NCBI GenBank assembly: GCA_046760505.1
Contig: JBHIEG010000009.1
Location: 1-64,000, forward strand
DNA: 64,000 nt
Source: Candidatus Hydrothermarchaeota archaeon
GTDB lineage: Archaea; CAYFZR01
Direction of reading: 5' to 3'
Numbering within the stretch: position 1 is the stretch's first letter; the number at the start of each line of letters is the position of its first letter. The notes beneath the pieces were generated by a model. That model was given only the letters and a program-made list of their open reading frames with translations. It searched no databases and was not told where the DNA came from. The position numbers and the translations under genes are program-made. Below are positions 1 through 64,000 of the stretch, piece after piece.

Positions 1-1
1 T

Positions 2-304
2 ATGATTCGTATGAAATTTAGTAAGCAAATGAATAAAATACTTTTAGTTCTTAGGAAAAATTTGGATGGATTGCCTGAGTCTAAGATAATAGTCAAGGGA
101 GAAAACTTGGATAACGAAAGAAAAAATGATCGTGTAAAATTTTTGAAGTCAACCTACAGAATGTCCATCAAAAAATTAGTTTCTCGTGATCTTATCGCAA
201 AAGATAAGGGAAAATATAAATTAACTGGAAAAGGAATTGATATTGCTCAAAAAATTCACGAAGAAGTCAAAGAATTTATCAGAGAGTACGGTCATCTGGT
301 TTAA
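2..304 (+). CDS. Winged helix-turn-helix DNA-binding protein (may be 5'-partial)
   Basis: C-terminal wHTH pattern SIKKLVSRDLI...KYKLTGKG; basic, 100 aa. Confidence 0.6.
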   Translation: MIRMKFSKQMNKILLVLRKNLDGLPESKIIVKGENLDNERKNDRVKFLKSTYRMSIKKLVSRDLIAKDKGKYKLTGKGIDIAQKIHEEVKEFIREYGHLV

Positions 305-354
305 TTTTTTAAAGTTTAAATAGTTCATGTCTCCTCAATTATAAAGGTGAAAAT

Positions 355-1965
355 ATGCCAGAGAATGGAGAAGAATCTATTCTTTCCAGAGATGCGAGAG
401 ATACCCTTAAAAAAAGTTTCAAGAAACTTAAGAACAAAGTTTTGATCGAAGTTTTTATAAAAGAAGGTGAAAACGATCAATACAATGAACTAACCATTAA
501 ATTTCTCTCAGAACTCTCAAAACTCTCAAGAAAAATCAATACAAAAATTAACAAAATTGGAGACGAAAAATCAGAAAAATATGAGGTTTACAGATCGCCC
601 ACCATTTTAATTGAGCCAGAAAAATATAGAATAAGATTTACAGGTTCTCCTTTAGGAGAGGAGGCTAAATCTTTTATAGAGACATTGTTCTTGGTCTCTG
701 CTCGAGAAAGTGGCTTATCAGGCGAATCTAAAAAGAAATTGGCAGATCTTAAGGATAAGAGATACGTACAGGTATTTGTTCTTCCAACATGCCCTTATTG
801 CCCGTGGGAAGTTTTAAATGCTATTAGAACTGCAATAGAGAGACCTGATTTAATAACTGCTGAATGCATTGAATCAAGCGAAAACGAGGATTTAGCAAGG
901 GAATTTGATGTTATTTCAGTTCCTCAAACGATAGTAAATGGCATAAAGGTTGCCATGGGTCTTCAGCAAGAAGACATGTTCATCCAATCGCTCATAACAT
1001 TAGAGCCGCAGGTTGAATTAAAACCTGAATTAGCAGAGGAAATCGTTGGAGAGGCAGATCTAATTATAGTCGGTGCAGGTCCCGCTGGCTTGACAGCGGG
1101 AATATATGCGGAGAGAAGTGGCTTAAGAACCATAATACTTGAGAAAGAAGCGGTTGGAGGTCAGGTTTCATTAACTCCGGTGGTAGAAAACTATCCTGGA
1201 TTCGAAAATATACCTGGAAAGAGACTTATGGAAATGATAAGTACACAAGCGAGAAACTACGCTCATATACATGAGGGAGAAGAAGTTTTAGAGATAAAGG
1301 TTGGGAAGAAAATAGAGGCAATTACAAGAAAGGGAAAATATCTGGCAAATGCTTTGATTATTGCCACAGGGGCTATGCATAGAAGACTCGATGTTCCGGG
1401 AGAAGAGAAATACGCAGGAAGAGGAGTTAGTTACTGCGCTACATGTGATGGTTACTTTTATAAGGGAAAAGAAGTTATCGTCGTCGGAGGAGGAAACAGC
1501 GCACTGACAGACGCTCTCTATTTAGATAGTTTGGGTGCAAAGGTCACTCTGATTCATAGGAGAGATTCTCTGAGAGCAGAAAAAAGGTTACAGGACAGTC
1601 TTTTCGAGAGAAAAATCCCAGTGATATGGAACTCTGTTATGGAAGAGATCTACGGAAACGATGAGGTCAAGGGCGTAAAGATCAGAAATCTATTGGATAA
1701 TTCGGTAAAGGAAATTTCAACTAGCGCAGTTTTTATAGCAATTGGAGAAGTTCCAAACTCTGAAATTGCAAGAGAAATTGGAATCGAAGTGGATGAAAAA
1801 GGTTTCATAAAAACAGATAGGTCTCAGAGAACGAACATACCAAGAATCTATGCAGCAGGCGATGTAACTGGCGGCGTTAGACAGATCGTAACAGCAGTAG
1901 GAGAAGGGGCAACTGCTGCTCTAGCAGCATTTGAAGACCTTTCAAAACCTTATTGGAGAAGATAA
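355..1965 (+). CDS. trxB: Protein disulfide oxidoreductase (double thioredoxin)-thioredoxin reductase fusion, AhpF-like
   Basis: CPYC in the second Trx unit; GAGPAG FAD motif, CATCDG redox motif, GGGNSA NAD(P)H motif, AAGDV. Confidence 0.9.
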
Positions 1966-1966
1966 T

Positions 1967-2080
1967 ATGGCTAAATGGAAATGTACTGTATGCGGATATA
2001 TACATGAAGGAGGAGAGCCTCCAGAAAGATGCCCAAAGTGCGGAGCACCTAAAACTGCATTTGTAAAAATTAGCGACTGA
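1967..2080 (+). CDS. Small rubredoxin-like protein (37 aa, not in ORF track)
   Basis: [37 protein letters not shown]: CxxCG...CPxCG. Confidence 0.85.
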
Positions 2081-2099
2081 TCTAATAGGAGGTGAAATA

Positions 2100-2222
2100 A
2101 TGGGGGTTCAAAAGGTTGGTGAAAAATACAGGTGTAACATATGCGGCAACGAAGTCACCGTCACAAAGGTAGGAGGCGGCACTCTCGTTTGTTGCGGCGA
2201 GGATATGGAACTAATAGGCTAA
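2100..2222 (+). CDS. Desulforedoxin (FeS4 domain, 40 aa, not in ORF track)
   Basis: [40 protein letters not shown]; RBS GGAGGTGA upstream. Confidence 0.9.
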
Positions 2223-2261
2223 TTAGTCATTAAATGATTAATAACTGAATAAGAGGATAGT

Positions 2262-2763
2262 ATGGATGTTTATGAAGCGATAGAAAAGAGAAAAAGCATT
2301 AGGAAGTTTAGACCAGATCCTGTTCCTGAAGATGTTCTTAAAAAAGTACTTTATGCTGGTACACTTGCTCCAAATGCATTCAACACAGAACCATGGGAGT
2401 TCATAATTATAAAAGATCAAAAAATTAAGGATCAAATCGCTAAAATGCGAGAAAAGATCCCTCGTCAAAAAGAGGCAATAATTACTGCTCCTCTTTTAAT
2501 AGGAGTGTGTTACGACAATAAATTGGGCAACGAGTCGCTTGCATCTGCTTATACATGTATTGAAAATATTTTACTTGCTCTAACATCAGAAGGGCTTGGT
2601 TCTGTTATATTAACTTTCAAAGGGAGAAAAATTAAAGAATTACTGAGGATTCCAGATAACATAGAAATCGCATGCCTAATTCCTGTAGGATATCCTGCAG
2701 AAGTTCCTGAAAACCGTTAAGAACTCCTGTTGAAGAAAAGATCCACTTCAATACCTATGATTG
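2262..2763 (+). CDS. Nitroreductase family protein; C-terminus frameshifted (ORF stops at 2720, natural end in another frame at 2763)
   Basis: RKSIRKF, APNAFNTEPWEF, IPVGYP; one extra A in the run at ~2710 gives EKPLRTPVEEKIHFNTYD*. Confidence 0.8.
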
Positions 2764-2772
2764 AAGTTTAAA

Positions 2773-3837
2773 ATGAAAGCAATTGCGGTTAATCCTCTTA
2801 AAAAAAATTCACTGCGGTTAATAGATGTTCCTGAACCTGATATCGGAGAGAACGAGGTACTTTTAAAGGTTCTCTGCGTTGGAATAGATGGAACAGACAG
2901 AGAAATCAGCGAAGGCTTCTATGGAAAAGCGCCAGATGGATATGACTATCTGATCATTGGGCACGAATGCCTTGCTTTAGTTGAAGAAGTCGGAAGTAAA
3001 GTTAAAGACTTTAAAAGAGGAGATCTGGTTGTACCTACCGTAAGGAGACCCTGTCCTGAAAGATGTATTAATTGTAGAAATCAAGAATCAGATATGTGCT
3101 TGACCGGAAACTATCTTGAACATGGAATTCATGGATTGCATGGCTTTGCGAGTGAATTTACCGTCTCAGATGCTGATTATTTAGTTAAAATACCAGAAGA
3201 AATTAAAGATTTTGCTGTTCTCCTTGAACCATTGAGTATAGCAGAGAAGGCTATCTATCAATCATTTAAAATTCAAGAAAGAATGATATGGAATCCAAGA
3301 AGGACAGCAGTACTTGGAATAGGACCCTTAGGTCTTTTACTTGTTTTTATTTTAAGACTAAAAGGCATTGAAACATATGTACTTGGAAGAAGTCCTAGAG
3401 AAAGTTTAAGAGCGAATTTGGCAAATAAAGTTGGTGCTATCTATATCGATACGAGAGAAACCTCTAAATCCGATATAGGAAATTTTGACCTCGTATTCGA
3501 GGCAACCGGAAGCGTTTCATTTGCACTTGAACGCTTAGATCTGCTGAATCCAAACTCTGTTTTCTGTATTCTAGGAATCTACCGAGAATTAAAGGAGTGC
3601 AAGGACTTTGGAAATTTACTTACAGAAATTGTTTTGAAAAACAAGTTGATTTTTGGATCTGTAAATGCTAACAGAAGATATTTTGAAACGGGCATTGATC
3701 ATATGTTAGATATAAAAGAAAGATGGGGAAACTTGTTAAAAGAATTGATTACAAGAGAGGTCAAGCCAGAGAATTATGCTGAAGCCCTTAAAAAATATCC
3801 TGAAGACATCAAGACAGTGATCAGATTTAATCTCTAA
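2773..3837 (+). CDS. gdh: Glucose 1-dehydrogenase (Zn-dependent MDR family)
   Basis: GIDGTD, GHE, PTVRRPC..C..C structural Zn site, GIGPLG, GSVNAN. Confidence 0.85.
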   Translation: MKAIAVNPLKKNSLRLIDVPEPDIGENEVLLKVLCVGIDGTDREISEGFYGKAPDGYDYLIIGHECLALVEEVGSKVKDFKRGDLVVPTVRRPCPERCINCRNQESDMCLTGNYLEHGIHGLHGFASEFTVSDADYLVKIPEEIKDFAVLLEPLSIAEKAIYQSFKIQERMIWNPRRTAVLGIGPLGLLLVFILRLKGIETYVLGRSPRESLRANLANKVGAIYIDTRETSKSDIGNFDLVFEATGSVSFALERLDLLNPNSVFCILGIYRELKECKDFGNLLTEIVLKNKLIFGSVNANRRYFETGIDHMLDIKERWGNLLKELITREVKPENYAEALKKYPEDIKTVIRFNL

Positions 3838-4178
3838 GATTTTGATTTAAGATATCTCTCTATCGGTCTTCTATCAGGAATCGTTTCGTATTTCTTCTTC
3901 CCCTTTATGTAATCATCGGTTACATAAAGAGTGCAGAGACAGCGACCATATTCATCAAGATCAGGATCTCTGTAGTCGCATGGACAGATTATATCTCTGT
4001 CTTCACTCAATACTCCGCTTGCCATCCTGCATGGACATGAGCGATATCCGTATCTCTCCTCGTTTCTTAAAAGACCTTCCAGAATTTTGCTCAATATCTC
4101 CCAGTCTGGATTTAACGTATAACCTGTTTTCTCAGCATATATTTTCAGCGTGTTGTATAGATCCTCTACTGCTTTCAT
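3834..4178 (-). CDS. Ferredoxin:thioredoxin reductase catalytic subunit-like protein
   Basis: CPC...CPC...CLC motifs, YGYRSCPCR. Confidence 0.9.
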   Translation of the reverse strand: MKAVEDLYNTLKIYAEKTGYTLNPDWEILSKILEGLLRNEERYGYRSCPCRMASGVLSEDRDIICPCDYRDPDLDEYGRCLCTLYVTDDYIKGKKKYETIPDRRPIERYLKSKS

Positions 4179-4420
4179 ATCCTTAAAACCTCCCTTATTC
4201 GATCCTCATTGTAGCCCAAGATCACGTTGCCATCTATTATGAGAGTTGGAAATTTTAGGGTTTTGCTTGCCTTAATAACTTCTTCTATTGCTTTCTCTCT
4301 TTCTTCGCCTTCCAATAGATCTACATCAACGTATTCATATTCAACATCATTTTCATCCAGAAATTTCTTCAAAGCTCTGCAAAAAATGCATGTGCTTAGA
4401 GTGTAGGCTTTTATCTTCAT
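4175..4420 (-). CDS. Glutaredoxin (NrdH-like)
   Basis: TLSTCIFC, FPTLIIDG; ATG at 4420 preferred over 4456; overlaps the FTR start. Confidence 0.85.
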   Translation of the reverse strand: MKIKAYTLSTCIFCRALKKFLDENDVEYEYVDVDLLEGEEREKAIEEVIKASKTLKFPTLIIDGNVILGYNEDRIREVLRI

Positions 4421-4802
4421 ACTTTTCCCTGTTTTTTCATATAAACTTCTATTCATTTTTTAATCTTCATTAGGTGTTAAATTGATTTTCTCAAAATTTA
4501 AATCTTTACACAAATGCGGTGATGCTTCGCTTTAGCCTGCTGAGTCCTATCATCTCGGCGACTATCGCAATAGACGGTAATCGCGATCTAGGCAGAAAAG
4601 ACTTTACCGTCCTTTGACCTAGCTGAGAATGATCGTACAAATCCCATACCACGGAGTTTACCCACTATTTAATTCTGAATTAGCTTTTATCTGAAGTTTG
4701 AAGATGTATATGTTGAATAATGAAGAAATAAAAAGATTCATATGATTGTTTTACACCCCATATCTCTAAAAAACAATAACGCGATAATTCACGGTGAGAA
4801 GT

Positions 4803-6062
4803 ATGGAACTTGAAAATAGGATCGAATTAATTCTTTCGCTAGCTGATAGAATAGATGAGAAGAAAGACGATCTAATAGAAGTCGCGATTGAGGATATAGG
4901 ATTCACGCATAAGGATACATCTTACGAATTCGAGCTTACCATAGATCGATTGAAAAATTTTCAAAATGCAAAGAAATTAGTAGAGGCAAGAGAACCAATT
5001 TGCAGGAAAGATGAGGAAGTTGCATTAATATTGCCATATAATGGGAGTAGTTGGCTAAACATAGCTATAGTATCCATATTTCTCGCTGGCAACAACGTTA
5101 GGGTGAAATTTTCCTCCAAGAGTCCTAGGATAACAAAGCTCATAGAAAATATCTACGATCAAATATTTGGTAATACGATAAAATTCGATTACAGGCATGG
5201 AAAGGAATTTATGAAATATGCAATTGAAAGTCCAAAGGTCAAGGCTATAATTGCATTCGGATCTGATTCCACGGTTTTGCCATATGAAGAAGAGGTTGAA
5301 AGAGCTAGGAAAAAACTCGTATTCGAGGGCCCAGGGAATGATCCCCTAATTATTTTAAACGATGCAGATCTTGAATCAGCCGTTAAAGAACTCACGTCTA
5401 CCAAATATATGTTCTCCGGACAGGCGTGCACCGCTCCTGAAAGGATCTATGTGCAGGAAGATATCTATGAAACTTTTCTCGATGAGTTCTTGGAACAAAC
5501 AAAGAATTTGGTAGTGGGAGATCCCAAGAGTCCTGAAACGGATGTAGGTCCACTTGCGAGCAAGAGAGCGGTGGAGAACATTGAAAGACAATTGAGAGAT
5601 GCCGCTGCTAAAGGAGCAAGAATAGTTTACGGTGGAAAAATCGAAGGAAATTTTGTATATCCAACAATCGTTGCTGACGCAAATCACGGTATGCTTGGAA
5701 TGCGAGAAGAAGTATTTGGACCAGTTAGCTATATATGCAAATTTAACTCCATTGAAAAGGTGGTAAGGCTCGCAAGGGATAGCAAATATGGTTTGAGAGC
5801 AGCGATATTTGGGAAAAAAGATGCAGAATTGATTGCTAGCGCTCTCAGAGGTGCTGACTATCTAGAGGAAGTAGAAAACTATACATTTGGAAAATTTGGA
5901 ACTTTGGGTGTAAACGAGCCAAGGGCTGAGACTTGGAGAGATGCTCTCGTTACCAAGCCAATTGGAGGCTATGGTTACTCAGGCTGGGTATGGGACTTCG
6001 AAAATGGAGAATTCAAGATAAAACAGGGACCAAAGCTATTCAGCCTGGAAACCTCAAGGTAG
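4803..6062 (+). CDS. Aldehyde dehydrogenase family protein (divergent)
   Basis: FEGPGNDP, SGQACTA catalytic Cys, EEVFGPV, YGL. Confidence 0.85.
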   Translation: MELENRIELILSLADRIDEKKDDLIEVAIEDIGFTHKDTSYEFELTIDRLKNFQNAKKLVEAREPICRKDEEVALILPYNGSSWLNIAIVSIFLAGNNVRVKFSSKSPRITKLIENIYDQIFGNTIKFDYRHGKEFMKYAIESPKVKAIIAFGSDSTVLPYEEEVERARKKLVFEGPGNDPLIILNDADLESAVKELTSTKYMFSGQACTAPERIYVQEDIYETFLDEFLEQTKNLVVGDPKSPETDVGPLASKRAVENIERQLRDAAAKGARIVYGGKIEGNFVYPTIVADANHGMLGMREEVFGPVSYICKFNSIEKVVRLARDSKYGLRAAIFGKKDAELIASALRGADYLEEVENYTFGKFGTLGVNEPRAETWRDALVTKPIGGYGYSGWVWDFENGEFKIKQGPKLFSLETSR

Positions 6063-6705
6063 CAAGAAAACGGGATGCTGGAGAATGTCCATCCAGAAGT
6101 ATACGGTTCTCCCTATGAATTCATATTATTTCCCCTGGAATACGAAGGAGCCCAGATCTGAAATTGTTAGATTCAATAGAGCTTTAAAATTGGCTAACCT
6201 ATCCGAAAAAAAGAGTAAGAATGTTATAACTATAAACTAACACGAAAAAGAGGACATTGAAAAGATTTTTAATAGATTTAACGTAAGTTATGAAAAAAAG
6301 ACATTATTTCAGCGTATTTAGGTATTTAATGCCGAGATAACGGCATTAATACAGCAATTTTTCCAGCCAGCTGATGAGATACAAGTATTAATCATTATGC
6401 GCTTCTTCGTTATTTTTCTAATCACCATTCAAAATAACTCTCTGTTAAGACTTTGATAAATTTGCATACACTTTGATTTTTTTATAGAATAGATATAAAA
6501 AAGGATCCAGATTTAGATTTTTTAAAATTTAAGGTGTTTATAGTAGGTTTTATAAAAAAATAATTATATCAGGCTATCTCAAGGCCGATTGGATAAGATT
6601 TGTAATAGATTCATTATTAAACCCTTCGCATGAGAAAAAATTTTTATCTTAGTTTTTCATATCCTATTTGAAAAAGTACTGGTTTATTCTAAGTTGGAGA
6701 TAGAA

Positions 6706-7686
6706 ATGAGAATTTCTCTAGGGCTAACCACGAGCATGCCCATAGAAAAATCTATTGATTATGCCCGTCTCGCTGATGAGTGCGGTTATTACAGGATTTG
6801 GGTCGGAGAGGATGTTCTTTCCAGGGAAATTTTTACCTATATCTCCGTGATAGCGCTCAAAACAGAAAAAATTTTGGTTGGAACTGGAGTTACAAACCCA
6901 TATGTGAGGAACATAGCGGTAATTGCCTCAAATTCAGCAGGAATTCAGGAATTGAGCAAAAATCGATTCACACTCGGTTTAGGAGCTGGCGGAATTCCAG
7001 AGGTAGAGAAAATGACCGGGGAAAAGCCAAAGAGAGTGGTAGAGGTTATGAGAGAAGCCACAACATTGCTGAGAAGAATATTCAACGGAGAAAAAATTAC
7101 TTACGATGGAATATTGGCTCATTTAAAGGATTATAAGTTATCTATTTCTGGTATATCTCCTCCAAAAATATACTTTGGAGTAAGAGGGCCAAAAATGCTG
7201 GCTCTTGCAGGAGAAATTGCAGACGGAGTAATATTCAGCGGGTCGAAGGACTATCTCTTGAAGGCAATTAAAAGAGTAGAAGAATCCGCCAGAAAAGCAG
7301 GAAGAGATCCTGAAGACATAGATTTTGTCTTGTGGAATCCGGTTGTCGAGATCAAAGAAGAAAAAGACTTAGATCTTGCTAGACTTGTAACTGCTACAAT
7401 AGTCGCAAGCCAGCCGGATAGTGTCTTGAGAGAAATGAACCTAGATACTGAAAAGGTAGAAAGGATTAGAGAACTATTCAAGTCAGGAAACTATGATAAG
7501 GCAAGTGATATGGTGAGCAGGGACTTACTGGATAGCATTTGTATAGCAGGATCAAGGGATCAAGTCATTGAGACTTTCGAAGAATTTCATAAAAAAGGAT
7601 TTAGGGAATTTGTTCTAGGACCTCCCTATGGAAGAAATCCTGTAGAAACGATTAAATCTTTTAAAAAATGCGCAGGAGAACTGTAA
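6706..7686 (+). CDS. LLM class flavin/F420-dependent oxidoreductase (Mer-like)
   Basis: GTGVTNPYVR, RFTLGLGAG, GPKMLALAGEIADG. Confidence 0.85.
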   Translation: MRISLGLTTSMPIEKSIDYARLADECGYYRIWVGEDVLSREIFTYISVIALKTEKILVGTGVTNPYVRNIAVIASNSAGIQELSKNRFTLGLGAGGIPEVEKMTGEKPKRVVEVMREATTLLRRIFNGEKITYDGILAHLKDYKLSISGISPPKIYFGVRGPKMLALAGEIADGVIFSGSKDYLLKAIKRVEESARKAGRDPEDIDFVLWNPVVEIKEEKDLDLARLVTATIVASQPDSVLREMNLDTEKVERIRELFKSGNYDKASDMVSRDLLDSICIAGSRDQVIETFEEFHKKGFREFVLGPPYGRNPVETIKSFKKCAGEL

Positions 7687-7687
7687 T

Positions 7688-8626
7688 TTGGATTACGGAA
7701 TCAACTTTAACGGTGATATGCCATTTCAAGATATTGCAAAGGGTTCAAAGATATCGGAAGAGATAGGATTCCACTACATTTGGGTGGGGGAATCTAAAGA
7801 TGTCGTTCATCCGTTTCCTGTTATTGCGCTAATATGCGAAAGTACCGAAAAGACCAGAATAGGTTCTGGCGTAATATCGCCCCAGTTAAATCGATGCGAG
7901 CACATAATAAAGGCTTTTGAGACTCTGCAAGAGGTATACGGAAGGAGATTCGTGGTAGGTCTTGCCCCAGGAGACTACTTTGGACTCAAATCTTTAGGAA
8001 TTAAGAGAAAACCAATCGAAACAGTTGGGGTATGTGTGATAGACATAGTTACAAGCAGGAACCCTGTTTTCGTTGTTGATGATGTGGAAGATCTGAAGGC
8101 AAAGTCAAGAATAAAAAGAGACATAACCGATATACCTATATTCATTGGTGCTGCCAGCCCTAAGATGATTAAACTAGCGAGTTCCATAGCAGATGGTGTT
8201 TTACTGAATTATGTGCATCCTGATTTTGTTGAATGGGCCTTAAGATACTTCAAGAAAAAAAACTACGTTGGAGTTTATGGTCCATCTCTTATTTTGCCTG
8301 ATAAAAAATACGAGGGTCATTTGAAAATTGCAGCATCTGTAGTTGCCTCGAGCGTTAGCAAGGAGATTCAGGAAGAATTTGATATGGAAGAAAGTATAGA
8401 AGACATTAAAAATATCATTTTGAAGAAGAGGTACGGAGAATTAAAAAAATATAACAATTTTTTACTCGAGAAATTTACGATCTCTGGTGATATATCTGAA
8501 ATCAGGAACAGGATAGATGAATTTAAAGATATGAAGGTTGATCAGGTAATTTTCGGAGGCCCGATGTGCGAGAACATAAATTCAATCAAACAACTTAAAG
8601 GATTGTTGAACGGTTCTTCGCAATAA
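7688..8626 (+). CDS. LLM class flavin/F420-dependent oxidoreductase (second, more divergent paralog)
   Basis: RIGSGVISP, RFVVGLAPGD, AASPKMIKLASSIADG. Confidence 0.8.
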   Translation: MDYGINFNGDMPFQDIAKGSKISEEIGFHYIWVGESKDVVHPFPVIALICESTEKTRIGSGVISPQLNRCEHIIKAFETLQEVYGRRFVVGLAPGDYFGLKSLGIKRKPIETVGVCVIDIVTSRNPVFVVDDVEDLKAKSRIKRDITDIPIFIGAASPKMIKLASSIADGVLLNYVHPDFVEWALRYFKKKNYVGVYGPSLILPDKKYEGHLKIAASVVASSVSKEIQEEFDMEESIEDIKNIILKKRYGELKKYNNFLLEKFTISGDISEIRNRIDEFKDMKVDQVIFGGPMCENINSIKQLKGLLNGSSQ

Positions 8627-8690
8627 TTTAACTATGATTTAACTGTTTAACTGTAATAATAATTTGTTACGAGAACTTATTTTTACTTCT

Positions 8691-9287
8691 TCATGATTTT
8701 TTAATAAGTCTGATGATCTCTTTTCCCTTTTCATAGGCATCTTTCATGGCGGTTGGATGGTTTTCTATTTTCCCCAGCTTGTCCATGTTGTTGTAAAGGA
8801 GAGTATCTGTGAATTCCATGTCTATAATGTCGAAAAAAGCTGTCACTGTCATTGTTGCGCCCATGAATACTTTATCGTAGTCCATGCCAGCAACAGATAT
8901 AAAAAGTCCCTTTCTCCTTCTTTTTTTCTCAGGAGATATGAAAGAATCCTTTAAAACGTATTTTTTTGCCCAGAAAACCTGACATCTGTCCATTAAGGCC
9001 TTCATCTTTGCTGGTATTCCAAGGGTCATAACTGGGGTTGCTAAAAATATGCTATCTGCTTCCTTTATTTTCTCGTAGATCTCATTCATATCATCTTTGA
9101 TGGGGCATTCTCCGGTTTCAATACAATCAAATATCTCTCCACAAGGTTCAATATTTTTAAAGGCGACGTATATTTTTTCCACTTTTGCTCCTTCGCTCTT
9201 CGCTCCTTCGATTGCTCTATCCAAGAGCCTGTCTGTATTTCCACCCTTTCTTGGACTCCCTACTAACGCTAAGACTTTTATTTTCAT
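8691..9287 (-). CDS. Flavodoxin-fold iron-sulfur flavoprotein / NADPH-dependent FMN reductase family
   Basis: GSPRKGGNT, PCGEIFDCIETGEC, TPV, KALMDR. Confidence 0.85.
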   Translation of the reverse strand: MKIKVLALVGSPRKGGNTDRLLDRAIEGAKSEGAKVEKIYVAFKNIEPCGEIFDCIETGECPIKDDMNEIYEKIKEADSIFLATPVMTLGIPAKMKALMDRCQVFWAKKYVLKDSFISPEKKRRRKGLFISVAGMDYDKVFMGATMTVTAFFDIIDMEFTDTLLYNNMDKLGKIENHPTAMKDAYEKGKEIIRLIKKS

Positions 9288-9394
9288 TTGCACCAACGTT
9301 TTATAACTCGGTAGTTCATTTTAACTTATTTTGTTGTAATTTACCTTGATTCGACATATAAAGTATGACATAAAAAGACGGTATGAAAATAAAA

Positions 9395-10792
9395 CTATTC
9401 TGCGCAACAACTCATCTTCGTTACATCTCTTTTAAAAGATGTTGCAACCAGTTTTATTGCCTCCGCCATGGTTGGAAACACATGGACCGTATCGATGATG
9501 TCATCAATGGTTAGTTTATACTTTACCGCGAGCACTCCTTCGTGTATCATTTCAGCAGCGAAGGGGGCAAGAATATGAATGCCGAGAATGCGTTTTGTGT
9601 CTCTCTCAATGACCATCTTTATCAAACCTCTTGTGTCTTTAATGACGTTTGCCTTTGGAACAAGTTTCATAGGCAAAGTTTTGCATACGCAGTTGTAACC
9701 TTTTTCCAATGCTTCTTTATCTGTTAATCCTACACTTGCTACTTGGGGAGATGTGAAAACTGCGTGAGGTATTGCAAAGTAATCCATCTTTATTCCTTTA
9801 TTTTTTAAAGCATTTTCAGCCGCTATAGAGCCTTCTTTTGCTGCTGTGGTCTCGAGCATCGGCTTTCCAATCACGTCTCCTGCTGCATAAATGTGTTTAG
9901 CCGTAGTTTGCATCTCGTCGTTTACTACTATGGCTCCATTTTTGTCAACTTCAACACCAACCTTGTCTAAACCCAGGCCTTCTGTGTTTGGTTTTCTTCC
10001 CGTCGCCATAAGAATCTTTTCTCCCTTGAATTCTCTTTTTTCTCCTCTAACTTCCGCTTTAACTACTTTGCAATCCCCTTCCCTTCTTACGCTTTTGATC
10101 GTAACTCCAGTATGAATCTCTATCCCCTCCTCTTCAAGGTATTTTCTCAAAGCTATAGAGATCTCTGGCTCTTCATCAGGTAATATTAATGGGCTTCTCT
10201 GCAGCATCGTAACCTCAGTACCAAAGTGAGCATACATCTGGGCGAACTCACATGCCAATGCTCTTCCTCCTATTATGATCATTGATTCCGGCAGTTCTTT
10301 AAGATCTAATGCTTCTACATTTGTGAGGTAATCGATCTCTTCGATTCCCTTGATTTTCATGATGTTTGGCGAAGAACCTGTTGCTACTATAAATTTTTCC
10401 CCATAAAGCGTCTTTCCGTTTACCGAAACTTCATTTTTTGATGTAAAGAAAGCCCTTCCTCTAATCAAGGAGACTCCCGGGAGTGAATTTGCAACGTCAA
10501 TGTACTTCTCCTTTCTCAAATTCTTTACTAAATTATCTTTTTCGTGCATAACTCTACCGAAGTCTAAGGTTGATCTCACCTCCAACCCTCTAAGCCCGTG
10601 ATTTTCATAGTAATGAATTTCTCCGACGTGAAGTAGGTGTTTCGTTGGTATGCAGCCCACATTAACGCATGTTCCCCCTATAACTCCTCTCTCTATCATC
10701 GCTATATTCGCTCCTAAATCAGATGCCTTTATTGCAGCTCCAAATGCAGCGGACCCGCTTCCTAGAATGATCAAATCATATTTTTCCATCAT
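9395..10792 (-). CDS. merA: Mercuric reductase (no N-terminal NmerA domain)
   Basis: GGTCVNVGCIP redox disulfide, HVFPT, C-terminal SCCAE. Confidence 0.92.
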   Translation of the reverse strand: MMEKYDLIILGSGSAAFGAAIKASDLGANIAMIERGVIGGTCVNVGCIPTKHLLHVGEIHYYENHGLRGLEVRSTLDFGRVMHEKDNLVKNLRKEKYIDVANSLPGVSLIRGRAFFTSKNEVSVNGKTLYGEKFIVATGSSPNIMKIKGIEEIDYLTNVEALDLKELPESMIIIGGRALACEFAQMYAHFGTEVTMLQRSPLILPDEEPEISIALRKYLEEEGIEIHTGVTIKSVRREGDCKVVKAEVRGEKREFKGEKILMATGRKPNTEGLGLDKVGVEVDKNGAIVVNDEMQTTAKHIYAAGDVIGKPMLETTAAKEGSIAAENALKNKGIKMDYFAIPHAVFTSPQVASVGLTDKEALEKGYNCVCKTLPMKLVPKANVIKDTRGLIKMVIERDTKRILGIHILAPFAAEMIHEGVLAVKYKLTIDDIIDTVHVFPTMAEAIKLVATSFKRDVTKMSCCAE

Positions 10793-10814
10793 TATACCTC
10801 AAATTAAATTATTT

Positions 10815-11402
10815 TCAATTAACTGATTTATCTTCTACTATTTCTGCCCTATATGGCTTGAACAAAGAAATAATTTCTTCTTTGGCTATTCTATCAGGAT
10901 CATAGGTTACCTCTCCCTTTCCATCGTAATAACTCACCTCGGCTTTGATTATTCCTTCCTCTTTCTTCAATCTATCCTCTAAGATGGTCGCACAGGATGG
11001 GCAAGTCATTCCATCGACACTTAAAACGATAATTCGCTGGTAGTGCTCTCTATCCCCTGGAGCAATTTCGCCTTCAAATTTAATGGCTGTAATTCTTGGA
11101 ACGATTAAGAAAGTTATTAATGTGTAGAAGGCCAAATATGTTATGAGAGTTGCGATAATAAATTTAACTCTGTTTCTCATTGTGCAACAACTTTTATTCT
11201 TCCTAAAGTACATTCCTATTGCGACTGCTAAAAAAACAAAACTCATAACGAGAAAATAGTTCTTGTATAGAGTGATTGTCAGCGCTGTTGTAACGCCGCC
11301 TATTCCAAGGATAACTATGAGTGCAGGAACGATACAACAAAGAACGGCGATTAGGCTTGATAGAGTACCCAAACCAACGGACCTAGGATCAATTTTAACT
11401 AT
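10815..11402 (-). CDS. Mercury transporter MerT-like membrane domain fused to an HMA (MerP-like) domain
   Basis: AVLCC in TM1, cytoplasmic CC, three TM helices, GMTCPSC; start uncertain (ATA 11402 after GGAGGT, or TTG 11372). Confidence 0.8.
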   Translation of the reverse strand: MVKIDPRSVGLGTLSSLIAVLCCIVPALIVILGIGGVTTALTITLYKNYFLVMSFVFLAVAIGMYFRKNKSCCTMRNRVKFIIATLITYLAFYTLITFLIVPRITAIKFEGEIAPGDREHYQRIIVLSVDGMTCPSCATILEDRLKKEEGIIKAEVSYYDGKGEVTYDPDRIAKEEIISLFKPYRAEIVEDKSVN

Positions 11403-11418
11403 GGAAAAACCTCCATGT

Positions 11419-11742
11419 TCAGCTCAATATTTCGCACGCTAGAATTTTCTCGAAGAGCGTTCTTACATGGTTGTCCGACAGTTTTAGTATTTCCTGAACT
11501 AAATCTCCATTTAGAGAATAGAGGATGAACTTTCCCTTTTTCTTTGTTTTCACCAAGCCGCAGTTCCTTAAACAAGCCAAGTGATGGGATATACTGCTCT
11601 GCTCTTTACCTGTCTCATCACAGATATCAGTAACACTCATCCACCTATTTTTTCTCAAAGCCTCCAATATTTTTATCCTCGTTTCATCGCCCAAAGCCTT
11701 GAAAAATCTAGCCTTTGCCAACGTTAGGTCTCCATCAAACAT
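11419..11742 (-). CDS. ArsR/SmtB family metalloregulator of the mer operon
   Basis: FKALGDETRIKIL, SISHHLACLRNCGLV, KKKGKFILYSL. Confidence 0.9.
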   Translation of the reverse strand: MFDGDLTLAKARFFKALGDETRIKILEALRKNRWMSVTDICDETGKEQSSISHHLACLRNCGLVKTKKKGKFILYSLNGDLVQEILKLSDNHVRTLFEKILACEILS

Positions 11743-11773
11743 ATGAAGATAGGTTCATATGATGTTATTTATA
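11740..11773 (-). promoter_or_regulatory. ArsR/SmtB-type operator (CATATGAA-N6-TTCATATG) overlapping the start codon, plus TATA box
   Basis: Perfect 8-bp inverted repeat at 11740-11761; minus-strand TATAAATA at 11766-11773, ~24 nt upstream of the ATG (leaderless mRNA). Confidence 0.75.
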
Positions 11774-11791
11774 TTTTTTTATTGTCAGTTA

Positions 11792-13048
11792 TTACTGTCT
11801 ATAGGTAAGTATTCTAAGAATAACCGTTAAATTTGAAATAACCGCTATGACTAGCAGGGAGAGTAATATCTGATTGAAGATTCCACCAAGCATTATTAGA
11901 AAAAGCCTCATGTCTCTTCTCATAATCAGGAAAAAGTTAAATCTATCTTTCTTTTCTATTAAATCAGCCCTTGCTGCTGAATAACTTATCATAAGGGATC
12001 CGATAATAGCAAATAGACCGGCTAAGAGTGTTATATCGGAGAAATTTCCTAGGATCATTCCTAAAATAATGGCAAAGTCTGCATATCTATCAAGAATAGA
12101 ATCTAAGAAGGCGCCGAAATTACTTTGAAGATTCTTTAGCCTCGCTATTTCTCCATCACAACCATCCACGATAGATGCGATCTGAGTCAAAATTCCTGCC
12201 AAGAAGTTTAGGGTAAGAAAGAATAAGTAAGCAGGCATCAATGAAAATATAAAACTTATTATGGTTAGTTGGTTTGGATTTATGTTGTATCTAACCAGAA
12301 ATTTTGAAATTCTAGATGATATCTTTCTGTTTATATATTTAGAAACTGGACCGTCATCTTCCTTTACCAAAGAATTTTGTATGTAAATTTCTGCCTCCCT
12401 CAAGTCTTCTTCGGTATCTATGTCTTTCCAGTAAAAATTCTCTATTTTAATTGCTCTCAGTTCTTTTTCCTTTATCAGCTCTTTCATTACATCCGAAATT
12501 GTAAAAATTTCCTTTTCTTTCGCTACTGTTGTTGTTATGTCAAATATATATGGCTGGCAAATGAACAATCCAGTGTCAATGGCGTTCCATTTTTCTATAT
12601 TCTTTCCTATATCAAGAATAAAGTCCCCTTCAACATAAACCTTTGTTGCTTCTTCTTTTTCATTTATTTTTGAAACGAACAGAACGTTTTCTTTGTGTTT
12701 TTCTTTTAGAAAAGAGTATATGCTTCTTTCAAAGTAATGATCTCCCATACAAATTAAAAAAGGCTCGTTTATAAGATCTCTCGTGAGATGCAAAGAATAA
12801 CCATTTTCCCTCCAAGGATCTGGGTTATCAACATAAGTGATCTTTATTCCGAGTTTGCTTCCGTCTCCAAAGTAATCTTTTATGTTCTTCGAATCATCTG
12901 ATATTACGATAATGAATTCATCGATTGTTTCTCTAAGCGCTCTGAGTGTGTGTTCTAAAATAGGTAGTCCAAATAATCTTGCAAGCGGTTTCGGTACCTC
13001 GCCCTTAAACCTCTCGCCCTTGCCAGCAGCCAGTATAACTGCTTTCAA
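11792..13048 (-). CDS. Bifunctional IPCT/DIPP synthase (di-myo-inositol phosphate synthesis)
   Basis: ILAAGKGERF...PK nucleotidyltransferase fused to DGCDGEIAR...GAFLDSILD CDP-alcohol phosphotransferase; downstream of ino1. Confidence 0.9.
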   Translation of the reverse strand: MKAVILAAGKGERFKGEVPKPLARLFGLPILEHTLRALRETIDEFIIVISDDSKNIKDYFGDGSKLGIKITYVDNPDPWRENGYSLHLTRDLINEPFLICMGDHYFERSIYSFLKEKHKENVLFVSKINEKEEATKVYVEGDFILDIGKNIEKWNAIDTGLFICQPYIFDITTTVAKEKEIFTISDVMKELIKEKELRAIKIENFYWKDIDTEEDLREAEIYIQNSLVKEDDGPVSKYINRKISSRISKFLVRYNINPNQLTIISFIFSLMPAYLFFLTLNFLAGILTQIASIVDGCDGEIARLKNLQSNFGAFLDSILDRYADFAIILGMILGNFSDITLLAGLFAIIGSLMISYSAARADLIEKKDRFNFFLIMRRDMRLFLIMLGGIFNQILLSLLVIAVISNLTVILRILTYRQ

Positions 13049-14274
13049 CCAAGGTCCCCGTATACGTACTCGAGAGGTTCTTCATATTTTAAATTGGTTT
13101 TTTTACTCGAGTTAACCCATTCAACAAGCTCCATAAACTGTTCATGAGTATTTACCTTTTTAGAGTCCATTGGGTCCTTGAAAAAGAATCCCATCTCCTT
13201 GATTACTCCATATTCGCCTCTGCGTTTCGCATACAACAATAGCCTTGCTATGTCTATGATGAGCGGTGCAGCGAGTATACAGTCTATGCCATCCCAGACA
13301 AACTGAAACTTCATTTTTGTGCCTAGAAAGCCCTTGAAATGTACGAAATCGAACGCAATTTTATTATCCACAAGGGAAGGAAATAGAGAGATCTCGCATA
13401 TGCTGTGAGGAGAGTAACCTAGTATCGCTTCCAATACACTGTCTTTTGTTATTATCTTGCTTGTCTTGTTGTCTTGATGATCAAGTACTTTACCGTCGTC
13501 ATCTCCTAAGATGTTAAAGCTCATCCAGCCTAGGATATCTAGGTTCCTGTAGAGAAACATAGGAACCAACGTGGTCTTGACAAGCGTTTCTCCTGTCTTT
13601 CCATCGTTCCCAGCGTGCGGAACTTTGTTTTCTAAAGCAAGTTTCTTTAATGCTGGCAAACTCGAACCAACACTAGGTGTAAAGTTTGCGTAGGGAATGC
13701 CGTTTTTTAATGCAGAATAAGCATATAGTGCGCTTGCTCTGATTTTTTCTTTTTTGTCCTCGTCCAACAATCTTTCGAAGTCGTCTGTCCTAATGTGATA
13801 CTCCGGATCAATTTCTAATGGAGGCTCGGTGGAAGCTATGTTTATTATTACCGTGTCCTTCTTCTTAAACTTCTTCATATCACTCGATAGTATGTCCACG
13901 ATCTCTCTAAGGGAGTAATCATCTTCAAGTCCGCATGTTTCTCCAAGCGCTTTAATTCCCTGACCGCAATTTAACGCTGTTCCTTTTTTTGCTCTTACCT
14001 CAGAGAGGTCTTCTTTGACTTCCTCGAGTATTTCCATGTCGTAGTGTCTGTTTTGGTTCCAGTGCATCAAAGATGCCTCGTAGGCATTAAATCCCAGGTT
14101 TCTTATTTCATGCCCACCAAATCGAAATTTCAGCGGAATTTTCTTTACGTTTGAGAACTGGGCTAATTCAGTAACCAAACCTGTTTTAGGTGCTATTCCC
14201 CTTTCAATTCCCTTTGCTCCTACCATCGTCGTGGTAGAGACTGCTCCATAAGCTCCTATCAACCATAGATCCAT
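13045..14274 (-). CDS. ino1: myo-Inositol-1-phosphate synthase
   Basis: WLIGAYGAVSTT, GNDGKTGET, NILGDDDG, DNK, D.ILAAP; true ATG at 14274. Confidence 0.92.
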   Translation of the reverse strand: MDLWLIGAYGAVSTTTMVGAKGIERGIAPKTGLVTELAQFSNVKKIPLKFRFGGHEIRNLGFNAYEASLMHWNQNRHYDMEILEEVKEDLSEVRAKKGTALNCGQGIKALGETCGLEDDYSLREIVDILSSDMKKFKKKDTVIINIASTEPPLEIDPEYHIRTDDFERLLDEDKKEKIRASALYAYSALKNGIPYANFTPSVGSSLPALKKLALENKVPHAGNDGKTGETLVKTTLVPMFLYRNLDILGWMSFNILGDDDGKVLDHQDNKTSKIITKDSVLEAILGYSPHSICEISLFPSLVDNKIAFDFVHFKGFLGTKMKFQFVWDGIDCILAAPLIIDIARLLLYAKRRGEYGVIKEMGFFFKDPMDSKKVNTHEQFMELVEWVNSSKKTNLKYEEPLEYVYGDLG

Positions 14275-14287
14275 GTTCCCCACCCCT

Positions 14288-14309
14288 ACCGTTATAAATT
14301 TAGAACGGT
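14288..14309. promoter_or_regulatory. 22-bp near-perfect palindrome (candidate operator) in the ino1/regulator divergent region
   Basis: ACCGTTATAAA-TTTAGAACGGT, one mismatch, between the ino1 TATA and RBS. Confidence 0.6.
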
Positions 14310-14363
14310 GTAAAAATTTATATTGAACTTTCTTATATAAATATTTCTTTGAGGAATGAAGAT

Positions 14364-14936
14364 ATGTTGGATGAATCAAAAGAGCCAAAACAGGAAAGAA
14401 TTAAGATATTAGAAAAGAAAGAGCAATATGAGGCTTTAAAAAACCCTACTAAGAAAAATATATTGAAAAAAATCTCAAAAAAGTCAAAAACGATAACAGA
14501 ATTGGCTAGAGAGTTAAAAATTCCAAAATCAGAAATAGCATATCATGTGAAGGGGCTTAGAAACAGTGGACTGATAAGACTGGAAAGAACAGAAGAAGAC
14601 AAAAAGGGACTCAGAAAAAAGTACTATCTTTCAACTGCCCAAGTTTTTTTAACCAACGATGATGCACCCCAGATAGTAAAGGACGATCTGATTGCCCAGG
14701 CAGAGCTTTTTGTTATTGGATATCTAGAAGGATTAAGGCATGTGAATAAGTTTGAAGAAGATATTTATGAAAAAATAAAAACAGAGGACCTTGCCGCAAG
14801 CGTGGTTAGGGAGTCTTTACTTCTGAGTAAAGAACCACTCGAAGCCAAGCCTACTGTACTCGCCTCATTGTTCCGGAAGGCTCTCCAAAAAATCATTTCT
14901 CGAGATGAGAAGATTTCATACTTACTGGATTTATAA
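14364..14936 (+). CDS. ArsR-like wHTH transcriptional regulator with C-terminal extension
   Basis: ALKNPTKKNIL, TITELAREL, AYHVKGLRNSGLI, RKKYY. Confidence 0.8.
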   Translation: MLDESKEPKQERIKILEKKEQYEALKNPTKKNILKKISKKSKTITELARELKIPKSEIAYHVKGLRNSGLIRLERTEEDKKGLRKKYYLSTAQVFLTNDDAPQIVKDDLIAQAELFVIGYLEGLRHVNKFEEDIYEKIKTEDLAASVVRESLLLSKEPLEAKPTVLASLFRKALQKIISRDEKISYLLDL

Positions 14937-15044
14937 ATAGAAGAAGATATATAAGACAATTTTATAAAATAATTTTAATAAACTAAATTAAACTAAATAA
15001 AAAGTTATGGAGTGTAGAATAAAACTAAAATAAAGAGTGATCAG

Positions 15045-15551
15045 ATGAAAAGACAACACTACGGCAAGTATTCTCTTCTTGATGATAGTTTTAGAGGTAT
15101 GTTGAGATCGCTGGAAGGAGAAAAAGTAGACCCTAAAGTGGCTAGAAACAGCTTAAATGCCTTGAGAGCTAGAATAGATCATATCGTGGGATTATATGAG
15201 GATTTAATGATAGAAGGAAGGGAAGAAATGAAGGAAAGAGCCAACCAGATAATCAAAGTTATGGATAATATGTTGAAGGAATTTGAAGGTATTGATGATT
15301 TGGTTCCTATGGACGGAACATTAAGAGACCACCTCGTTCAGTTAAACGCTGCATTAGGGTCATTCGTGCTTTATGTTGGAAGAAGCGAGTTAGTAGATAA
15401 AGTCTCGGACAGATTGAGCTTACAGATATTATTAACTGAAAGTCTGAAAGGTATAGAAGATAGAATGAAAACAAAAATAGATGAGATGGAAAGTAGAATT
15501 AAAAAAATAGAAGAGGATATTAGAAAGATCCGAAAAGAAATTAGTAAATGA
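15045..15551 (+). CDS. Hypothetical helical/coiled-coil protein adjacent to oriC
   Basis: 168-aa ORF with RBS GAGTGA and a C-terminal heptad repeat. Confidence 0.65.
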   Translation: MKRQHYGKYSLLDDSFRGMLRSLEGEKVDPKVARNSLNALRARIDHIVGLYEDLMIEGREEMKERANQIIKVMDNMLKEFEGIDDLVPMDGTLRDHLVQLNAALGSFVLYVGRSELVDKVSDRLSLQILLTESLKGIEDRMKTKIDEMESRIKKIEEDIRKIRKEISK

Positions 15552-15583
15552 ATTATTTAAAACTATAAGAAACTTAATAAAGA

Positions 15584-15850
15584 ATGTATATGCTGAAAGG
15601 TACTTACAGAGAAATAATGGAACTGTGTTATAGTAAAGGGGAAATCACTTCAAGAATCGTAGCAGAAAATGTATACAGTTATTTGGAGAAGAGAAAAGCT
15701 ATGATCAACGCTTGTAGAGCATTAAACTGGTTGTGTAAAAAAGGATTATTAGTAGAAGTGGATAAAGATATGGATATAAAAGTTTACGCGCCTGCTATCA
15801 GTAAAGAGAAATACAATAAAAGGGTAAGTGAAGGGTTATTGTTAGAATGA
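15584..15850 (+). CDS. Small wHTH protein adjacent to oriC
   Basis: GEITSRIVAE...ACRALNWLCKKGLL...KVY wHTH pattern. Confidence 0.65.
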   Translation: MYMLKGTYREIMELCYSKGEITSRIVAENVYSYLEKRKAMINACRALNWLCKKGLLVEVDKDMDIKVYAPAISKEKYNKRVSEGLLLE

Positions 15851-16291
15851 GGTGACTGTTAAACTGTTTATAAATTAATAACAAATCCCACATTTCTTTA
15901 AATTCTTATGTTTCAAAGTTGATTAATCTATTTATAATCTATTATAATCTGTTACAATCATAGATAATACCCCTTTATTTCTAGTGGAATATTCATCGGA
16001 GGTTTGTATTTTATGTTTACATATCGCGTAAACAACTTGGAGTTATTAACATCTCCAGTGGAAACAAAGGACTCTTGACACTCATTTCTATTTTTCTAAA
16101 TAGAAGTTTTTTTAAAATTTAAAGGAGATTTTCATCTTTTTAACACTATTTACTTTAAATCATAAACAATAATCTCAATCCAACTCTTTATCAGTATTAT
16201 CTCCAATGGAAACAAAGGGGGTGCAGCTTTACATACATTAAATCTATATACTTCCTAACTTCCAGTGGAAAAGGGGGGAAGTGGTATATTG
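15851..16291. other. Archaeal replication origin (oriC) with four ORB elements
   Basis: ORBs at 15969-15989 (-) TTCCACTAGAAATAAAGGGGT, 16053-16070 CTCCAGTGGAAACAAAGG, 16201-16221 CTCCAATGGAAACAAAGGGGG, 16260-16278 TTCCAGTGGAAAAGGGGGG; AT-rich spacers; immediately upstream of cdc6. Confidence 0.9.
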
Positions 16292-17485
16292 ATGAGAAGT
16301 CAAAGTACGTTAGAGGGTTTGTTTGAAAGAATCTACAAGACGAAAACAATTTTTAGAAATAAGGAAGCTTTAAGACATTCTTACACGCCAGAAAATCTCC
16401 CTCACAGAGACAATCAAATAAACCAACTTGCTACCATATTAGTTTCCGCTTTAAGGAAGGAAACACCCTCAAATATAATTATGTATGGTAAAACCGGAAC
16501 AGGGAAGACCGCGGTTGTAAAATACGTGGGAAAAGAATTGGAAAAAATAAGCGCAAAGTATGACGCAAATGTTCATTTCATATACATGAACTGCGAGGTC
16601 GTGGATACTCAGTATAGGGTTCTTGCAAATCTATGCAATAACTTCTGCTCTGAAAAGGTTCCTCTTACTGGTTGGCCAACAGATCAGCTCTATTCTTTAT
16701 TTATTAAAGAGATTGATACCGACTCCAAGGTAGTTGTGATTGTATTAGACGAAATTGATAAACTGGTTAAGAAAAGTGGTGATGATGTTTTATACAATTT
16801 GACTAGAAGCAATGATGATCTTAAAAATGCCAAAGCAAGTATTATAGGAATATCGAATGATCTGAAGTTCACTGAGTACCTAGATCCAAGAGTAATAAGT
16901 AGTTTGGGAGAAGAAGAGATTATTTTCCCGCCCTATGACGCAATACAGTTAGAAGACATCTTAAAACAAAGAGTCTCAATAGCATTTAAGGAAGGAGTAT
17001 TGGAGGAGACAGTAGTTCCTCTATGTGCAGCATACGCGGCAAGGGAGCACGGTGATGCAAGAAAAGCTCTAGATCTCCTAAGAGTTTCTGGTGAAATAGC
17101 TGAAAGAAAGGGAAATAGAAAGGTTACTGAAGAGGATGTGAGAATGGCAAAGGACAAGATTGAACAGGATAGAATAATCGAAGTAGTAAAGACTCTACCA
17201 AAACAATCAAAATTAATCTTATACTCAATATTACAGCTGAAAAGAGAAGACGATAGACCTATAATGACCGGAGAGGTTTTTGAAGTTTACAGGGAGTTGT
17301 GCAAGAGGACATCACTAGATGTTTTAACCCACAGAAGAGTTAGCGATCTCATATCCGAACTAGACATGCTCGGGATCATATCGGCTAAAGTAGTTAGTAA
17401 GGGAAGATACGGAAGAACAAAAGAGATTTATCTGACGATACCTTCTTATAGAATAAAAACCCTCCTCCAGGAGGAAATTCTTTAA
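16292..17485 (+). CDS. cdc6: Orc1/Cdc6 replication initiator
   Basis: YTPENLPHR, GKTGTGKT Walker A, VLDEID, GDAR, C-terminal wHTH GRYGRT; ATG 16292 preferred because GTG 16265 lies inside an ORB. Confidence 0.95.
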   Translation: MRSQSTLEGLFERIYKTKTIFRNKEALRHSYTPENLPHRDNQINQLATILVSALRKETPSNIIMYGKTGTGKTAVVKYVGKELEKISAKYDANVHFIYMNCEVVDTQYRVLANLCNNFCSEKVPLTGWPTDQLYSLFIKEIDTDSKVVVIVLDEIDKLVKKSGDDVLYNLTRSNDDLKNAKASIIGISNDLKFTEYLDPRVISSLGEEEIIFPPYDAIQLEDILKQRVSIAFKEGVLEETVVPLCAAYAAREHGDARKALDLLRVSGEIAERKGNRKVTEEDVRMAKDKIEQDRIIEVVKTLPKQSKLILYSILQLKREDDRPIMTGEVFEVYRELCKRTSLDVLTHRRVSDLISELDMLGIISAKVVSKGRYGRTKEIYLTIPSYRIKTLLQEEIL

Positions 17486-17487
17486 AG

Positions 17488-18954
17488 ATGGATCAAACAA
17501 GCATAATACATTCTTTCCTAAAAGAAGGAGTGAACATACATCCGGATACCTTAAGAGAGATACAAAACTCAGAAAATCCGGAGTTATTGATTCAGAGTCT
17601 TTTGAGGAGGATAGCCAAAACAGAGAAACCGCCTGTACTGCTTCCTGAACATCTCACTCCTGTAGAGAGAATAGAAAAAGACCTTTCTATAATCAAGAGT
17701 AAGGAGTTCTATCCTATAGCAAAAGATATTGAAGAAGATATAAAGATTATCTCCGATATCACAGGTAAATCTTTCTGCGAAGGAAAGATCGAGAACTTCG
17801 TAGAATTTTTTAATGACAGATACAAGAAGATCTGTACGATCTTTAAAGAGAGAATTGATTTTAGGGATTTCATCCCTATTTCTCATGCAAAGCGGTTACC
17901 AGACAGGAGAGTGAGGGTAGTAGGTATGGTCTCCAGTATTTCGGAGACATCTAAAGGAAGAGTAATGATGAGTATAGAAGATCCTACAGGGACAATAAAT
18001 GCAATTTTACCGAATCCTGGAGAAAAAGACTCTAAAATTGTAAATGATGAAGTCTTAGGATTGGAAGGCCATATAAATAGGGGCCTTTTTATTGTAGACA
18101 GATTTGCCAGACCAGACGTTCCTGTTAGAAAGACACATAAAAAGGTAGATGATCCTGTATCCGTTGTCTTGCTATCCGATCTTCATGTTGGAAGTAAAGA
18201 ATTCTTGGAAAAAGAATTTTTAAGATTTTTAAGCTGGTTGAATGGAGGAATCGGCAGAGGAGACCAAAGAGCCCTTGCTGAAAGTGTAAAATACATTATC
18301 ATTGCTGGGGATATCGTTGACGGCATTGGAGTTTATCCGAATCAAGAAGAAGACCTCCTAATAGATGATGTCTCAGAGCAATACGATCAAGTGACAAGGC
18401 TGCTTTCTCATATTCCAGAGCATATAAGCATAATAATATCTCCGGGAAATCACGATGCCGTTAGATTTGCCGAACCCCAGCCTTCATTGCCAAGAGACAT
18501 AGCAGGCGCTCTTTATGAGCTCCCAAATGTAACTATGGTTGGAAATCCCGCATACATTTCTCTTCATGGAATAAACTTCTTGATCTATCACGGCAGAAGC
18601 CTTGACGACATGGTGGCATCAATATCTGGATTGAGCTATCAGTCGCCTTCTGAGATCATGATTGAACTACTTAAAAGAAGACACCTTGCACCAATTTATG
18701 GCGAAAGAACATCTATTGCACCTGAAAAGGAAGATTATTTGGTTATAGACAGGGTACCAGATGTATTTCATTCAGGACACATTCACACTGTAGGAGTCAC
18801 AAACTACAGAGGAATATTGGTAGCAAACTCTGGGGCATGGCAGACCCAGACAGAATATCAGAGAACGTTAAACTTAATTCCGGATCCCTGCAGGGTTCCC
18901 GTGATAAATTTAAATACATTCCAAACAACCGTGATGAGGTTTAAATTTAACTAA
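17488..18954 (+). CDS. polB: DNA polymerase D small subunit (DP1, proofreading exonuclease)
   Basis: OB fold, SDLHVGS, GDIVDGIGVYP, PGNHD, YHG, HSGHIH; conserved position after cdc6. Confidence 0.95.
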   Translation: MDQTSIIHSFLKEGVNIHPDTLREIQNSENPELLIQSLLRRIAKTEKPPVLLPEHLTPVERIEKDLSIIKSKEFYPIAKDIEEDIKIISDITGKSFCEGKIENFVEFFNDRYKKICTIFKERIDFRDFIPISHAKRLPDRRVRVVGMVSSISETSKGRVMMSIEDPTGTINAILPNPGEKDSKIVNDEVLGLEGHINRGLFIVDRFARPDVPVRKTHKKVDDPVSVVLLSDLHVGSKEFLEKEFLRFLSWLNGGIGRGDQRALAESVKYIIIAGDIVDGIGVYPNQEEDLLIDDVSEQYDQVTRLLSHIPEHISIIISPGNHDAVRFAEPQPSLPRDIAGALYELPNVTMVGNPAYISLHGINFLIYHGRSLDDMVASISGLSYQSPSEIMIELLKRRHLAPIYGERTSIAPEKEDYLVIDRVPDVFHSGHIHTVGVTNYRGILVANSGAWQTQTEYQRTLNLIPDPCRVPVINLNTFQTTVMRFKFN

Positions 18955-19171
18955 CGTTTTCTACGGGGGATATTACTGAAACGTTGTTTCCTCTTATCAC
19001 GATGGTTCCCAATTCTGTCTCCCCCTCATCAGAGATCTCTGAAGTGTTCTCCAGTATGAGATTCATAAAATTGTCAAAGCCCTTAAGTTTACCGATGAAG
19101 CGCTGTCCCCATTTCAGCTCTACGCAAACTTTCTTATTTAGCCATAACTTCAAAAGATCGTCCGCATACAA
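18947..19171 (-). CDS. Sm/Lsm family RNA-binding protein
   Basis: GKLKGFDNFMNLIL (Sm1), VIRGNNV (Sm2). Confidence 0.92.
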   Translation of the reverse strand: MYADDLLKLWLNKKVCVELKWGQRFIGKLKGFDNFMNLILENTSEISDEGETELGTIVIRGNNVSVISPVENVS

Positions 19172-19279
19172 TTAAATACCTCCGATGTATTCTATTACAA
19201 TTGCTAGTATCCAAGAGACCATGAAGACTAGCATAAGAATCGCAAACAATTTCTTCTTATTTAGTCTTAGTCTCTTCAC
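19172..19279 (-). CDS. Small single-pass membrane protein (35 aa, not in ORF track)
   Basis: GTG start; MKRLRLNKKKLFAILMLVFMVSWILAIVIEYIGGI; fills the gap exactly, stop abuts the Lsm start. Confidence 0.6.
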   Translation of the reverse strand: MKRLRLNKKKLFAILMLVFMVSWILAIVIEYIGGI

Positions 19280-20243
19280 TTCTTAACCCCGTAATAATGT
19301 CTTCTTCGAAGTTAAATAAAACTTCCTCTTTCGATCCATGTTTCAAAAATAATATATTTTCTTCGATTATTTTCCCTACGCAAGAGGCTGAAAAACCTCC
19401 AGCTTTCAATATATCTATTACCTTGGTAGTTTTTTCTGAATCACAGGTAAATATGAAGCCTGTTCCAGGATAGACTCTGACCCAGTCTTTCATTTCTACC
19501 TCTTTCGGGGCAGGAATTTTTTCTACCTCAACGTAGGCTCCTTTTCTGCTTGTTTCAAGGAGCATGCCTAAAGTTCCTAGAACGCCTGGATTACTTATAT
19601 CCTTGCCTGAGCGAACGAGCGCCTTTTTCGCGAGTAATCTCAGAGAACCATACAACCTTGATATCTCTTCCTTTGATTTTTTTGTGGTAGAATCCCAGTT
19701 CAGCAACTTTGGATAGAATTTCCCATCTAAATCAATTGCAAATATAATGTCGTCACCTATCCTTGCAGAGGAACTCAGTATAATCTCTTCTTTTTTCAGT
19801 GTTCCTATGATTGCCACGTCTATTGAGTTGTACGGAGAATCAGGATGTATGTGTCCTCCTAGCATTGGAACATTAAATTTCGATACTCCATCTCTCATTC
19901 CCTCTATTGCCTTAAAGCAAAATCTCTCGTTTTGCATCGAAACAACATTTACCATACCTATTGGCTCTCCTCCCATGGCATATACGTCATTGACATTTAC
20001 CAGTACTGCACAATAACCCGCCCACCAAGGATCCTTTTTAATTAATCTGTCCCAAACTCCATCTGCCGCAAAGACAAGTAAGTTTTCATCCAAATCGATA
20101 ACAGCCGAATCTTCGCCAAAATCTGCAATGATTCTATCAAAGGAACAATCAGCCTCTTTTAATATATCAACTATGTTGTGGATGGGTTTTTTTCTAAGTA
20201 AGCCTTCATACTCCCTTACTGCTCTCACAATATCTTCAAGCAT
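19257..20243 (-). CDS. Methanogenesis marker protein 2 (PurM/AIR synthase-like)
   Basis: FGEDSAVI, AADG, VNVNDVYAMGG, GGHIHPD, KDISNPG. Confidence 0.85.
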   Translation of the reverse strand: MLEDIVRAVREYEGLLRKKPIHNIVDILKEADCSFDRIIADFGEDSAVIDLDENLLVFAADGVWDRLIKKDPWWAGYCAVLVNVNDVYAMGGEPIGMVNVVSMQNERFCFKAIEGMRDGVSKFNVPMLGGHIHPDSPYNSIDVAIIGTLKKEEIILSSSARIGDDIIFAIDLDGKFYPKLLNWDSTTKKSKEEISRLYGSLRLLAKKALVRSGKDISNPGVLGTLGMLLETSRKGAYVEVEKIPAPKEVEMKDWVRVYPGTGFIFTCDSEKTTKVIDILKAGGFSASCVGKIIEENILFLKHGSKEEVLFNFEEDIITGLRSEETKTK

Positions 20244-20302
20244 AGAAATCGAACCTCTACGAGATAAAAATAAATAGGACTATATAATCTTTGCATGGTG
20301 AG

Positions 20303-20806
20303 ATGATGAGAATATCCATGACCTTAGAGTTGAAGGATGTGCCAGGACAGTTAGTATACGCCTTAGAACCAATTTCTAAGCATAGAGGAAATATAGTGTC
20401 AGTAGTCCATCTTAGGGATAAAAAAACTAGGAAAGAATATGTACCAGTGGAAGTTACCTTTGAGGTAGAAAACAGATCTCAGCTGAATAAAATAAAAAAA
20501 GGGTTAATTGATAGAAAGATAAGGATAGCGAAGATAGGGGAAGAAAGAGGCGAGATAAAGATATCTGTGATTCTGATAGGGCACGTCGTAGACACCGACA
20601 TCAGAGATACGATAGACAGGATAAATGAAGTAGAAGGTGTTACAGTAGCAGACCTGGATTTAGAAATGCCAGATCCATTACAAGAATCATCCGCGCACAT
20701 GACCATAGTTGGTCAATCACAGGATTCTCTGAGAAATGCTTTGAAAGCTTTGGAGGAGGTTGCAGAAGAAAAAGACCTCCTAATAATTAAGTCACTGGAG
20801 AGTTAA
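20303..20806 (+). CDS. ACT-domain allosteric partner of homoserine dehydrogenase
   Basis: [11 protein letters not shown] motif, two ACT units, directly upstream of hom. Confidence 0.85.
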
Positions 20807-20807
20807 A

Positions 20808-21827
20808 ATGAACATTGCCTTACTAGGTTTTGGAACCGTAGGTCAGGGGCTTGCCAAGGTAATAAAAGAAAAAAAGGAGACGCTAAAAAAGAGATATTCC
20901 ATGGAAATAAATATAGTTGGAGTGGCTGATAGCAGTGGAGCAGCCCTGAATGAAAATGGATTAGACGTGGATATATTGTTAAAGTCAAAAGAAAAGGGAT
21001 CTGTTTCGAACTACCCGAAATTTGGTAGGGATCTCACAGGATCTGAACTGATAAAGGAGTCCAATGCTGATTTAATAGTTGAGGCAACTCCAACGAATAT
21101 ATCTGATGGAGAACCCGGAAATACGCATATAAGATGTGCGCTAAAGGAAAAAATGCATGTCGTAACATCCAATAAAGGACCACTAGCATTGTTCTTTTCA
21201 GATCTAGTTGGGCTGGCAGAAAGAAACAAGGTAGAATTTAGATATGAAGCCTCAGTTGGAGGAGCAATGCCGATTATAAATCTAGCTAGGGAGACACTGG
21301 CGGGAAACGAGATTCTTGCTATAGTGGGAATATTGAATGGAACGACCAATTACATACTAACAAGAATGTTAAAGGAAGAGGAACCTTTTTCTTATATTTT
21401 GAAGGAGGCCCAAGAATTGGGTATCGCAGAGGCAGATCCGACCTTAGATATTTCTGGCGTTGATACGGCTTGTAAGCTGGTAATCTTGGCAAATACTCTA
21501 ATGAATATGAAGCAAAGTTATAGAGATGTTAAGGTGGAAGGAATAACAAGAATAACTCCAGAAGCGATGGAACTTGCATGGAAGAATGGTTATGTGATCA
21601 AGTTGATCGGAGAGGCAAGAAACTCGAATTTGGAAGTAGGTCCAAGATTGGTTCCTGCTCACCATCCTCTTTCGGTAGAGGGAACACTAAATGTTGCCAT
21701 GTTGGAAACAGACCTTGCTGGAGAAGTTACCGTTGTAGGTAGAGGGGCTGGACAAAAAGAGACTTGCAGCGCGTTGCTGAGTGACATCATCGCCATTCAC
21801 AAAAAAATGCTAAGCGAGATACGATAA
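20808..21827 (+). CDS. hom: Homoserine dehydrogenase
   Basis: [39 protein letters not shown]. Confidence 0.95.
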
Positions 21828-21876
21828 GTTTTTGTATTTTTTTAATTGTTTACACAATATGTAAACATACCAAAAA

Positions 21877-22704
21877 TCAAACCAATTTTATTATGATTTT
21901 CTTATGCTCCACGCCTAAACTCTCTGCAACTGAGAGACACTTTGCCTTCAGAACATACAGAAGCCTGCCGGAGAGTTTTCCCTCGCACTCCGAGAGAACT
22001 TCATAGTTTCCCATCCCCTTGCTTATAATAAGATCGGCTTCTCCAAATAACTTTAAAAAATCTTTATCAGCCTCTTCAAAGTTTACTCCAACGGATTTTC
22101 CAGCAGATAAAACAGGAGCGTCTGTAAATTCTTTTACTTCTTCAATCGTCACATCGTTTATTACAGGAACCTCTTTTGCTGCAATAAAGACCTCTTTATC
22201 TCTTTTTTTCAGCTCTTCTATGAGGAGGAGATCGAATATGAATTCTCCTGCATTGTCTGTAAGAAACAATATTTTCTGAGAGTTTTCGATTTTGTCTATA
22301 ATCAGATCCGGAACAGGAATGTCCTTTCTCAAAGAGTTCTCAATCGATTCTAACGCAAACTCGTGCCCTAGAACACCAAACTCTATTGCGTTTGCAGAGG
22401 CTGAAAGAGAAATTAACTCATTGAGGTTTCTGTACTTAATGTTCTTGGAGATTTCTAGGGCTATTTTATTGGTAATTTCTTTCAGTTCTTTGTATGGATC
22501 AGGATTCTTTGTAACTTCTTTTATGATCCTATCCCTCATTGTTCCTAGGTGTGCAGGTACCTTGTCCCTAGAAATATTATTTGACAGAAATGCGGTAAAC
22601 CTTTTTAAGATTTCAAAGTGCAAGTTTTCGTCTTCAGTTGCAAGTTCACCCTCTATTATAGCCCTTCTTATCAAACACGATATGCATCTTGGTTTTATCT
22701 TCAT
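21877..22704 (-). CDS. DUF89/ARMT1-like damage-control phosphatase
   Basis: CISC N-terminus, DPYKELK, DNAGE, NDVT, KGMGNYE, KAKC. Confidence 0.88.
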   Translation of the reverse strand: MKIKPRCISCLIRRAIIEGELATEDENLHFEILKRFTAFLSNNISRDKVPAHLGTMRDRIIKEVTKNPDPYKELKEITNKIALEISKNIKYRNLNELISLSASANAIEFGVLGHEFALESIENSLRKDIPVPDLIIDKIENSQKILFLTDNAGEFIFDLLLIEELKKRDKEVFIAAKEVPVINDVTIEEVKEFTDAPVLSAGKSVGVNFEEADKDFLKLFGEADLIISKGMGNYEVLSECEGKLSGRLLYVLKAKCLSVAESLGVEHKKIIIKLV

Positions 22705-22728
22705 GATCACACCTCTAAAATGTAAAAA

Positions 22729-23829
22729 TTAGGTAGACTTCTTCATAGCCTTTAAAACCTCTTGCATACCCTCTTTGGCGTCTAGATTCTCCTGATCAAT
22801 CTTCAAAGCCATTTCAAATGATTTAAGGGCTTCTTCATACATTCCCAAATCTTTCAGAGAATAACCTTTGCTGGACCATGCATCAGAAAGGTTTGGTTTC
22901 AGTTCCAAAGCTTTATCGAAGCATTTTATTGATTCACCAAGCATTTCCAAGGAGTATAGAGCAACACCCTTGCTGAACCATGCTATTTCATCTTCAGGAT
23001 CTAATTCTATGGCTTTGTCAAAACATTCTAATGCCTCTTCGTACCTGCACTGGTTTAGGAGGTAAGTTCCTTTGTTCTTCCACGCATGAGTATAGTTGGG
23101 GTTTATTTCCAGGGCCTTATCGTATGATTCAATACATCTCTCATCTCCTTTACTATAGAGAGTCAGACCCCTATAGTTCCATGCCTCAGCATCTTTGGGA
23201 TCAAGTTCTAGTGCTCTCTCAAAACTTGTCAGCGCCTGAGTTAGCATTCCCTGATTGAGCAAAACGAGCCCCTTACCCTTCCAAGCCAACCCGTACTCCG
23301 GATTTATCTTTATGGCTTGCTCATAGCATTTCACCGATTCGTCTAATCTTCCTAGGTTGTAGAGAGCATATCCCTTACTGCTCCATGATCTGTAGTTATC
23401 GGGATTTAACTCCAATGCCTTGTCATAACAAATCAGAGACTCGTCATATCTTCCCAACTCTTGGAGAGAATCTCCCTTATCTCGCCATGCGTTAGCATAG
23501 TTTGAATCTATTTCTATTGCTTTTTCATAACAATCCAGTGCTTCTCCTAATTTACCCAGAAAATGAAGTGAGATACCTTTATTATACCAGGCTTTAGCAT
23601 TCTCTGGATTTATATTAATTACCCTTTCGTAGCATTCTATTGCTTCTTCATACTTTCCTATAACGAGAAAAGTTTCTCCTTTGTAGTTCCAAGCCTCTTC
23701 ATCTTCAGGATTCAATTCTATGGCTTTATCAAAGCATTTTATTGCCTCATCATAATTTTCCCTTCCATAAAGGGAGATGCCCTTATCCTTCCAATTTTTT
23801 ACTTTCATCGAGATCACCTCAAAGTTCAC
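22729..23829 (-). CDS. Tetratricopeptide repeat protein (~10 TPRs)
   Basis: Repeated W..KG..L...G..EEA..C.DKA.E..P units. Confidence 0.9.
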   Translation of the reverse strand: MNFEVISMKVKNWKDKGISLYGRENYDEAIKCFDKAIELNPEDEEAWNYKGETFLVIGKYEEAIECYERVININPENAKAWYNKGISLHFLGKLGEALDCYEKAIEIDSNYANAWRDKGDSLQELGRYDESLICYDKALELNPDNYRSWSSKGYALYNLGRLDESVKCYEQAIKINPEYGLAWKGKGLVLLNQGMLTQALTSFERALELDPKDAEAWNYRGLTLYSKGDERCIESYDKALEINPNYTHAWKNKGTYLLNQCRYEEALECFDKAIELDPEDEIAWFSKGVALYSLEMLGESIKCFDKALELKPNLSDAWSSKGYSLKDLGMYEEALKSFEMALKIDQENLDAKEGMQEVLKAMKKST

Positions 23830-24463
23830 TCAACATCCTCTGACAAATACGCCTTAAGGAATGACTCGGAGGAATAGGATTGAAGTAAGGTTTACACTTT
23901 CCCTTCTTTATCATGCTCAGTACTTCGTCTTCATTGTTTGCCTCCAACAAGGTAAACCCTCTGCCTACCTCGTCTAGGAAATGAGCATCGCTTCCTCCAG
24001 TCATAGGCAGTTTGTTTTTTCTTGCATAAAGGGTTGAGAAAAAATTGTTTATACGAAAGAAATCTTTTGAATTATGTGTTTCTATAGCATCAATGTTTAT
24101 TTTTCCTATACGGTGGAGTAGACTTTTTCTTAGAAGAGAATAGGGATGTGGAGCGATTTTTAATCCGTTTTGTTTTTCTATCTCATCCTCTATTTCCTTT
24201 AGGCCCAGATTATTGTTTATTTCTTCGTATATTCCTAAAGCAATTAAGTGACCACTCTTGGTGGATAACTCTACTCCCGGCACGACGATTAGACCTTCAA
24301 AATCTTTTTTAAGTTTGATCGCCTCTAATGAACCCTTTAACGAGTTATGATCTGCTATACAAATTCCATCTAAGCCTATTTTCTTACAAACCTTCAATAT
24401 TTCCCTTACCTTAGTGCGTGAATCGCTTGAATAGATACTGTGTACATGGAGATCATACCTCAT
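23819..24463 (-). CDS. PHP domain phosphoesterase
   Basis: DLHVHS, ADHN, GVE, PHP, GGSDAH. Confidence 0.9.
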   Translation of the reverse strand: MRYDLHVHSIYSSDSRTKVREILKVCKKIGLDGICIADHNSLKGSLEAIKLKKDFEGLIVVPGVELSTKSGHLIALGIYEEINNNLGLKEIEDEIEKQNGLKIAPHPYSLLRKSLLHRIGKINIDAIETHNSKDFFRINNFFSTLYARKNKLPMTGGSDAHFLDEVGRGFTLLEANNEDEVLSMIKKGKCKPYFNPIPPSHSLRRICQRMLSEL

Positions 24464-25038
24464 TTTAACATCCTCACACCGTACCACATTCTCTGAATCA
24501 TTGTGAAGTAAGCTAGTAGAACAACCAGAAGCACGCCTATGCTCAACTCATCTATAATAGAAAATAAAACAATTATCAGAATTCTTTCAGCCCTTTCTCC
24601 CAGTCCAATTCCGGTTTTTTCTATTCCAAGCGCATCAAGCTTGGCTCTCGTATAACTGACCATTATGGAGGCATGTAACGCTAAAGCACCCCATACAAAT
24701 CCAGGTATTCCCAAGAAGCCAGATATTCCACCAACTATTATGCCAATAAATACCAAGCCCTCAACTATCTTGTCCAGAACAGAGTCAATGAAAGATCCAA
24801 GAGAAGTTGCTTTTTTTAAAAATCTTGCCAGAGAACCATCGATAACATCTAAAGAAGCGGAAATAAGAAGCATAATCCCACCGATTAATTCTAAGTTTAC
24901 TGCATAGCAGTAACTTGCAAATAGACCAAATACTAGCGTTAGAACAGTCAATAAATTTGGAGTTATCCCAATTCTCGCAAGCAAGGGCATTAAAGGTTCG
25001 AGATATGCTTCTACTTCTTCCCTATATTTTCCAATCAT
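24460..25038 (-). CDS. pgsA: CDP-alcohol phosphatidyltransferase (probable archaetidylinositol phosphate synthase)
   Basis: TPNLLT, DVIDGSLAR, GSFIDSVLD, SYTRAK, ERAER. Confidence 0.85.
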   Translation of the reverse strand: MIGKYREEVEAYLEPLMPLLARIGITPNLLTVLTLVFGLFASYCYAVNLELIGGIMLLISASLDVIDGSLARFLKKATSLGSFIDSVLDKIVEGLVFIGIIVGGISGFLGIPGFVWGALALHASIMVSYTRAKLDALGIEKTGIGLGERAERILIIVLFSIIDELSIGVLLVVLLAYFTMIQRMWYGVRMLK

Positions 25039-25078
25039 GATTTAAAGTATATCAAGAATATTTAAATAAGGTGTGATT

Positions 25079-26614
25079 ATGAGGATCTTAGCAGTAACCG
25101 GACAATTTGCTAAGGAAGATGTAAGGAGATTTTCAAAGGATTATGACGTAGATGTTATTGATTTGCCTGTAACAGTTGCGGCGTTCCTGACACCAAAAAA
25201 AATAGCCTCTTATCTAAAACAAAAAGACGTTACAAGGTACGATTTTTTGCTGACCCCTGGTTTGGTCAGGGGAGACGTTGGATATATAGAAAGGGAGCTA
25301 GGCATTCCAACCTACAAGGGACCTAGAACTGCTGCAGATTTACCTGTTTTGTTGAGTTTAATAGAAAGATTCAAAAAGGTAAAATTATCGAAAACAGTTC
25401 CTGCATGTGTATTTATAAAAGAGAAACTCGAAAAAGAGATAAAAAAAGAAATAGACAGGTACAGAGAAGACAGGGAATTAATAAACAATCTTCTGGGTAG
25501 AGAAGGTAATTTTTTAATCAAAGACTTGCCATTAGGCAAAGATTTTCCAATGAGGGTGCTAGCAGAGGTTGTAAATGCCCCAATTCTAAAGAAAAGAGAG
25601 CTTATAGCGAAAGTAGAGTATTATATTTCCAATGGAGCCGACATGATAGATTTAGGTATGATTGCAGGGGAAGATTATGCGAAGAAGGCCGGAAAACTCG
25701 TAAAGATAGTTAAGGATAATTTTGATTGTCCGGTCAGTATAGATTCAATGAACCCTGAAGAAATATGGTCTGGGGTAAATAAAGGTGCTGATTTAGTATT
25801 AAGCGGAGACAAAAGCAATCTGGATGATCTCAGTGGTATTGATGTTCCAGTGGTCATAGTTCCAACAGACTACTCTAGGGAATACGTGCCCCATAAATTT
25901 GAGGAGAGGATTAAATTGCTAAAAGAGAACATAGATATTGCCTTGAGGAATAAAATTTTTCCTATAGCAGACCCACTTTTGGATCCAATTCATTCTACGA
26001 GTCTAAGTGAGTCTATAGCAACATGTGTTTTATTTAGAAGAGAATTTAAAAACATTCCTTTATTTTTTGGTTTAGGAAATGTTACAGAATTGTTAGATGC
26101 CGATTCCCCGGGTGCAACCGCTGTTCTAGCGGGAATAGCCTCTGAACTGGACGCTTGCATACTATTTGCTCCAGAGGCAAGTGATAAGACAAGAAAAAAT
26201 ATAAGAGAACTTTCTATCGCATCAAAGATGATGTTTATATCAAAAATAAGGAGGTCTCCACCAAAAGACATAGGAATAGATTTGCTAACGATAAAAGAAA
26301 AAAGAAAAAAAGGAGAAACACTTGATATTGATGTAACAAAGGTAGAAGCAAAAGAGAAGAAAGGATACAGACTGGATCCTGCAGGTATTTTTAGAATAAT
26401 CGTAGACAACCGTATAAGGGCGATACACTTCCTTAACGGCAAGCCTACGCTAGAAATAGTGGGAGAAAATGCCAAGGAGATATGCGACGAAATAATGAGG
26501 AGAAATTTAGTATCAATGTTAGATCATGCTTTTTACTTGGGAAGAGAACTTTGTAAAGCAGAGATAGCCTTAAAATTAGATAAAAGTTATATCCAGGACC
26601 TTCCTCTCTTCTGA
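25079..26614 (+). CDS. Dihydropteroate synthase-like pterin-binding protein with C-terminal DUF4346
   Basis: GADMIDLG, SIDS, GNVTELLDADS, DPAGIF, HAFYLGRELCKAE...YIQD. Confidence 0.85.
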   Translation: MRILAVTGQFAKEDVRRFSKDYDVDVIDLPVTVAAFLTPKKIASYLKQKDVTRYDFLLTPGLVRGDVGYIERELGIPTYKGPRTAADLPVLLSLIERFKKVKLSKTVPACVFIKEKLEKEIKKEIDRYREDRELINNLLGREGNFLIKDLPLGKDFPMRVLAEVVNAPILKKRELIAKVEYYISNGADMIDLGMIAGEDYAKKAGKLVKIVKDNFDCPVSIDSMNPEEIWSGVNKGADLVLSGDKSNLDDLSGIDVPVVIVPTDYSREYVPHKFEERIKLLKENIDIALRNKIFPIADPLLDPIHSTSLSESIATCVLFRREFKNIPLFFGLGNVTELLDADSPGATAVLAGIASELDACILFAPEASDKTRKNIRELSIASKMMFISKIRRSPPKDIGIDLLTIKEKRKKGETLDIDVTKVEAKEKKGYRLDPAGIFRIIVDNRIRAIHFLNGKPTLEIVGENAKEICDEIMRRNLVSMLDHAFYLGRELCKAEIALKLDKSYIQDLPLF

Positions 26615-26619
26615 AATTT

Positions 26620-27453
26620 CTATATCCAAAAATCATCGACATCTTTAATTTTTTTCCAGTTATCAAAGGATGAAGTCCAAACTAAATCGTGTACGGTTAA
26701 TCTACCTTCTCTTATCCACTCCTTAACAGTCTTTAGATCAACAGGACCATACTTTCTTCCTTCTTTAAAAACATACCAAGTTTGAGGCTTTTCTGGTTTT
26801 TTTACGGAATCCCTGATTTTTTGTACAATTATTGCATCATCTTTTTCGAGATAGGTCCATGGCTCTCTCACCTTCCAGGTGATCTTTCCGCATATCGGGG
26901 GCTCAGGATAGGCTCCAGGATCATACAATCTATAACCCATGAATTCGGTTGGCTCCTCTTGATAACAAGACCGAACCGCTTCCCTTATCACATCAGGGCT
27001 TCCTTCGTTTAGAAGATCGATTAAAGTTATTTGATTCCTGAACCTTTCGATGGCTTCTATTTTTACATTATAGAGAAAAGGGGTTGGGGCTTCTGTACCA
27101 ATTATTTTTCTTTTTTTGTCCACTCCGTTTTTTATAAAGGCTATAAAAGCATCTCCTGTTAGATGTCCCAAAGATTCTCTTCCGCAGAGAATTATGTATC
27201 GGATGTTGGGGTTCGCCACCACGTTTGTTATGATCTTTTCTATTCCTATGTTTTCTGTTTGTAACATTCCGGCCAATGCTGCGCCAGTTTCTATAGAAAC
27301 CCTGACGATTTCTTCTAGATATAGAGGTATTTCTGTGTCCCATGTATTGAGAATCGCAACAACAGCCACGGGAGAATAATCGTTTCCTCTCAGATATCTT
27401 CCTTCTTCGGGAGGGTAATCTGGACAGGGCTTTACCTTCAGTATCTCCTCCAC
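26620..27453 (-). CDS. mtrA: Stand-alone MtrA-like corrinoid protein with C-terminal GYF_2 domain
   Basis: SPVAVV, TENIGIEKIITNVVANPNIRY, GHLTG, AIERFRNQI; C-terminal WY...YGP...W.....W. Confidence 0.8.
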   Translation of the reverse strand: MEEILKVKPCPDYPPEEGRYLRGNDYSPVAVVAILNTWDTEIPLYLEEIVRVSIETGAALAGMLQTENIGIEKIITNVVANPNIRYIILCGRESLGHLTGDAFIAFIKNGVDKKRKIIGTEAPTPFLYNVKIEAIERFRNQITLIDLLNEGSPDVIREAVRSCYQEEPTEFMGYRLYDPGAYPEPPICGKITWKVREPWTYLEKDDAIIVQKIRDSVKKPEKPQTWYVFKEGRKYGPVDLKTVKEWIREGRLTVHDLVWTSSFDNWKKIKDVDDFWI

Positions 27454-27600
27454 CTATATCTTTTCTTTAATTAATTTTACTTAAGACTTACAAGTGGTTA
27501 AGATCTTTCGTAACTAAAATCATGGATAAGAGTCCTTGCATGATTTTTACGGTAAAAAAGGAGCAAAGATCACCGATGTAGATCTTTTGTTAAAAGAAGT

Positions 27601-27816
27601 TTAGCACTTTTCTGTCTCTATATATTCTAATTTCAAGACTCCGTTCTTACATCCTTCAACACATATGGTACACATATCTCGCTGGCAGCATTTTTCAACA
27701 TCGACCTTGAATTCTATACCATCGTACTCAATAGCCCCTAGAGGACATGTGTTTACACAAATCATGCACATGCTGCAATTTTTTTTGTCAGTTAACCTTG
27801 GTATGGCAACTTCCAT
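27601..27816 (-). CDS. 2x[4Fe-4S] ferredoxin
   Basis: CSMCMICVNTCP and CCQRDMCTICVEGC. Confidence 0.85.
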   Translation of the reverse strand: MEVAIPRLTDKKNCSMCMICVNTCPLGAIEYDGIEFKVDVEKCCQRDMCTICVEGCKNGVLKLEYIETEKC

Positions 27817-27826
27817 TTAATTAGCC

Positions 27827-28486
27827 TCATGGCACCTCTTTTTTGTGGAGGATCCAAGGGATCGTAATACTGAGTATGTATTCTCCCCATTCCTCAGAAA
27901 TCCTTAATGCTTCTTTTATATTCTCAATAAATTCTTTGTAGTCATTTTTTTCAAAAGATTTGACCGAATCATCTGTTTTTTTATCTAAAATCTCTAAATA
28001 TCCTATGGATTTCTCACACCAGTTTTTTGAAGGAGCTATCTTTTTTGAATTTTCGATCTGACTCTTTAAAATATTTAGAAGTGATTTCATGATGTTTTCT
28101 TTGAGTATATCTTCCTTGAAGGTTTCTAGGATTTCCAATATACACTTTAGGGAGGTAGAAATACTGGTGTTCCTGATTAAAAGAGATTGCATTCTTTCCC
28201 ATGTCATAGCTGTTTTCACCTTTAATTCGTGGGCTCGCTCTACCATGCTTCTTAGTTTGTCTGCATCTGGAACTCCAACAATTGCTAGTTTATTGTCTAT
28301 CGCAATGCTGGGTACTCCAGGTATTCCATATTCCATTGCTTTTTTCTGACCCTTTTCCGTGGCTGTGTTTAATAAAACATACTCCAGTTTATCAGACATC
28401 TCATTGGCTATCTCTTTTACCACGTCCTCTGCATATGGACAGTATGGACATGTGGGCGAGATAAATAGTTCGAGCAATACCTTCAC
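27827..28486 (-). CDS. Thioredoxin (CPYC) fused to an uncharacterised helical domain
   Basis: GTG at 28486 after GGTGG; SPTCPYCP, GVPSIAID; the ORF-track extension to 28774 is spurious (overlaps the opposite-strand gene). Confidence 0.75.
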   Translation of the reverse strand: MKVLLELFISPTCPYCPYAEDVVKEIANEMSDKLEYVLLNTATEKGQKKAMEYGIPGVPSIAIDNKLAIVGVPDADKLRSMVERAHELKVKTAMTWERMQSLLIRNTSISTSLKCILEILETFKEDILKENIMKSLLNILKSQIENSKKIAPSKNWCEKSIGYLEILDKKTDDSVKSFEKNDYKEFIENIKEALRISEEWGEYILSITIPWILHKKEVP

Positions 28487-28574
28487 GACTACCACCTTCT
28501 GTTCATATTTATTGAACAATAGTGAATTAGGATAAGTATTTATACTTTCCCCCTTAGATAACTTTGTGATCTTT

Positions 28575-29045
28575 ATGACCGAGCTATCTCCCTTAAGCAT
28601 ATTGATGAAACTTCCCAAGACTAATTGTAAAAAGTGTGGATTACCAACATGCATGGCCTTCGCAGTCTCATTGATCCAAAGGAAGAAGGAGTTGGAAGAA
28701 TGTACTCCCTTGTTCGAAGATGCTAAGTACGCTAAGAACAGGGAAGAATTACAGGAGATGTTAAAACCCCTCAAAGAAGTAAGTACAGAAACCGGTTTGA
28801 TAGTTAACGAAGATCTGTGCTTTGGATGTGGAAACTGCGTTATAGCATGTCCAGTTAATGTGGCGGAAGAGCCTTACAGGGTAGGACAGGGAAAAGGACC
28901 CCAATCTGATAAGTATATATTACACACTGAAGATGGCGTTGTAAAAGCTATAAATGTAAAATCCTGCAGACGCTTTGGTGAACACAGAGTTTTGTGCGAG
29001 GCATGTATTGTAACTTGTCCAAGCAAAGCCATAAAGTTTGTTTGA
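28575..29045 (+). CDS. Fe-S protein: FeS domain plus 2x[4Fe-4S] ferredoxin (FwdG-like)
   Basis: LPKTNCKKCGLPTCMAFA...C; CFGCGNCVIACP; C...CEACIVTCP. Confidence 0.8.
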   Translation: MTELSPLSILMKLPKTNCKKCGLPTCMAFAVSLIQRKKELEECTPLFEDAKYAKNREELQEMLKPLKEVSTETGLIVNEDLCFGCGNCVIACPVNVAEEPYRVGQGKGPQSDKYILHTEDGVVKAINVKSCRRFGEHRVLCEACIVTCPSKAIKFV

Positions 29046-29054
29046 GGTCTCTTT

Positions 29055-30128
29055 ATGGAGGTAATTTGTTCAGGATGCAGTTGCTTGTGCGACGACATTG
29101 AAATAAAAGGCACCGTCTTCTGGAATGCTTGCAGAAAAGGAACCGGGAGACTTAAGCCGGTAGAAGGAGAAACCGATGTTAAAAAAATAAATGAGGCGAT
29201 AGATCTCTTAAATTCTTCTAAAAAAATAGGAATCTACGGTGGTGCAAACCTGTCTAACGAAGGAATAAAAATCCTATTCGATCTAGCAGAAAACCTAGGA
29301 GCTATTTTTTGGAACAGAGATTTAATCCAAAGAAATTTGTTTTTGAAAGCGTACGAAGAATGGGAAATCGCAAAACTTGACGAAATAAAGGATTATGGAA
29401 GATTTATTATGTGCTGGGGATCGGATAACATGAACACTCATCCAAGGCTTTTGAGCAGGTACATTTACTTTACTCATGGAGAAAAGACCCCAAAAGGCTA
29501 TGAAGACAGGATCTTAGTTCCAATAGACATCGAATTAACCCCAACAGCAGTTATTTCATTGCCATACTACGTCAAATTGAAGAAAGGAACCATATCTGAG
29601 ATAGAGAAAGCGGACAAAAAGGAGACTAAATTGGTTAAACATGCTCTAGAGAAGGCTGAACACAGGTATATTATAATTGGAGAGAGAATAATAGAAGAGG
29701 AAGACGAACTGGATAGGTTCATAAAAGAGTACGAAATGAAGGTTTTGCCCTTAGCGCATGGATTCAACCACTACTCATTGTTTGAAGAACTCTTGAAAAG
29801 AACAAAGAATATCTCTCCCTATGACTTTGAAAACAAAGAGATAGCTAAAGAGTACAAAGTTGATGTACTCTTGATTGTGGGGGGAAATCCTTTTGCAAAG
29901 GTGCCTGACTCGCAAGAATGGGCTGAAAAAATTATAACACTAGATCCTTTCAGATCATACACCGCGTTGAAATCAGAAGTCTGGATAAAGAGTGCACTTA
30001 ATGGAGTTTGTGTATCGACAAATGCAAAAAGAATGGATGGGGAGGATGTTTCCATAGAGGCATTGTATCAAGGAAAGTTGCTCTCTGATGAGGAGATTCT
30101 CAGGAGTATTTTGGAGGGAACCACATGA
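29055..30128 (+). CDS. Formylmethanofuran dehydrogenase subunit B-like protein (degenerate)
   Basis: CSGCSCLCDDI...NACRKG, WGS...HPRLLSRY, RMDG; no Cys at the metal-ligand position. Confidence 0.75.
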   Translation: MEVICSGCSCLCDDIEIKGTVFWNACRKGTGRLKPVEGETDVKKINEAIDLLNSSKKIGIYGGANLSNEGIKILFDLAENLGAIFWNRDLIQRNLFLKAYEEWEIAKLDEIKDYGRFIMCWGSDNMNTHPRLLSRYIYFTHGEKTPKGYEDRILVPIDIELTPTAVISLPYYVKLKKGTISEIEKADKKETKLVKHALEKAEHRYIIIGERIIEEEDELDRFIKEYEMKVLPLAHGFNHYSLFEELLKRTKNISPYDFENKEIAKEYKVDVLLIVGGNPFAKVPDSQEWAEKIITLDPFRSYTALKSEVWIKSALNGVCVSTNAKRMDGEDVSIEALYQGKLLSDEEILRSILEGTT

Positions 30129-30448
30129 GAATTAGCGTGTTTGTTGGAGATTATGTATTCCAAACTGCAAGGGACGCCTTGAGTAAAGATTACGTTGATT
30201 CCTCTGCCATATGTATATTAAGCGAAGAAACCGCAAAGAAATTAAATGTTAAAGGCGAAGATAGAGTTGAACTAAATATTAACGGAAAATCACTGGTTTT
30301 AAAGGTAAAGATAACTGAAAGAAAAGTAGATTATGCTTTTGTCCCGCTAAGCCCATGGATCGTGGATTTGGTAACGCAGGAACAGATAGAAAAAGGATTT
30401 ATTTCAGATATCCAAAAAACCACAAGGGAGATTGAGCCGTTACCTTAA
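30125..30448 (+). CDS. FwdD-like molybdopterin dinucleotide-binding domain protein
   Basis: AKKLNVKGEDRVEL double-psi barrel pattern, AFVPLSPW; follows the fwdB-like gene. Confidence 0.7.
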   Translation: MRISVFVGDYVFQTARDALSKDYVDSSAICILSEETAKKLNVKGEDRVELNINGKSLVLKVKITERKVDYAFVPLSPWIVDLVTQEQIEKGFISDIQKTTREIEPLP

Positions 30449-30718
30449 GATTCCAACTTTATTTTTTACTCAGTACCTAATCCGTTTTTTAAATAATAAT
30501 TTGATGCAGTTTTTAGCTTTTAAATATCCATTTATTTCCCACGTCTTCTTTTTCTTTTTCTCTTTTGCCTCCTCTGTCTCTTCTTCTTCCATTTTTTTCT
30601 CAAGGCGACCCCTCTGAATTCAAAAAATTTTCCAGGTATTATAAAAATTACGCAAAGAATACATTAATTTTGTATGGCTAGGAACTTATAAGTAATCAGG
30701 TATAAACTAATCTAAGAT

Positions 30719-31981
30719 ATGAAAAGGGTGAGTTTGCTACCTGGAGAGTATTTAACCATAGAGGGAGCTGCAAGATTAAACATAAAAGAAGGTGAAGTTT
30801 TAATCGGTGAAAAGGAATATTTTGAAGGTGAAGAATACATAATTTTGCGTGGCGATAAGATCTTTGTTAAAGCGATGAAAGAATCAACTCTAGAAATATT
30901 TCTAGGCACTGGTGGTTCTATAAAAAAAGTTGAGCAGGTAATACCAGAGAGTTGGGTTAAAGCGGCTAAAGCAATCTTAGATCATGAAAAACCATGCGTG
31001 TCCATGATAGTTGGAGGAGTGGATACAGGAAAGACAACTTTAACTACTTATATCGCAAATCAATGTTTTGAAAACAACTTAAGGACGATAGTTATAGATG
31101 CCGACCTTGGACAATCCAGTATAGGACCTCCAACCACGATTTCTTTGGGAATCGTGAATAGGAAAATAAGCAGATTGTCCGATTTGAACATGGAAAGCGG
31201 ATTCTTTGTAGGTTCTACTTCTCCAAATCACCATTTATTACAGTGCATATCTGGTTTAAGGTTGCTTCTAGACAAGGCACTTCAGCTCAAAGGAGATGTG
31301 ATACTGATAGATACATCTGGAATGATATCGGGAGGTCCTGGAAGGGCTTTAAAGATTCATAAAACCATGCTAATAAAGCCAAATTTCTTATTTATTCTCA
31401 GAAAAGGGAAAGAACTGGATTACCTCATTAATATATTTCGAAATATAAATGTTCGCCCGCTAGAAGTACCAGAAGAAGTCAGGGGAACATCTAGAGAAGA
31501 AAGGAGATTTTTCAGGGAATTGGCATTCAGAAACTACTTCTCAAATGCCAGAGAAATAGAATTTGATCTGAAAAAAGTAAAGGTTATTGGAACATTTTTT
31601 GGCACAGGCACCGTTGATGAAGAAATGAAATACAAAATCTCTTCATTCTTTAAGGAAAAAATAAATTATTGTGAGAATTTGGGTGAAGGGTATTTAATTG
31701 TAACTGAAAAACCTAGGCAAGGAAGAGTTAGAAACGATTTTGATAGGCAGTTTAAAGTTTTAGAAAAAGGTTTTGAAGAGCAAATTCTCGTTGGATTGTT
31801 GGACGGAGATCAAGAACTTCTAGATCTAGGAATAATGAGAAGAATTGACTATTCAAATAAAAAAGCATATGTTTACTCCCCGACTATCGATCCTGATAAA
31901 ATCAATACGATAAAGTTGGGTTCAATAAGGATAAAAGAGGATGGAAAGGAAATAGGCTTCATTCCTTTGGGTAGTTTTTGA
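30719..31981 (+). CDS. Clp1/Grc3-type polynucleotide 5'-OH kinase
   Basis: GGVDTGKTT, DADLGQSSIGPP, IDTSG, R..R...R lid motif. Confidence 0.85.
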   Translation: MKRVSLLPGEYLTIEGAARLNIKEGEVLIGEKEYFEGEEYIILRGDKIFVKAMKESTLEIFLGTGGSIKKVEQVIPESWVKAAKAILDHEKPCVSMIVGGVDTGKTTLTTYIANQCFENNLRTIVIDADLGQSSIGPPTTISLGIVNRKISRLSDLNMESGFFVGSTSPNHHLLQCISGLRLLLDKALQLKGDVILIDTSGMISGGPGRALKIHKTMLIKPNFLFILRKGKELDYLINIFRNINVRPLEVPEEVRGTSREERRFFRELAFRNYFSNAREIEFDLKKVKVIGTFFGTGTVDEEMKYKISSFFKEKINYCENLGEGYLIVTEKPRQGRVRNDFDRQFKVLEKGFEEQILVGLLDGDQELLDLGIMRRIDYSNKKAYVYSPTIDPDKINTIKLGSIRIKEDGKEIGFIPLGSF

Positions 31982-32971
31982 TCAAGGACCTTCCATGTAG
32001 TCGTATAGGTCCCCATCAACTCTTTCCTCGTAGATTATATTCTTATCTTTGATTAATTCTATTCTGAATAGATTTGACTTGTACCATCTTTTGGTTGGCT
32101 CCGGGACTTCTTCAGAAACGCCTTCTCCCCTATATAATTTGGCAATCTCTGGATAAAGTTCGTACGTGCTGAAGTTTCTTCTTATATCGGTAACTACGAA
32201 TCCCATGTCCATTAAAGATTTTTCTACAAAATACCATCTTGAAAGAGGCGCATCTGTGAAGGTCATTGAGAAGTATCCGGAACCTTCCTCCTTTAAGCAT
32301 TCTAATCCTCTACATACAAACAAAGTTAGTGCAATCGCTGTATCAGGAGGATCTGTGGTAAAACAATCGAATTTATCTCTCAGATCTCTAGGAATCGGAT
32401 CTCTAAGGTCAAATCTAATGGTTTTAATTCCAAGTTCCTGATCGTTTATGAATTCCAATATCCTTTCGTCAATATCTATTGCTGTCACTTTCTTTGCCAA
32501 GCCAGTCATTGCAATCGCTATGCTTACAAGATCATCGTCTCCCAAAACGATGATGTTCTTTCCATCTATATCTCCATAGTTGAGCATGAATAAAACCCTT
32601 GCAATTGTGGAATCTGTAGTTATGAATGATTGATCGTATTCAGGCACGTTGTAAGGTCTGTTTCTAGAAATTTCCTCGAATTCTTTAAGAAAATCATCAT
32701 CGATTGCTATTCCTCTTCCATCACACTCTGGACAAACTTTATCTCCCACTTCTTTTACACCTAATTCTTCCGCAAAATTCTCTCCCTCTTTAGTAAGAGA
32801 GAATCTATAATTATTCTCGTCAACGTAACCATTTTTTCTAAGGATCTTGAGTGTTTTTGTTAGTTCTCGCATTGGTACTGCGGAAAATGAGGCAATCTCC
32901 CAAATATCCAAATCTTTTTTAAGCAGAGCCCTCAAAATTTCTCTAACATATCTCATTCTTGTTACTCCCAT
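31982..32971 (-). CDS. bpsA: Branched-chain polyamine synthase (N4-bis(aminopropyl)spermidine synthase)
   Basis: CPECDGRG, YDQ, GDDDLVS, DIDER, TDPPDT. Confidence 0.85.
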   Translation of the reverse strand: MGVTRMRYVREILRALLKKDLDIWEIASFSAVPMRELTKTLKILRKNGYVDENNYRFSLTKEGENFAEELGVKEVGDKVCPECDGRGIAIDDDFLKEFEEISRNRPYNVPEYDQSFITTDSTIARVLFMLNYGDIDGKNIIVLGDDDLVSIAIAMTGLAKKVTAIDIDERILEFINDQELGIKTIRFDLRDPIPRDLRDKFDCFTTDPPDTAIALTLFVCRGLECLKEEGSGYFSMTFTDAPLSRWYFVEKSLMDMGFVVTDIRRNFSTYELYPEIAKLYRGEGVSEEVPEPTKRWYKSNLFRIELIKDKNIIYEERVDGDLYDYMEGP

Positions 32972-33150
32972 CTCTCTTATCGTCTTCACCTCCGGTGTGA
33001 TAATTTAGCCTAGATTATTGCTTTTCGTTTTTGGTCGATAAAACTTATGGTGTATTTCAAGATTTAATCAAAAATGTAAAAAAAGTCTACAAGGTTTTTT
33101 AAGCAAAAAAAACATTTTGACACTTTCCTGTTAAGAATAGAGCCGAATAG

Positions 33151-33163
33151 AAAAGTTTATATC
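33151..33163 (+). promoter_or_regulatory. BRE/TATA promoter of the structured RNA
   Basis: Purine-rich AAAAG followed by TTTATATC, ~25 nt upstream of G33186. Confidence 0.7.
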
Positions 33164-33185
33164 TTTAAAGTTACACTTCATATTT

Positions 33186-33353
33186 GCCCCAAGCAGATCG
33201 GGAAAACTTGCGACGAGGTGAACCGCTCAGCATCGAGAATTCGATGTTGAACGGGGTGGTAGTTGCAAGAACGATACCACGATGCAAAGAACCAGTTGAA
33301 AAACTGGGGAAGGTGTCGGTGGCCAGTATCGAAGTACCGAGACTGCTTGGGGC
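33186..33353 (+). ncRNA. Unassigned ~168-nt structured non-coding RNA (three-way junction)
   Basis: GC-rich island; 11-bp closing stem GCCCCAAGCAG/CTGCTTGGGGC; several internal helices with G-U pairs; GAAA tetraloop; TATA upstream and T-tract downstream. Confidence 0.8.
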
Positions 33354-33370
33354 TTTTTTATTGTTTCTTC
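33354..33370 (+). terminator. Oligo-T terminator after the ncRNA
   Basis: TTTTTTATTGTTTCTTC immediately after the closing stem. Confidence 0.6.
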
Positions 33371-33385
33371 TAACTTATTGATAGT

Positions 33386-34177
33386 TTAATTTTTCAAAGC
33401 ACTTGCAAGCGCAACAGCATTTTCGTAGTTTGGGCTTACTCTGGAGGTATCGACGAACACCCTGTCTATGTTTACTACTGGAGCGCCAAAGCCCTTTCCT
33501 CCCCCTAAAAGGACTAGGGTTCTGAAGATAAGGTTTCCTGTTATTCCATCTGGCACTATAATAATGTTAGCCTCTTTCACTGCATCTTCTATAAGTATTT
33601 CATAGTGCTTGCAATCCACCTTTTCTTTTAGTATGCTAGCCAGATATTCGCCTTCCATCAATGTTTTATCAACTCTTTCGTCTCTTCCCAAGTCCTGCTT
33701 CCTACCTCCAGATATTATACCAACCCTTGGCTTTATATCGATTTTTTTTGCAATCTCTGCTCCGAATTCCACGAATTCTAATTTCTCCAAAGGTGTTCTG
33801 CCTTCATCTATTCCGACCGGGGCAAGAAAAAAATATCTGTCCTTTGGAGTACCCAGCAAAGCCATTCTCAATATTTTCGGATAATATTTTTTAAGGAAAG
33901 ATAACGTATCGCTAGCGGGTAGAGACCCCCTCACTGCTCCCTCTACATCTCCCTTCATCAACAACTCTATCAGAGTCAAACATGGGTCATCGCTCACTAT
34001 AGTTTCGACAAGCCTAGATTTTTTTTGAGAAACCAAAACCACGTCAGCATATCCTTTTTCGATTGCGCTAATCGCCTTTTCTTCAGCTCTTTCAAAATAT
34101 CCTTTTTTTTCTGTTCCCGCTCCTAAGGCTATTCTAGCCTTATTCCTTTTTGCCATTTCGTATATTTTTTGGATCAT
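33386..34177 (-). CDS. mtxX: Methanogenesis marker protein 4 / MtxX (phosphotransacetylase-like fold)
   Basis: [41 protein letters not shown]. Confidence 0.9.
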
Positions 34178-34194
34178 GCTAGAAATTGATGGGA

Positions 34195-34872
34195 TTAGAT
34201 AATATCTTTTTCGAGATTTGATGTTATTTCTCTAATTTCATTCAATTTTTTTTCTAAGTATTCAATGACTTCTTCATCTGTTAAATCGGGAAAACTTTCG
34301 TAGAAACTTGCGACTGCAAAAAATGGTCTGTCATCTGATATTAAATTTACAATTTCATCTGCTTCAGGCTCAACAACCTCAATTGCTCTTGCAGAGGCAG
34401 TAGGAACTGCTATTATTATCTTTCTGGGGTTAAACTTTTTCAAATATTTTAAAGCCGCGAGCATAGTAAAGCCGCTTGCCAGTCCATCATCCACAACTAT
34501 GACATTCTTGCCAGTTATTTCAGGGAATGGTTTTTCTTTACGATATTTTTTTATCCTCCTACTCACTTCCATCATTACCTTTCTTGCCAAGAATTCGATT
34601 TCTCTTGGTTCTAGTCTTAAGTAAGAGACAAGGGGTTCATTAAGAACTATTGTTCCATCTGCGGTTACAGCCCCAAATCCTGCCTCAGGATCACTTGGTA
34701 TGGGAATCTTCCTTACGACTACAACATCCAAAGGCGCGTTAATCTTTTTTGAAATTCTGTAGGCTACTGGGACTCCACCCCGGGGTATGGCTAAAACTAT
34801 TGCATCCTCCTTATATTCAGCCAATTTTTCCCCGAGTATTTTCCCGGCTTCCTCTCTATCTTTAAATATCAT
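34195..34872 (-). CDS. Phosphoribosyltransferase family protein
   Basis: FKDREEAG, IPRGGVPV, VVDDGLASG, FY..F..LTDEEV. Confidence 0.9.
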   Translation of the reverse strand: MIFKDREEAGKILGEKLAEYKEDAIVLAIPRGGVPVAYRISKKINAPLDVVVVRKIPIPSDPEAGFGAVTADGTIVLNEPLVSYLRLEPREIEFLARKVMMEVSRRIKKYRKEKPFPEITGKNVIVVDDGLASGFTMLAALKYLKKFNPRKIIIAVPTASARAIEVVEPEADEIVNLISDDRPFFAVASFYESFPDLTDEEVIEYLEKKLNEIREITSNLEKDII

Positions 34873-35146
34873 ATTCCAGATCTTTCTTTTACTACTTTCT
34901 TTAAAAATGCATTACTATACAAACATGCTTCAGATATATCTGAGCTGATGTATTCTATAAAAATAAGAAATATTATAAAAAATTATAAAAAAATAGGTGG
35001 GGAGGGTGTGGGGCTAAGGCAGGCGATATAAATGTGTGTTAACCATAAAATAAATTCTTCCTATACATTTTTGCTAAGAATTCGTGAAAATCTGTTCAGA
35101 TCAATTTTAATTTTCGACCCCTCAGAGGGCAACAATTATCTAAGGA

Positions 35147-36295
35147 TTACCTAAAGAAGTACAAAAGCAAACTTATTGCTCTTTCAAACAGCGACATTTC
35201 TTCTTTCGATCTTACAATAAATTTAATTTGGAAGTCTTTTCCAACACCTTCATTGCTTTTCAAACTTGCAGTAAAATCGTACTCACCTAAGAATGGAGGG
35301 GGGATATTTAATTTAACCAAAAAGTATTCTGTCTTATTTGATTCTAAAATTAAGCTCTCAGGCTCAATTTTAACTATCCACTTCCTTAATTCCGGAGGAA
35401 ATTCTAGGGTTACATTGTGCAAGGGCTCTTTTTTTATTTTGCTTTTCATAGATACCGGTATTTTAATATTTACCTCCTCACCTTGGTAAACTTCTACTGG
35501 TTCTTTAAGATCCACAATGATTTTCCTATCATCTACCACTTTTTTACCCACATATTTCTTCCCATCTTCAATGTTTTCTTTCAATTCTTCGAGGCTGTTA
35601 CCAACCGCGAAAATTACAGGAATCTCAAATTCCTTTATTACATTTTTAGCATCCCACTGAAGGGCAATTGCTGGGTCGTCTATGTTTGTTTTGAGAGCGT
35701 TGTTAAGACTGTCATTTTTTATATGAAGCCATAGTTTGGAGTAAGGAGTGCTTAAGTCATGCCTTGATGGTTTTATGGGAGATGAAATACCAACGTAGGT
35801 TTTCTCGTGTATATAAGCGATATCGTTTAATTCGTCATATTTTCCATAATCAAAGTTTACTGTGGCATCTACATCGAAATCTACTCCCTGATAGAACTTT
35901 ATCGATTCTAAAGGTCTTTTTGGAACTATTTTATAACTTATTATGAGCCACTTTCTGTCTGGCGGCAAAAAGATATTCCTTTCAACTGATATTTCGTCGT
36001 CTGAAAAGATGGATCTGGTTTTGTTTATTATGTTTCCTTTCAAAACCCTTAGATTTTTTAAAGGATAAGTATTCTCAGACGTATAGATCTTTTTTCCGTA
36101 TCTTATGCAGAATCTCTCCAAATAAAGGTGATCCGCATTTCTATAAAATAAATTTGTTGAAGATCCTAGGCTCGCTTCCAACTTCATAACATCGTTGGAA
36201 ACGATGAGTTCTTCTTTTTTCAAAATTTCTGGTTTCTGAGAGAAGCCAATTATAATTATAGTGGTTAGCAGAGATACAATCACCAAATTTCTCAT
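35147..36295 (-). CDS. Secreted/surface hypothetical protein with C-terminal Ig-like domain
   Basis: N-terminal signal peptide, beta-rich body, hydrophobic C-terminus. Confidence 0.65.
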   Translation of the reverse strand: MRNLVIVSLLTTIIIIGFSQKPEILKKEELIVSNDVMKLEASLGSSTNLFYRNADHLYLERFCIRYGKKIYTSENTYPLKNLRVLKGNIINKTRSIFSDDEISVERNIFLPPDRKWLIISYKIVPKRPLESIKFYQGVDFDVDATVNFDYGKYDELNDIAYIHEKTYVGISSPIKPSRHDLSTPYSKLWLHIKNDSLNNALKTNIDDPAIALQWDAKNVIKEFEIPVIFAVGNSLEELKENIEDGKKYVGKKVVDDRKIIVDLKEPVEVYQGEEVNIKIPVSMKSKIKKEPLHNVTLEFPPELRKWIVKIEPESLILESNKTEYFLVKLNIPPPFLGEYDFTASLKSNEGVGKDFQIKFIVRSKEEMSLFERAISLLLYFFR

Positions 36296-36304
36296 TGTAA
36301 CACC

Positions 36305-36769
36305 TTATAAATTTAAATCTCTCTCCACTACGTTCTTTTCTTTTCTATATTGGATCAATTTAGCCTTTATATTATCGTTGAAAAGGGCAAGTATTTTTAC
36401 TGCCAGGAGAGAAGCGTTTTCCGCGTTATCTATACCTACAACTCCCACTGGGATCCCTCTTGGCATCTGGACCATGGAGAGTAATGAATCAATGCCCAGT
36501 AAATTAGAAGAAACTGGAAGCCCGATTACAGGCTTCAACGTCTTTGATGCAACTATTCCCGGAAGATGAGCAGACATTCCTGCCACGCATATGTAAATCA
36601 TTGTCCCCTTGCTCTCTGCGTAATCAATCAACTTATCCAACTCTTCGGGAGATCTGTGAGCAGAAACAATATTTAGAGAATAATTAAGATCAAATTTCTT
36701 TAAAATTGAAGAAATCTTCTTTCCAACTTCCAAATCACTTTTACTTCCAAGTATTACGCAAACATCCAT
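36305..36769 (-). CDS. purE: N5-CAIR mutase / AIR carboxylase
   Basis: GSKSD, SAHRSP, AGMSAHLPG, SMVQMP.G.PV. Confidence 0.95.
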   Translation of the reverse strand: MDVCVILGSKSDLEVGKKISSILKKFDLNYSLNIVSAHRSPEELDKLIDYAESKGTMIYICVAGMSAHLPGIVASKTLKPVIGLPVSSNLLGIDSLLSMVQMPRGIPVGVVGIDNAENASLLAVKILALFNDNIKAKLIQYRKEKNVVERDLNL

Positions 36770-36791
36770 TAGGACACCAATTTAATTCTAT

Positions 36792-37142
36792 CTATTCTAG
36801 CAACTCACTCATTCTTTTATACATGTCTTCTAAATTTTCTTTCATCTTCTTCTTTATTCCTTCTTCAGGAGATGCGTAGTACTTATAGTAGTAACCGCCC
36901 TCATCTTTGGATAGTGATTTCCTGTAGGCTAACCCCTTACTCACTAAATTTTGAAGTATCCTTTGTGCGCTACTTCTATTTCTATTTATACTTTCAGCCA
37001 AACTCTTTACATCCTTAGATCCTTCTCTCAATGCAAAGTAGGCTTCTATTTCAATGGGCCTTAGATCTAGTAGACATTGCATTGCGTCTCTCAAAGTTAG
37101 ATCACGATTGCTAATTATTGATCGTAAATCTTCAAATCCCAT
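36792..37142 (-). CDS. TrmB-like HTH transcriptional regulator
   Basis: LAESINRNRSSAQRILQNLVSKGL, GGYYYKY. Confidence 0.8.
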   Translation of the reverse strand: MGFEDLRSIISNRDLTLRDAMQCLLDLRPIEIEAYFALREGSKDVKSLAESINRNRSSAQRILQNLVSKGLAYRKSLSKDEGGYYYKYYASPEEGIKKKMKENLEDMYKRMSELLE

Positions 37143-37204
37143 GAACATTTTTTCCTTCTTTTAATAAAAAAACCTTTTGATCATAGTTCATTTTCCTCTG
37201 GATA

Positions 37205-38392
37205 TTAAACTTTAAATGAGCAAACTTGTTTGAACTCAGCCAGAGGCTCTCCTAATGCACATTCTTCGATTTTTTGGAGAACTTCCATCCCTCTGTAGGT
37301 GTAAGGAACTTCTCTGGGATTGGAAAGAATGAAGGTTCGATCTTTGGCAAGGATCTTGAAGTATCTGGAATTTTTTATCTGGACCGCTTTTACCTCCTTA
37401 CATGATGTGTTAAGTGTATAGCCTCCTCCATGAGGCAGAACGTTCACATATTTGATGAATTCCTCAAGACCTAACTCTTCCGCCCTTTCTTGAAATCTTA
37501 GTCGCTCAACGGTTCCTTGTGAAAGATTTGGATAGCCCCTTATCAATATAACTGGAAGATCCCATCCTAGGGCAAGAGGAAATAAGGGAGCATTTAGGCT
37601 ACAAGTTGACTTATCGGTGGAATCGTAAACTCCAAGGCGCATAACATTTGCATCGAATAATCCCTGATGAATGGGATTACATATAATATTGCAGTCTCCG
37701 AATATCTCTGCTAGGAGAAGTTTTCTTTTTTTCTCTGAAAATGCCTCAAGTTTTCTGTATTGATTGTAGTACTTCTTCGCCTCTTTTCCTTCCAAAACAT
37801 AGCATTTTCCGAATGGAGTTTCTTCCCATGTACCCTCGTAGTTTTCAAAATTATAGAGTAGATGTTTTATTTCAGAAGCAGATGTATGAATCAAGGCTAG
37901 TAAAGACCCTTCTGGGATGCTATCTAACCTAGACCATTTAACCGAAAGAACTTCTATGAAGTGGTTTCCTTTGTTTAAGTCCCATTTGATGGAAACTCCA
38001 TTTACACATAAGTCCATTTTCTTTGTTTCGTATATCATTTCGAGTATCTCTGCATCAGACAGCGCTTCATTCAAAATGGCTAAAATCATTCCACAAGCAT
38101 TTGGCCTAACCTCTGGAAAAATGATTTTGTCATATTTTTTTCCTGGCCAGTGGATGATACACCCATATCCAAAGCCGCTCATCCATCTATCATAGTTCCT
38201 CGTTATCGTTGCATCAGGTCCGAGAAGTGAGAAAGTTTCAGTTTTATCGATACCGTAACTTCTGAGGACATGGATAATTTTTGCTATTCCGTATCTCATA
38301 TTCAAGTAAGAAAGTGTGGAAGCAGTATCGCCTAGACCAAGGGAAAAAATTCTTTTTTCAGATTCTTTAAGGAGTTCTTCTTCCCCAAGCAA
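37205..38392 (-). CDS. Divergent RtcB-superfamily protein (RNA ligase-like)
   Basis: PD, GFGYG, NACGM, GNHFIEV, IHTS, IHQG, PHGGG, PYTYR and terminal FKV occur in the same order as the RtcB catalytic motifs. Confidence 0.7.
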   Translation of the reverse strand: MLGEEELLKESEKRIFSLGLGDTASTLSYLNMRYGIAKIIHVLRSYGIDKTETFSLLGPDATITRNYDRWMSGFGYGCIIHWPGKKYDKIIFPEVRPNACGMILAILNEALSDAEILEMIYETKKMDLCVNGVSIKWDLNKGNHFIEVLSVKWSRLDSIPEGSLLALIHTSASEIKHLLYNFENYEGTWEETPFGKCYVLEGKEAKKYYNQYRKLEAFSEKKRKLLLAEIFGDCNIICNPIHQGLFDANVMRLGVYDSTDKSTCSLNAPLFPLALGWDLPVILIRGYPNLSQGTVERLRFQERAEELGLEEFIKYVNVLPHGGGYTLNTSCKEVKAVQIKNSRYFKILAKDRTFILSNPREVPYTYRGMEVLQKIEECALGEPLAEFKQVCSFKV

Positions 38393-38461
38393 TGTTAGTC
38401 CTCTTTGCTGAACTTGAGCCCAACTAAAACTATTTAAAGTTTATCTCTCAATAAGGCTTAC

Positions 38462-39307
38462 ATGGGTGATAATGACATTCCAGAGAGAATCAAGAGACTT
38501 TTGATCACATATGATGACTTGGTTAGTGAACTAAAAGAATTTTCTGGATTAAATTTAGATTTTTACCCTTCTTTGCCTAAAGATATTCCCGTAGTTCGCA
38601 TAGGAAACTCAAACAAAGTCATCATGTTTGTCGCGAGGATCCATGGAGACGAACCTACAGGCACAGAAGCGTGTAGGTGGTTTATCAGAAGTAAAGAGCC
38701 TAATGACTTTGCTTATGTCCTCTTTCCTCTAGTGAACACATACGGGTGTGAATATAACAAGAGAGAAAACATCCATAACATAGACATTACTCGAGATTTT
38801 ATGGTAAGCAAGGAGTTTGAAACACTTGCTTTAAAAAATGCGATAGAAAAATTTAAGCCAAGATTTATATTGGACCTACATAACACCAACTTTCTGACAC
38901 CCCTCTCGAAGAATCCAAGAGGATATCTTCAACCCGCTAACGACAATGAATCTATCAGGGCGGCATTGCAAATTAAGAGTTACCTAGATAAACACGGCTT
39001 ATCGAATCTTATTAGGAAAGATATGCTTCCAGAATGTTTTCTAAATCCAAAAGGAGGCAAACACACAAATTACAAGAAGATAGATGACGGTGTATTCGTG
39101 AGATATAAGGGTGAAACAGGTTTCAAGGAATACACAATGAAGTTGGGAATTCCCCATATATGCGTAGAATCTCCTGCTAAAACAAAGAATTTCTTCTTTA
39201 GAGAAAAGGAAGAAATAGAGAGATATGAAAAGAATTTCAAGAGCTATGTGAATTTCCATTATCTCAGCATGCTTGGTGTGATAGAATATCTCAAGGCAAG
39301 GAGGTAG
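38462..39307 (+). CDS. M14 family zinc carboxypeptidase/deacylase
   Basis: IHGDE (HxxE), REN...DITRDF, LDLH, C-terminal VES. Confidence 0.8.
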   Translation: MGDNDIPERIKRLLITYDDLVSELKEFSGLNLDFYPSLPKDIPVVRIGNSNKVIMFVARIHGDEPTGTEACRWFIRSKEPNDFAYVLFPLVNTYGCEYNKRENIHNIDITRDFMVSKEFETLALKNAIEKFKPRFILDLHNTNFLTPLSKNPRGYLQPANDNESIRAALQIKSYLDKHGLSNLIRKDMLPECFLNPKGGKHTNYKKIDDGVFVRYKGETGFKEYTMKLGIPHICVESPAKTKNFFFREKEEIERYEKNFKSYVNFHYLSMLGVIEYLKARR

Positions 39308-39311
39308 TAAG

Positions 39312-40856
39312 ATGGACATCACTGATCTGTCCATCGAGTTGTACGAGTCACATCAAAGAATGATCAATTCAGAAAAGAAAAATTTCGTGAAAGAGGTTGA
39401 GAGTTTTCAGAAATATCTTGATAAAATCAGCGAGATATTTGGTATTGATCAATACAATCTCGCAAGATACGGGTATTTTTTGGACATGAGATTGATGAGA
39501 GAGACCTACTTGGAATTACTTGAGGAAAGACCAGATATCGCAGAAGTAAGAAAGAGTGAAAATTTACCCGTTCTTATGAGCGTAGATATGATGGATTGTG
39601 GCGGTAAGATAGCAGTGATAGAAACAAACGGATTTACTTGCAGGGGATTCAGTTGCGGGGATGTTGAGATGATTGTTAGTTCTCTAAAAAATGTACTCAA
39701 AGATGGAAAGGTTACATTTGCAATCGGATATCCATTTGAGGAAGGAAAATCAAGAAAATCTGATGACCTTGTATACGAAAAAATATTGTACTGCGGTGCA
39801 TTGGCTAAGAAGATGAGAGAACATGGAAAGAAGGTAAAAGTTGAGAAATTTGATGATAGAATAGATAGTGGTAGAATAAATAATGACTTTGATATACTGA
39901 TGCTCTTGATACCAAAAAACATGTCAGAGAATTTTGAGATAAGAGATAACCGAGTCTTTCTTGAAAATGTAAGAATCGACTTCATATCTGATAACATAGC
40001 AAGGACAAGAAACGAATTGGTAGACTATGTAATTAACATCAATCCCAATGGTAAGATTTCAGACAGCAAGCATCTAACATATAAGGCAGTCGAAAGTTTT
40101 TTAAAATCTTTGAAAAGAAAGTCTCCAGTCCATGCTCTTTACTCTCATCGAATAAATGTCAAAGAATTAGGTGACAAAGAAATTAGAGAAGAAGTTAAGA
40201 AAGCTACAAGGAATATTCTTGCCATGGGGAGAAATATCCTTGTAAAACCAGATAAGGGGTCTGGTGGTGGCGGTATCTTTGTTTGCAGTACCGAAGAGGA
40301 AGTTTTTGAGAGAATTAAATTAGCAGAGCCCTATGCACCCGATGGAAATATTTTAATAATGGAATGTGCGCCCGTAGTTCCAGTGGATCTTGATTTGGAT
40401 GTAGGTAAGATTAGGTCTGGAGATTTGCTTGAAAAGGTAATCAGAGAGATCCATCAACACGCTCTGGAAGAAGGTATTCCTGAGAACTTTTTAAAAGGCA
40501 AACATGCGGTAGATTTCAGATTCTATGTTGTATGTCTGAAAGGGAAAGAAATAATCGAAAAATACGGTGTAAAGAAAATTAACGGAGAAAGTTTTTATTT
40601 GGCCCCTCTTGCAGCAATTCTCAGGATGGCTCCAGGAATCTGGATTGATGATTCGAAGTTTTTGGTAGAAGATCCAACAATAATAAAGACCAATATCAGC
40701 CAAGAAGTGAAAGATAAGGGTGCAAAGGTAGAACACGGCATACTTAGATTTTTTGTCCCCTTCAAAGAAATCCTTGAAGCATTCAACTATAGAGAGAGAT
40801 ATAAAGACTTTATGATTGCTTCTTTCGATGCGGTAAAGGCAACGATTTATTACTAG
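39312..40856 (+). CDS. Circularly permuted ATP-grasp ligase
   Basis: SVDMM...VIETN near the N-terminus; VKPDKGSGGGGI, IME, DFRFYV, KTNIS in the C-terminal half. Confidence 0.7.
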   Translation: MDITDLSIELYESHQRMINSEKKNFVKEVESFQKYLDKISEIFGIDQYNLARYGYFLDMRLMRETYLELLEERPDIAEVRKSENLPVLMSVDMMDCGGKIAVIETNGFTCRGFSCGDVEMIVSSLKNVLKDGKVTFAIGYPFEEGKSRKSDDLVYEKILYCGALAKKMREHGKKVKVEKFDDRIDSGRINNDFDILMLLIPKNMSENFEIRDNRVFLENVRIDFISDNIARTRNELVDYVININPNGKISDSKHLTYKAVESFLKSLKRKSPVHALYSHRINVKELGDKEIREEVKKATRNILAMGRNILVKPDKGSGGGGIFVCSTEEEVFERIKLAEPYAPDGNILIMECAPVVPVDLDLDVGKIRSGDLLEKVIREIHQHALEEGIPENFLKGKHAVDFRFYVVCLKGKEIIEKYGVKKINGESFYLAPLAAILRMAPGIWIDDSKFLVEDPTIIKTNISQEVKDKGAKVEHGILRFFVPFKEILEAFNYRERYKDFMIASFDAVKATIYY

Positions 40857-40875
40857 CCATTTTTTTAATCCTAAA

Positions 40876-41706
40876 TCAGGATTCTTTAGCTATTTCCCAG
40901 AGCATATCCCAGAAAAGCATGAAAGACTTTGCAAAGCTGTCATTTTCAAAATATAATCCTGTGACATTCAAGAGAGCATCACCCTTTATTCCTGGCAAAC
41001 AAATGAATATAGCCTTTGAATCCACGAGAGTTATCTTAATGGGGGGCATTATCCCTTCTTTTTCTCCAAACCTTATGAGGGGAGATATAGTTCTAATTAT
41101 TCCCTCTTTTTTGAGTTTTTCAAGATCTTTCTCATCGAGACTATCAGGGATGATAGGTCTTTTGCGAGCCACTATCTTGACCCTGGCATTTCTATCTTTT
41201 TTTTCCATGATGATATTTTCTATGATTTTAAATTCGTTTCTAAGGAAGTATCCATTGACAATTCGAATCTCTTTTTTCGCGCTCCTTAATATTTCTTCCA
41301 ATTTTATTAGATAATTCTGTTCTCCGCTGACTATCCAGACAGTTGTTTCCTCTTCTCGAGTCTCCCTTCTCTTCAAGTAGATCTGGTTGATATAGGGTAT
41401 AATTTGATCACTCATTTCTTGAAGTTCATTTGATCTCGTTAGAACAAAGTTCTTCAGCGCGTTATTTGGATCAAGCGCTCGGAAGACTTTAGGTCTTTTG
41501 TACTGTACTTCAAGCAGCCCCCACTTCGTAAGTTTATCCAGGGCTTCGTAGACTTTTGGACGGGAAAAACCTGATAGTTTGCTCAGTTCTCCAGCTGTGG
41601 CCTGATTTCGCGATAGTAGTAGGAGATATGTCTTTGTCTCTGCTTCTGTCATTCCCAAATCCTGCAGTTGCCTTTGAATTTCATGCAACTTCATTGACCT
41701 CACCAT
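40876..41706 (-). CDS. TrmB family transcriptional regulator
   Basis: LGMTEAETKTY, SRPKVYEAL, RPKVF; C-terminal PLD-like effector domain. Confidence 0.88.
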   Translation of the reverse strand: MVRSMKLHEIQRQLQDLGMTEAETKTYLLLLSRNQATAGELSKLSGFSRPKVYEALDKLTKWGLLEVQYKRPKVFRALDPNNALKNFVLTRSNELQEMSDQIIPYINQIYLKRRETREEETTVWIVSGEQNYLIKLEEILRSAKKEIRIVNGYFLRNEFKIIENIIMEKKDRNARVKIVARKRPIIPDSLDEKDLEKLKKEGIIRTISPLIRFGEKEGIMPPIKITLVDSKAIFICLPGIKGDALLNVTGLYFENDSFAKSFMLFWDMLWEIAKES

Positions 41707-41798
41707 TAATGTTGTCAAGTAAGTTGTTTACAATAGAAAGGTTTATAAGTTTCTTTATATATAAACTTGACTGGCTAATTAAAAAAGGAGCACTGAAG

Positions 41799-42719
41799 TT
41801 GCGAGCCATAGTTGAGACCTTCAACTTAACAAAGGAGTTCAACGGACTTATTGCAGTAGATAATATAAACTTTAAAATAAAAAAAGGCGAGATATTCGGT
41901 TTACTAGGACCTAATGGTGCAGGAAAATCCACCCTAGTTAATATGCTTTGCTGTTTGTTGAAACCTACGAGAGGGACCGCTAGAATAGCCGGAATAGACA
42001 TATTGGAGGAACCAGAGGCGGTAAAGTCAGTGATAGGGGTAGTTCCCCAAGAACATTGCTTGTATGATAATCTCACGCTGTATGAAAATCTTGATTTTAT
42101 GGCAGAGATGTACGAGATTCCAAAAGAAAAGAGAAAATTACTGATAAAACAAGCCCTTGATTTAATGTTCCTTTATGAGAGGAGAAATGATCCTATAGGA
42201 ACATTCTCCGGGGGAATGAAGCAAAGATCGAACATAGCAAGTGGCTTGATCAATGAACCTGAGATACTTTTTCTAGACGAGCCTACTACAGGTATTGATC
42301 CTCAAAATAGACAGGCAATCTGGGATTTCATAAGAAGACTCAACCAAGAGGAAGGAGTTACCATTTTTATAACCACACATTACATGGACGAGGCAGATCT
42401 TCTCTGCGATCGCGTCGCCATAATGGATCATGGCAAAATCATAGCCTTAGATACTCCTAGAGAGCTAAAGGGCTTACTAAAAGGAGACATCATTGAGATA
42501 GAATCTGATATAATCGATATAGACCTAATTAAATCTTTAGAAGGCGTTAGCGAGATCATTGAAACTAAACCTGCAAAAATCATCGTTGAAGATGCAGATT
42601 CCGTTTTGCCCGATATAATAAAAAATGTTCCAAATATAAAATCCATTAGAGTAGAAAAACCAACTTTGCAGGACGTATTCTTGAAATTGACAGGAAGGGA
42701 GCTTCGGGACCGTGCGTGA
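41799..42719 (+). CDS. ABC transporter ATP-binding protein (DrrA-like)
   Basis: GPNGAGKST, FSGGMKQR, LDEPT, TTH; TTG at 41799 after AGGAG. Confidence 0.92.
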   Translation: MRAIVETFNLTKEFNGLIAVDNINFKIKKGEIFGLLGPNGAGKSTLVNMLCCLLKPTRGTARIAGIDILEEPEAVKSVIGVVPQEHCLYDNLTLYENLDFMAEMYEIPKEKRKLLIKQALDLMFLYERRNDPIGTFSGGMKQRSNIASGLINEPEILFLDEPTTGIDPQNRQAIWDFIRRLNQEEGVTIFITTHYMDEADLLCDRVAIMDHGKIIALDTPRELKGLLKGDIIEIESDIIDIDLIKSLEGVSEIIETKPAKIIVEDADSVLPDIIKNVPNIKSIRVEKPTLQDVFLKLTGRELRDRA

Positions 42720-42746
42720 TATAAAATTTCAAAACTGGGAGATCTC

Positions 42747-43886
42747 ATGAGTCTTAAAAGGGATTTGCATCATGCAAAAACTATAGCGAAAAAAGACCTG
42801 CGAGAACTGAGCAAAGTCCCCCATGTGTATATCGCCTTAACGCTCTTTCCACTAATAATGGTATCAATAATAGCTTGGGGGTTTGGTGGAGATATAGATC
42901 ATATAAAGGTAGCATTTGTTGACGAGGATAGTACTGCTATTTCCATTGACTTAATGGAAGAATTTCAGAGTTCCAAAATCTTAGACGTCATAGAAGTTAA
43001 TGGAGTGGATCAGGCAAGAAAGATGCTGGAAGACGAGAGAGTATTTGGAGTCATAGTTATTCCCGAAGGATTTGGTAAGAATTTTGAAGAGTCCCGGTAC
43101 AAGATTGATCTATATCTAGATGGATCGCGGTACACCATAATGAACATAATCTCCAGAGAAGTAGAAAGAATAACATCCGCGTATGCGAGCGGTATATCAC
43201 TGGAAATTTTATCAAAATACCATGAGGATCCTGAAGTTATTTTCAAACCAGTTGATCTCCAAAAAGACTATCTCTTCGGCGGTAATTCGGAGTATCTCGA
43301 TTTTATAATTCCCGGAGGAATCGCGTTTGCCATTGCAGTTGGAGTGATGCTCAGGATGGGGGATATGATTGTAAGAGAGAGGGAGAGAGGCACAATCCAA
43401 AGGATTTTAATCACTCCCGCTACCAATAGAGCGATAATCCTCGGCAAAACTCTTTCAAGTTTGGCAATAGATATTCCTCGTGCTTTCATAGTAACTATCC
43501 TTGCATTCATGATTTTTCCCATTTATCTCAGGGGTAGCTTCTTTTCCTTAATGGTAATCGAGTTTCTGGAAATCCTCATATTCATAGGAATCGGATTCAT
43601 GATTTCTAGTAGAATAAAATCCATGGCGGAGTACATACCCATTGCATTGCCCTTAACCATACCTCCAGCATTTATTTCCGGTGTTTTTTTCCCGATAGAG
43701 GCCCTTCCATGGATTTTAAACAAATTCGCTTATTTATTGCCCCTAACGTATGTGGCCCATGCTTTAAGAGAAATAACAATAAAGGGCTATGGACTCTCTA
43801 TGATCATGACTGATGTTACCGCTCTTTCAATATACGCGATTATAGCAATGGGACTTGGAGTATTAACATTCCAGAGAGAAGTTTGA
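42747..43886 (+). CDS. ABC-2 type transporter permease
   Basis: ERERGT..R....P motif, six TM helices, extracellular domain. Confidence 0.9.
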   Translation: MSLKRDLHHAKTIAKKDLRELSKVPHVYIALTLFPLIMVSIIAWGFGGDIDHIKVAFVDEDSTAISIDLMEEFQSSKILDVIEVNGVDQARKMLEDERVFGVIVIPEGFGKNFEESRYKIDLYLDGSRYTIMNIISREVERITSAYASGISLEILSKYHEDPEVIFKPVDLQKDYLFGGNSEYLDFIIPGGIAFAIAVGVMLRMGDMIVRERERGTIQRILITPATNRAIILGKTLSSLAIDIPRAFIVTILAFMIFPIYLRGSFFSLMVIEFLEILIFIGIGFMISSRIKSMAEYIPIALPLTIPPAFISGVFFPIEALPWILNKFAYLLPLTYVAHALREITIKGYGLSMIMTDVTALSIYAIIAMGLGVLTFQREV

Positions 43887-43897
43887 GGTGATAATAT

Positions 43898-45457
43898 ATG
43901 AGGAAAACATATTTTTTGATAATTACAATAATCTTAATATCTCAAATAGGATTTTCTCAAATATCTGGGAGAATTTGCTGTCCTGAGCCGGAGATAGAGG
44001 GAGGAATAAAACAGGAAACCTCAGGACCTTTTGCAATTACACTCGTTACATCTGATCCTTCTCCAATAAGACCTGGAGACAGGGACGTACAACTGAATAT
44101 CTGGATTGAGTACAGAGAAGAGAGAACTATAGAGGATTTGAGCGTTCAATTGGCTATAGATAAACCGTTTTCTCTAGCAAGAAAAGGTGGCTCTTTGGCG
44201 TATATCGGCATGCTTGGACAGTACGGAGAAGGAAAATGCGAGTTTTACGTAAACGTTGATGAATCCGCTATATCCAACGTTTATGAATTGGAACTTTTAT
44301 TTTCTTATTTAAAGGACGGCGAAAGAGTTTTTTCAAAAGAAAAAGTAAAGATACCTGTAGAAGGAAAGGCAGAGATAGTTTTAACGAATTTAAAAACAGA
44401 GCCCGAGACAGTTTCACCGGGAGAAAGCGCATTGGTTTCCATGAGCATAGAAAATAGTGGAACCGGAGATGCAAGAAGTTTCTGGATTGTATTGGAGCCA
44501 GAATATCCTTTTACAGTAGATAAGAATGAATACTACTTAGGAACATTAAATCCCGGCGAGAAGAATGATTTAAAATTTTTACTATACGTAGACGATCTGG
44601 CAGAAGAAAAGACCTATCCATTGAATTTAGATATAAGATACGAAGACGAATCCGGAGGTATACACGAAGCAACACGAAGGATGGGTATTTCTGTTCAAGA
44701 AAAAGATTCTCTGATGGTAGAAAAAACCATTACCGACCCAAAAAAAATAAAACCCGGAGATGAAAATGTCCTGTTGAAAATTTTTATTGTAAATGCTGGT
44801 GGAAAAATTCTAAAAAACGTGGATGCCAAACTATTAACTTTTGAAGGAATAAAACCTTCTTGGACTGGGGCAGAAAGGAAATTCCTAGGAAATTTATTAC
44901 CCTATCACTCAGCGGAATGCGATTTCTATTTGGACATAGATGATGACATGAAATCAGGCATATATCCCCTTAAACTTGAATTAGTTTACAGTGGAGGGAG
45001 CACTACAAAAGTAATACAGACCAAGGTCTCTGCTCACGCAAGATTTGAGATAGGAAACTTAACACATAACAAGGCGGTTCAGGGCGGCTCAGTCAAGATC
45101 CATATCCCAGTAAAAAATGTTGGAGATGAAAAAGCAGAATCTGTTAAAGTACAGCTAAAAACACCAAATTATTTCACAGGATACAAAACGAGTTATCTTG
45201 GAACAATAGGACCAGGAGAGAGCGATACCGCTGTTTTTGATCTAGATATCGACAAAGAGGCGGAACCAGATGAGTACCTGATAGATGTAAAGATATTCTG
45301 GGACGAGGATGAGGAAAGATACACGGATACAGAGACCTTCTCCTTGCGCGTATACAAGAGCTGGATGAGAATGTATCTTTTTTTGGTACTTACTATACTC
45401 GTTATTTTGCTTATAAGCGTGGCTATAAAGGTAAAAAAACAGAGAAAGGAGGAGTAA
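43898..45457 (+). CDS. COG1361-type S-layer domain protein (repeated Ig/CARDB domains, C-terminal TM)
   Basis: Signal peptide, repeated N.G...A / LG.L.PGE units, C-terminal TM plus basic tail. Confidence 0.8.
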   Translation: MRKTYFLIITIILISQIGFSQISGRICCPEPEIEGGIKQETSGPFAITLVTSDPSPIRPGDRDVQLNIWIEYREERTIEDLSVQLAIDKPFSLARKGGSLAYIGMLGQYGEGKCEFYVNVDESAISNVYELELLFSYLKDGERVFSKEKVKIPVEGKAEIVLTNLKTEPETVSPGESALVSMSIENSGTGDARSFWIVLEPEYPFTVDKNEYYLGTLNPGEKNDLKFLLYVDDLAEEKTYPLNLDIRYEDESGGIHEATRRMGISVQEKDSLMVEKTITDPKKIKPGDENVLLKIFIVNAGGKILKNVDAKLLTFEGIKPSWTGAERKFLGNLLPYHSAECDFYLDIDDDMKSGIYPLKLELVYSGGSTTKVIQTKVSAHARFEIGNLTHNKAVQGGSVKIHIPVKNVGDEKAESVKVQLKTPNYFTGYKTSYLGTIGPGESDTAVFDLDIDKEAEPDEYLIDVKIFWDEDEERYTDTETFSLRVYKSWMRMYLFLVLTILVILLISVAIKVKKQRKEE

Positions 45458-45550
45458 AGGCACTCAAATTTATAGATACCATCAACCCTAATCACCATTT
45501 ATTTTACATTTGAAAAAAGATTAAATATTACTAAAACAAGAGATGCACTC

Positions 45551-45847
45551 ATGTCTGGCGCGGTTAAAAAATACCATGAGATCTACAACAACCTGTTCAG
45601 AAGCAAATATACGGGCTTAGCGCTCTTAATACTAATTGAAAATGAAGGTAAACTTGAAAGACCAAAATTACGTAAGCTCGTTGAATGTAGAGATTTTAAC
45701 AGATATGTAATGATTCCTCTCCTAGATAATGAATACATAGAAGTGGTTCAGGATAAAAGCAAGTATCCATACAAAACCTACGTAGCGCTAACCGATAAGG
45801 GAAGGAAAATTGCAGAAAAGGTAAAGTCATGCATCGATGAGTTCTAG
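45551..45847 (+). CDS. wHTH domain protein
   Basis: LTDKGRKIA wing motif. Confidence 0.65.
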   Translation: MSGAVKKYHEIYNNLFRSKYTGLALLILIENEGKLERPKLRKLVECRDFNRYVMIPLLDNEYIEVVQDKSKYPYKTYVALTDKGRKIAEKVKSCIDEF

Positions 45848-45891
45848 ATGTTCTTAACCAAGTTTAACGAACTAGATCAGGAGGTAAAAAT

Positions 45892-47079
45892 TTGGCTGTT
45901 GAATTGAAGAAGGGAGTCTACTGGGTAGGTGCCATAGACTGGAATATAAGGGATTTCCATGGATATTTAACTCCAAAAGGAACCACATACAACGCGTATC
46001 TTATTGTAGATGACAAAATAACGCTTGTTGATACGGTAAGGCATGGATTCTTTGATGAAATGCTTAGGAGGATCAAAGAAATTGTTGATCCCAGAGAAAT
46101 CGATTTTGTAGTTTCTAATCATGTTGAAAAAGATCATTCAGGCTCTCTAATCGACATAATGAGATTGGCCAAAAATGCAGAAATTTATGCCACGAGAAAA
46201 GGGAAAGATGGCCTAATAAAATACTACAAAAAAGATTGGCCTTTCAACATTGTTAAAACAGGAGACGAATTAGATATAGGCAAAAAAACCCTGATGTTCA
46301 TCGAGGCGCCGATGTTGCATTGGCCAGATAGTATGTTCACATACATAAAGGAGGATCATATTCTACTGCCAAACGATGCGTTTGGACAACATGTAGCGAG
46401 TCATCAAAGGTTTGATGATGAAGTAGACGTTATGGAAGACGCAGCCACCTATTATGCAAACATACTAATGCCTTTTGCTCCTATGATACTTAGGAAAATA
46501 GAAGAAGTGGTATATCTAGGAATCAAAATAGATATGATAGGACCAAGTCACGGGATAATATGGCGGAAGGAACCAGATAAAATAATCAAGGCATACGTTG
46601 ATTGGAGCAAAGGAATCACAAGAGATAAGATCATAATCGTCTACGATACCATGTGGGGGAGCACAGAAAAAATAGCCAGATCAATCCTTCGAGGAATAAA
46701 AAGAGAAGGAATAGAGGCCAAATTGTTGAAGCTGAGAGAGAATCACAGGAGTTATGTTGTAAGAGAAGTTCTTGATTCTAAGGTAGTTTTGGTTGGCTCG
46801 CCAACAATTAACAATGGAATTTTCCCTACGGTAGCAGATTTCATCACCTATCTTAAGGGCTTGAAACCCAAAAAGAAAATTGGAGCTTCTTTTGGTTCCT
46901 ACGGCTGGGGAGGTGGCGCATGTAATATTTTAAACAAAGAATTAAGAGAAATGGGTTTTGAAGTTTTAGATGCAAATCTAGAGTTTAAATACGCTCCGGA
47001 TGAAAGTGAATTGCAGAAATGCGTTGATTTTGGAAGAGAACTTGTAAAAAAGATGAGCACTCATATACCCAGCAATTAA
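45892..47079 (+). CDS. fprA: Flavodiiron protein (O2/NO reductase)
   Basis: GTTYNAY, NHVEKDHSG, HWPD, DAFGQH, flavodoxin domain FGSYGWGG. Confidence 0.95.
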   Translation: MAVELKKGVYWVGAIDWNIRDFHGYLTPKGTTYNAYLIVDDKITLVDTVRHGFFDEMLRRIKEIVDPREIDFVVSNHVEKDHSGSLIDIMRLAKNAEIYATRKGKDGLIKYYKKDWPFNIVKTGDELDIGKKTLMFIEAPMLHWPDSMFTYIKEDHILLPNDAFGQHVASHQRFDDEVDVMEDAATYYANILMPFAPMILRKIEEVVYLGIKIDMIGPSHGIIWRKEPDKIIKAYVDWSKGITRDKIIIVYDTMWGSTEKIARSILRGIKREGIEAKLLKLRENHRSYVVREVLDSKVVLVGSPTINNGIFPTVADFITYLKGLKPKKKIGASFGSYGWGGGACNILNKELREMGFEVLDANLEFKYAPDESELQKCVDFGRELVKKMSTHIPSN

Positions 47080-47218
47080 TAAACAATTTTGAAAGAACAT
47101 TGAAGAGTTAAATACGAATTGAGGCGTATTGTGCAGTAAATATGACTAATTTCGTACAGAAATTTATATAAATCACAATAATTTATATGGAAATTCGTAT
47201 AAATTTAGGGGGAATTGT

Positions 47219-47722
47219 ATGGAGAAAATCGAAGAAAAATTGCAAACCGCCTTTGCAGGAGAGAGCCAAGCAAACAGGAAGTATCTTGCATACTCAAAGA
47301 AAGCGGATGAAGAGGGCTACAAGCAAATTGCAAGGTTATTCCGTGCAGTTGCAGCAGCAGAGACAATTCACGCGCATAACCATTTAAGAATAATGGGAGG
47401 CATCAAAACTACAGAAGAGAATTTGAAGGCAGCGATAGAGGGCGAACACTACGAGTTTACGAAAATGTACCCAGAGTTTATAGAACAAGCAAATAAAGAG
47501 AGCAAAAAAAGAGCGGCTAGAAGTTTTGAGTGGGCAAACGAGGTAGAGAAAGTACATGGAGAGCTTTACTCCAAGTACCTCGAGAGGCTAAAGGCAGGCG
47601 AGAAATTTGAAGAGGAGGACTTCTATGTTTGTGAGGTTTGTGGCTATACTGGAGAGGGAGAAACACCAGATAAATGCCCTGTATGCAGAGCTGTTAAAGA
47701 AAAATTTATGAAAATTGAATAA
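47219..47722 (+). CDS. rbr: Rubrerythrin
   Basis: AFAGESQA, ETIHA, GEHYE, EKVH, CEVCG...CPVC. Confidence 0.95.
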   Translation: MEKIEEKLQTAFAGESQANRKYLAYSKKADEEGYKQIARLFRAVAAAETIHAHNHLRIMGGIKTTEENLKAAIEGEHYEFTKMYPEFIEQANKESKKRAARSFEWANEVEKVHGELYSKYLERLKAGEKFEEEDFYVCEVCGYTGEGETPDKCPVCRAVKEKFMKIE

Positions 47723-47749
47723 TTTAGTGAAAATAGGATAGGGGTTTTT

Positions 47750-47914
47750 ATGGCAGAAAAATGGAGATGTACGATATGTGAATATGTCTATGATCCTGAA
47801 GAAGGGGATCCAGACGGCGGAATAGAAGCAGGCGTTAAATTCGAAGATTTACCAGGAGATTGGACCTGTCCTGTTTGTGGAGCATCAAAAGATATGTTTG
47901 AAAAAATCGAGTAA
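47750..47914 (+). CDS. Rubredoxin (54 aa, not in ORF track)
   Basis: [54 protein letters not shown]. Confidence 0.95.
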
Positions 47915-47923
47915 GGTGATAAA

Positions 47924-48301
47924 ATGGAAGAAAAATCTTGTGGAGAAAATCTCTTTTGTGGTTTGAATAAACCTGCGAATATAAAAAGTATGAGCGATTT
48001 GGAGAAAAAACATACTCCAGTAATCGAGTCACCATCTAGGGTAAAAAAAGAAGAAGTATTCGAGGTTAGCGTAGAGATTGGAAAACTCCTAAAGCATCCA
48101 AACGAAATAGGACATTTTATCCAGTGGATAGAACTTTACTGTGGAGATACTTTTCTAACGAGAGTTGATTTAACTCCTGAATTTACTGAACCAAAGATTA
48201 CTGTTCCAGTACGTTTAACTCATGCTCATCCATTGAGAGCGATAGGAAGATGCAACCTCCACGGTCTTTGGGAGAATACCAAAGAAATTAATGTAGAATA
48301 A
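47924..48301 (+). CDS. sor: Superoxide reductase (1Fe class, neelaredoxin)
   Basis: EKKHTP, HPNEIGHFIQW, CNLHGLW. Confidence 0.92.
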   Translation: MEEKSCGENLFCGLNKPANIKSMSDLEKKHTPVIESPSRVKKEEVFEVSVEIGKLLKHPNEIGHFIQWIELYCGDTFLTRVDLTPEFTEPKITVPVRLTHAHPLRAIGRCNLHGLWENTKEINVE

Positions 48302-48327
48302 TCTTGAGGAAATTCTAAGTGATTAGC

Positions 48328-48750
48328 ATGAAGATAAATAAGGAAAAATTAGTAGAGTTGCTCAACGATGATCTCTCGTGGGAATATACAGCGTTGGTAC
48401 AGTATGTGCAACACAGTGGAGTCATGACAGGCGCAGAATATGGGGACATTGTGAAAGAGATTAAAATTCATGCTACCGAGGAACTTCAGCATGCCTTAAT
48501 ATTGGTGGACCAGATCGATTATTTGGGGGGTACACCAACCGCCAAAGTATATCTTGCCAAAACATCACGGGATCCGAGGGAGATGTTGCAACAAGATTTA
48601 GATGGTGAAGAAGACGCAATAAGAAGATATAGAGAAAGAATAGAGCAGGCAGAAGAGCTTAAAGAATTTGCATTGGCCCAAAAACTCCGTGAAATATTGA
48701 CTATGGAACAGGAACACGCCATGGATCTTAAATTTGCTTTGGGGAGGTAG
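48328..48750 (+). CDS. Ferritin-like (bacterioferritin/Dps-like) diiron protein
   Basis: E..A..QY, EELQHA, GEEDA, EQEHA. Confidence 0.88.
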   Translation: MKINKEKLVELLNDDLSWEYTALVQYVQHSGVMTGAEYGDIVKEIKIHATEELQHALILVDQIDYLGGTPTAKVYLAKTSRDPREMLQQDLDGEEDAIRRYRERIEQAEELKEFALAQKLREILTMEQEHAMDLKFALGR

Positions 48751-48825
48751 TGTACAACCTCATTTTTTTTCTTACTATTTTCTCTGATATCTAACTTTAC
48801 GAGACTGCTCAAAATTTAAAAAAAG

Positions 48826-49650
48826 ATGGTGAAAGAGATTAAAATCCAAGATCCATTTGCTAGGTTAAAGAAGGTAATAACTTCTCCTCCTTTATACCTC
48901 AGACCAGAGCCTATAGATGAGATATCTAGCAAGTGGTCTAGGATAGGCGATTTTGATAAAAATTTGGCGTTGGAGCAATATGAGAACTTTGTTGATACAT
49001 TGAAATCTGAGGGAGTGAAAGTTAAAATTTTAGAACCTTCTCCTGTAAAATGGAATCAAACATTTGTCAGAGACGTGGGATTTTCCTTAAAAAATGGAGT
49101 AATCATAGGAAGAATGAAAGAACATGGAAGAATGGGGGAGGAAGATCTTCTGATGAAGTTTTTAAAACTTATAGACATACCTGTAATCCATAGGGTAGAG
49201 AGGGGATTTTTGGAAGGCGGGGACATCCTTTTTATAAACGAGAAAGTATTCATTGGTCATGGGAACAGAACAGATCACGAGGGTATAAGAGAGATTAAAG
49301 ATTTTTTAGGTGATTTGGAGATAGATACCATTCATCTGAAGAAAGAATTTGTTCATTTGGATTTGGCTATGAATGTGGTAGATGATTCAACCATCTTGAT
49401 GTTTCCAAACGCTTTTCATGCGGAAATTAAAATTTCTGACTGGAACACCATACTCGCAAGCGAAAAAGAATACCTTACTATTCCAGCAAATGTATTACTT
49501 CTTAGAGAAGGGAAGGTAATAGCATCAGAGGAGAATCATCTTACAAATAAACTGCTGGAAAAAGAGGGAATAGATGTAGTTAGGGTAGAAATCAACGAAA
49601 TTCTAAAAGCAGGTGGAGGTCCAAGGTGTCTAACCTTTCCAATATATTGA
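48826..49650 (+). CDS. Amidinotransferase / dimethylargininase family protein
   Basis: FVRD, R.GE, LEGGD, RT, HLD, GGGPRCLT. Confidence 0.88.
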   Translation: MVKEIKIQDPFARLKKVITSPPLYLRPEPIDEISSKWSRIGDFDKNLALEQYENFVDTLKSEGVKVKILEPSPVKWNQTFVRDVGFSLKNGVIIGRMKEHGRMGEEDLLMKFLKLIDIPVIHRVERGFLEGGDILFINEKVFIGHGNRTDHEGIREIKDFLGDLEIDTIHLKKEFVHLDLAMNVVDDSTILMFPNAFHAEIKISDWNTILASEKEYLTIPANVLLLREGKVIASEENHLTNKLLEKEGIDVVRVEINEILKAGGGPRCLTFPIY

Positions 49651-49756
49651 GGATAATCAGCTCAAGTTTTAACTTCATTCATTTTATTTCTCCATTGCCG
49701 CAAAATAGAGAGGATCTCGCTTCGAAGTGTTAAAGCGATGTACTATCTATAAGGAG

Positions 49757-50170
49757 TTATATGAAGAGATTAATCTCTGAGTCTTTGGCGGTATTGATGT
49801 AGGTTCCGATACCTGCTACTTCTACATCATCGACGAAATCTTCTTTTTTAATACCCATTATCTCCATGGACATATCGCAAGCAATCATCTTTACACCAAG
49901 CTCTCTAAGATCATCAAACTGCTCTTGTAAGAGTGGAACATTTTTTTCTTTCATTTTCTTTTTCATAAATCTACTTCCAATGCCGAGATAATCTTTTTTT
50001 GAAAGAGTTATGTTTTTGAGTCCATCTTTCTTAATCGCTTCTAATCCCCAAAATGTAAAGAATATTGTTACGTCCATTCCGAATGAAGCCGCGCCATTTG
50101 CTATATTGAATGCGGCATACACTCTCTCAAAATCATTACTAGAACATATAATTGTAAGTTTTTTCGCCAT
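49757..50170 (-). CDS. DsrE/DsrF/DrsH-like (DsrE2) sulfur carrier
   Basis: FFTFWGL, IACDMSMEIMG. Confidence 0.88.
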   Translation of the reverse strand: MAKKLTIICSSNDFERVYAAFNIANGAASFGMDVTIFFTFWGLEAIKKDGLKNITLSKKDYLGIGSRFMKKKMKEKNVPLLQEQFDDLRELGVKMIACDMSMEIMGIKKEDFVDDVEVAGIGTYINTAKDSEINLFI

Positions 50171-50407
50171 TTACTCACCTGTTTTTTTAATTATGATCTT
50201 CCAACCACCTTCGGGAAGATCTAATATTTCTAAGACGGTATTCCCGGATTCTTTCATTGCAAGGGGCAATTCTTTCCTAGAGATATCGTGATCTATTAGT
50301 ATTTCAAGAATGTCGCCATGATTCATCTTAATCAACTTCTTTCTTGCTTCTACAAGTGGTTTTGGGCACAAGAGTCCTTTTGCATCCACGAAAAATGTGT
50401 TGGGCAT
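50171..50407 (-). CDS. tusA: TusA/SirA sulfur carrier
   Basis: DAKGLLCPKP. Confidence 0.88.
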   Translation of the reverse strand: MPNTFFVDAKGLLCPKPLVEARKKLIKMNHGDILEILIDHDISRKELPLAMKESGNTVLEILDLPEGGWKIIIKKTGE

Positions 50408-50416
50408 GGAACCACA

Positions 50417-50854
50417 TTAAAACGTCAATATCAGATTGTGATTCTCTATTTCCTTTACGAGTTCTCTATTTTCTATGAGTTTTACTCCATCTATCAAATC
50501 TTCGATGGATAACCCCCTTTTCTCAAGGGAGGATTTCAATGCATACAGAGTTCCTTGCAATTCGAGGAAATCTGATATGATTTCTAGGTTATTTGGTAAA
50601 TGTATATCCTCTGGATTTTGATGTTTTACTGCGCAATATACTCCGTCGCCCATTAAGATTATGGTAGCTTTCTGTTGTTTTGCGATAGCGGCATTTCCCA
50701 CGTATATGGAGCCAAGAACATCATCGATGTATCCATATGTTCCATGCGTGATAAGTATAAGCAAAGAAGGTACATCTCTCGTGGGTGGCGCTATTTTATC
50801 CAAATCTATAGTGCTCAAATCTGGCTCGCATTCATCACAATATTCTTCCTCCAT
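50417..50854 (-). CDS. DsrF-like protein with acidic N-terminal CxxC extension
   Basis: THGTYG, MGDGVY, SLEKRGL, C-terminal LTF. Confidence 0.75.
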   Translation of the reverse strand: MEEEYCDECEPDLSTIDLDKIAPPTRDVPSLLILITHGTYGYIDDVLGSIYVGNAAIAKQQKATIILMGDGVYCAVKHQNPEDIHLPNNLEIISDFLELQGTLYALKSSLEKRGLSIEDLIDGVKLIENRELVKEIENHNLILTF

Positions 50855-50858
50855 ACTC

Positions 50859-51455
50859 TCACCCCGGAAAACTAATGGATTGATGAGACTCTTTTAGCCA
50901 ATATATGAGATCGTAAAGTCCTACAAGGGGCAAATCCCCAACGATCACATCTTGTGTGAGTCCTCTAGCCTCTGCACATCTGGCGCATACTTTAATGTTG
51001 ACTCCTTTTTCTATCATCTTCTTGAAGTGTTCTTCGATGTTTGGAAAATTCTTTGGGTTTTGTTTTTTGTGGGGAGCCCATACACCATCTATGTAAAGAT
51101 AGAGATTTACATTGTACCCTTTCTCCCTGGCTTTTAGGGCGAGATTTAGAGCCACATCTGTATATTCAGATATGTAAGGACCTCTATTTAGCACTACTGT
51201 TAAAGTTTTCGCTTTTTTCTTTAAATAGATCTTTATCGCTTCTTCCGATTTTTCAATTCCTAAAACTTCATGTTTTTGATCTTTCGCCCATTCAGATATG
51301 TTATCAGGTGCATCTGGGTCTGTAGTGATTATTTCTAAAATATCTCCATGATTTAGTTTTTCTATCTCGGTTTTTGTAATAACTAGAGGATAGGGACACT
51401 TCTTTCCTCTAACGTCTATCGAACGAGTAGGTTTTATTTCATCCATATTCTTCAC
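50859..51455 (-). CDS. TusA-DsrE fusion protein
   Basis: DVRGKKCPYP plus GPY...DGV...VCARCAEARG. Confidence 0.85.
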   Translation of the reverse strand: MKNMDEIKPTRSIDVRGKKCPYPLVITKTEIEKLNHGDILEIITTDPDAPDNISEWAKDQKHEVLGIEKSEEAIKIYLKKKAKTLTVVLNRGPYISEYTDVALNLALKAREKGYNVNLYLYIDGVWAPHKKQNPKNFPNIEEHFKKMIEKGVNIKVCARCAEARGLTQDVIVGDLPLVGLYDLIYWLKESHQSISFPG

Positions 51456-52328
51456 CTAAAAGAGCAAAACCCTATCCCATTGCTCCATAATCAAATCAAC
51501 TAGATCATCGTAGGGTCTTTCCGTAATTTTTATGTTCTCCATTAGCATTTCTTTAATTAAACCATTGGCTTTGAGATGTGGATCACTTGCTGTGATCTCT
51601 CCTCCTTTTTCCAGAAAGGTTTTAAGCAGAGGCTCAATCTGTGATCCCTTCTTTGCAGTCCAGACGCCATCACTTAGAAGAAAAATTTCTGCTCCATTTT
51701 CCTCTTTGAGTAAGTCAACCGCTAACATCAAAGCATTTTCTATATTCTCGTTATTAAAAGGAGGTTTTGTAATTATTATCCCAATTTTGTTCTTCTTCTT
51801 ACCCAAAATCTCATCTATAATCTCTATAACTTCCTCCGGAGATAAAACTCCTTCTATTGCTTTTCCATTGAAAATGGAAGTGGGTGCTTTGATTATTCCT
51901 CTCTTCTCAGCCTCAGGAGATGGAAAAGAGAGTAACTTTACCGTGATGTTTTCTTTTTTATCGTAAATAGCCTCAAAAATGTTCTTAGTTAGTGTTTGGC
52001 ATCTCTTTCCTGGAGGTACATTTCTAAAGATCTCTATCAATATTCCTTTTTCTTCCAAGGCTTTTCTAACTTCCATTGCATGTTTTATTTTTTCTATGAG
52101 TTCTTCCTCGCTCGGTACGCCAACTATAACCAGTTTATTATCTATTGCTATGGATGGAGTTCGAGTGACACCATATCTTGCTGCTTTTATTTTTCCTTCT
52201 TCTTCGTCGGTGCTTATTTCCACGTATTCTACCTCTGGCATCTCACCTACTACTTTTTCTATGATTTCTTTTGCGTATGGACAATCGCGACATTTTGAGG
52301 CTGTGAACAACTCTAATAGAACTTTCAT
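51456..52328 (-). CDS. Thioredoxin-thioredoxin-DsrE/F fusion
   Basis: CRDCP Trx unit, second Trx unit with a single Cys, KPPF...SDGVW DsrE/F fold. Confidence 0.75.
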   Translation of the reverse strand: MKVLLELFTASKCRDCPYAKEIIEKVVGEMPEVEYVEISTDEEEGKIKAARYGVTRTPSIAIDNKLVIVGVPSEEELIEKIKHAMEVRKALEEKGILIEIFRNVPPGKRCQTLTKNIFEAIYDKKENITVKLLSFPSPEAEKRGIIKAPTSIFNGKAIEGVLSPEEVIEIIDEILGKKKNKIGIIITKPPFNNENIENALMLAVDLLKEENGAEIFLLSDGVWTAKKGSQIEPLLKTFLEKGGEITASDPHLKANGLIKEMLMENIKITERPYDDLVDLIMEQWDRVLLF

Positions 52329-52391
52329 TTGTATCTCCATGGAAGCTGCTATTTTTCTATAATTTTACCTTATGAATCATATGCAAGCAAC

Positions 52392-52512
52392 TATAAATAT
52401 TTTACCACCAATAAGTGGTGTTACTTTGAAATAAATAAATCCTAGAGATAGAGTGTAATAAGTCCAATAAATCTAAAATTTAACACCACTTTCCAGTGGT
52501 AAAATATTTATA
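52392..52512. promoter_or_regulatory. Mirror-image divergent promoters, each with an ACCAC-N6-GTGGT operator upstream of a TATA box
   Basis: 52392-52423 and 52481-52512 are ~32-bp inverted copies (TAACACCACT....GTGGTAAAATATTTATA). Confidence 0.8.
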
Positions 52513-52570
52513 TAATTAGTAGGAGAATAGTACAAGCCTAGAGAAAGGTTAACAATCAACCGGTGGGAAA

Positions 52571-53314
52571 ATGGATATTGAAGAATCGTTAGTCCAGTTA
52601 GGTCTAAACAGATATGAGGTCAAGACCTATCTTGCAATACTAAAAAGTTCGGAGATATCTGCACCTTCAATAAGCAATATTTCTGGAGTTCCGTTTTCAA
52701 GGATATATGATACTCTTTCGAGTTTAGAAAGAATAGGTCTGGTAGAATGTAAGTTGCAAAGACCTAAACTCTATCGCGCAAGCGATCCAAGCATTGCCAT
52801 TGAAAATTTACTCAAAAATTTGGAGAAGAAGCAGAAAAAAGAATTGGAATATAAGAGCCGAATTGCAAAGAAGATTCTTCCATCTTTGGTAGAAATTTAC
52901 AACGAAAAATCTGAGGCGGATGAAACAATATGGACGATTCGAGGAAATGAAAATGTTATGAAAAAGATTGATGAGATAGTTCCAAAGACAAGAGAAATTC
53001 TTAGAATTGCAGGAAAAAAACCATTTTTCATGTTAGAATGTGGTGAGGTGGTTGAAAAGGCGGCTCTTAAGGGAGTCAAGATTAAGGCCATTGGAGAGTT
53101 CAATCCTGAGTGCATCGAACTCCTTAATCGCATTCATGCTAAATACAAAGAGTTTCAATTCATGTATCAGTATCTCTTAATAGGAGATGAGAAGTTTGTA
53201 CTTATCGTTGTCCACGATCAAAGTGGAATTCCTCTTGGAATATATAGTGAAAACGCTGATTTTGTCAAAGCAAATTTAGAACTGTTTGAGCGCATGTGGA
53301 AGGAGATAGAATAA
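52571..53314 (+). CDS. TrmB family transcriptional regulator
   Basis: LGLNRYEVKTY, SGVPFSRIYDTL, RPKLY. Confidence 0.9.
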   Translation: MDIEESLVQLGLNRYEVKTYLAILKSSEISAPSISNISGVPFSRIYDTLSSLERIGLVECKLQRPKLYRASDPSIAIENLLKNLEKKQKKELEYKSRIAKKILPSLVEIYNEKSEADETIWTIRGNENVMKKIDEIVPKTREILRIAGKKPFFMLECGEVVEKAALKGVKIKAIGEFNPECIELLNRIHAKYKEFQFMYQYLLIGDEKFVLIVVHDQSGIPLGIYSENADFVKANLELFERMWKEIE

Positions 53315-53481
53315 CATTGGCACACCTTTTTTAGGCTAAATCATACGAAAGTGATGGAAAGAAAAACTTTTTTCGTTATTTAACAAAATAATAGATGATT
53401 AGATATGATTGGAGAAGAAGTTGAAAAAACTGTTAGGGTTAGACTAAGGACTGTCGCCAATATCGATAAGGGGAATTTTCT

Positions 53482-55326
53482 ATGAATGTTAAGGTCTATA
53501 GTTTATCCACTTGTCCTTATTGTAGATTAGTAGAGAGTTTTTTGAACACTCATGGAGTAAAATATGAGAGAATAATGATAGACGAACTCAAGGGAGAGGA
53601 ACAGAAAAAGGCAATCGCAGAGGCCTATCGTTTAAGCGGTCAGAGAAGCTTTCCTGTTACTCGTATAAACGAGAAAACAATTATCGGCTTCGACGAGTCA
53701 ATGTTAACGAAGGCTTTAGGCCTTAAGGAAAAGGAAGTTGACCTATCAACACGAATAGATGAGGAAAAAAAGACAGATATCCAGCAATACTATGATCTCA
53801 TAAGAAAAGATGCTGAGAAAACCGGATACATCTTAAATCCAAATAGAGAATTTGTAGACATGATATTGTTGGGCCTTCTAGAAAATAGAGAACGCTATGG
53901 CTATGCCACCTGCCCCTGTAGATTGGCTAGCGGAAAAATAGAAGAGGACAATGAGATAATCTGTCCATGCACAAACAGAGATCTTTATCTCCAAAGATAT
54001 GATCGTTGTCTCTGCGGACTTTATGTCACCGAGAATTACAACCCGTATGATCCCACGAGCCCTTTTTGCCTCGCAGAGTATCATGAAGAAATGCTAGAAC
54101 ACGATGTTTCTACTCCAACTTACGTTAAGGTATTTGGTTACTCTATGATGGGCGTTAACGAAGAAAGCATCAAAAATAACTTCAAACAGGTGGTAAGTTC
54201 ATGTGAATTAAACCCGGAATATATAAGATGGAGAGAGAAGGATGCTTTAATTTCTAAAATCTTTGAAGATAGATACCGAGTAACTTTAAAAATGAATATC
54301 TCCAGAGATTTTTATACCTATCAGGTGTGGGCAATCTCAGTGAAAGAATCGCCATCTGAAATATTCAATTTAATAGATCTCTTTGCCTCACTGGATTTCT
54401 CTTGGAATCACAATCAATTATTTGCTTTAGATATCCTTTTGAATGAGAAGGATTTTTTCGATGAAAACCTAGATGATCTCCTACCAAAATCAGATAGGGT
54501 TGGAAGCAAACTCCGTGACGGTATTTGGATAATGACCAGCGACCAAGAAAAGAGGATAGGAAGGGAAAGATATATCGTCACTCCCATTCGAGGAGATATC
54601 GTTGAGGATATAATAACCATAGAATCCAGTTATCACCTCTTAAATCTAGAGAAGCAAAAATATACTCTGATATCCGATCGTTTGAGTCGAATCGAGGATG
54701 AAACAGTATCTAAATTGGGATCTATAAGCATAAGCCTACCCAAAGCAAGCCACGAACTCCTAAAGGACTGGATGCATGAAATTAGCAACAGTTTCTCTGA
54801 GATAGCAGGCATTACTGAGGAGGTGAACCACCACTATCTCGATGCAACATCACATAGAGATAGCTTAAAATCGATATTCGAAGAGTGGAATGAAAGTACC
54901 ATAGACAATCTTCCATTGATCTCATCTTCCATTCTAAGCAAGGTTAGGGATATCGAGAGAGATTACGAAAGACTGTACAATAGAATAGATGGCATACGCA
55001 AGGAAATGGAAGACACTATCAATATTTTAAGAACAAAAATAGATTTGATTCAACAGAAACAGAGTTTTGACCTCCAGAAAAGTATGCATGTTACTACACA
55101 GACACAACTGGATCTACAGAAAGCGGTCAAAGGAGTGTATGTATTTTTAGTGGCATTTTATTTCACTGAACTTGCAAGAATAGTTTTCGAGGCAATGGAA
55201 GCGAGAGGAATAATTCATATTGCACCCTCCATACCAACTGCCTTGTTCATTCCGGTGGCGCTTTTTTTGGGATGGTTACTATCGATGAAGACAGAAAAAT
55301 TGATCAGAAGGAAAAGGGAGCATTGA
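53482..55326 (+). CDS. Glutaredoxin-FTR catalytic domain fusion with C-terminal helical and two-TM membrane domain
   Basis: CPYC; CPC/CPC/CLC; long helical region; two hydrophobic segments at the C-terminus. Confidence 0.75.
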   Translation: MNVKVYSLSTCPYCRLVESFLNTHGVKYERIMIDELKGEEQKKAIAEAYRLSGQRSFPVTRINEKTIIGFDESMLTKALGLKEKEVDLSTRIDEEKKTDIQQYYDLIRKDAEKTGYILNPNREFVDMILLGLLENRERYGYATCPCRLASGKIEEDNEIICPCTNRDLYLQRYDRCLCGLYVTENYNPYDPTSPFCLAEYHEEMLEHDVSTPTYVKVFGYSMMGVNEESIKNNFKQVVSSCELNPEYIRWREKDALISKIFEDRYRVTLKMNISRDFYTYQVWAISVKESPSEIFNLIDLFASLDFSWNHNQLFALDILLNEKDFFDENLDDLLPKSDRVGSKLRDGIWIMTSDQEKRIGRERYIVTPIRGDIVEDIITIESSYHLLNLEKQKYTLISDRLSRIEDETVSKLGSISISLPKASHELLKDWMHEISNSFSEIAGITEEVNHHYLDATSHRDSLKSIFEEWNESTIDNLPLISSSILSKVRDIERDYERLYNRIDGIRKEMEDTINILRTKIDLIQQKQSFDLQKSMHVTTQTQLDLQKAVKGVYVFLVAFYFTELARIVFEAMEARGIIHIAPSIPTALFIPVALFLGWLLSMKTEKLIRRKREH

Positions 55327-55397
55327 AAATGTTAGGCGCCATCTTTATATAGGTGTAAAAATTCTCCCCAATTATACAAAAAATTCGAGGTGATTGC

Positions 55398-55577
55398 ATG
55401 CCTCCAGTTGTAGATCATGAAAAATGCGATGGCGATGGAATTTGCGTGGATGTATGTCCAACTGAAGTATTTGAACTTGAAGAAGGAAAATCCATTGTTG
55501 CACGTCCAGAAGAATGTATAGAATGCGAAGTGTGCGTTGATGAATGCCCTCAAGGAGCGATAACCTTAGAAGAATGA
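55398..55577 (+). CDS. Dicluster ferredoxin (59 aa, not in ORF track)
   Basis: MPPVVDHEKCDGDGICVDVCP...CIECEVCVDECP; RBS GAGGTGA. Confidence 0.92.
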   Translation: MPPVVDHEKCDGDGICVDVCPTEVFELEEGKSIVARPEECIECEVCVDECPQGAITLEE

Positions 55578-55786
55578 AATTTGAAGGGATAATAAGCACA
55601 ATAACCTGTTCGATGGACAGTTTTTAATTACTACTCATCCTTCCTTTCCTTAATGGATTCAGAAAATTACCTTTTTCACAAAAACCTAACATATCAGTTA
55701 GTGCTAGTGTTACGTAAGGTTAAGACAAAAAACTTTTAAAACATCTACGCAAACTATTTTCGAACAAATTTCCGAGAGAAAAGATA

Positions 55787-56029
55787 ATGAAAAGAAATTT
55801 AAAGCCAGATAGATCAATAGATCTAATTGGATTATACTGTCCAGTTCCAATTCTTAAGACAAGGGAAGCATTAGATGAGATGAAGGTAGGGGAAATCCTA
55901 GAGGTTCTCGCCGATGACCCGGCTGCAGAAGAGGACTTAATTCGTTTCGCAAAAAGAACAGGACAAGAACTTCTTGAAATAAAAAAGGAAGATGAGATCA
56001 TTCGTTTCCTCTTCAAGAAAGCAAAATAG
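55787..56029 (+). CDS. tusA: TusA/SirA sulfur carrier
   Basis: DLIGLYCPVP, ADDPAA. Confidence 0.9.
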   Translation: MKRNLKPDRSIDLIGLYCPVPILKTREALDEMKVGEILEVLADDPAAEEDLIRFAKRTGQELLEIKKEDEIIRFLFKKAK

Positions 56030-56050
56030 AATAAAAAGGAGTTGTTATTC

Positions 56051-56422
56051 ATGCCTGAACATAGAAAGAAAATAATGTATGTACAAACAAGTGGAGTAAA
56101 TACTCCAGAAAGACTATATTCTCCATTTATACTGGCACAAACAGCCAAAACAATGGATATCGATGCCATTATTTATTTCCTAGGTATGGGAGTTACCGTT
56201 CTTAAGAAAGGAGAGGCTGAAAAAATAAAACTTGGCAGTTTTCCCAGTCTTAAAGAGGTGATAGACCAAACCATCAAAATGGGTATTGAGTTCTATGTAT
56301 GTGAACAGAGTACTCAGCTTTTGAACATGGAGAGAGGAGATTTTATAGAGGGGACTAAGATAGTCGGAGCAGCCACCTTGAATGATCTTGTGTTGGAAGT
56401 AGATGGAGTAATGTGGTTTTAG
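56051..56422 (+). CDS. DsrE family protein
   Basis: PFILA, YVCEQS, VGAAT. Confidence 0.85.
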   Translation: MPEHRKKIMYVQTSGVNTPERLYSPFILAQTAKTMDIDAIIYFLGMGVTVLKKGEAEKIKLGSFPSLKEVIDQTIKMGIEFYVCEQSTQLLNMERGDFIEGTKIVGAATLNDLVLEVDGVMWF

Positions 56423-56436
56423 AGGGAAATGGAAAA

Positions 56437-57597
56437 ATGAAAAAAGTATACATGGACTATGCTGCATCTTCTCCAACGGATCCGCGTGTTATTGAAGCAA
56501 TGATTCCGTACTACATCGAGAAGTATGGAAATCCATCATCAATATACTCATTTGCCCATGAAGACAAATTAGCGGTAGAAGAATCTAGAAAAAAGGTGGC
56601 AGAACTCATTGGAGCTAGAGACGATGAGATTATCTTTACTTCAGGCGCAACTGAGAGTATTAACTTGGCTTTAAAGGGAGTAGCCTACAGAAATAAAGAG
56701 AAAGGAAACCATATCATTACCTCAAAAATAGAGCATATTTCAGTTCTGAACACATGCAAGTATTTGCAGAGAGAAGGCTTCAAGGTCTCGTATATCCCGG
56801 TAGACGAATATGGAACGGTTGATGTGGAGAAGTTAAAGGAGGAGATATCAGATAAAACCATACTCATTTCTATCATGTATGCTAACAACGAGATAGGGAC
56901 AATACAACCAATTAGGGAGATAGGAGAGATAGCCAGTGACAAGGGAATTTATTTCCATGTTGACTCGGTTTCTTCCTTGGGGAAGGTACCAATAGATGTT
57001 GTAAGAGAGAATATAGATTTGTTATCGATGTCATCGAACGATATCTACGGTCCTAAAGGTAAAGGAGCCTTGTATATTAAAAAAGGAACTAAAATAGTTC
57101 CCATTTTACATGGGGGTGGACAGGAACACGGTTTGAGATCCGGTACCGAAGACGTTCCAGGCATTGTTGGTATGGGTAAGGCTGCTGAAATTATGAAAGA
57201 AGAGATGGAAGAGGAGAGTAAAAGGCTGAAAAAATTGAGAGATATGATAATTAAAGGCGCCACTGAGAGCATAGACCATTGCTATCTAAATGGTCATCCA
57301 ACAAATAGACTTCCAAACAATGTAAATCTTAGGTTTAACTACATAGAAGGAGAGTCTTTAATTCTGAGCCTCGATATGTATGGAATTTATGCTTCTACAG
57401 GCTCTGCATGTACTTCGAAGACTTTAGAGCCTTCTCACGTTCTTATTGGAATAGGATTGTCACATGAACTGGCACATGGATCGCTACAACTCACGCTTGG
57501 AAAATCGAATGATGAAGGGGATGTCAAATATTTTTTAGAAGTTCTGCCAGAAGTAGTGAGCAAGTTAAGAGAACTGTCTCCATTAACACCGAGGTGA
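56437..57597 (+). CDS. iscS: Cysteine desulfurase
   Basis: YMDYAAS, GNPSS, FTSGATES, NNEIG, RSGT, STGSACTS; note SSNDIYGPKG at the usual PLP-lysine motif. Confidence 0.9.
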   Translation: MKKVYMDYAASSPTDPRVIEAMIPYYIEKYGNPSSIYSFAHEDKLAVEESRKKVAELIGARDDEIIFTSGATESINLALKGVAYRNKEKGNHIITSKIEHISVLNTCKYLQREGFKVSYIPVDEYGTVDVEKLKEEISDKTILISIMYANNEIGTIQPIREIGEIASDKGIYFHVDSVSSLGKVPIDVVRENIDLLSMSSNDIYGPKGKGALYIKKGTKIVPILHGGGQEHGLRSGTEDVPGIVGMGKAAEIMKEEMEEESKRLKKLRDMIIKGATESIDHCYLNGHPTNRLPNNVNLRFNYIEGESLILSLDMYGIYASTGSACTSKTLEPSHVLIGIGLSHELAHGSLQLTLGKSNDEGDVKYFLEVLPEVVSKLRELSPLTPR

Positions 57598-57601
57598 TTT
57601 A

Positions 57602-57979
57602 ATGTATAGCGAAAAAGTGATGGAACACTTCAGAAATCCTCGAAACGTAGGAGTAATTCCAGACGCGGATGGAGTAGGAACAGTGGGAAATCCCGTTTGT
57701 GGAGATCTCATGAGCGTCTACATAAAAGTAGAGAATAATATTCTAAAAGACGTTAAATTCCAGACTTTTGGATGCGGCGCAGCAATAGCCACAAGCAGCA
57801 TGATTACCGAATTAGCAAAAGGAAAAACCATAGATGAGGCGCTAAAAATCACAAAAAAAGATGTTGCAGAAGCTTTAGAAGGTTTACCCCCAGTAAAAAT
57901 GCATTGTTCTAATCTTGCTGCAGATGCATTGCATGCTGCAATAGAAGATTATAAGAAGAAAAGATCTCAGGAGAGTTGA
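57602..57979 (+). CDS. iscU: Fe-S cluster scaffold protein
   Basis: HFRNPRN, CGD, GCGAAIA, LPPVKMHCS. Confidence 0.95.
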   Translation: MYSEKVMEHFRNPRNVGVIPDADGVGTVGNPVCGDLMSVYIKVENNILKDVKFQTFGCGAAIATSSMITELAKGKTIDEALKITKKDVAEALEGLPPVKMHCSNLAADALHAAIEDYKKKRSQES

Positions 57980-57983
57980 TAAG

Positions 57984-58133
57984 GTGGCTTGTGAATTTTG
58001 TAGTAAGGAAATCCTTCCAGAAGATTGTCTCTTCGCCCTACATAAGAAGATTATAGATGATAAGGAATACGTTTTTTGCTGCTCAATTTGTCTTGAAGCC
58101 TTTGAAAAGAAAGAAAAAGGGGTGAAAGAATGA
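57984..58133 (+). CDS. TRASH/YHS-type metal-binding small protein (49 aa, not in ORF track)
   Basis: GTG start; CEFC...YVFCCSIC; its TGA overlaps the nfu ATG. Confidence 0.75.
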   Translation: MACEFCSKEILPEDCLFALHKKIIDDKEYVFCCSICLEAFEKKEKGVKE

Positions 58134-58360
58134 AAGAAGAAGTAGAAAAAGTAATCAATGAATACATCAGACCAAGCCTCAAAGCAGACGGAGGAGACAT
58201 AGAATTAGTCGATATAGACGAGAAAAACGATATCGTAAAGGTAAGATTGGTTGGAGCCTGTGCTGGCTGTCCAATGTCTCAATTTACTGCTCTTAATGTG
58301 GTAGAGAGTACACTGAAAAGGTTTGTTAAGGATACTATAATAGTGGAGACCGTTATTTAG
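58130..58360 (+). CDS. NifU/Nfu-type Fe-S carrier
   Basis: IRPSLKADGGDIELV, GACAGCP. Confidence 0.92.
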   Translation: MKEEVEKVINEYIRPSLKADGGDIELVDIDEKNDIVKVRLVGACAGCPMSQFTALNVVESTLKRFVKDTIIVETVI

Positions 58361-58369
58361 CAAATATAT

Positions 58370-59008
58370 TTACATCGGGTATCTGACATCGTAAAAAGGC
58401 TTTTCCAAGTCCTCAATTATTTTAGAAGGTATATCCACGACTTTTTTAGACTTCTTAATCAAAACGTGATCGCTCGTTGCGATACATTCAAAACTCAAAA
58501 GGTCCCTATCACAATGTTTTGACGTGATTGCAGTGCCATTTAAACCTTTTTTCTCTATAAAATCTTTTACCTTGCTCGACAGTTCTCCGCTCTTTCTGAC
58601 AGGACTATCAAAAACAAAAACTACTTCTCTTGGAGGATAATGACTCAAGACATCTAAAATGAGATTCATTGCCTTCATTGTATATTCATTTATCCTATAC
58701 TTTCCAAAAGAGGCTTCAACGTCCCTTATGAATGAGTCATCGCATTTTATTAAAGGTCTATCCATTAGTATGCACTCCGTGGTGATCAAAACGTTATATC
58801 CATCGATCCCTAAATTTAAGTTCTCTAATTCATTCATTTTTATGCGCCTTTTGCAAAGCAATTCTGCCTCTTTCTTAGAAAATACAGCTCTAGCAAGAAG
58901 ATTTCTTTCCTTCGGTGAAAGCATATGGTGATCTGAAACGAACTTTAGGGCGCTTTTCTTCTTGTAACCATGATTTAAAAGAAATCTAAGCTCATTGGCA
59001 GCTTTCAA
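58370..59008 (-). CDS. DUF434 domain protein (PIN-like)
   Basis: LRFLLNHGY, IDGYNVLIT, D.FIRD, SGEL, ATSD; TTG at 59008 just after the leuS stop. Confidence 0.8.
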   Translation of the reverse strand: MKAANELRFLLNHGYKKKSALKFVSDHHMLSPKERNLLARAVFSKKEAELLCKRRIKMNELENLNLGIDGYNVLITTECILMDRPLIKCDDSFIRDVEASFGKYRINEYTMKAMNLILDVLSHYPPREVVFVFDSPVRKSGELSSKVKDFIEKKGLNGTAITSKHCDRDLLSFECIATSDHVLIKKSKKVVDIPSKIIEDLEKPFYDVRYPM

Positions 59009-59012
59009 TACT

Positions 59013-61880
59013 TTATTCCATGTAAATTGCTGGTTTAAATGGTTTTGCGTGTTTTCTCTTATTTTTTGGGTCATATGCTTCTTCTTCCGTAACAATATGG
59101 ATATTTGTTTTTGTTTGATCTGATAAAAAGTCTTTCGATTCCCACAAAATGTCTTTTTCTTCTAGAGAAAAATCTAGGATTTTTTTAATTCTCTCGGGAT
59201 GCATCTTGTTTACTTCATCTATGATGAGCAAGGCAAATTTTTTTATTTCTTCTGTATAACTCTTCAATTCTTCATCTTTTTTAAAGGCATCCAAAATTTT
59301 AGGAAACTCTATCTTTCCTTTCAGTCTTTCTTTCAGCATTACTCGGTAGACCTTGTCTTTCCATGGCGGAGCCAGATATATGTAGGTGTTTTTTGGCGTT
59401 ATATTTGTTATTTTAAGTATGGCTTCTATATCCGCCATGAGATTATCAATATATTCTTCTGCCAATTCTACATTGTAATCAATTAGTTTTTCATCAACTT
59501 TTGGCCATTCCGCGTTGAATACAAAACCTGAGTTACCCATTCTCTCCCATAACTCCTCACACATATGGGGTATGAATGGAGCAAGCAATCTTATCCAGAC
59601 ATTCATTACCCGCATTAGCACTTCTTTGTTTGGCTTTTTTGCTCTTCTTAAATATCTCCTAACATCGCGCATCAAAGAAAAGAAAGACTCTTGAACCGCT
59701 CTTCTTGTTTGAAAAGAGTTCAATGAGTTTGTTGTCTCTCTTATCCTTTCCTGAAGTCTACTTAGTAGCCATCTATCTATAGATCTAACCTCGTCTTCAT
59801 ATGAATCCATGTCTATGATATCGTTGGCAAGTTTCCAGAATCTCTGAAGATTTTGCTCCATGGATCTTATTTGCCTCTCCTGCCAGTCGAAGTCTTGCCA
59901 TGGATCTGCTGAGAACATCAGGTACATTCTTGTGGTATCTCCTCCATACCTCTCCAAGGCATCTTGGAACAGGATTACGTTTCCTTTGGACGATGACATT
60001 TTTTCTCCTTCTAAAAGACCTATTCCAAAGACCACAATCCCACGGGGCCAGTTTTCTTCAGGGAATATCGCGGTATGGTGAAAGATGTGGAATGAGAGGT
60101 GGTTTCCTATCAAATCCTTTGCGGAGAATCTTATGTTCACCGGATACCAGTAGGTGAATTCTCTTCTCATCGCCTTCAATGCGTGGATGCTTATGTTTTT
60201 TTTCTCTGAGATTTCTTCAGGGGAGCCTAAACCAAAGAAAATATAATCGAATACATTATCGTCAAGTTGGTCTGGACTCAGGTTTTTTATTATGTGGGAT
60301 ATGGTGTAGTAAGCCATGTAGACAGTAGAATCGCTCAGAGGCTCTACTATCCAGTTTAAATCCCAAGGTATCCTTGTTCCAAGACCGATCTTCCTAGCGC
60401 AGGCCCAGTCATTCAGCCAGTCTATTACATAGAGAAAGTTTGCTCTCACTTCCTCAGGTACAATTATCATCTGGTTAAGACATTTTCTCGCTGATTCCTT
60501 CCACTCTTTATCGGAGTACTTCAGAAACCACTGATCGCTCAATAGCTTAACCAAACACTTTGTGCCGCATCTGCATATTACAGGCTTTTCTGAGAAATCC
60601 CACATTAAATTGGCTTTATTTTCTTTTATAAAATCGTTTTTGACCATTTCTCTTGCTTCAAATACGCTATAATTACCATATTTTGGAATATTTCCTAGCA
60701 TACGCCCTTTTGCAAATTCAATTCTGTATATTTCTTCTGTCAATTCTTCTAATTTTTTATCATTCTGATCATTTACGTTGTATTTTTCTACGATCTCTTT
60801 TGCAGGATATTCTCCGTAACCCTCTACTTCTATGAGAGAAATAGGTTCTATTTGACTCACATCAATATTGTATTCTTCAAGAAAAGAAGAATCATCTTTC
60901 AATTGTTTCAACGCGACGTAATCATAGGGTGCATGAGCAGGAACGCTCATTACTATGCCGCTAGCATAATCAGGATCCACGAAGGAGGCGGGGAGTATAA
61001 TTAACTGATTACCAAGAGCAGGATTCTTTGCGTATTTTCCAACAAGAACTTTTCCGCTTATGATTTTTTCTTTATGGACATTATATCCCTGTTCTTTAAG
61101 TTTTTCCACTGATTCTTCGCTTATTATCCACTTTTCCCCGTCTACATCTGCGACAATGTAATCAATATCGGGTCTAACCCACAGATTTGTGGCACCAAAA
61201 ACTGTTTCTGGTCTTAAGGTTCCGCATGGAATCTTGTAATCATTGTACTCAAATTTTAGTAGGGTAAATGCTAATATGTTGGCTTCTTCACCTTCCAGTA
61301 GATCGTGATCTCCTACAGGATTTTTGTCATTTGGACACCATTTTACCGGGTGCTCTCCCCTAGCAACATATCCTTTCTCTCTTAATTTTCTAAACTGCCA
61401 TTCTATGAATTTATTGTACTGAGGATCAGTTGTAGTGAATTCTCTTCTCCAATCTATAGAGTAACCAATTCTGTTCATGTTATTCTTGTATTCCCTGCAG
61501 AAATATTCCACAATCTTGTGCGGATTGGTAAACATGGACAGAGTCTTTTCATCAACCCGGTAGAGATCTTTGTAGAGACTTAATACACTTTGATCTCCTC
61601 GCTGAAACCTACTTGCAATTCCAACTACCGGTGCACCAGTAACGTGCCAAGCCATTGGAAACAATACATTGTAACCCTGCATTCTTTTAAAACGGGCGAT
61701 TACATCAGGTACGGTATATGTTCTCCCATGTCCTACATGCATTGAACCGGATGGATAGGGGTAGGCAACAGTGATGTAGAACTTTGGTTTTTCTTGGGGC
61801 TTTGAATGGTGAAGACCTTCCTTTTTCCAAATCTCTTGCCATTTTGCTTCGAATTCTCTCCACTCTGACATGACTTTCAC
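59013..61880 (-). CDS. leuS: Leucine--tRNA ligase (archaeal type)
   Basis: [19 protein letters not shown] editing domain, [16 protein letters not shown]. Confidence 0.96.
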
Positions 61881-64000
61881 TCCAGAATCGTGCGAAGGTA
61901 TGATAGAATATCTTTCAGCGCATCATCTTCCCATTTTTTCACACTTCCTTTGGCAAGATTCTTTTTTCCGCCTCCTCCGCCACCCATTCTTGAGGTAATC
62001 TCCTTAATTAAATCGTTCGCGCTTACATCAATGGATTCTCCAACGCTTACAACTACATAATTTTTGGGATTTCTTAGAATTGATATCGTATCTCTTCTTT
62101 TATTCATCATCTGAATAGCTGTTTTTTCAAGTTCTTTGTCGGATAAATCAAGTTTTTCTTTTATTACCAATGATTTCCCTATTTTTTCTCCTTTTTTCAC
62201 AAGTTCTTCGACTTTCAGAGAAGCTAATTCTTCTTGGAGTCTCTCAACGTCCTTTTTAAGTTCCTTCCATTCCGTAAAGAAACGTCTAGCGGTTTCTGGA
62301 GTTTGCGTTATGGGTACCTTAAAAATACCTGCAGTGCTTTCCAGAGTTTCTTCCAATTCTTGAATCTGCTCTATGGCAGGCAGTCCTGCTGAAAACTCAA
62401 ATCTTTCAACGCCGTCTTGGATTCTTTCATTTCTTATTATTTTGATAGTCCCAATCTCTCCGGTATAATCTACATGTGTTCCAGCACAAGCCTGAGCATC
62501 TACGTTGTTGATTTCTAGGATGCGTATGTTCTTTCCCGGAACAACTCCTCCCTGATACAATCTAAATCCATATTTCTTTTCAGCCTGATTTCTTTCCATC
62601 CAAATCTTACGTACTGGCAGGTTTTTCATAACGTATTCATTTGCAAGCCTTTCGATTTGTCTTAATTGTTGTTTGGTAACTCGTTGGTAGTGTGTTAAAT
62701 CAATTCTGGCGCTTTTCTCTCCTTTTTGGGCTCCAGCCTGCCAGATGTGATTTCCTAATACATTTCTTGCAGCAGCCATTACCAAATGAGTGGCAGTGTG
62801 ATGCCTAACGTGAGCCAATCTTCTCTCTTTATTTATTTTACCAAGAATCTCTCCGTATTCGACTTTTCCTCTTATCCTATGCACGACCACATTCTTTACC
62901 TTTTGTACATCTATGACTTCTACTTCCCTACCGTTTTGTTCGAAGTAACCTGTGTCGCATGGTTGACCTCCTCCCTCTGGATAGAAGTACGTCTTATCTA
63001 GTATGACAAAATCCCCTTCTAGTCCAATTACGTTTGCTTTGAATTCGAAAACATTTGGATCTTTGTAAAATAGTAATTCTGTAGGCGGGTATTCTTTAAT
63101 CTCAATTTTTTCTTCCTTTATTTCTTCCTCTCTTTTTTGATGGAGCTCCGCTACCTTGGCATAAAAATCGTCAGGAATATTTACTTCTATATCATCCTTT
63201 GCAATTTCCCTAACTATCTCCGGAGGTATTCCCTGCGAGTCATATAGATTTATAAGTGTGGTGACATCTAACTCCTTTTTACCTCTCTTTTTGATAGCAC
63301 TGACTGTTCTTAAAACGAGCCTTTCTCCTCTCTTCAAAGTTTCTTTATATCTTTTTTCTTCTACGTTTACCTCATCCAGTATGGTGTCCATGTTTTCTAT
63401 TAATTCTGGAAAACTGGAACCTAAGTACTCTATTTGCATCGCCACGATCTCAGAGAAAGAGAGATCCAACTCTAATTCTTTTAGAAATCTTAAGGCACGT
63501 CTCAATACGAGTCTTGCCAGATAACCTTCTCTAACATTGGAAGGGACTATTCCATCTCCAAACATGAATGATATACATCTTGAGTGGTCTGCTAGTGTAT
63601 AAATCGATTCTAGTGGCTCCATTATTTTTGATAGTTCGACAACGTCGATCCCGATTTTTTCTGCTACCTTTTTTCTTAATTTTCGCACGTCTGCGAGTGT
63701 CATTATGTCCATCAGACCAGCTAATTTAGCGTGTTCGATTACGATATCCTTTTCTTCCTTTACTCCAGCCAATTTTTTTAATTTAACAAGAAAAGCATCG
63801 AAAACAGCATCATATGCGGTAGGAGTACCTTGAGAAACCCACGTAAATCTTTCCAGGCCGTAGCCAGTATCAACGACCTTCATGTCCATCTCACGATATT
63901 CTCCGTTTATGGGCCCCTCATACTGCATAAAAACTAAGGTGGCTAATTCTGCGCCATCTACTATAGCCTCAAAACACGGGCCTGCGTTGCCACCACCCTC
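61877..64000 (-). CDS. alaS: Alanine--tRNA ligase (5' end outside the window)
   Basis: Frame open to the window end (EGGGNAGPC), [17 protein letters not shown] and ACAGTH editing motifs, GGGGG. Confidence 0.96.

Follow-up and report, generated by a model that had tools for sequence, protein, structure and literature searches.

The 64,000-nt stretch of archaeal DNA analysed here (contig JBHIEG010000009.1, positions 1 to 64,000, of the source genome G000; hereafter the window) carries a GC-rich island that raises the question of whether it encodes a structured RNA and, if so, what kind of RNA this is. To our knowledge, few structured non-coding RNAs (ncRNAs) have been found in archaea beyond rRNA, tRNA, RNase P RNA, SRP RNA and guide RNAs. 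An earlier note on the window had described a highly structured, stand-alone ncRNA gene of no named family on the + strand of this island, with a BRE/TATA element ~25 nt upstream, a T-tract directly downstream and helices P1, P1b and P2-P6 readable by eye. It had also taken the next gene, mtxX, to be convergent and the RNA to be neither a 5′ leader nor a riboswitch, and had seen no tRNA, 5S, SRP, RNase P or C/D-box signature. All of these readings hold in the analysis presented here, whereas a pseudoknot or switch that the note had also proposed does not. In our assessment, the island is very probably a genuine ncRNA gene.

The island carries the signals of an independent transcription unit

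The island stands out by base composition, with a GC content of 0.536, whereas the flanking spacer has 0.276 and the window as a whole 0.375. The TATA box TTTATATC ends 23 nt before G33186, the first base of helix P1, close to the distance given in the earlier note. It is conserved in the sister species (G001, represented by one congeneric genome), where its counterpart reads GAAAAGTATATATC. The RNase P RNA gene of G000 is preceded by AAAG-TTCTTATATC, located about as far upstream of the mature RNase P RNA, and the BRE/TATA element of the RNA therefore looks like the stable-RNA promoter of this organism. On the 3′ side, the T-tract of G000 has its counterpart in G001 as T6 followed by T5, and similarity between the two genomes stops a few bases later. 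The usual TATA-box spacing in archaea is well established, as is termination at oligo-T, and the transcript probably ends a few U past 33353. The coordinates of all features are listed in Table 1.

Table 1. Features of the RNA gene and its surroundings, in window coordinates.
Feature	Position	Strand	Description
AT-rich upstream block	33063..33149	.	conserved in G001; possible regulatory region of the RNA promoter
BRE-like GAAAAG + TATA box TTTATATC	33150..33163	+	TATA itself 33156-63
RNA	33186..33353	+	~168 nt, from the P1 5′ end to the P1 3′ end
P1	33186-33196/33343-33353	+	11 perfect bp
P1b	33198-201/33337-40	+	4 bp; 5′ strand UCGG, 3′ strand CCGA
P1b 5′ strand + GAA	33198..33206	+	UCGG, then GAA (33202-04)
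Arm A	33207..33269	+	P2, internal loop, P3 hairpin 33223-54
P2 (arm A)	33207-14/33262-69	+	lower stem of arm A
Arm A internal loop	33215-22/33255-61	+	8x7, G-rich: GAGGUGAA/GGUGGUA
P3 (arm A)	33223-36/33241-54	+	13 pairs and one C.A mismatch; GAAU loop
Arm B	33272..33331	+	P4, 2x7 loop, P5, purine loop, P6
P4 (arm B)	33272-77/33326-31	+	followed by 2x7 loop CA/GUGGCCA
P5 (arm B)	33281-85/33313-17	+	plus C33280-G33318
Purine loop (arm B)	between P5 and P6	+	AAAGAA/GGAAG
P6 (arm B)	33292-97/33302-07	+	GAAA tetraloop cap
Junction strand + P1b 3′ strand	33332..33342	+	A-AGUA, CCGA, bulge GA
T6 tract	33354..33359	+	directly after the last P1 base; presumed archaeal terminator

Conservation extends upstream of the promoter. 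The segment 33063-33365 aligns to G001 at 82.7% identity, 32995-33062 has no alignment, and the neighbouring genes are 76% identical; about 120 nt 5′ of the promoter are conserved together with the RNA. In G001, an extra ~290 nt containing a small ORF lies between the BpsA-like gene and the conserved upstream block. Since this insertion sits upstream of the block, the block and the RNA move as one unit.

Both neighbouring genes lie on the minus strand. The upstream gene is divergent and encodes a 335-aa protein with a strong BpsA_C domain match (245.8 bits) and a weak winged-helix match, and the downstream gene is convergent and encodes Mmp4/MtxX (TIGR03270, 233.8 bits against a cut-off of 190). 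No same-strand gene is found on either side, and the lack of one downstream argues that the RNA is not a leader or a riboswitch. The genes conserved beside the RNA in both species encode a Clp1-like kinase and the BpsA-like protein (76% DNA identity); this synteny carries little weight, as it is conserved only between two close species. A linkage between mtxX and the RNA was rejected, because in G001 mtxX and its PRTase neighbour are located on another contig, beside a different gene. Synteny between G000 and G001 breaks directly after the RNA.

The earlier note had raised the alternative of a dispersed repeat such as a MITE. The G000 assembly (2.17 Mb, 142 contigs) contains a single copy of the RNA, which is thus, as far as the assembled sequence shows, neither a MITE nor another dispersed repeat; a further copy in unassembled sequence is conceivable. 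A genome-wide scan of G000 for GC-rich islands returned 324 islands at the threshold tried and was too noisy for use.

The RNA is predicted to fold into a three-way junction with two long arms

RNAfold assigns the RNA a free energy of -80.3 kcal/mol, compared with -47.5 +/- 4.0 kcal/mol for 200 dinucleotide-preserving shuffles (z = -8.29), none of which is as stable (0/200). The reverse complement folds at -65.8 kcal/mol, 14.5 kcal/mol worse than the + strand, and the G001 orthologue gives the same architecture with a z of -7.25. In this architecture, P1 and P1b close a three-way junction that carries two long arms, A and B, and each helix drawn in the earlier note is present at its position in Table 1. 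Predicted unpaired stretches reach at most 5-8 nt, and the longest lie in internal loops or junctions. The minimum free energy fold of the G000 sequence alone places arm B in a slightly different register (CCAC/GUGG); the P4/P5 register as first drawn is the one common to G000 and G001. The arm B block AAAGAACC...GGGGAAGG occurs once in G000, which has no paralogue of the arm B module.

Directly above P1b, AGUA (33333-33336) and GAA (33202-33204) lie next to the G33201-C33337 pair on its two strands, oriented as in a sarcin-ricin motif. Both are kept in G001 despite insertions of 3 nt and 1 nt on the two strands. AGUA/GAA is one of four sequences derived for the sarcin-ricin motif in the available excerpt of PMC1865062, and would form, judging from sequence, a sarcin-ricin-type (loop E, bulged-G) module at the base of the three-way junction, its three-dimensional form being a prediction. 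The end of loop A beside P2, GGUA/GAG, is one base off a sarcin-ricin variant listed in the same excerpt (PMC1865062), and is more suggestive of an S-turn element than of a free single strand. We infer that these S-turns, and docking of the GAAA tetraloop, are features of the three-dimensional fold.

Differences between sister species preserve the consensus pairing

The RNA is found in G001 at 83% identity over 196 nt, with 91% identical columns within the RNA itself, compared with 76% (DNA) for the neighbouring genes and a spacer that is in part unalignable. The RNAalifold consensus of the two sequences contains 53 pairs, 44 of them invariant, eight with one-sided changes, one with a two-sided change and none broken. 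All ten base differences within these pairs preserve pairing, as eight wobble changes and one compensatory pair. Each of the eight one-sided changes (8/8) interconverts a G-U or U-G pair with a Watson-Crick pair. On the minus strand, the same wobble changes would be C.A mismatches, which fixes the + strand as the one that folds, in line with the energy difference given above.

The changes are spread over the structure. In G001, P1 has two C>U changes that yield U-G pairs, P2 has the sole compensatory change (G-C to A-U) together with one G-U to G-C change, and P4, P5 and P6 each carry one wobble-compatible change. The 15 bases of loop A (GAGGUGAA/GGUGGUA) are identical in both species. The tip of P3 is variable, with GAAU in G000 and GAGA in G001, and U33233-A33244 of the longer G000 P3 is replaced by C.A in G001, so that this pair is lost. 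Four sequencing runs, all of DNA and from one study, contain the locus, and no run recorded as RNA does. The fourth of these metagenome runs yields a strain variant (X4) that differs within the RNA at one position, C33330>U, which converts a P4 G-C pair into G-U.

The nine unbroken one-sided changes suggest selection on the structure, on the rough argument that a transition at a Watson-Crick pair would disrupt pairing in about half of the cases. The covariation basis comprises two species and one strain variant, with one compensatory pair, and the structure was derived from the same sequences. A column-shuffle control gave 261/500, two sequences being too few for this control to discriminate. 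A slid-partner control gave 27-45% paired versus 100%, a comparison biased by the derivation of the structure from the same sequences. Overall, unpaired positions show no clear excess of conservation over paired positions.

Comparison with G001 also bears on the pseudoknot or switch proposed in the earlier note, in which GGUGGUA of loop A pairs with UACCAC. The complementarity is perfect in G000, but G001 has UACGAC with an unchanged GGUGGUA, so that two G residues would clash at the centre of the helix, and the pairing is not conserved. GGUGGUA might also capture a tRNA 3′-ACCA end in the manner of a T-box, as the note suggested; no T-box model matches the RNA, and the loop lies opposite GAGGUGAA, a strand that is just as invariant.

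The RNA matches none of the known RNA families searched

The whole window was compared with Rfam 15 (4227 models, including Hgc, SscA, raiA, cobalamin, T-box and ribozymes), and no match reached the gathering score. At E<=10, no match fell on the RNA, and the only match within 33000-33500 was a snoRNA-like one of 19.9 bits in the AT-rich spacer. The G001 orthologue gave unrelated sub-threshold matches only (E 0.98-9.1). ARAGORN found no tRNA or tmRNA gene in the window. The models for 5S rRNA, RNase P RNA and SRP RNA (RF00001, RF00373 and RF01857) did not match the RNA locus, and G000 carries its own copies of these three RNAs on other contigs, above cut-offs (89.1, 198.5 and 196.6 bits, respectively).

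The guide RNA classes were checked by motif. The archaeal guide sRNAs are likewise small and stand-alone, and arm A, with its lower stem, 8x7 loop and upper stem, is superficially H/ACA-like. However, neither a C box (RUGAUGA) nor a D box (CUGA) occurs within 33186-33360, there is no ACA triplet anywhere in the RNA, the bases after P2 being AAC, and no tandem G.A or K-turn is visible in the upper stem of P3 on reading the sequence. The lack of C, D and ACA boxes excludes both archaeal guide RNA classes.

Two further classes share parts of the design. Like 5S rRNA (RF00001), the RNA combines a three-way junction, a long terminal helix, two arms and an AGUA/GAA loop-E-type module beside the junction; yet 5S rRNA is ~120 nt long as opposed to 168 nt, its model does not match here, and the bona fide 5S rRNA of G000 lies elsewhere. 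With T-box leaders and riboswitches, the RNA shares a multi-helix fold and conserved purine-rich loops, but it has no same-strand downstream gene and no model match, and the proposed switch pairing is not conserved.

The nearest known kind, as far as the available excerpts of the literature go, consists of the orphan ncRNA genes that Klein, Misulovin and Eddy (2002) found by base composition as GC-rich loci in AT-rich hyperthermophiles (PMC4247193, PMC4615843). Like the RNA described here, the Hgc RNAs (e.g. HgcC, RF00062) are stand-alone, GC-rich, structured islands in AT-rich archaeal genomes, and their function is likewise unknown or was long so. In contrast, none of the Hgc families of Rfam 15 matches the RNA in sequence or structure up to E<=10, and the RNA is single-copy and intergenic, whereas HgcC is described in the same excerpts (PMC4247193, PMC4615843) as multi-copy and often located within IS1341-type transposase genes. 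The RNA would found a new sequence family, undescribed as judged against Rfam 15.

Homologues found so far are confined to the sister species

G000 is a member of an isolated, uncultured, deep-branching archaeal lineage of hydrothermal vents. Its LeuRS is 81% identical to that of G001, and the next best among 151 archaeal genomes reaches only ~50%. BLASTN against 61 genomes returned G001 as the only homologue of the RNA, besides two short matches of 23 and 28 nt in G043 and G032 (E 0.002-0.004). A covariance model of the RNA (R1) found no further homologue in any of three genome sets, namely 151 sampled broadly across the archaea, 66 from the phylum of G106 and 151 from the phylum of G003. Weak R1 matches in G052, L085, L103 and L104 were rejected as chance, since they fall within coding sequence.

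Larger collections were scanned with patterns that require exact words and would miss diverged relatives. Among 185,579 species genomes, 27 loci matched, of which the G001 contig alone is real and the others are coding or chance. In the JGI metagenomes, one of 41 loci is real and scores the same as G001. In viral contigs, three loci matched the pattern and none matches the model. Across the genomes and metagenomes searched, the RNA is known so far in two sister species only.

A longer multi-copy RNA in another phylum offers a lead

Weak R1 matches (per-genome E 0.07-1) occurred in 7 of the 66 genomes of the G106 phylum. The seventh of these (G205, L085) is a chance match in the coding sequence of TFB. 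The other six belong to one family and match at the same hairpin, arranged as stem, AAAAAC, hairpin, GGGGAAGG, stem, and 21 of 28 bases in this block are identical to 33286-33313 of the RNA (AAARAAC, hairpin, GGGGAAGG). The matched block belongs to an RNA of ~236 nt (e.g. L083:1449-1685), which is stand-alone, with its own TATA box, a 10-bp closing helix, a T-tract and a z of -10.5. No Rfam family matches it, it is not a tRNA, and the genomes that contain it carry RNase P and SRP RNAs elsewhere.

Two covariance models were built from the ~236-nt RNA, one of its 5′ domain (R2; 37 pairs, 7 with compensatory changes) and one of the family from 17 sequences (R3). The 5′-domain model finds the RNA in 51 of the 66 genomes of the G106 phylum, with 1-5 copies each that adjoin unrelated housekeeping genes, and in no other phylum among the 151 broadly sampled genomes.

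It is conceivable that the single-copy RNA is a reduced, rearranged relative of this family and that the two share an ancestral protein-binding module, yet we consider such kinship unlikely. In its favour are the shared hairpin block found by R1, the location of all other inspected weak R1 matches in coding sequence, and the return of arm B by both R2 and R3 among their only G000 matches at E<=10. Both RNAs are also stand-alone, with a TATA box, a closing helix of 10-11 bp and a T-tract, and both have, on manual reading, GAGGUG..AACCG, a hairpin and ACGGGG 5′ of the module, but this 5′ likeness was defined after both sequences had been seen. The scores, however, speak against kinship: R2 gives 14 bits on G000 (E 5.2) and no match in G001, R3 gives 13.9 bits (E 3.9), no better than a chance match in a hisF-like ORF, and nhmmer ranks the locus fifth, with E 32. 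The R2 and R3 alignments to the RNA cover model positions 43-82 only (33280-33318). The topology differs as well, in that the modules are nested in one helix in the ~236-nt RNA but sit in separate arms in the RNA of G000, an arrangement backed by the compensatory change in P2. In addition, the ~236-nt RNA is ~65 nt longer, has an extra 3′ domain and is present in 1-5 copies per genome. The ~236-nt family is a lead, not a relative, and its homology to the RNA is not significant. It is less likely still that the two are members of one ancient undescribed class of archaeal ribonucleoprotein (RNP) RNAs, whose AAARAAC..GGGGAAGG hairpin and GAGGUG..AACCG block would bind a protein found across phyla.

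A trans-acting structural RNA is the favoured explanation

Structural order of this degree usually accompanies a specific molecular partner. The reading that we favour, though with confidence about evenly balanced, is an independently transcribed, single-copy, stable RNA of ~170 nt that would act in trans by its shape and would likely be a component of an RNP. Segment 33186-33353 would be transcribed from its own promoter, with termination at T6, and the product would act in trans through its folded shape, with neither long antisense pairing nor a role as mRNA. Its most likely role would be that of the RNA part of a ribonucleoprotein. AGUA/GAA, GGUA/GAG with the rest of loop A, and AAAGAA/GGAAG would serve as docking surfaces for protein or RNA, and the GAAA tetraloop may help to pack arms A and B side by side. 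Transcription, stability, tertiary packing, the protein partner and the cellular role are predictions throughout. The parts of this reading differ in strength. That the RNA acts via its fold, and not by antisense pairing or coding, is somewhat better founded and appears probable, while a protein-binding scaffold in particular is a tentative assignment that we hold with less than even confidence.

Another explanation is a base-pairing regulatory sRNA, which we regard as improbable. Here the exposed G-rich loops GAGGUGAA (which contains a Shine-Dalgarno-like GAGGUGA), GGUGGUA and GUGGCCA would base-pair either with mRNAs, at sites rich in C and U, or with the 16S rRNA 3′ end. The invariance of the G-rich loop bases between the two species fits a regulatory sRNA, as does the complementarity of GAGGUGA to the 3′ tail of archaeal 16S rRNA; sRNA genes that stand alone under a promoter of their own are common in archaea, for example in Haloferax. 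However, the best antisense match in G000 is 15 nt long (E 0.27), lies in a conserved motif of a PEPCK-like ORF and was taken as chance. Reverse complements of the 7-8-nt loop words occur 44, 101 and 21 times in G000, against 33, 133 and 133 expected, and are thus not over-represented. Moreover, the candidate seeds lie opposite each other in one internal loop, where they are probably engaged in non-canonical pairs, and no start codon follows GAGGUGA at 4-10 nt.

A trans-acting aptamer or ribozyme, which would sense a small molecule or catalyse a reaction, seems to us more doubtful than an sRNA. A three-way junction combined with a GNRA tetraloop and internal loops is typical of aptamers and small ribozymes, and the RNA has such a compact junction, such a tetraloop and invariant internal loops, and is attached to no gene. 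Against this, no riboswitch or ribozyme family of Rfam 15 matches it, even at E<=10, no regulated gene lies downstream, and the sequence contains no pointer to a ligand or a cleavage site.

It is very unlikely that the island is not a gene at all and represents a structured by-product, such as a bidirectional terminator, an insulator or a relic of a mobile element. Its position between a divergent and a convergent gene, and the synteny break at its 3′ side, would suit such an origin, but the dedicated promoter is conserved at the correct distance, the locus occurs once and neither terminal repeats nor target duplications were reported for it, a terminator would need far less than 168 nt and six helices, conservation of the RNA exceeds that of the flanking genes, and the scan of viral contigs gave no counterpart. 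Least likely of all is a small protein of 45-65 aa (ORF 33184-33381, or from an internal GUG at 33257) whose mRNA is incidentally structured: a 65-aa ORF does span 33184-33381, the gene finder called a 45-aa product, and a central frame of 28 codons is common to both species (peptides VVVARTIPRCKEPVEKLGKVSVASIEVPR and VVVRSIRRCKEPVEKLGKVSVTSVEVPR), with 5 synonymous to 5 non-synonymous differences by manual count, slightly more synonymous than the neutral expectation, but before and after these codons the frame is lost through indels of 3, 1, 2 and 1 nt, so that the N- and C-termini are unrelated, the stop codons lie past the T-tracts in both species, only the window's own 45-aa product was matched among 5.8 billion proteins, and the non-synonymous C>U in GCA>GUA is one half of the compensatory pair in P2.

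Significance

The narrow known distribution of the RNA and its single compensatory pair keep our overall appraisal moderate. Its reach depends on the link to the ~236-nt family. If that link is false, the RNA would be a lineage-specific orphan, of limited general reach, that serves as a test case and an annotation marker; if it is true, the two would represent an unrecognised RNP spread over archaeal phyla. Because its lineage is so isolated, with the nearest sampled relatives at ~50% LeuRS identity, the RNA samples RNA biology that is invisible to Rfam-based annotation.

Upstream region and flanks of the RNA in the sister species

Comparison with the orthologous locus in the sole congeneric genome (sister species; contig L080) shows that the two species share a conserved AT-rich block directly upstream of the RNA promoter, and that the remaining spacer is not conserved. 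This block may contain regulator binding sites. The sister species carries an extra ~290 nt between the BpsA-like gene, the divergent upstream neighbour, and the block; this insertion harbors a small minus-strand ORF beginning MNKIVLLTLLATILAITG, a start that by its sequence looks like a signal peptide. On the other side, the sister contig stops ~180 nt past the RNA, within a G-rich motif, TATATGGGGGTG.AGAGAGGGGGT, present twice. Synteny between the two genomes breaks at this repeat, which probably broke the sister assembly.

Coordinates of features in the window and at related loci
Feature	Location	Strand
AT-rich block, ~90-120 nt	window 33063-33149	
Extra ~290 nt, sister species	L080:7430-7720	
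Repeated G-rich motif, sister contig end	L080:8200-8276	
~236-nt RNA, example copy	L083:1449-1685	+
~236-nt RNA, further loci	L084, L086-L089, L091-L096, L098, L099, L101, L102	
Mer-like F420 reductases (two)	window 6694-8626	
Mercury resistance gene pair	window 9395-11372	-
20-nt repeats (three)	window 16051-16277	
orc1/cdc6	window 16265-17485	
Methanogenesis-related cluster	window 19257-30128	

A ~236-nt RNA family in another archaeal phylum

Separately, a structured stand-alone RNA of ~236 nt, closed by a 10-bp helix and equipped with a T-tract and a TATA box of its own, was found in 51 of the 66 genomes searched from another archaeal phylum (that of genome G106). Its fold has a z-score of -10.5, and each carrier genome holds one to five diverged copies, neighboured by unrelated housekeeping genes. 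A tRNA identity was ruled out, and the family, which has no match in Rfam 15, is undescribed.

Other features of the window

The mercury resistance gene pair encodes MerA (603 bits, above the cut-off) and a MerTP-like transporter that carries a metal-binding domain (81.5 bits, below the cut-off of 180). The methanogenesis-related gene cluster, found here in an uncultured lineage, encodes methanogenesis marker 2 (scoring above the cut-off), an MtrA-like protein, a dihydropteroate-synthase-like/MtrA fusion and an FwdB-like protein (below the cut-off); the two Mer-like F420 reductases also score below the cut-off.

A 20-nt repeat that includes TCCAGTGGAAAC occurs three times directly upstream of orc1/cdc6, and the copies extend into the gene start; the PolD small subunit gene comes after orc1/cdc6. 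We take these repeats to be similar to archaeal origin recognition boxes, a similarity that makes the repeat region a probable replication origin.
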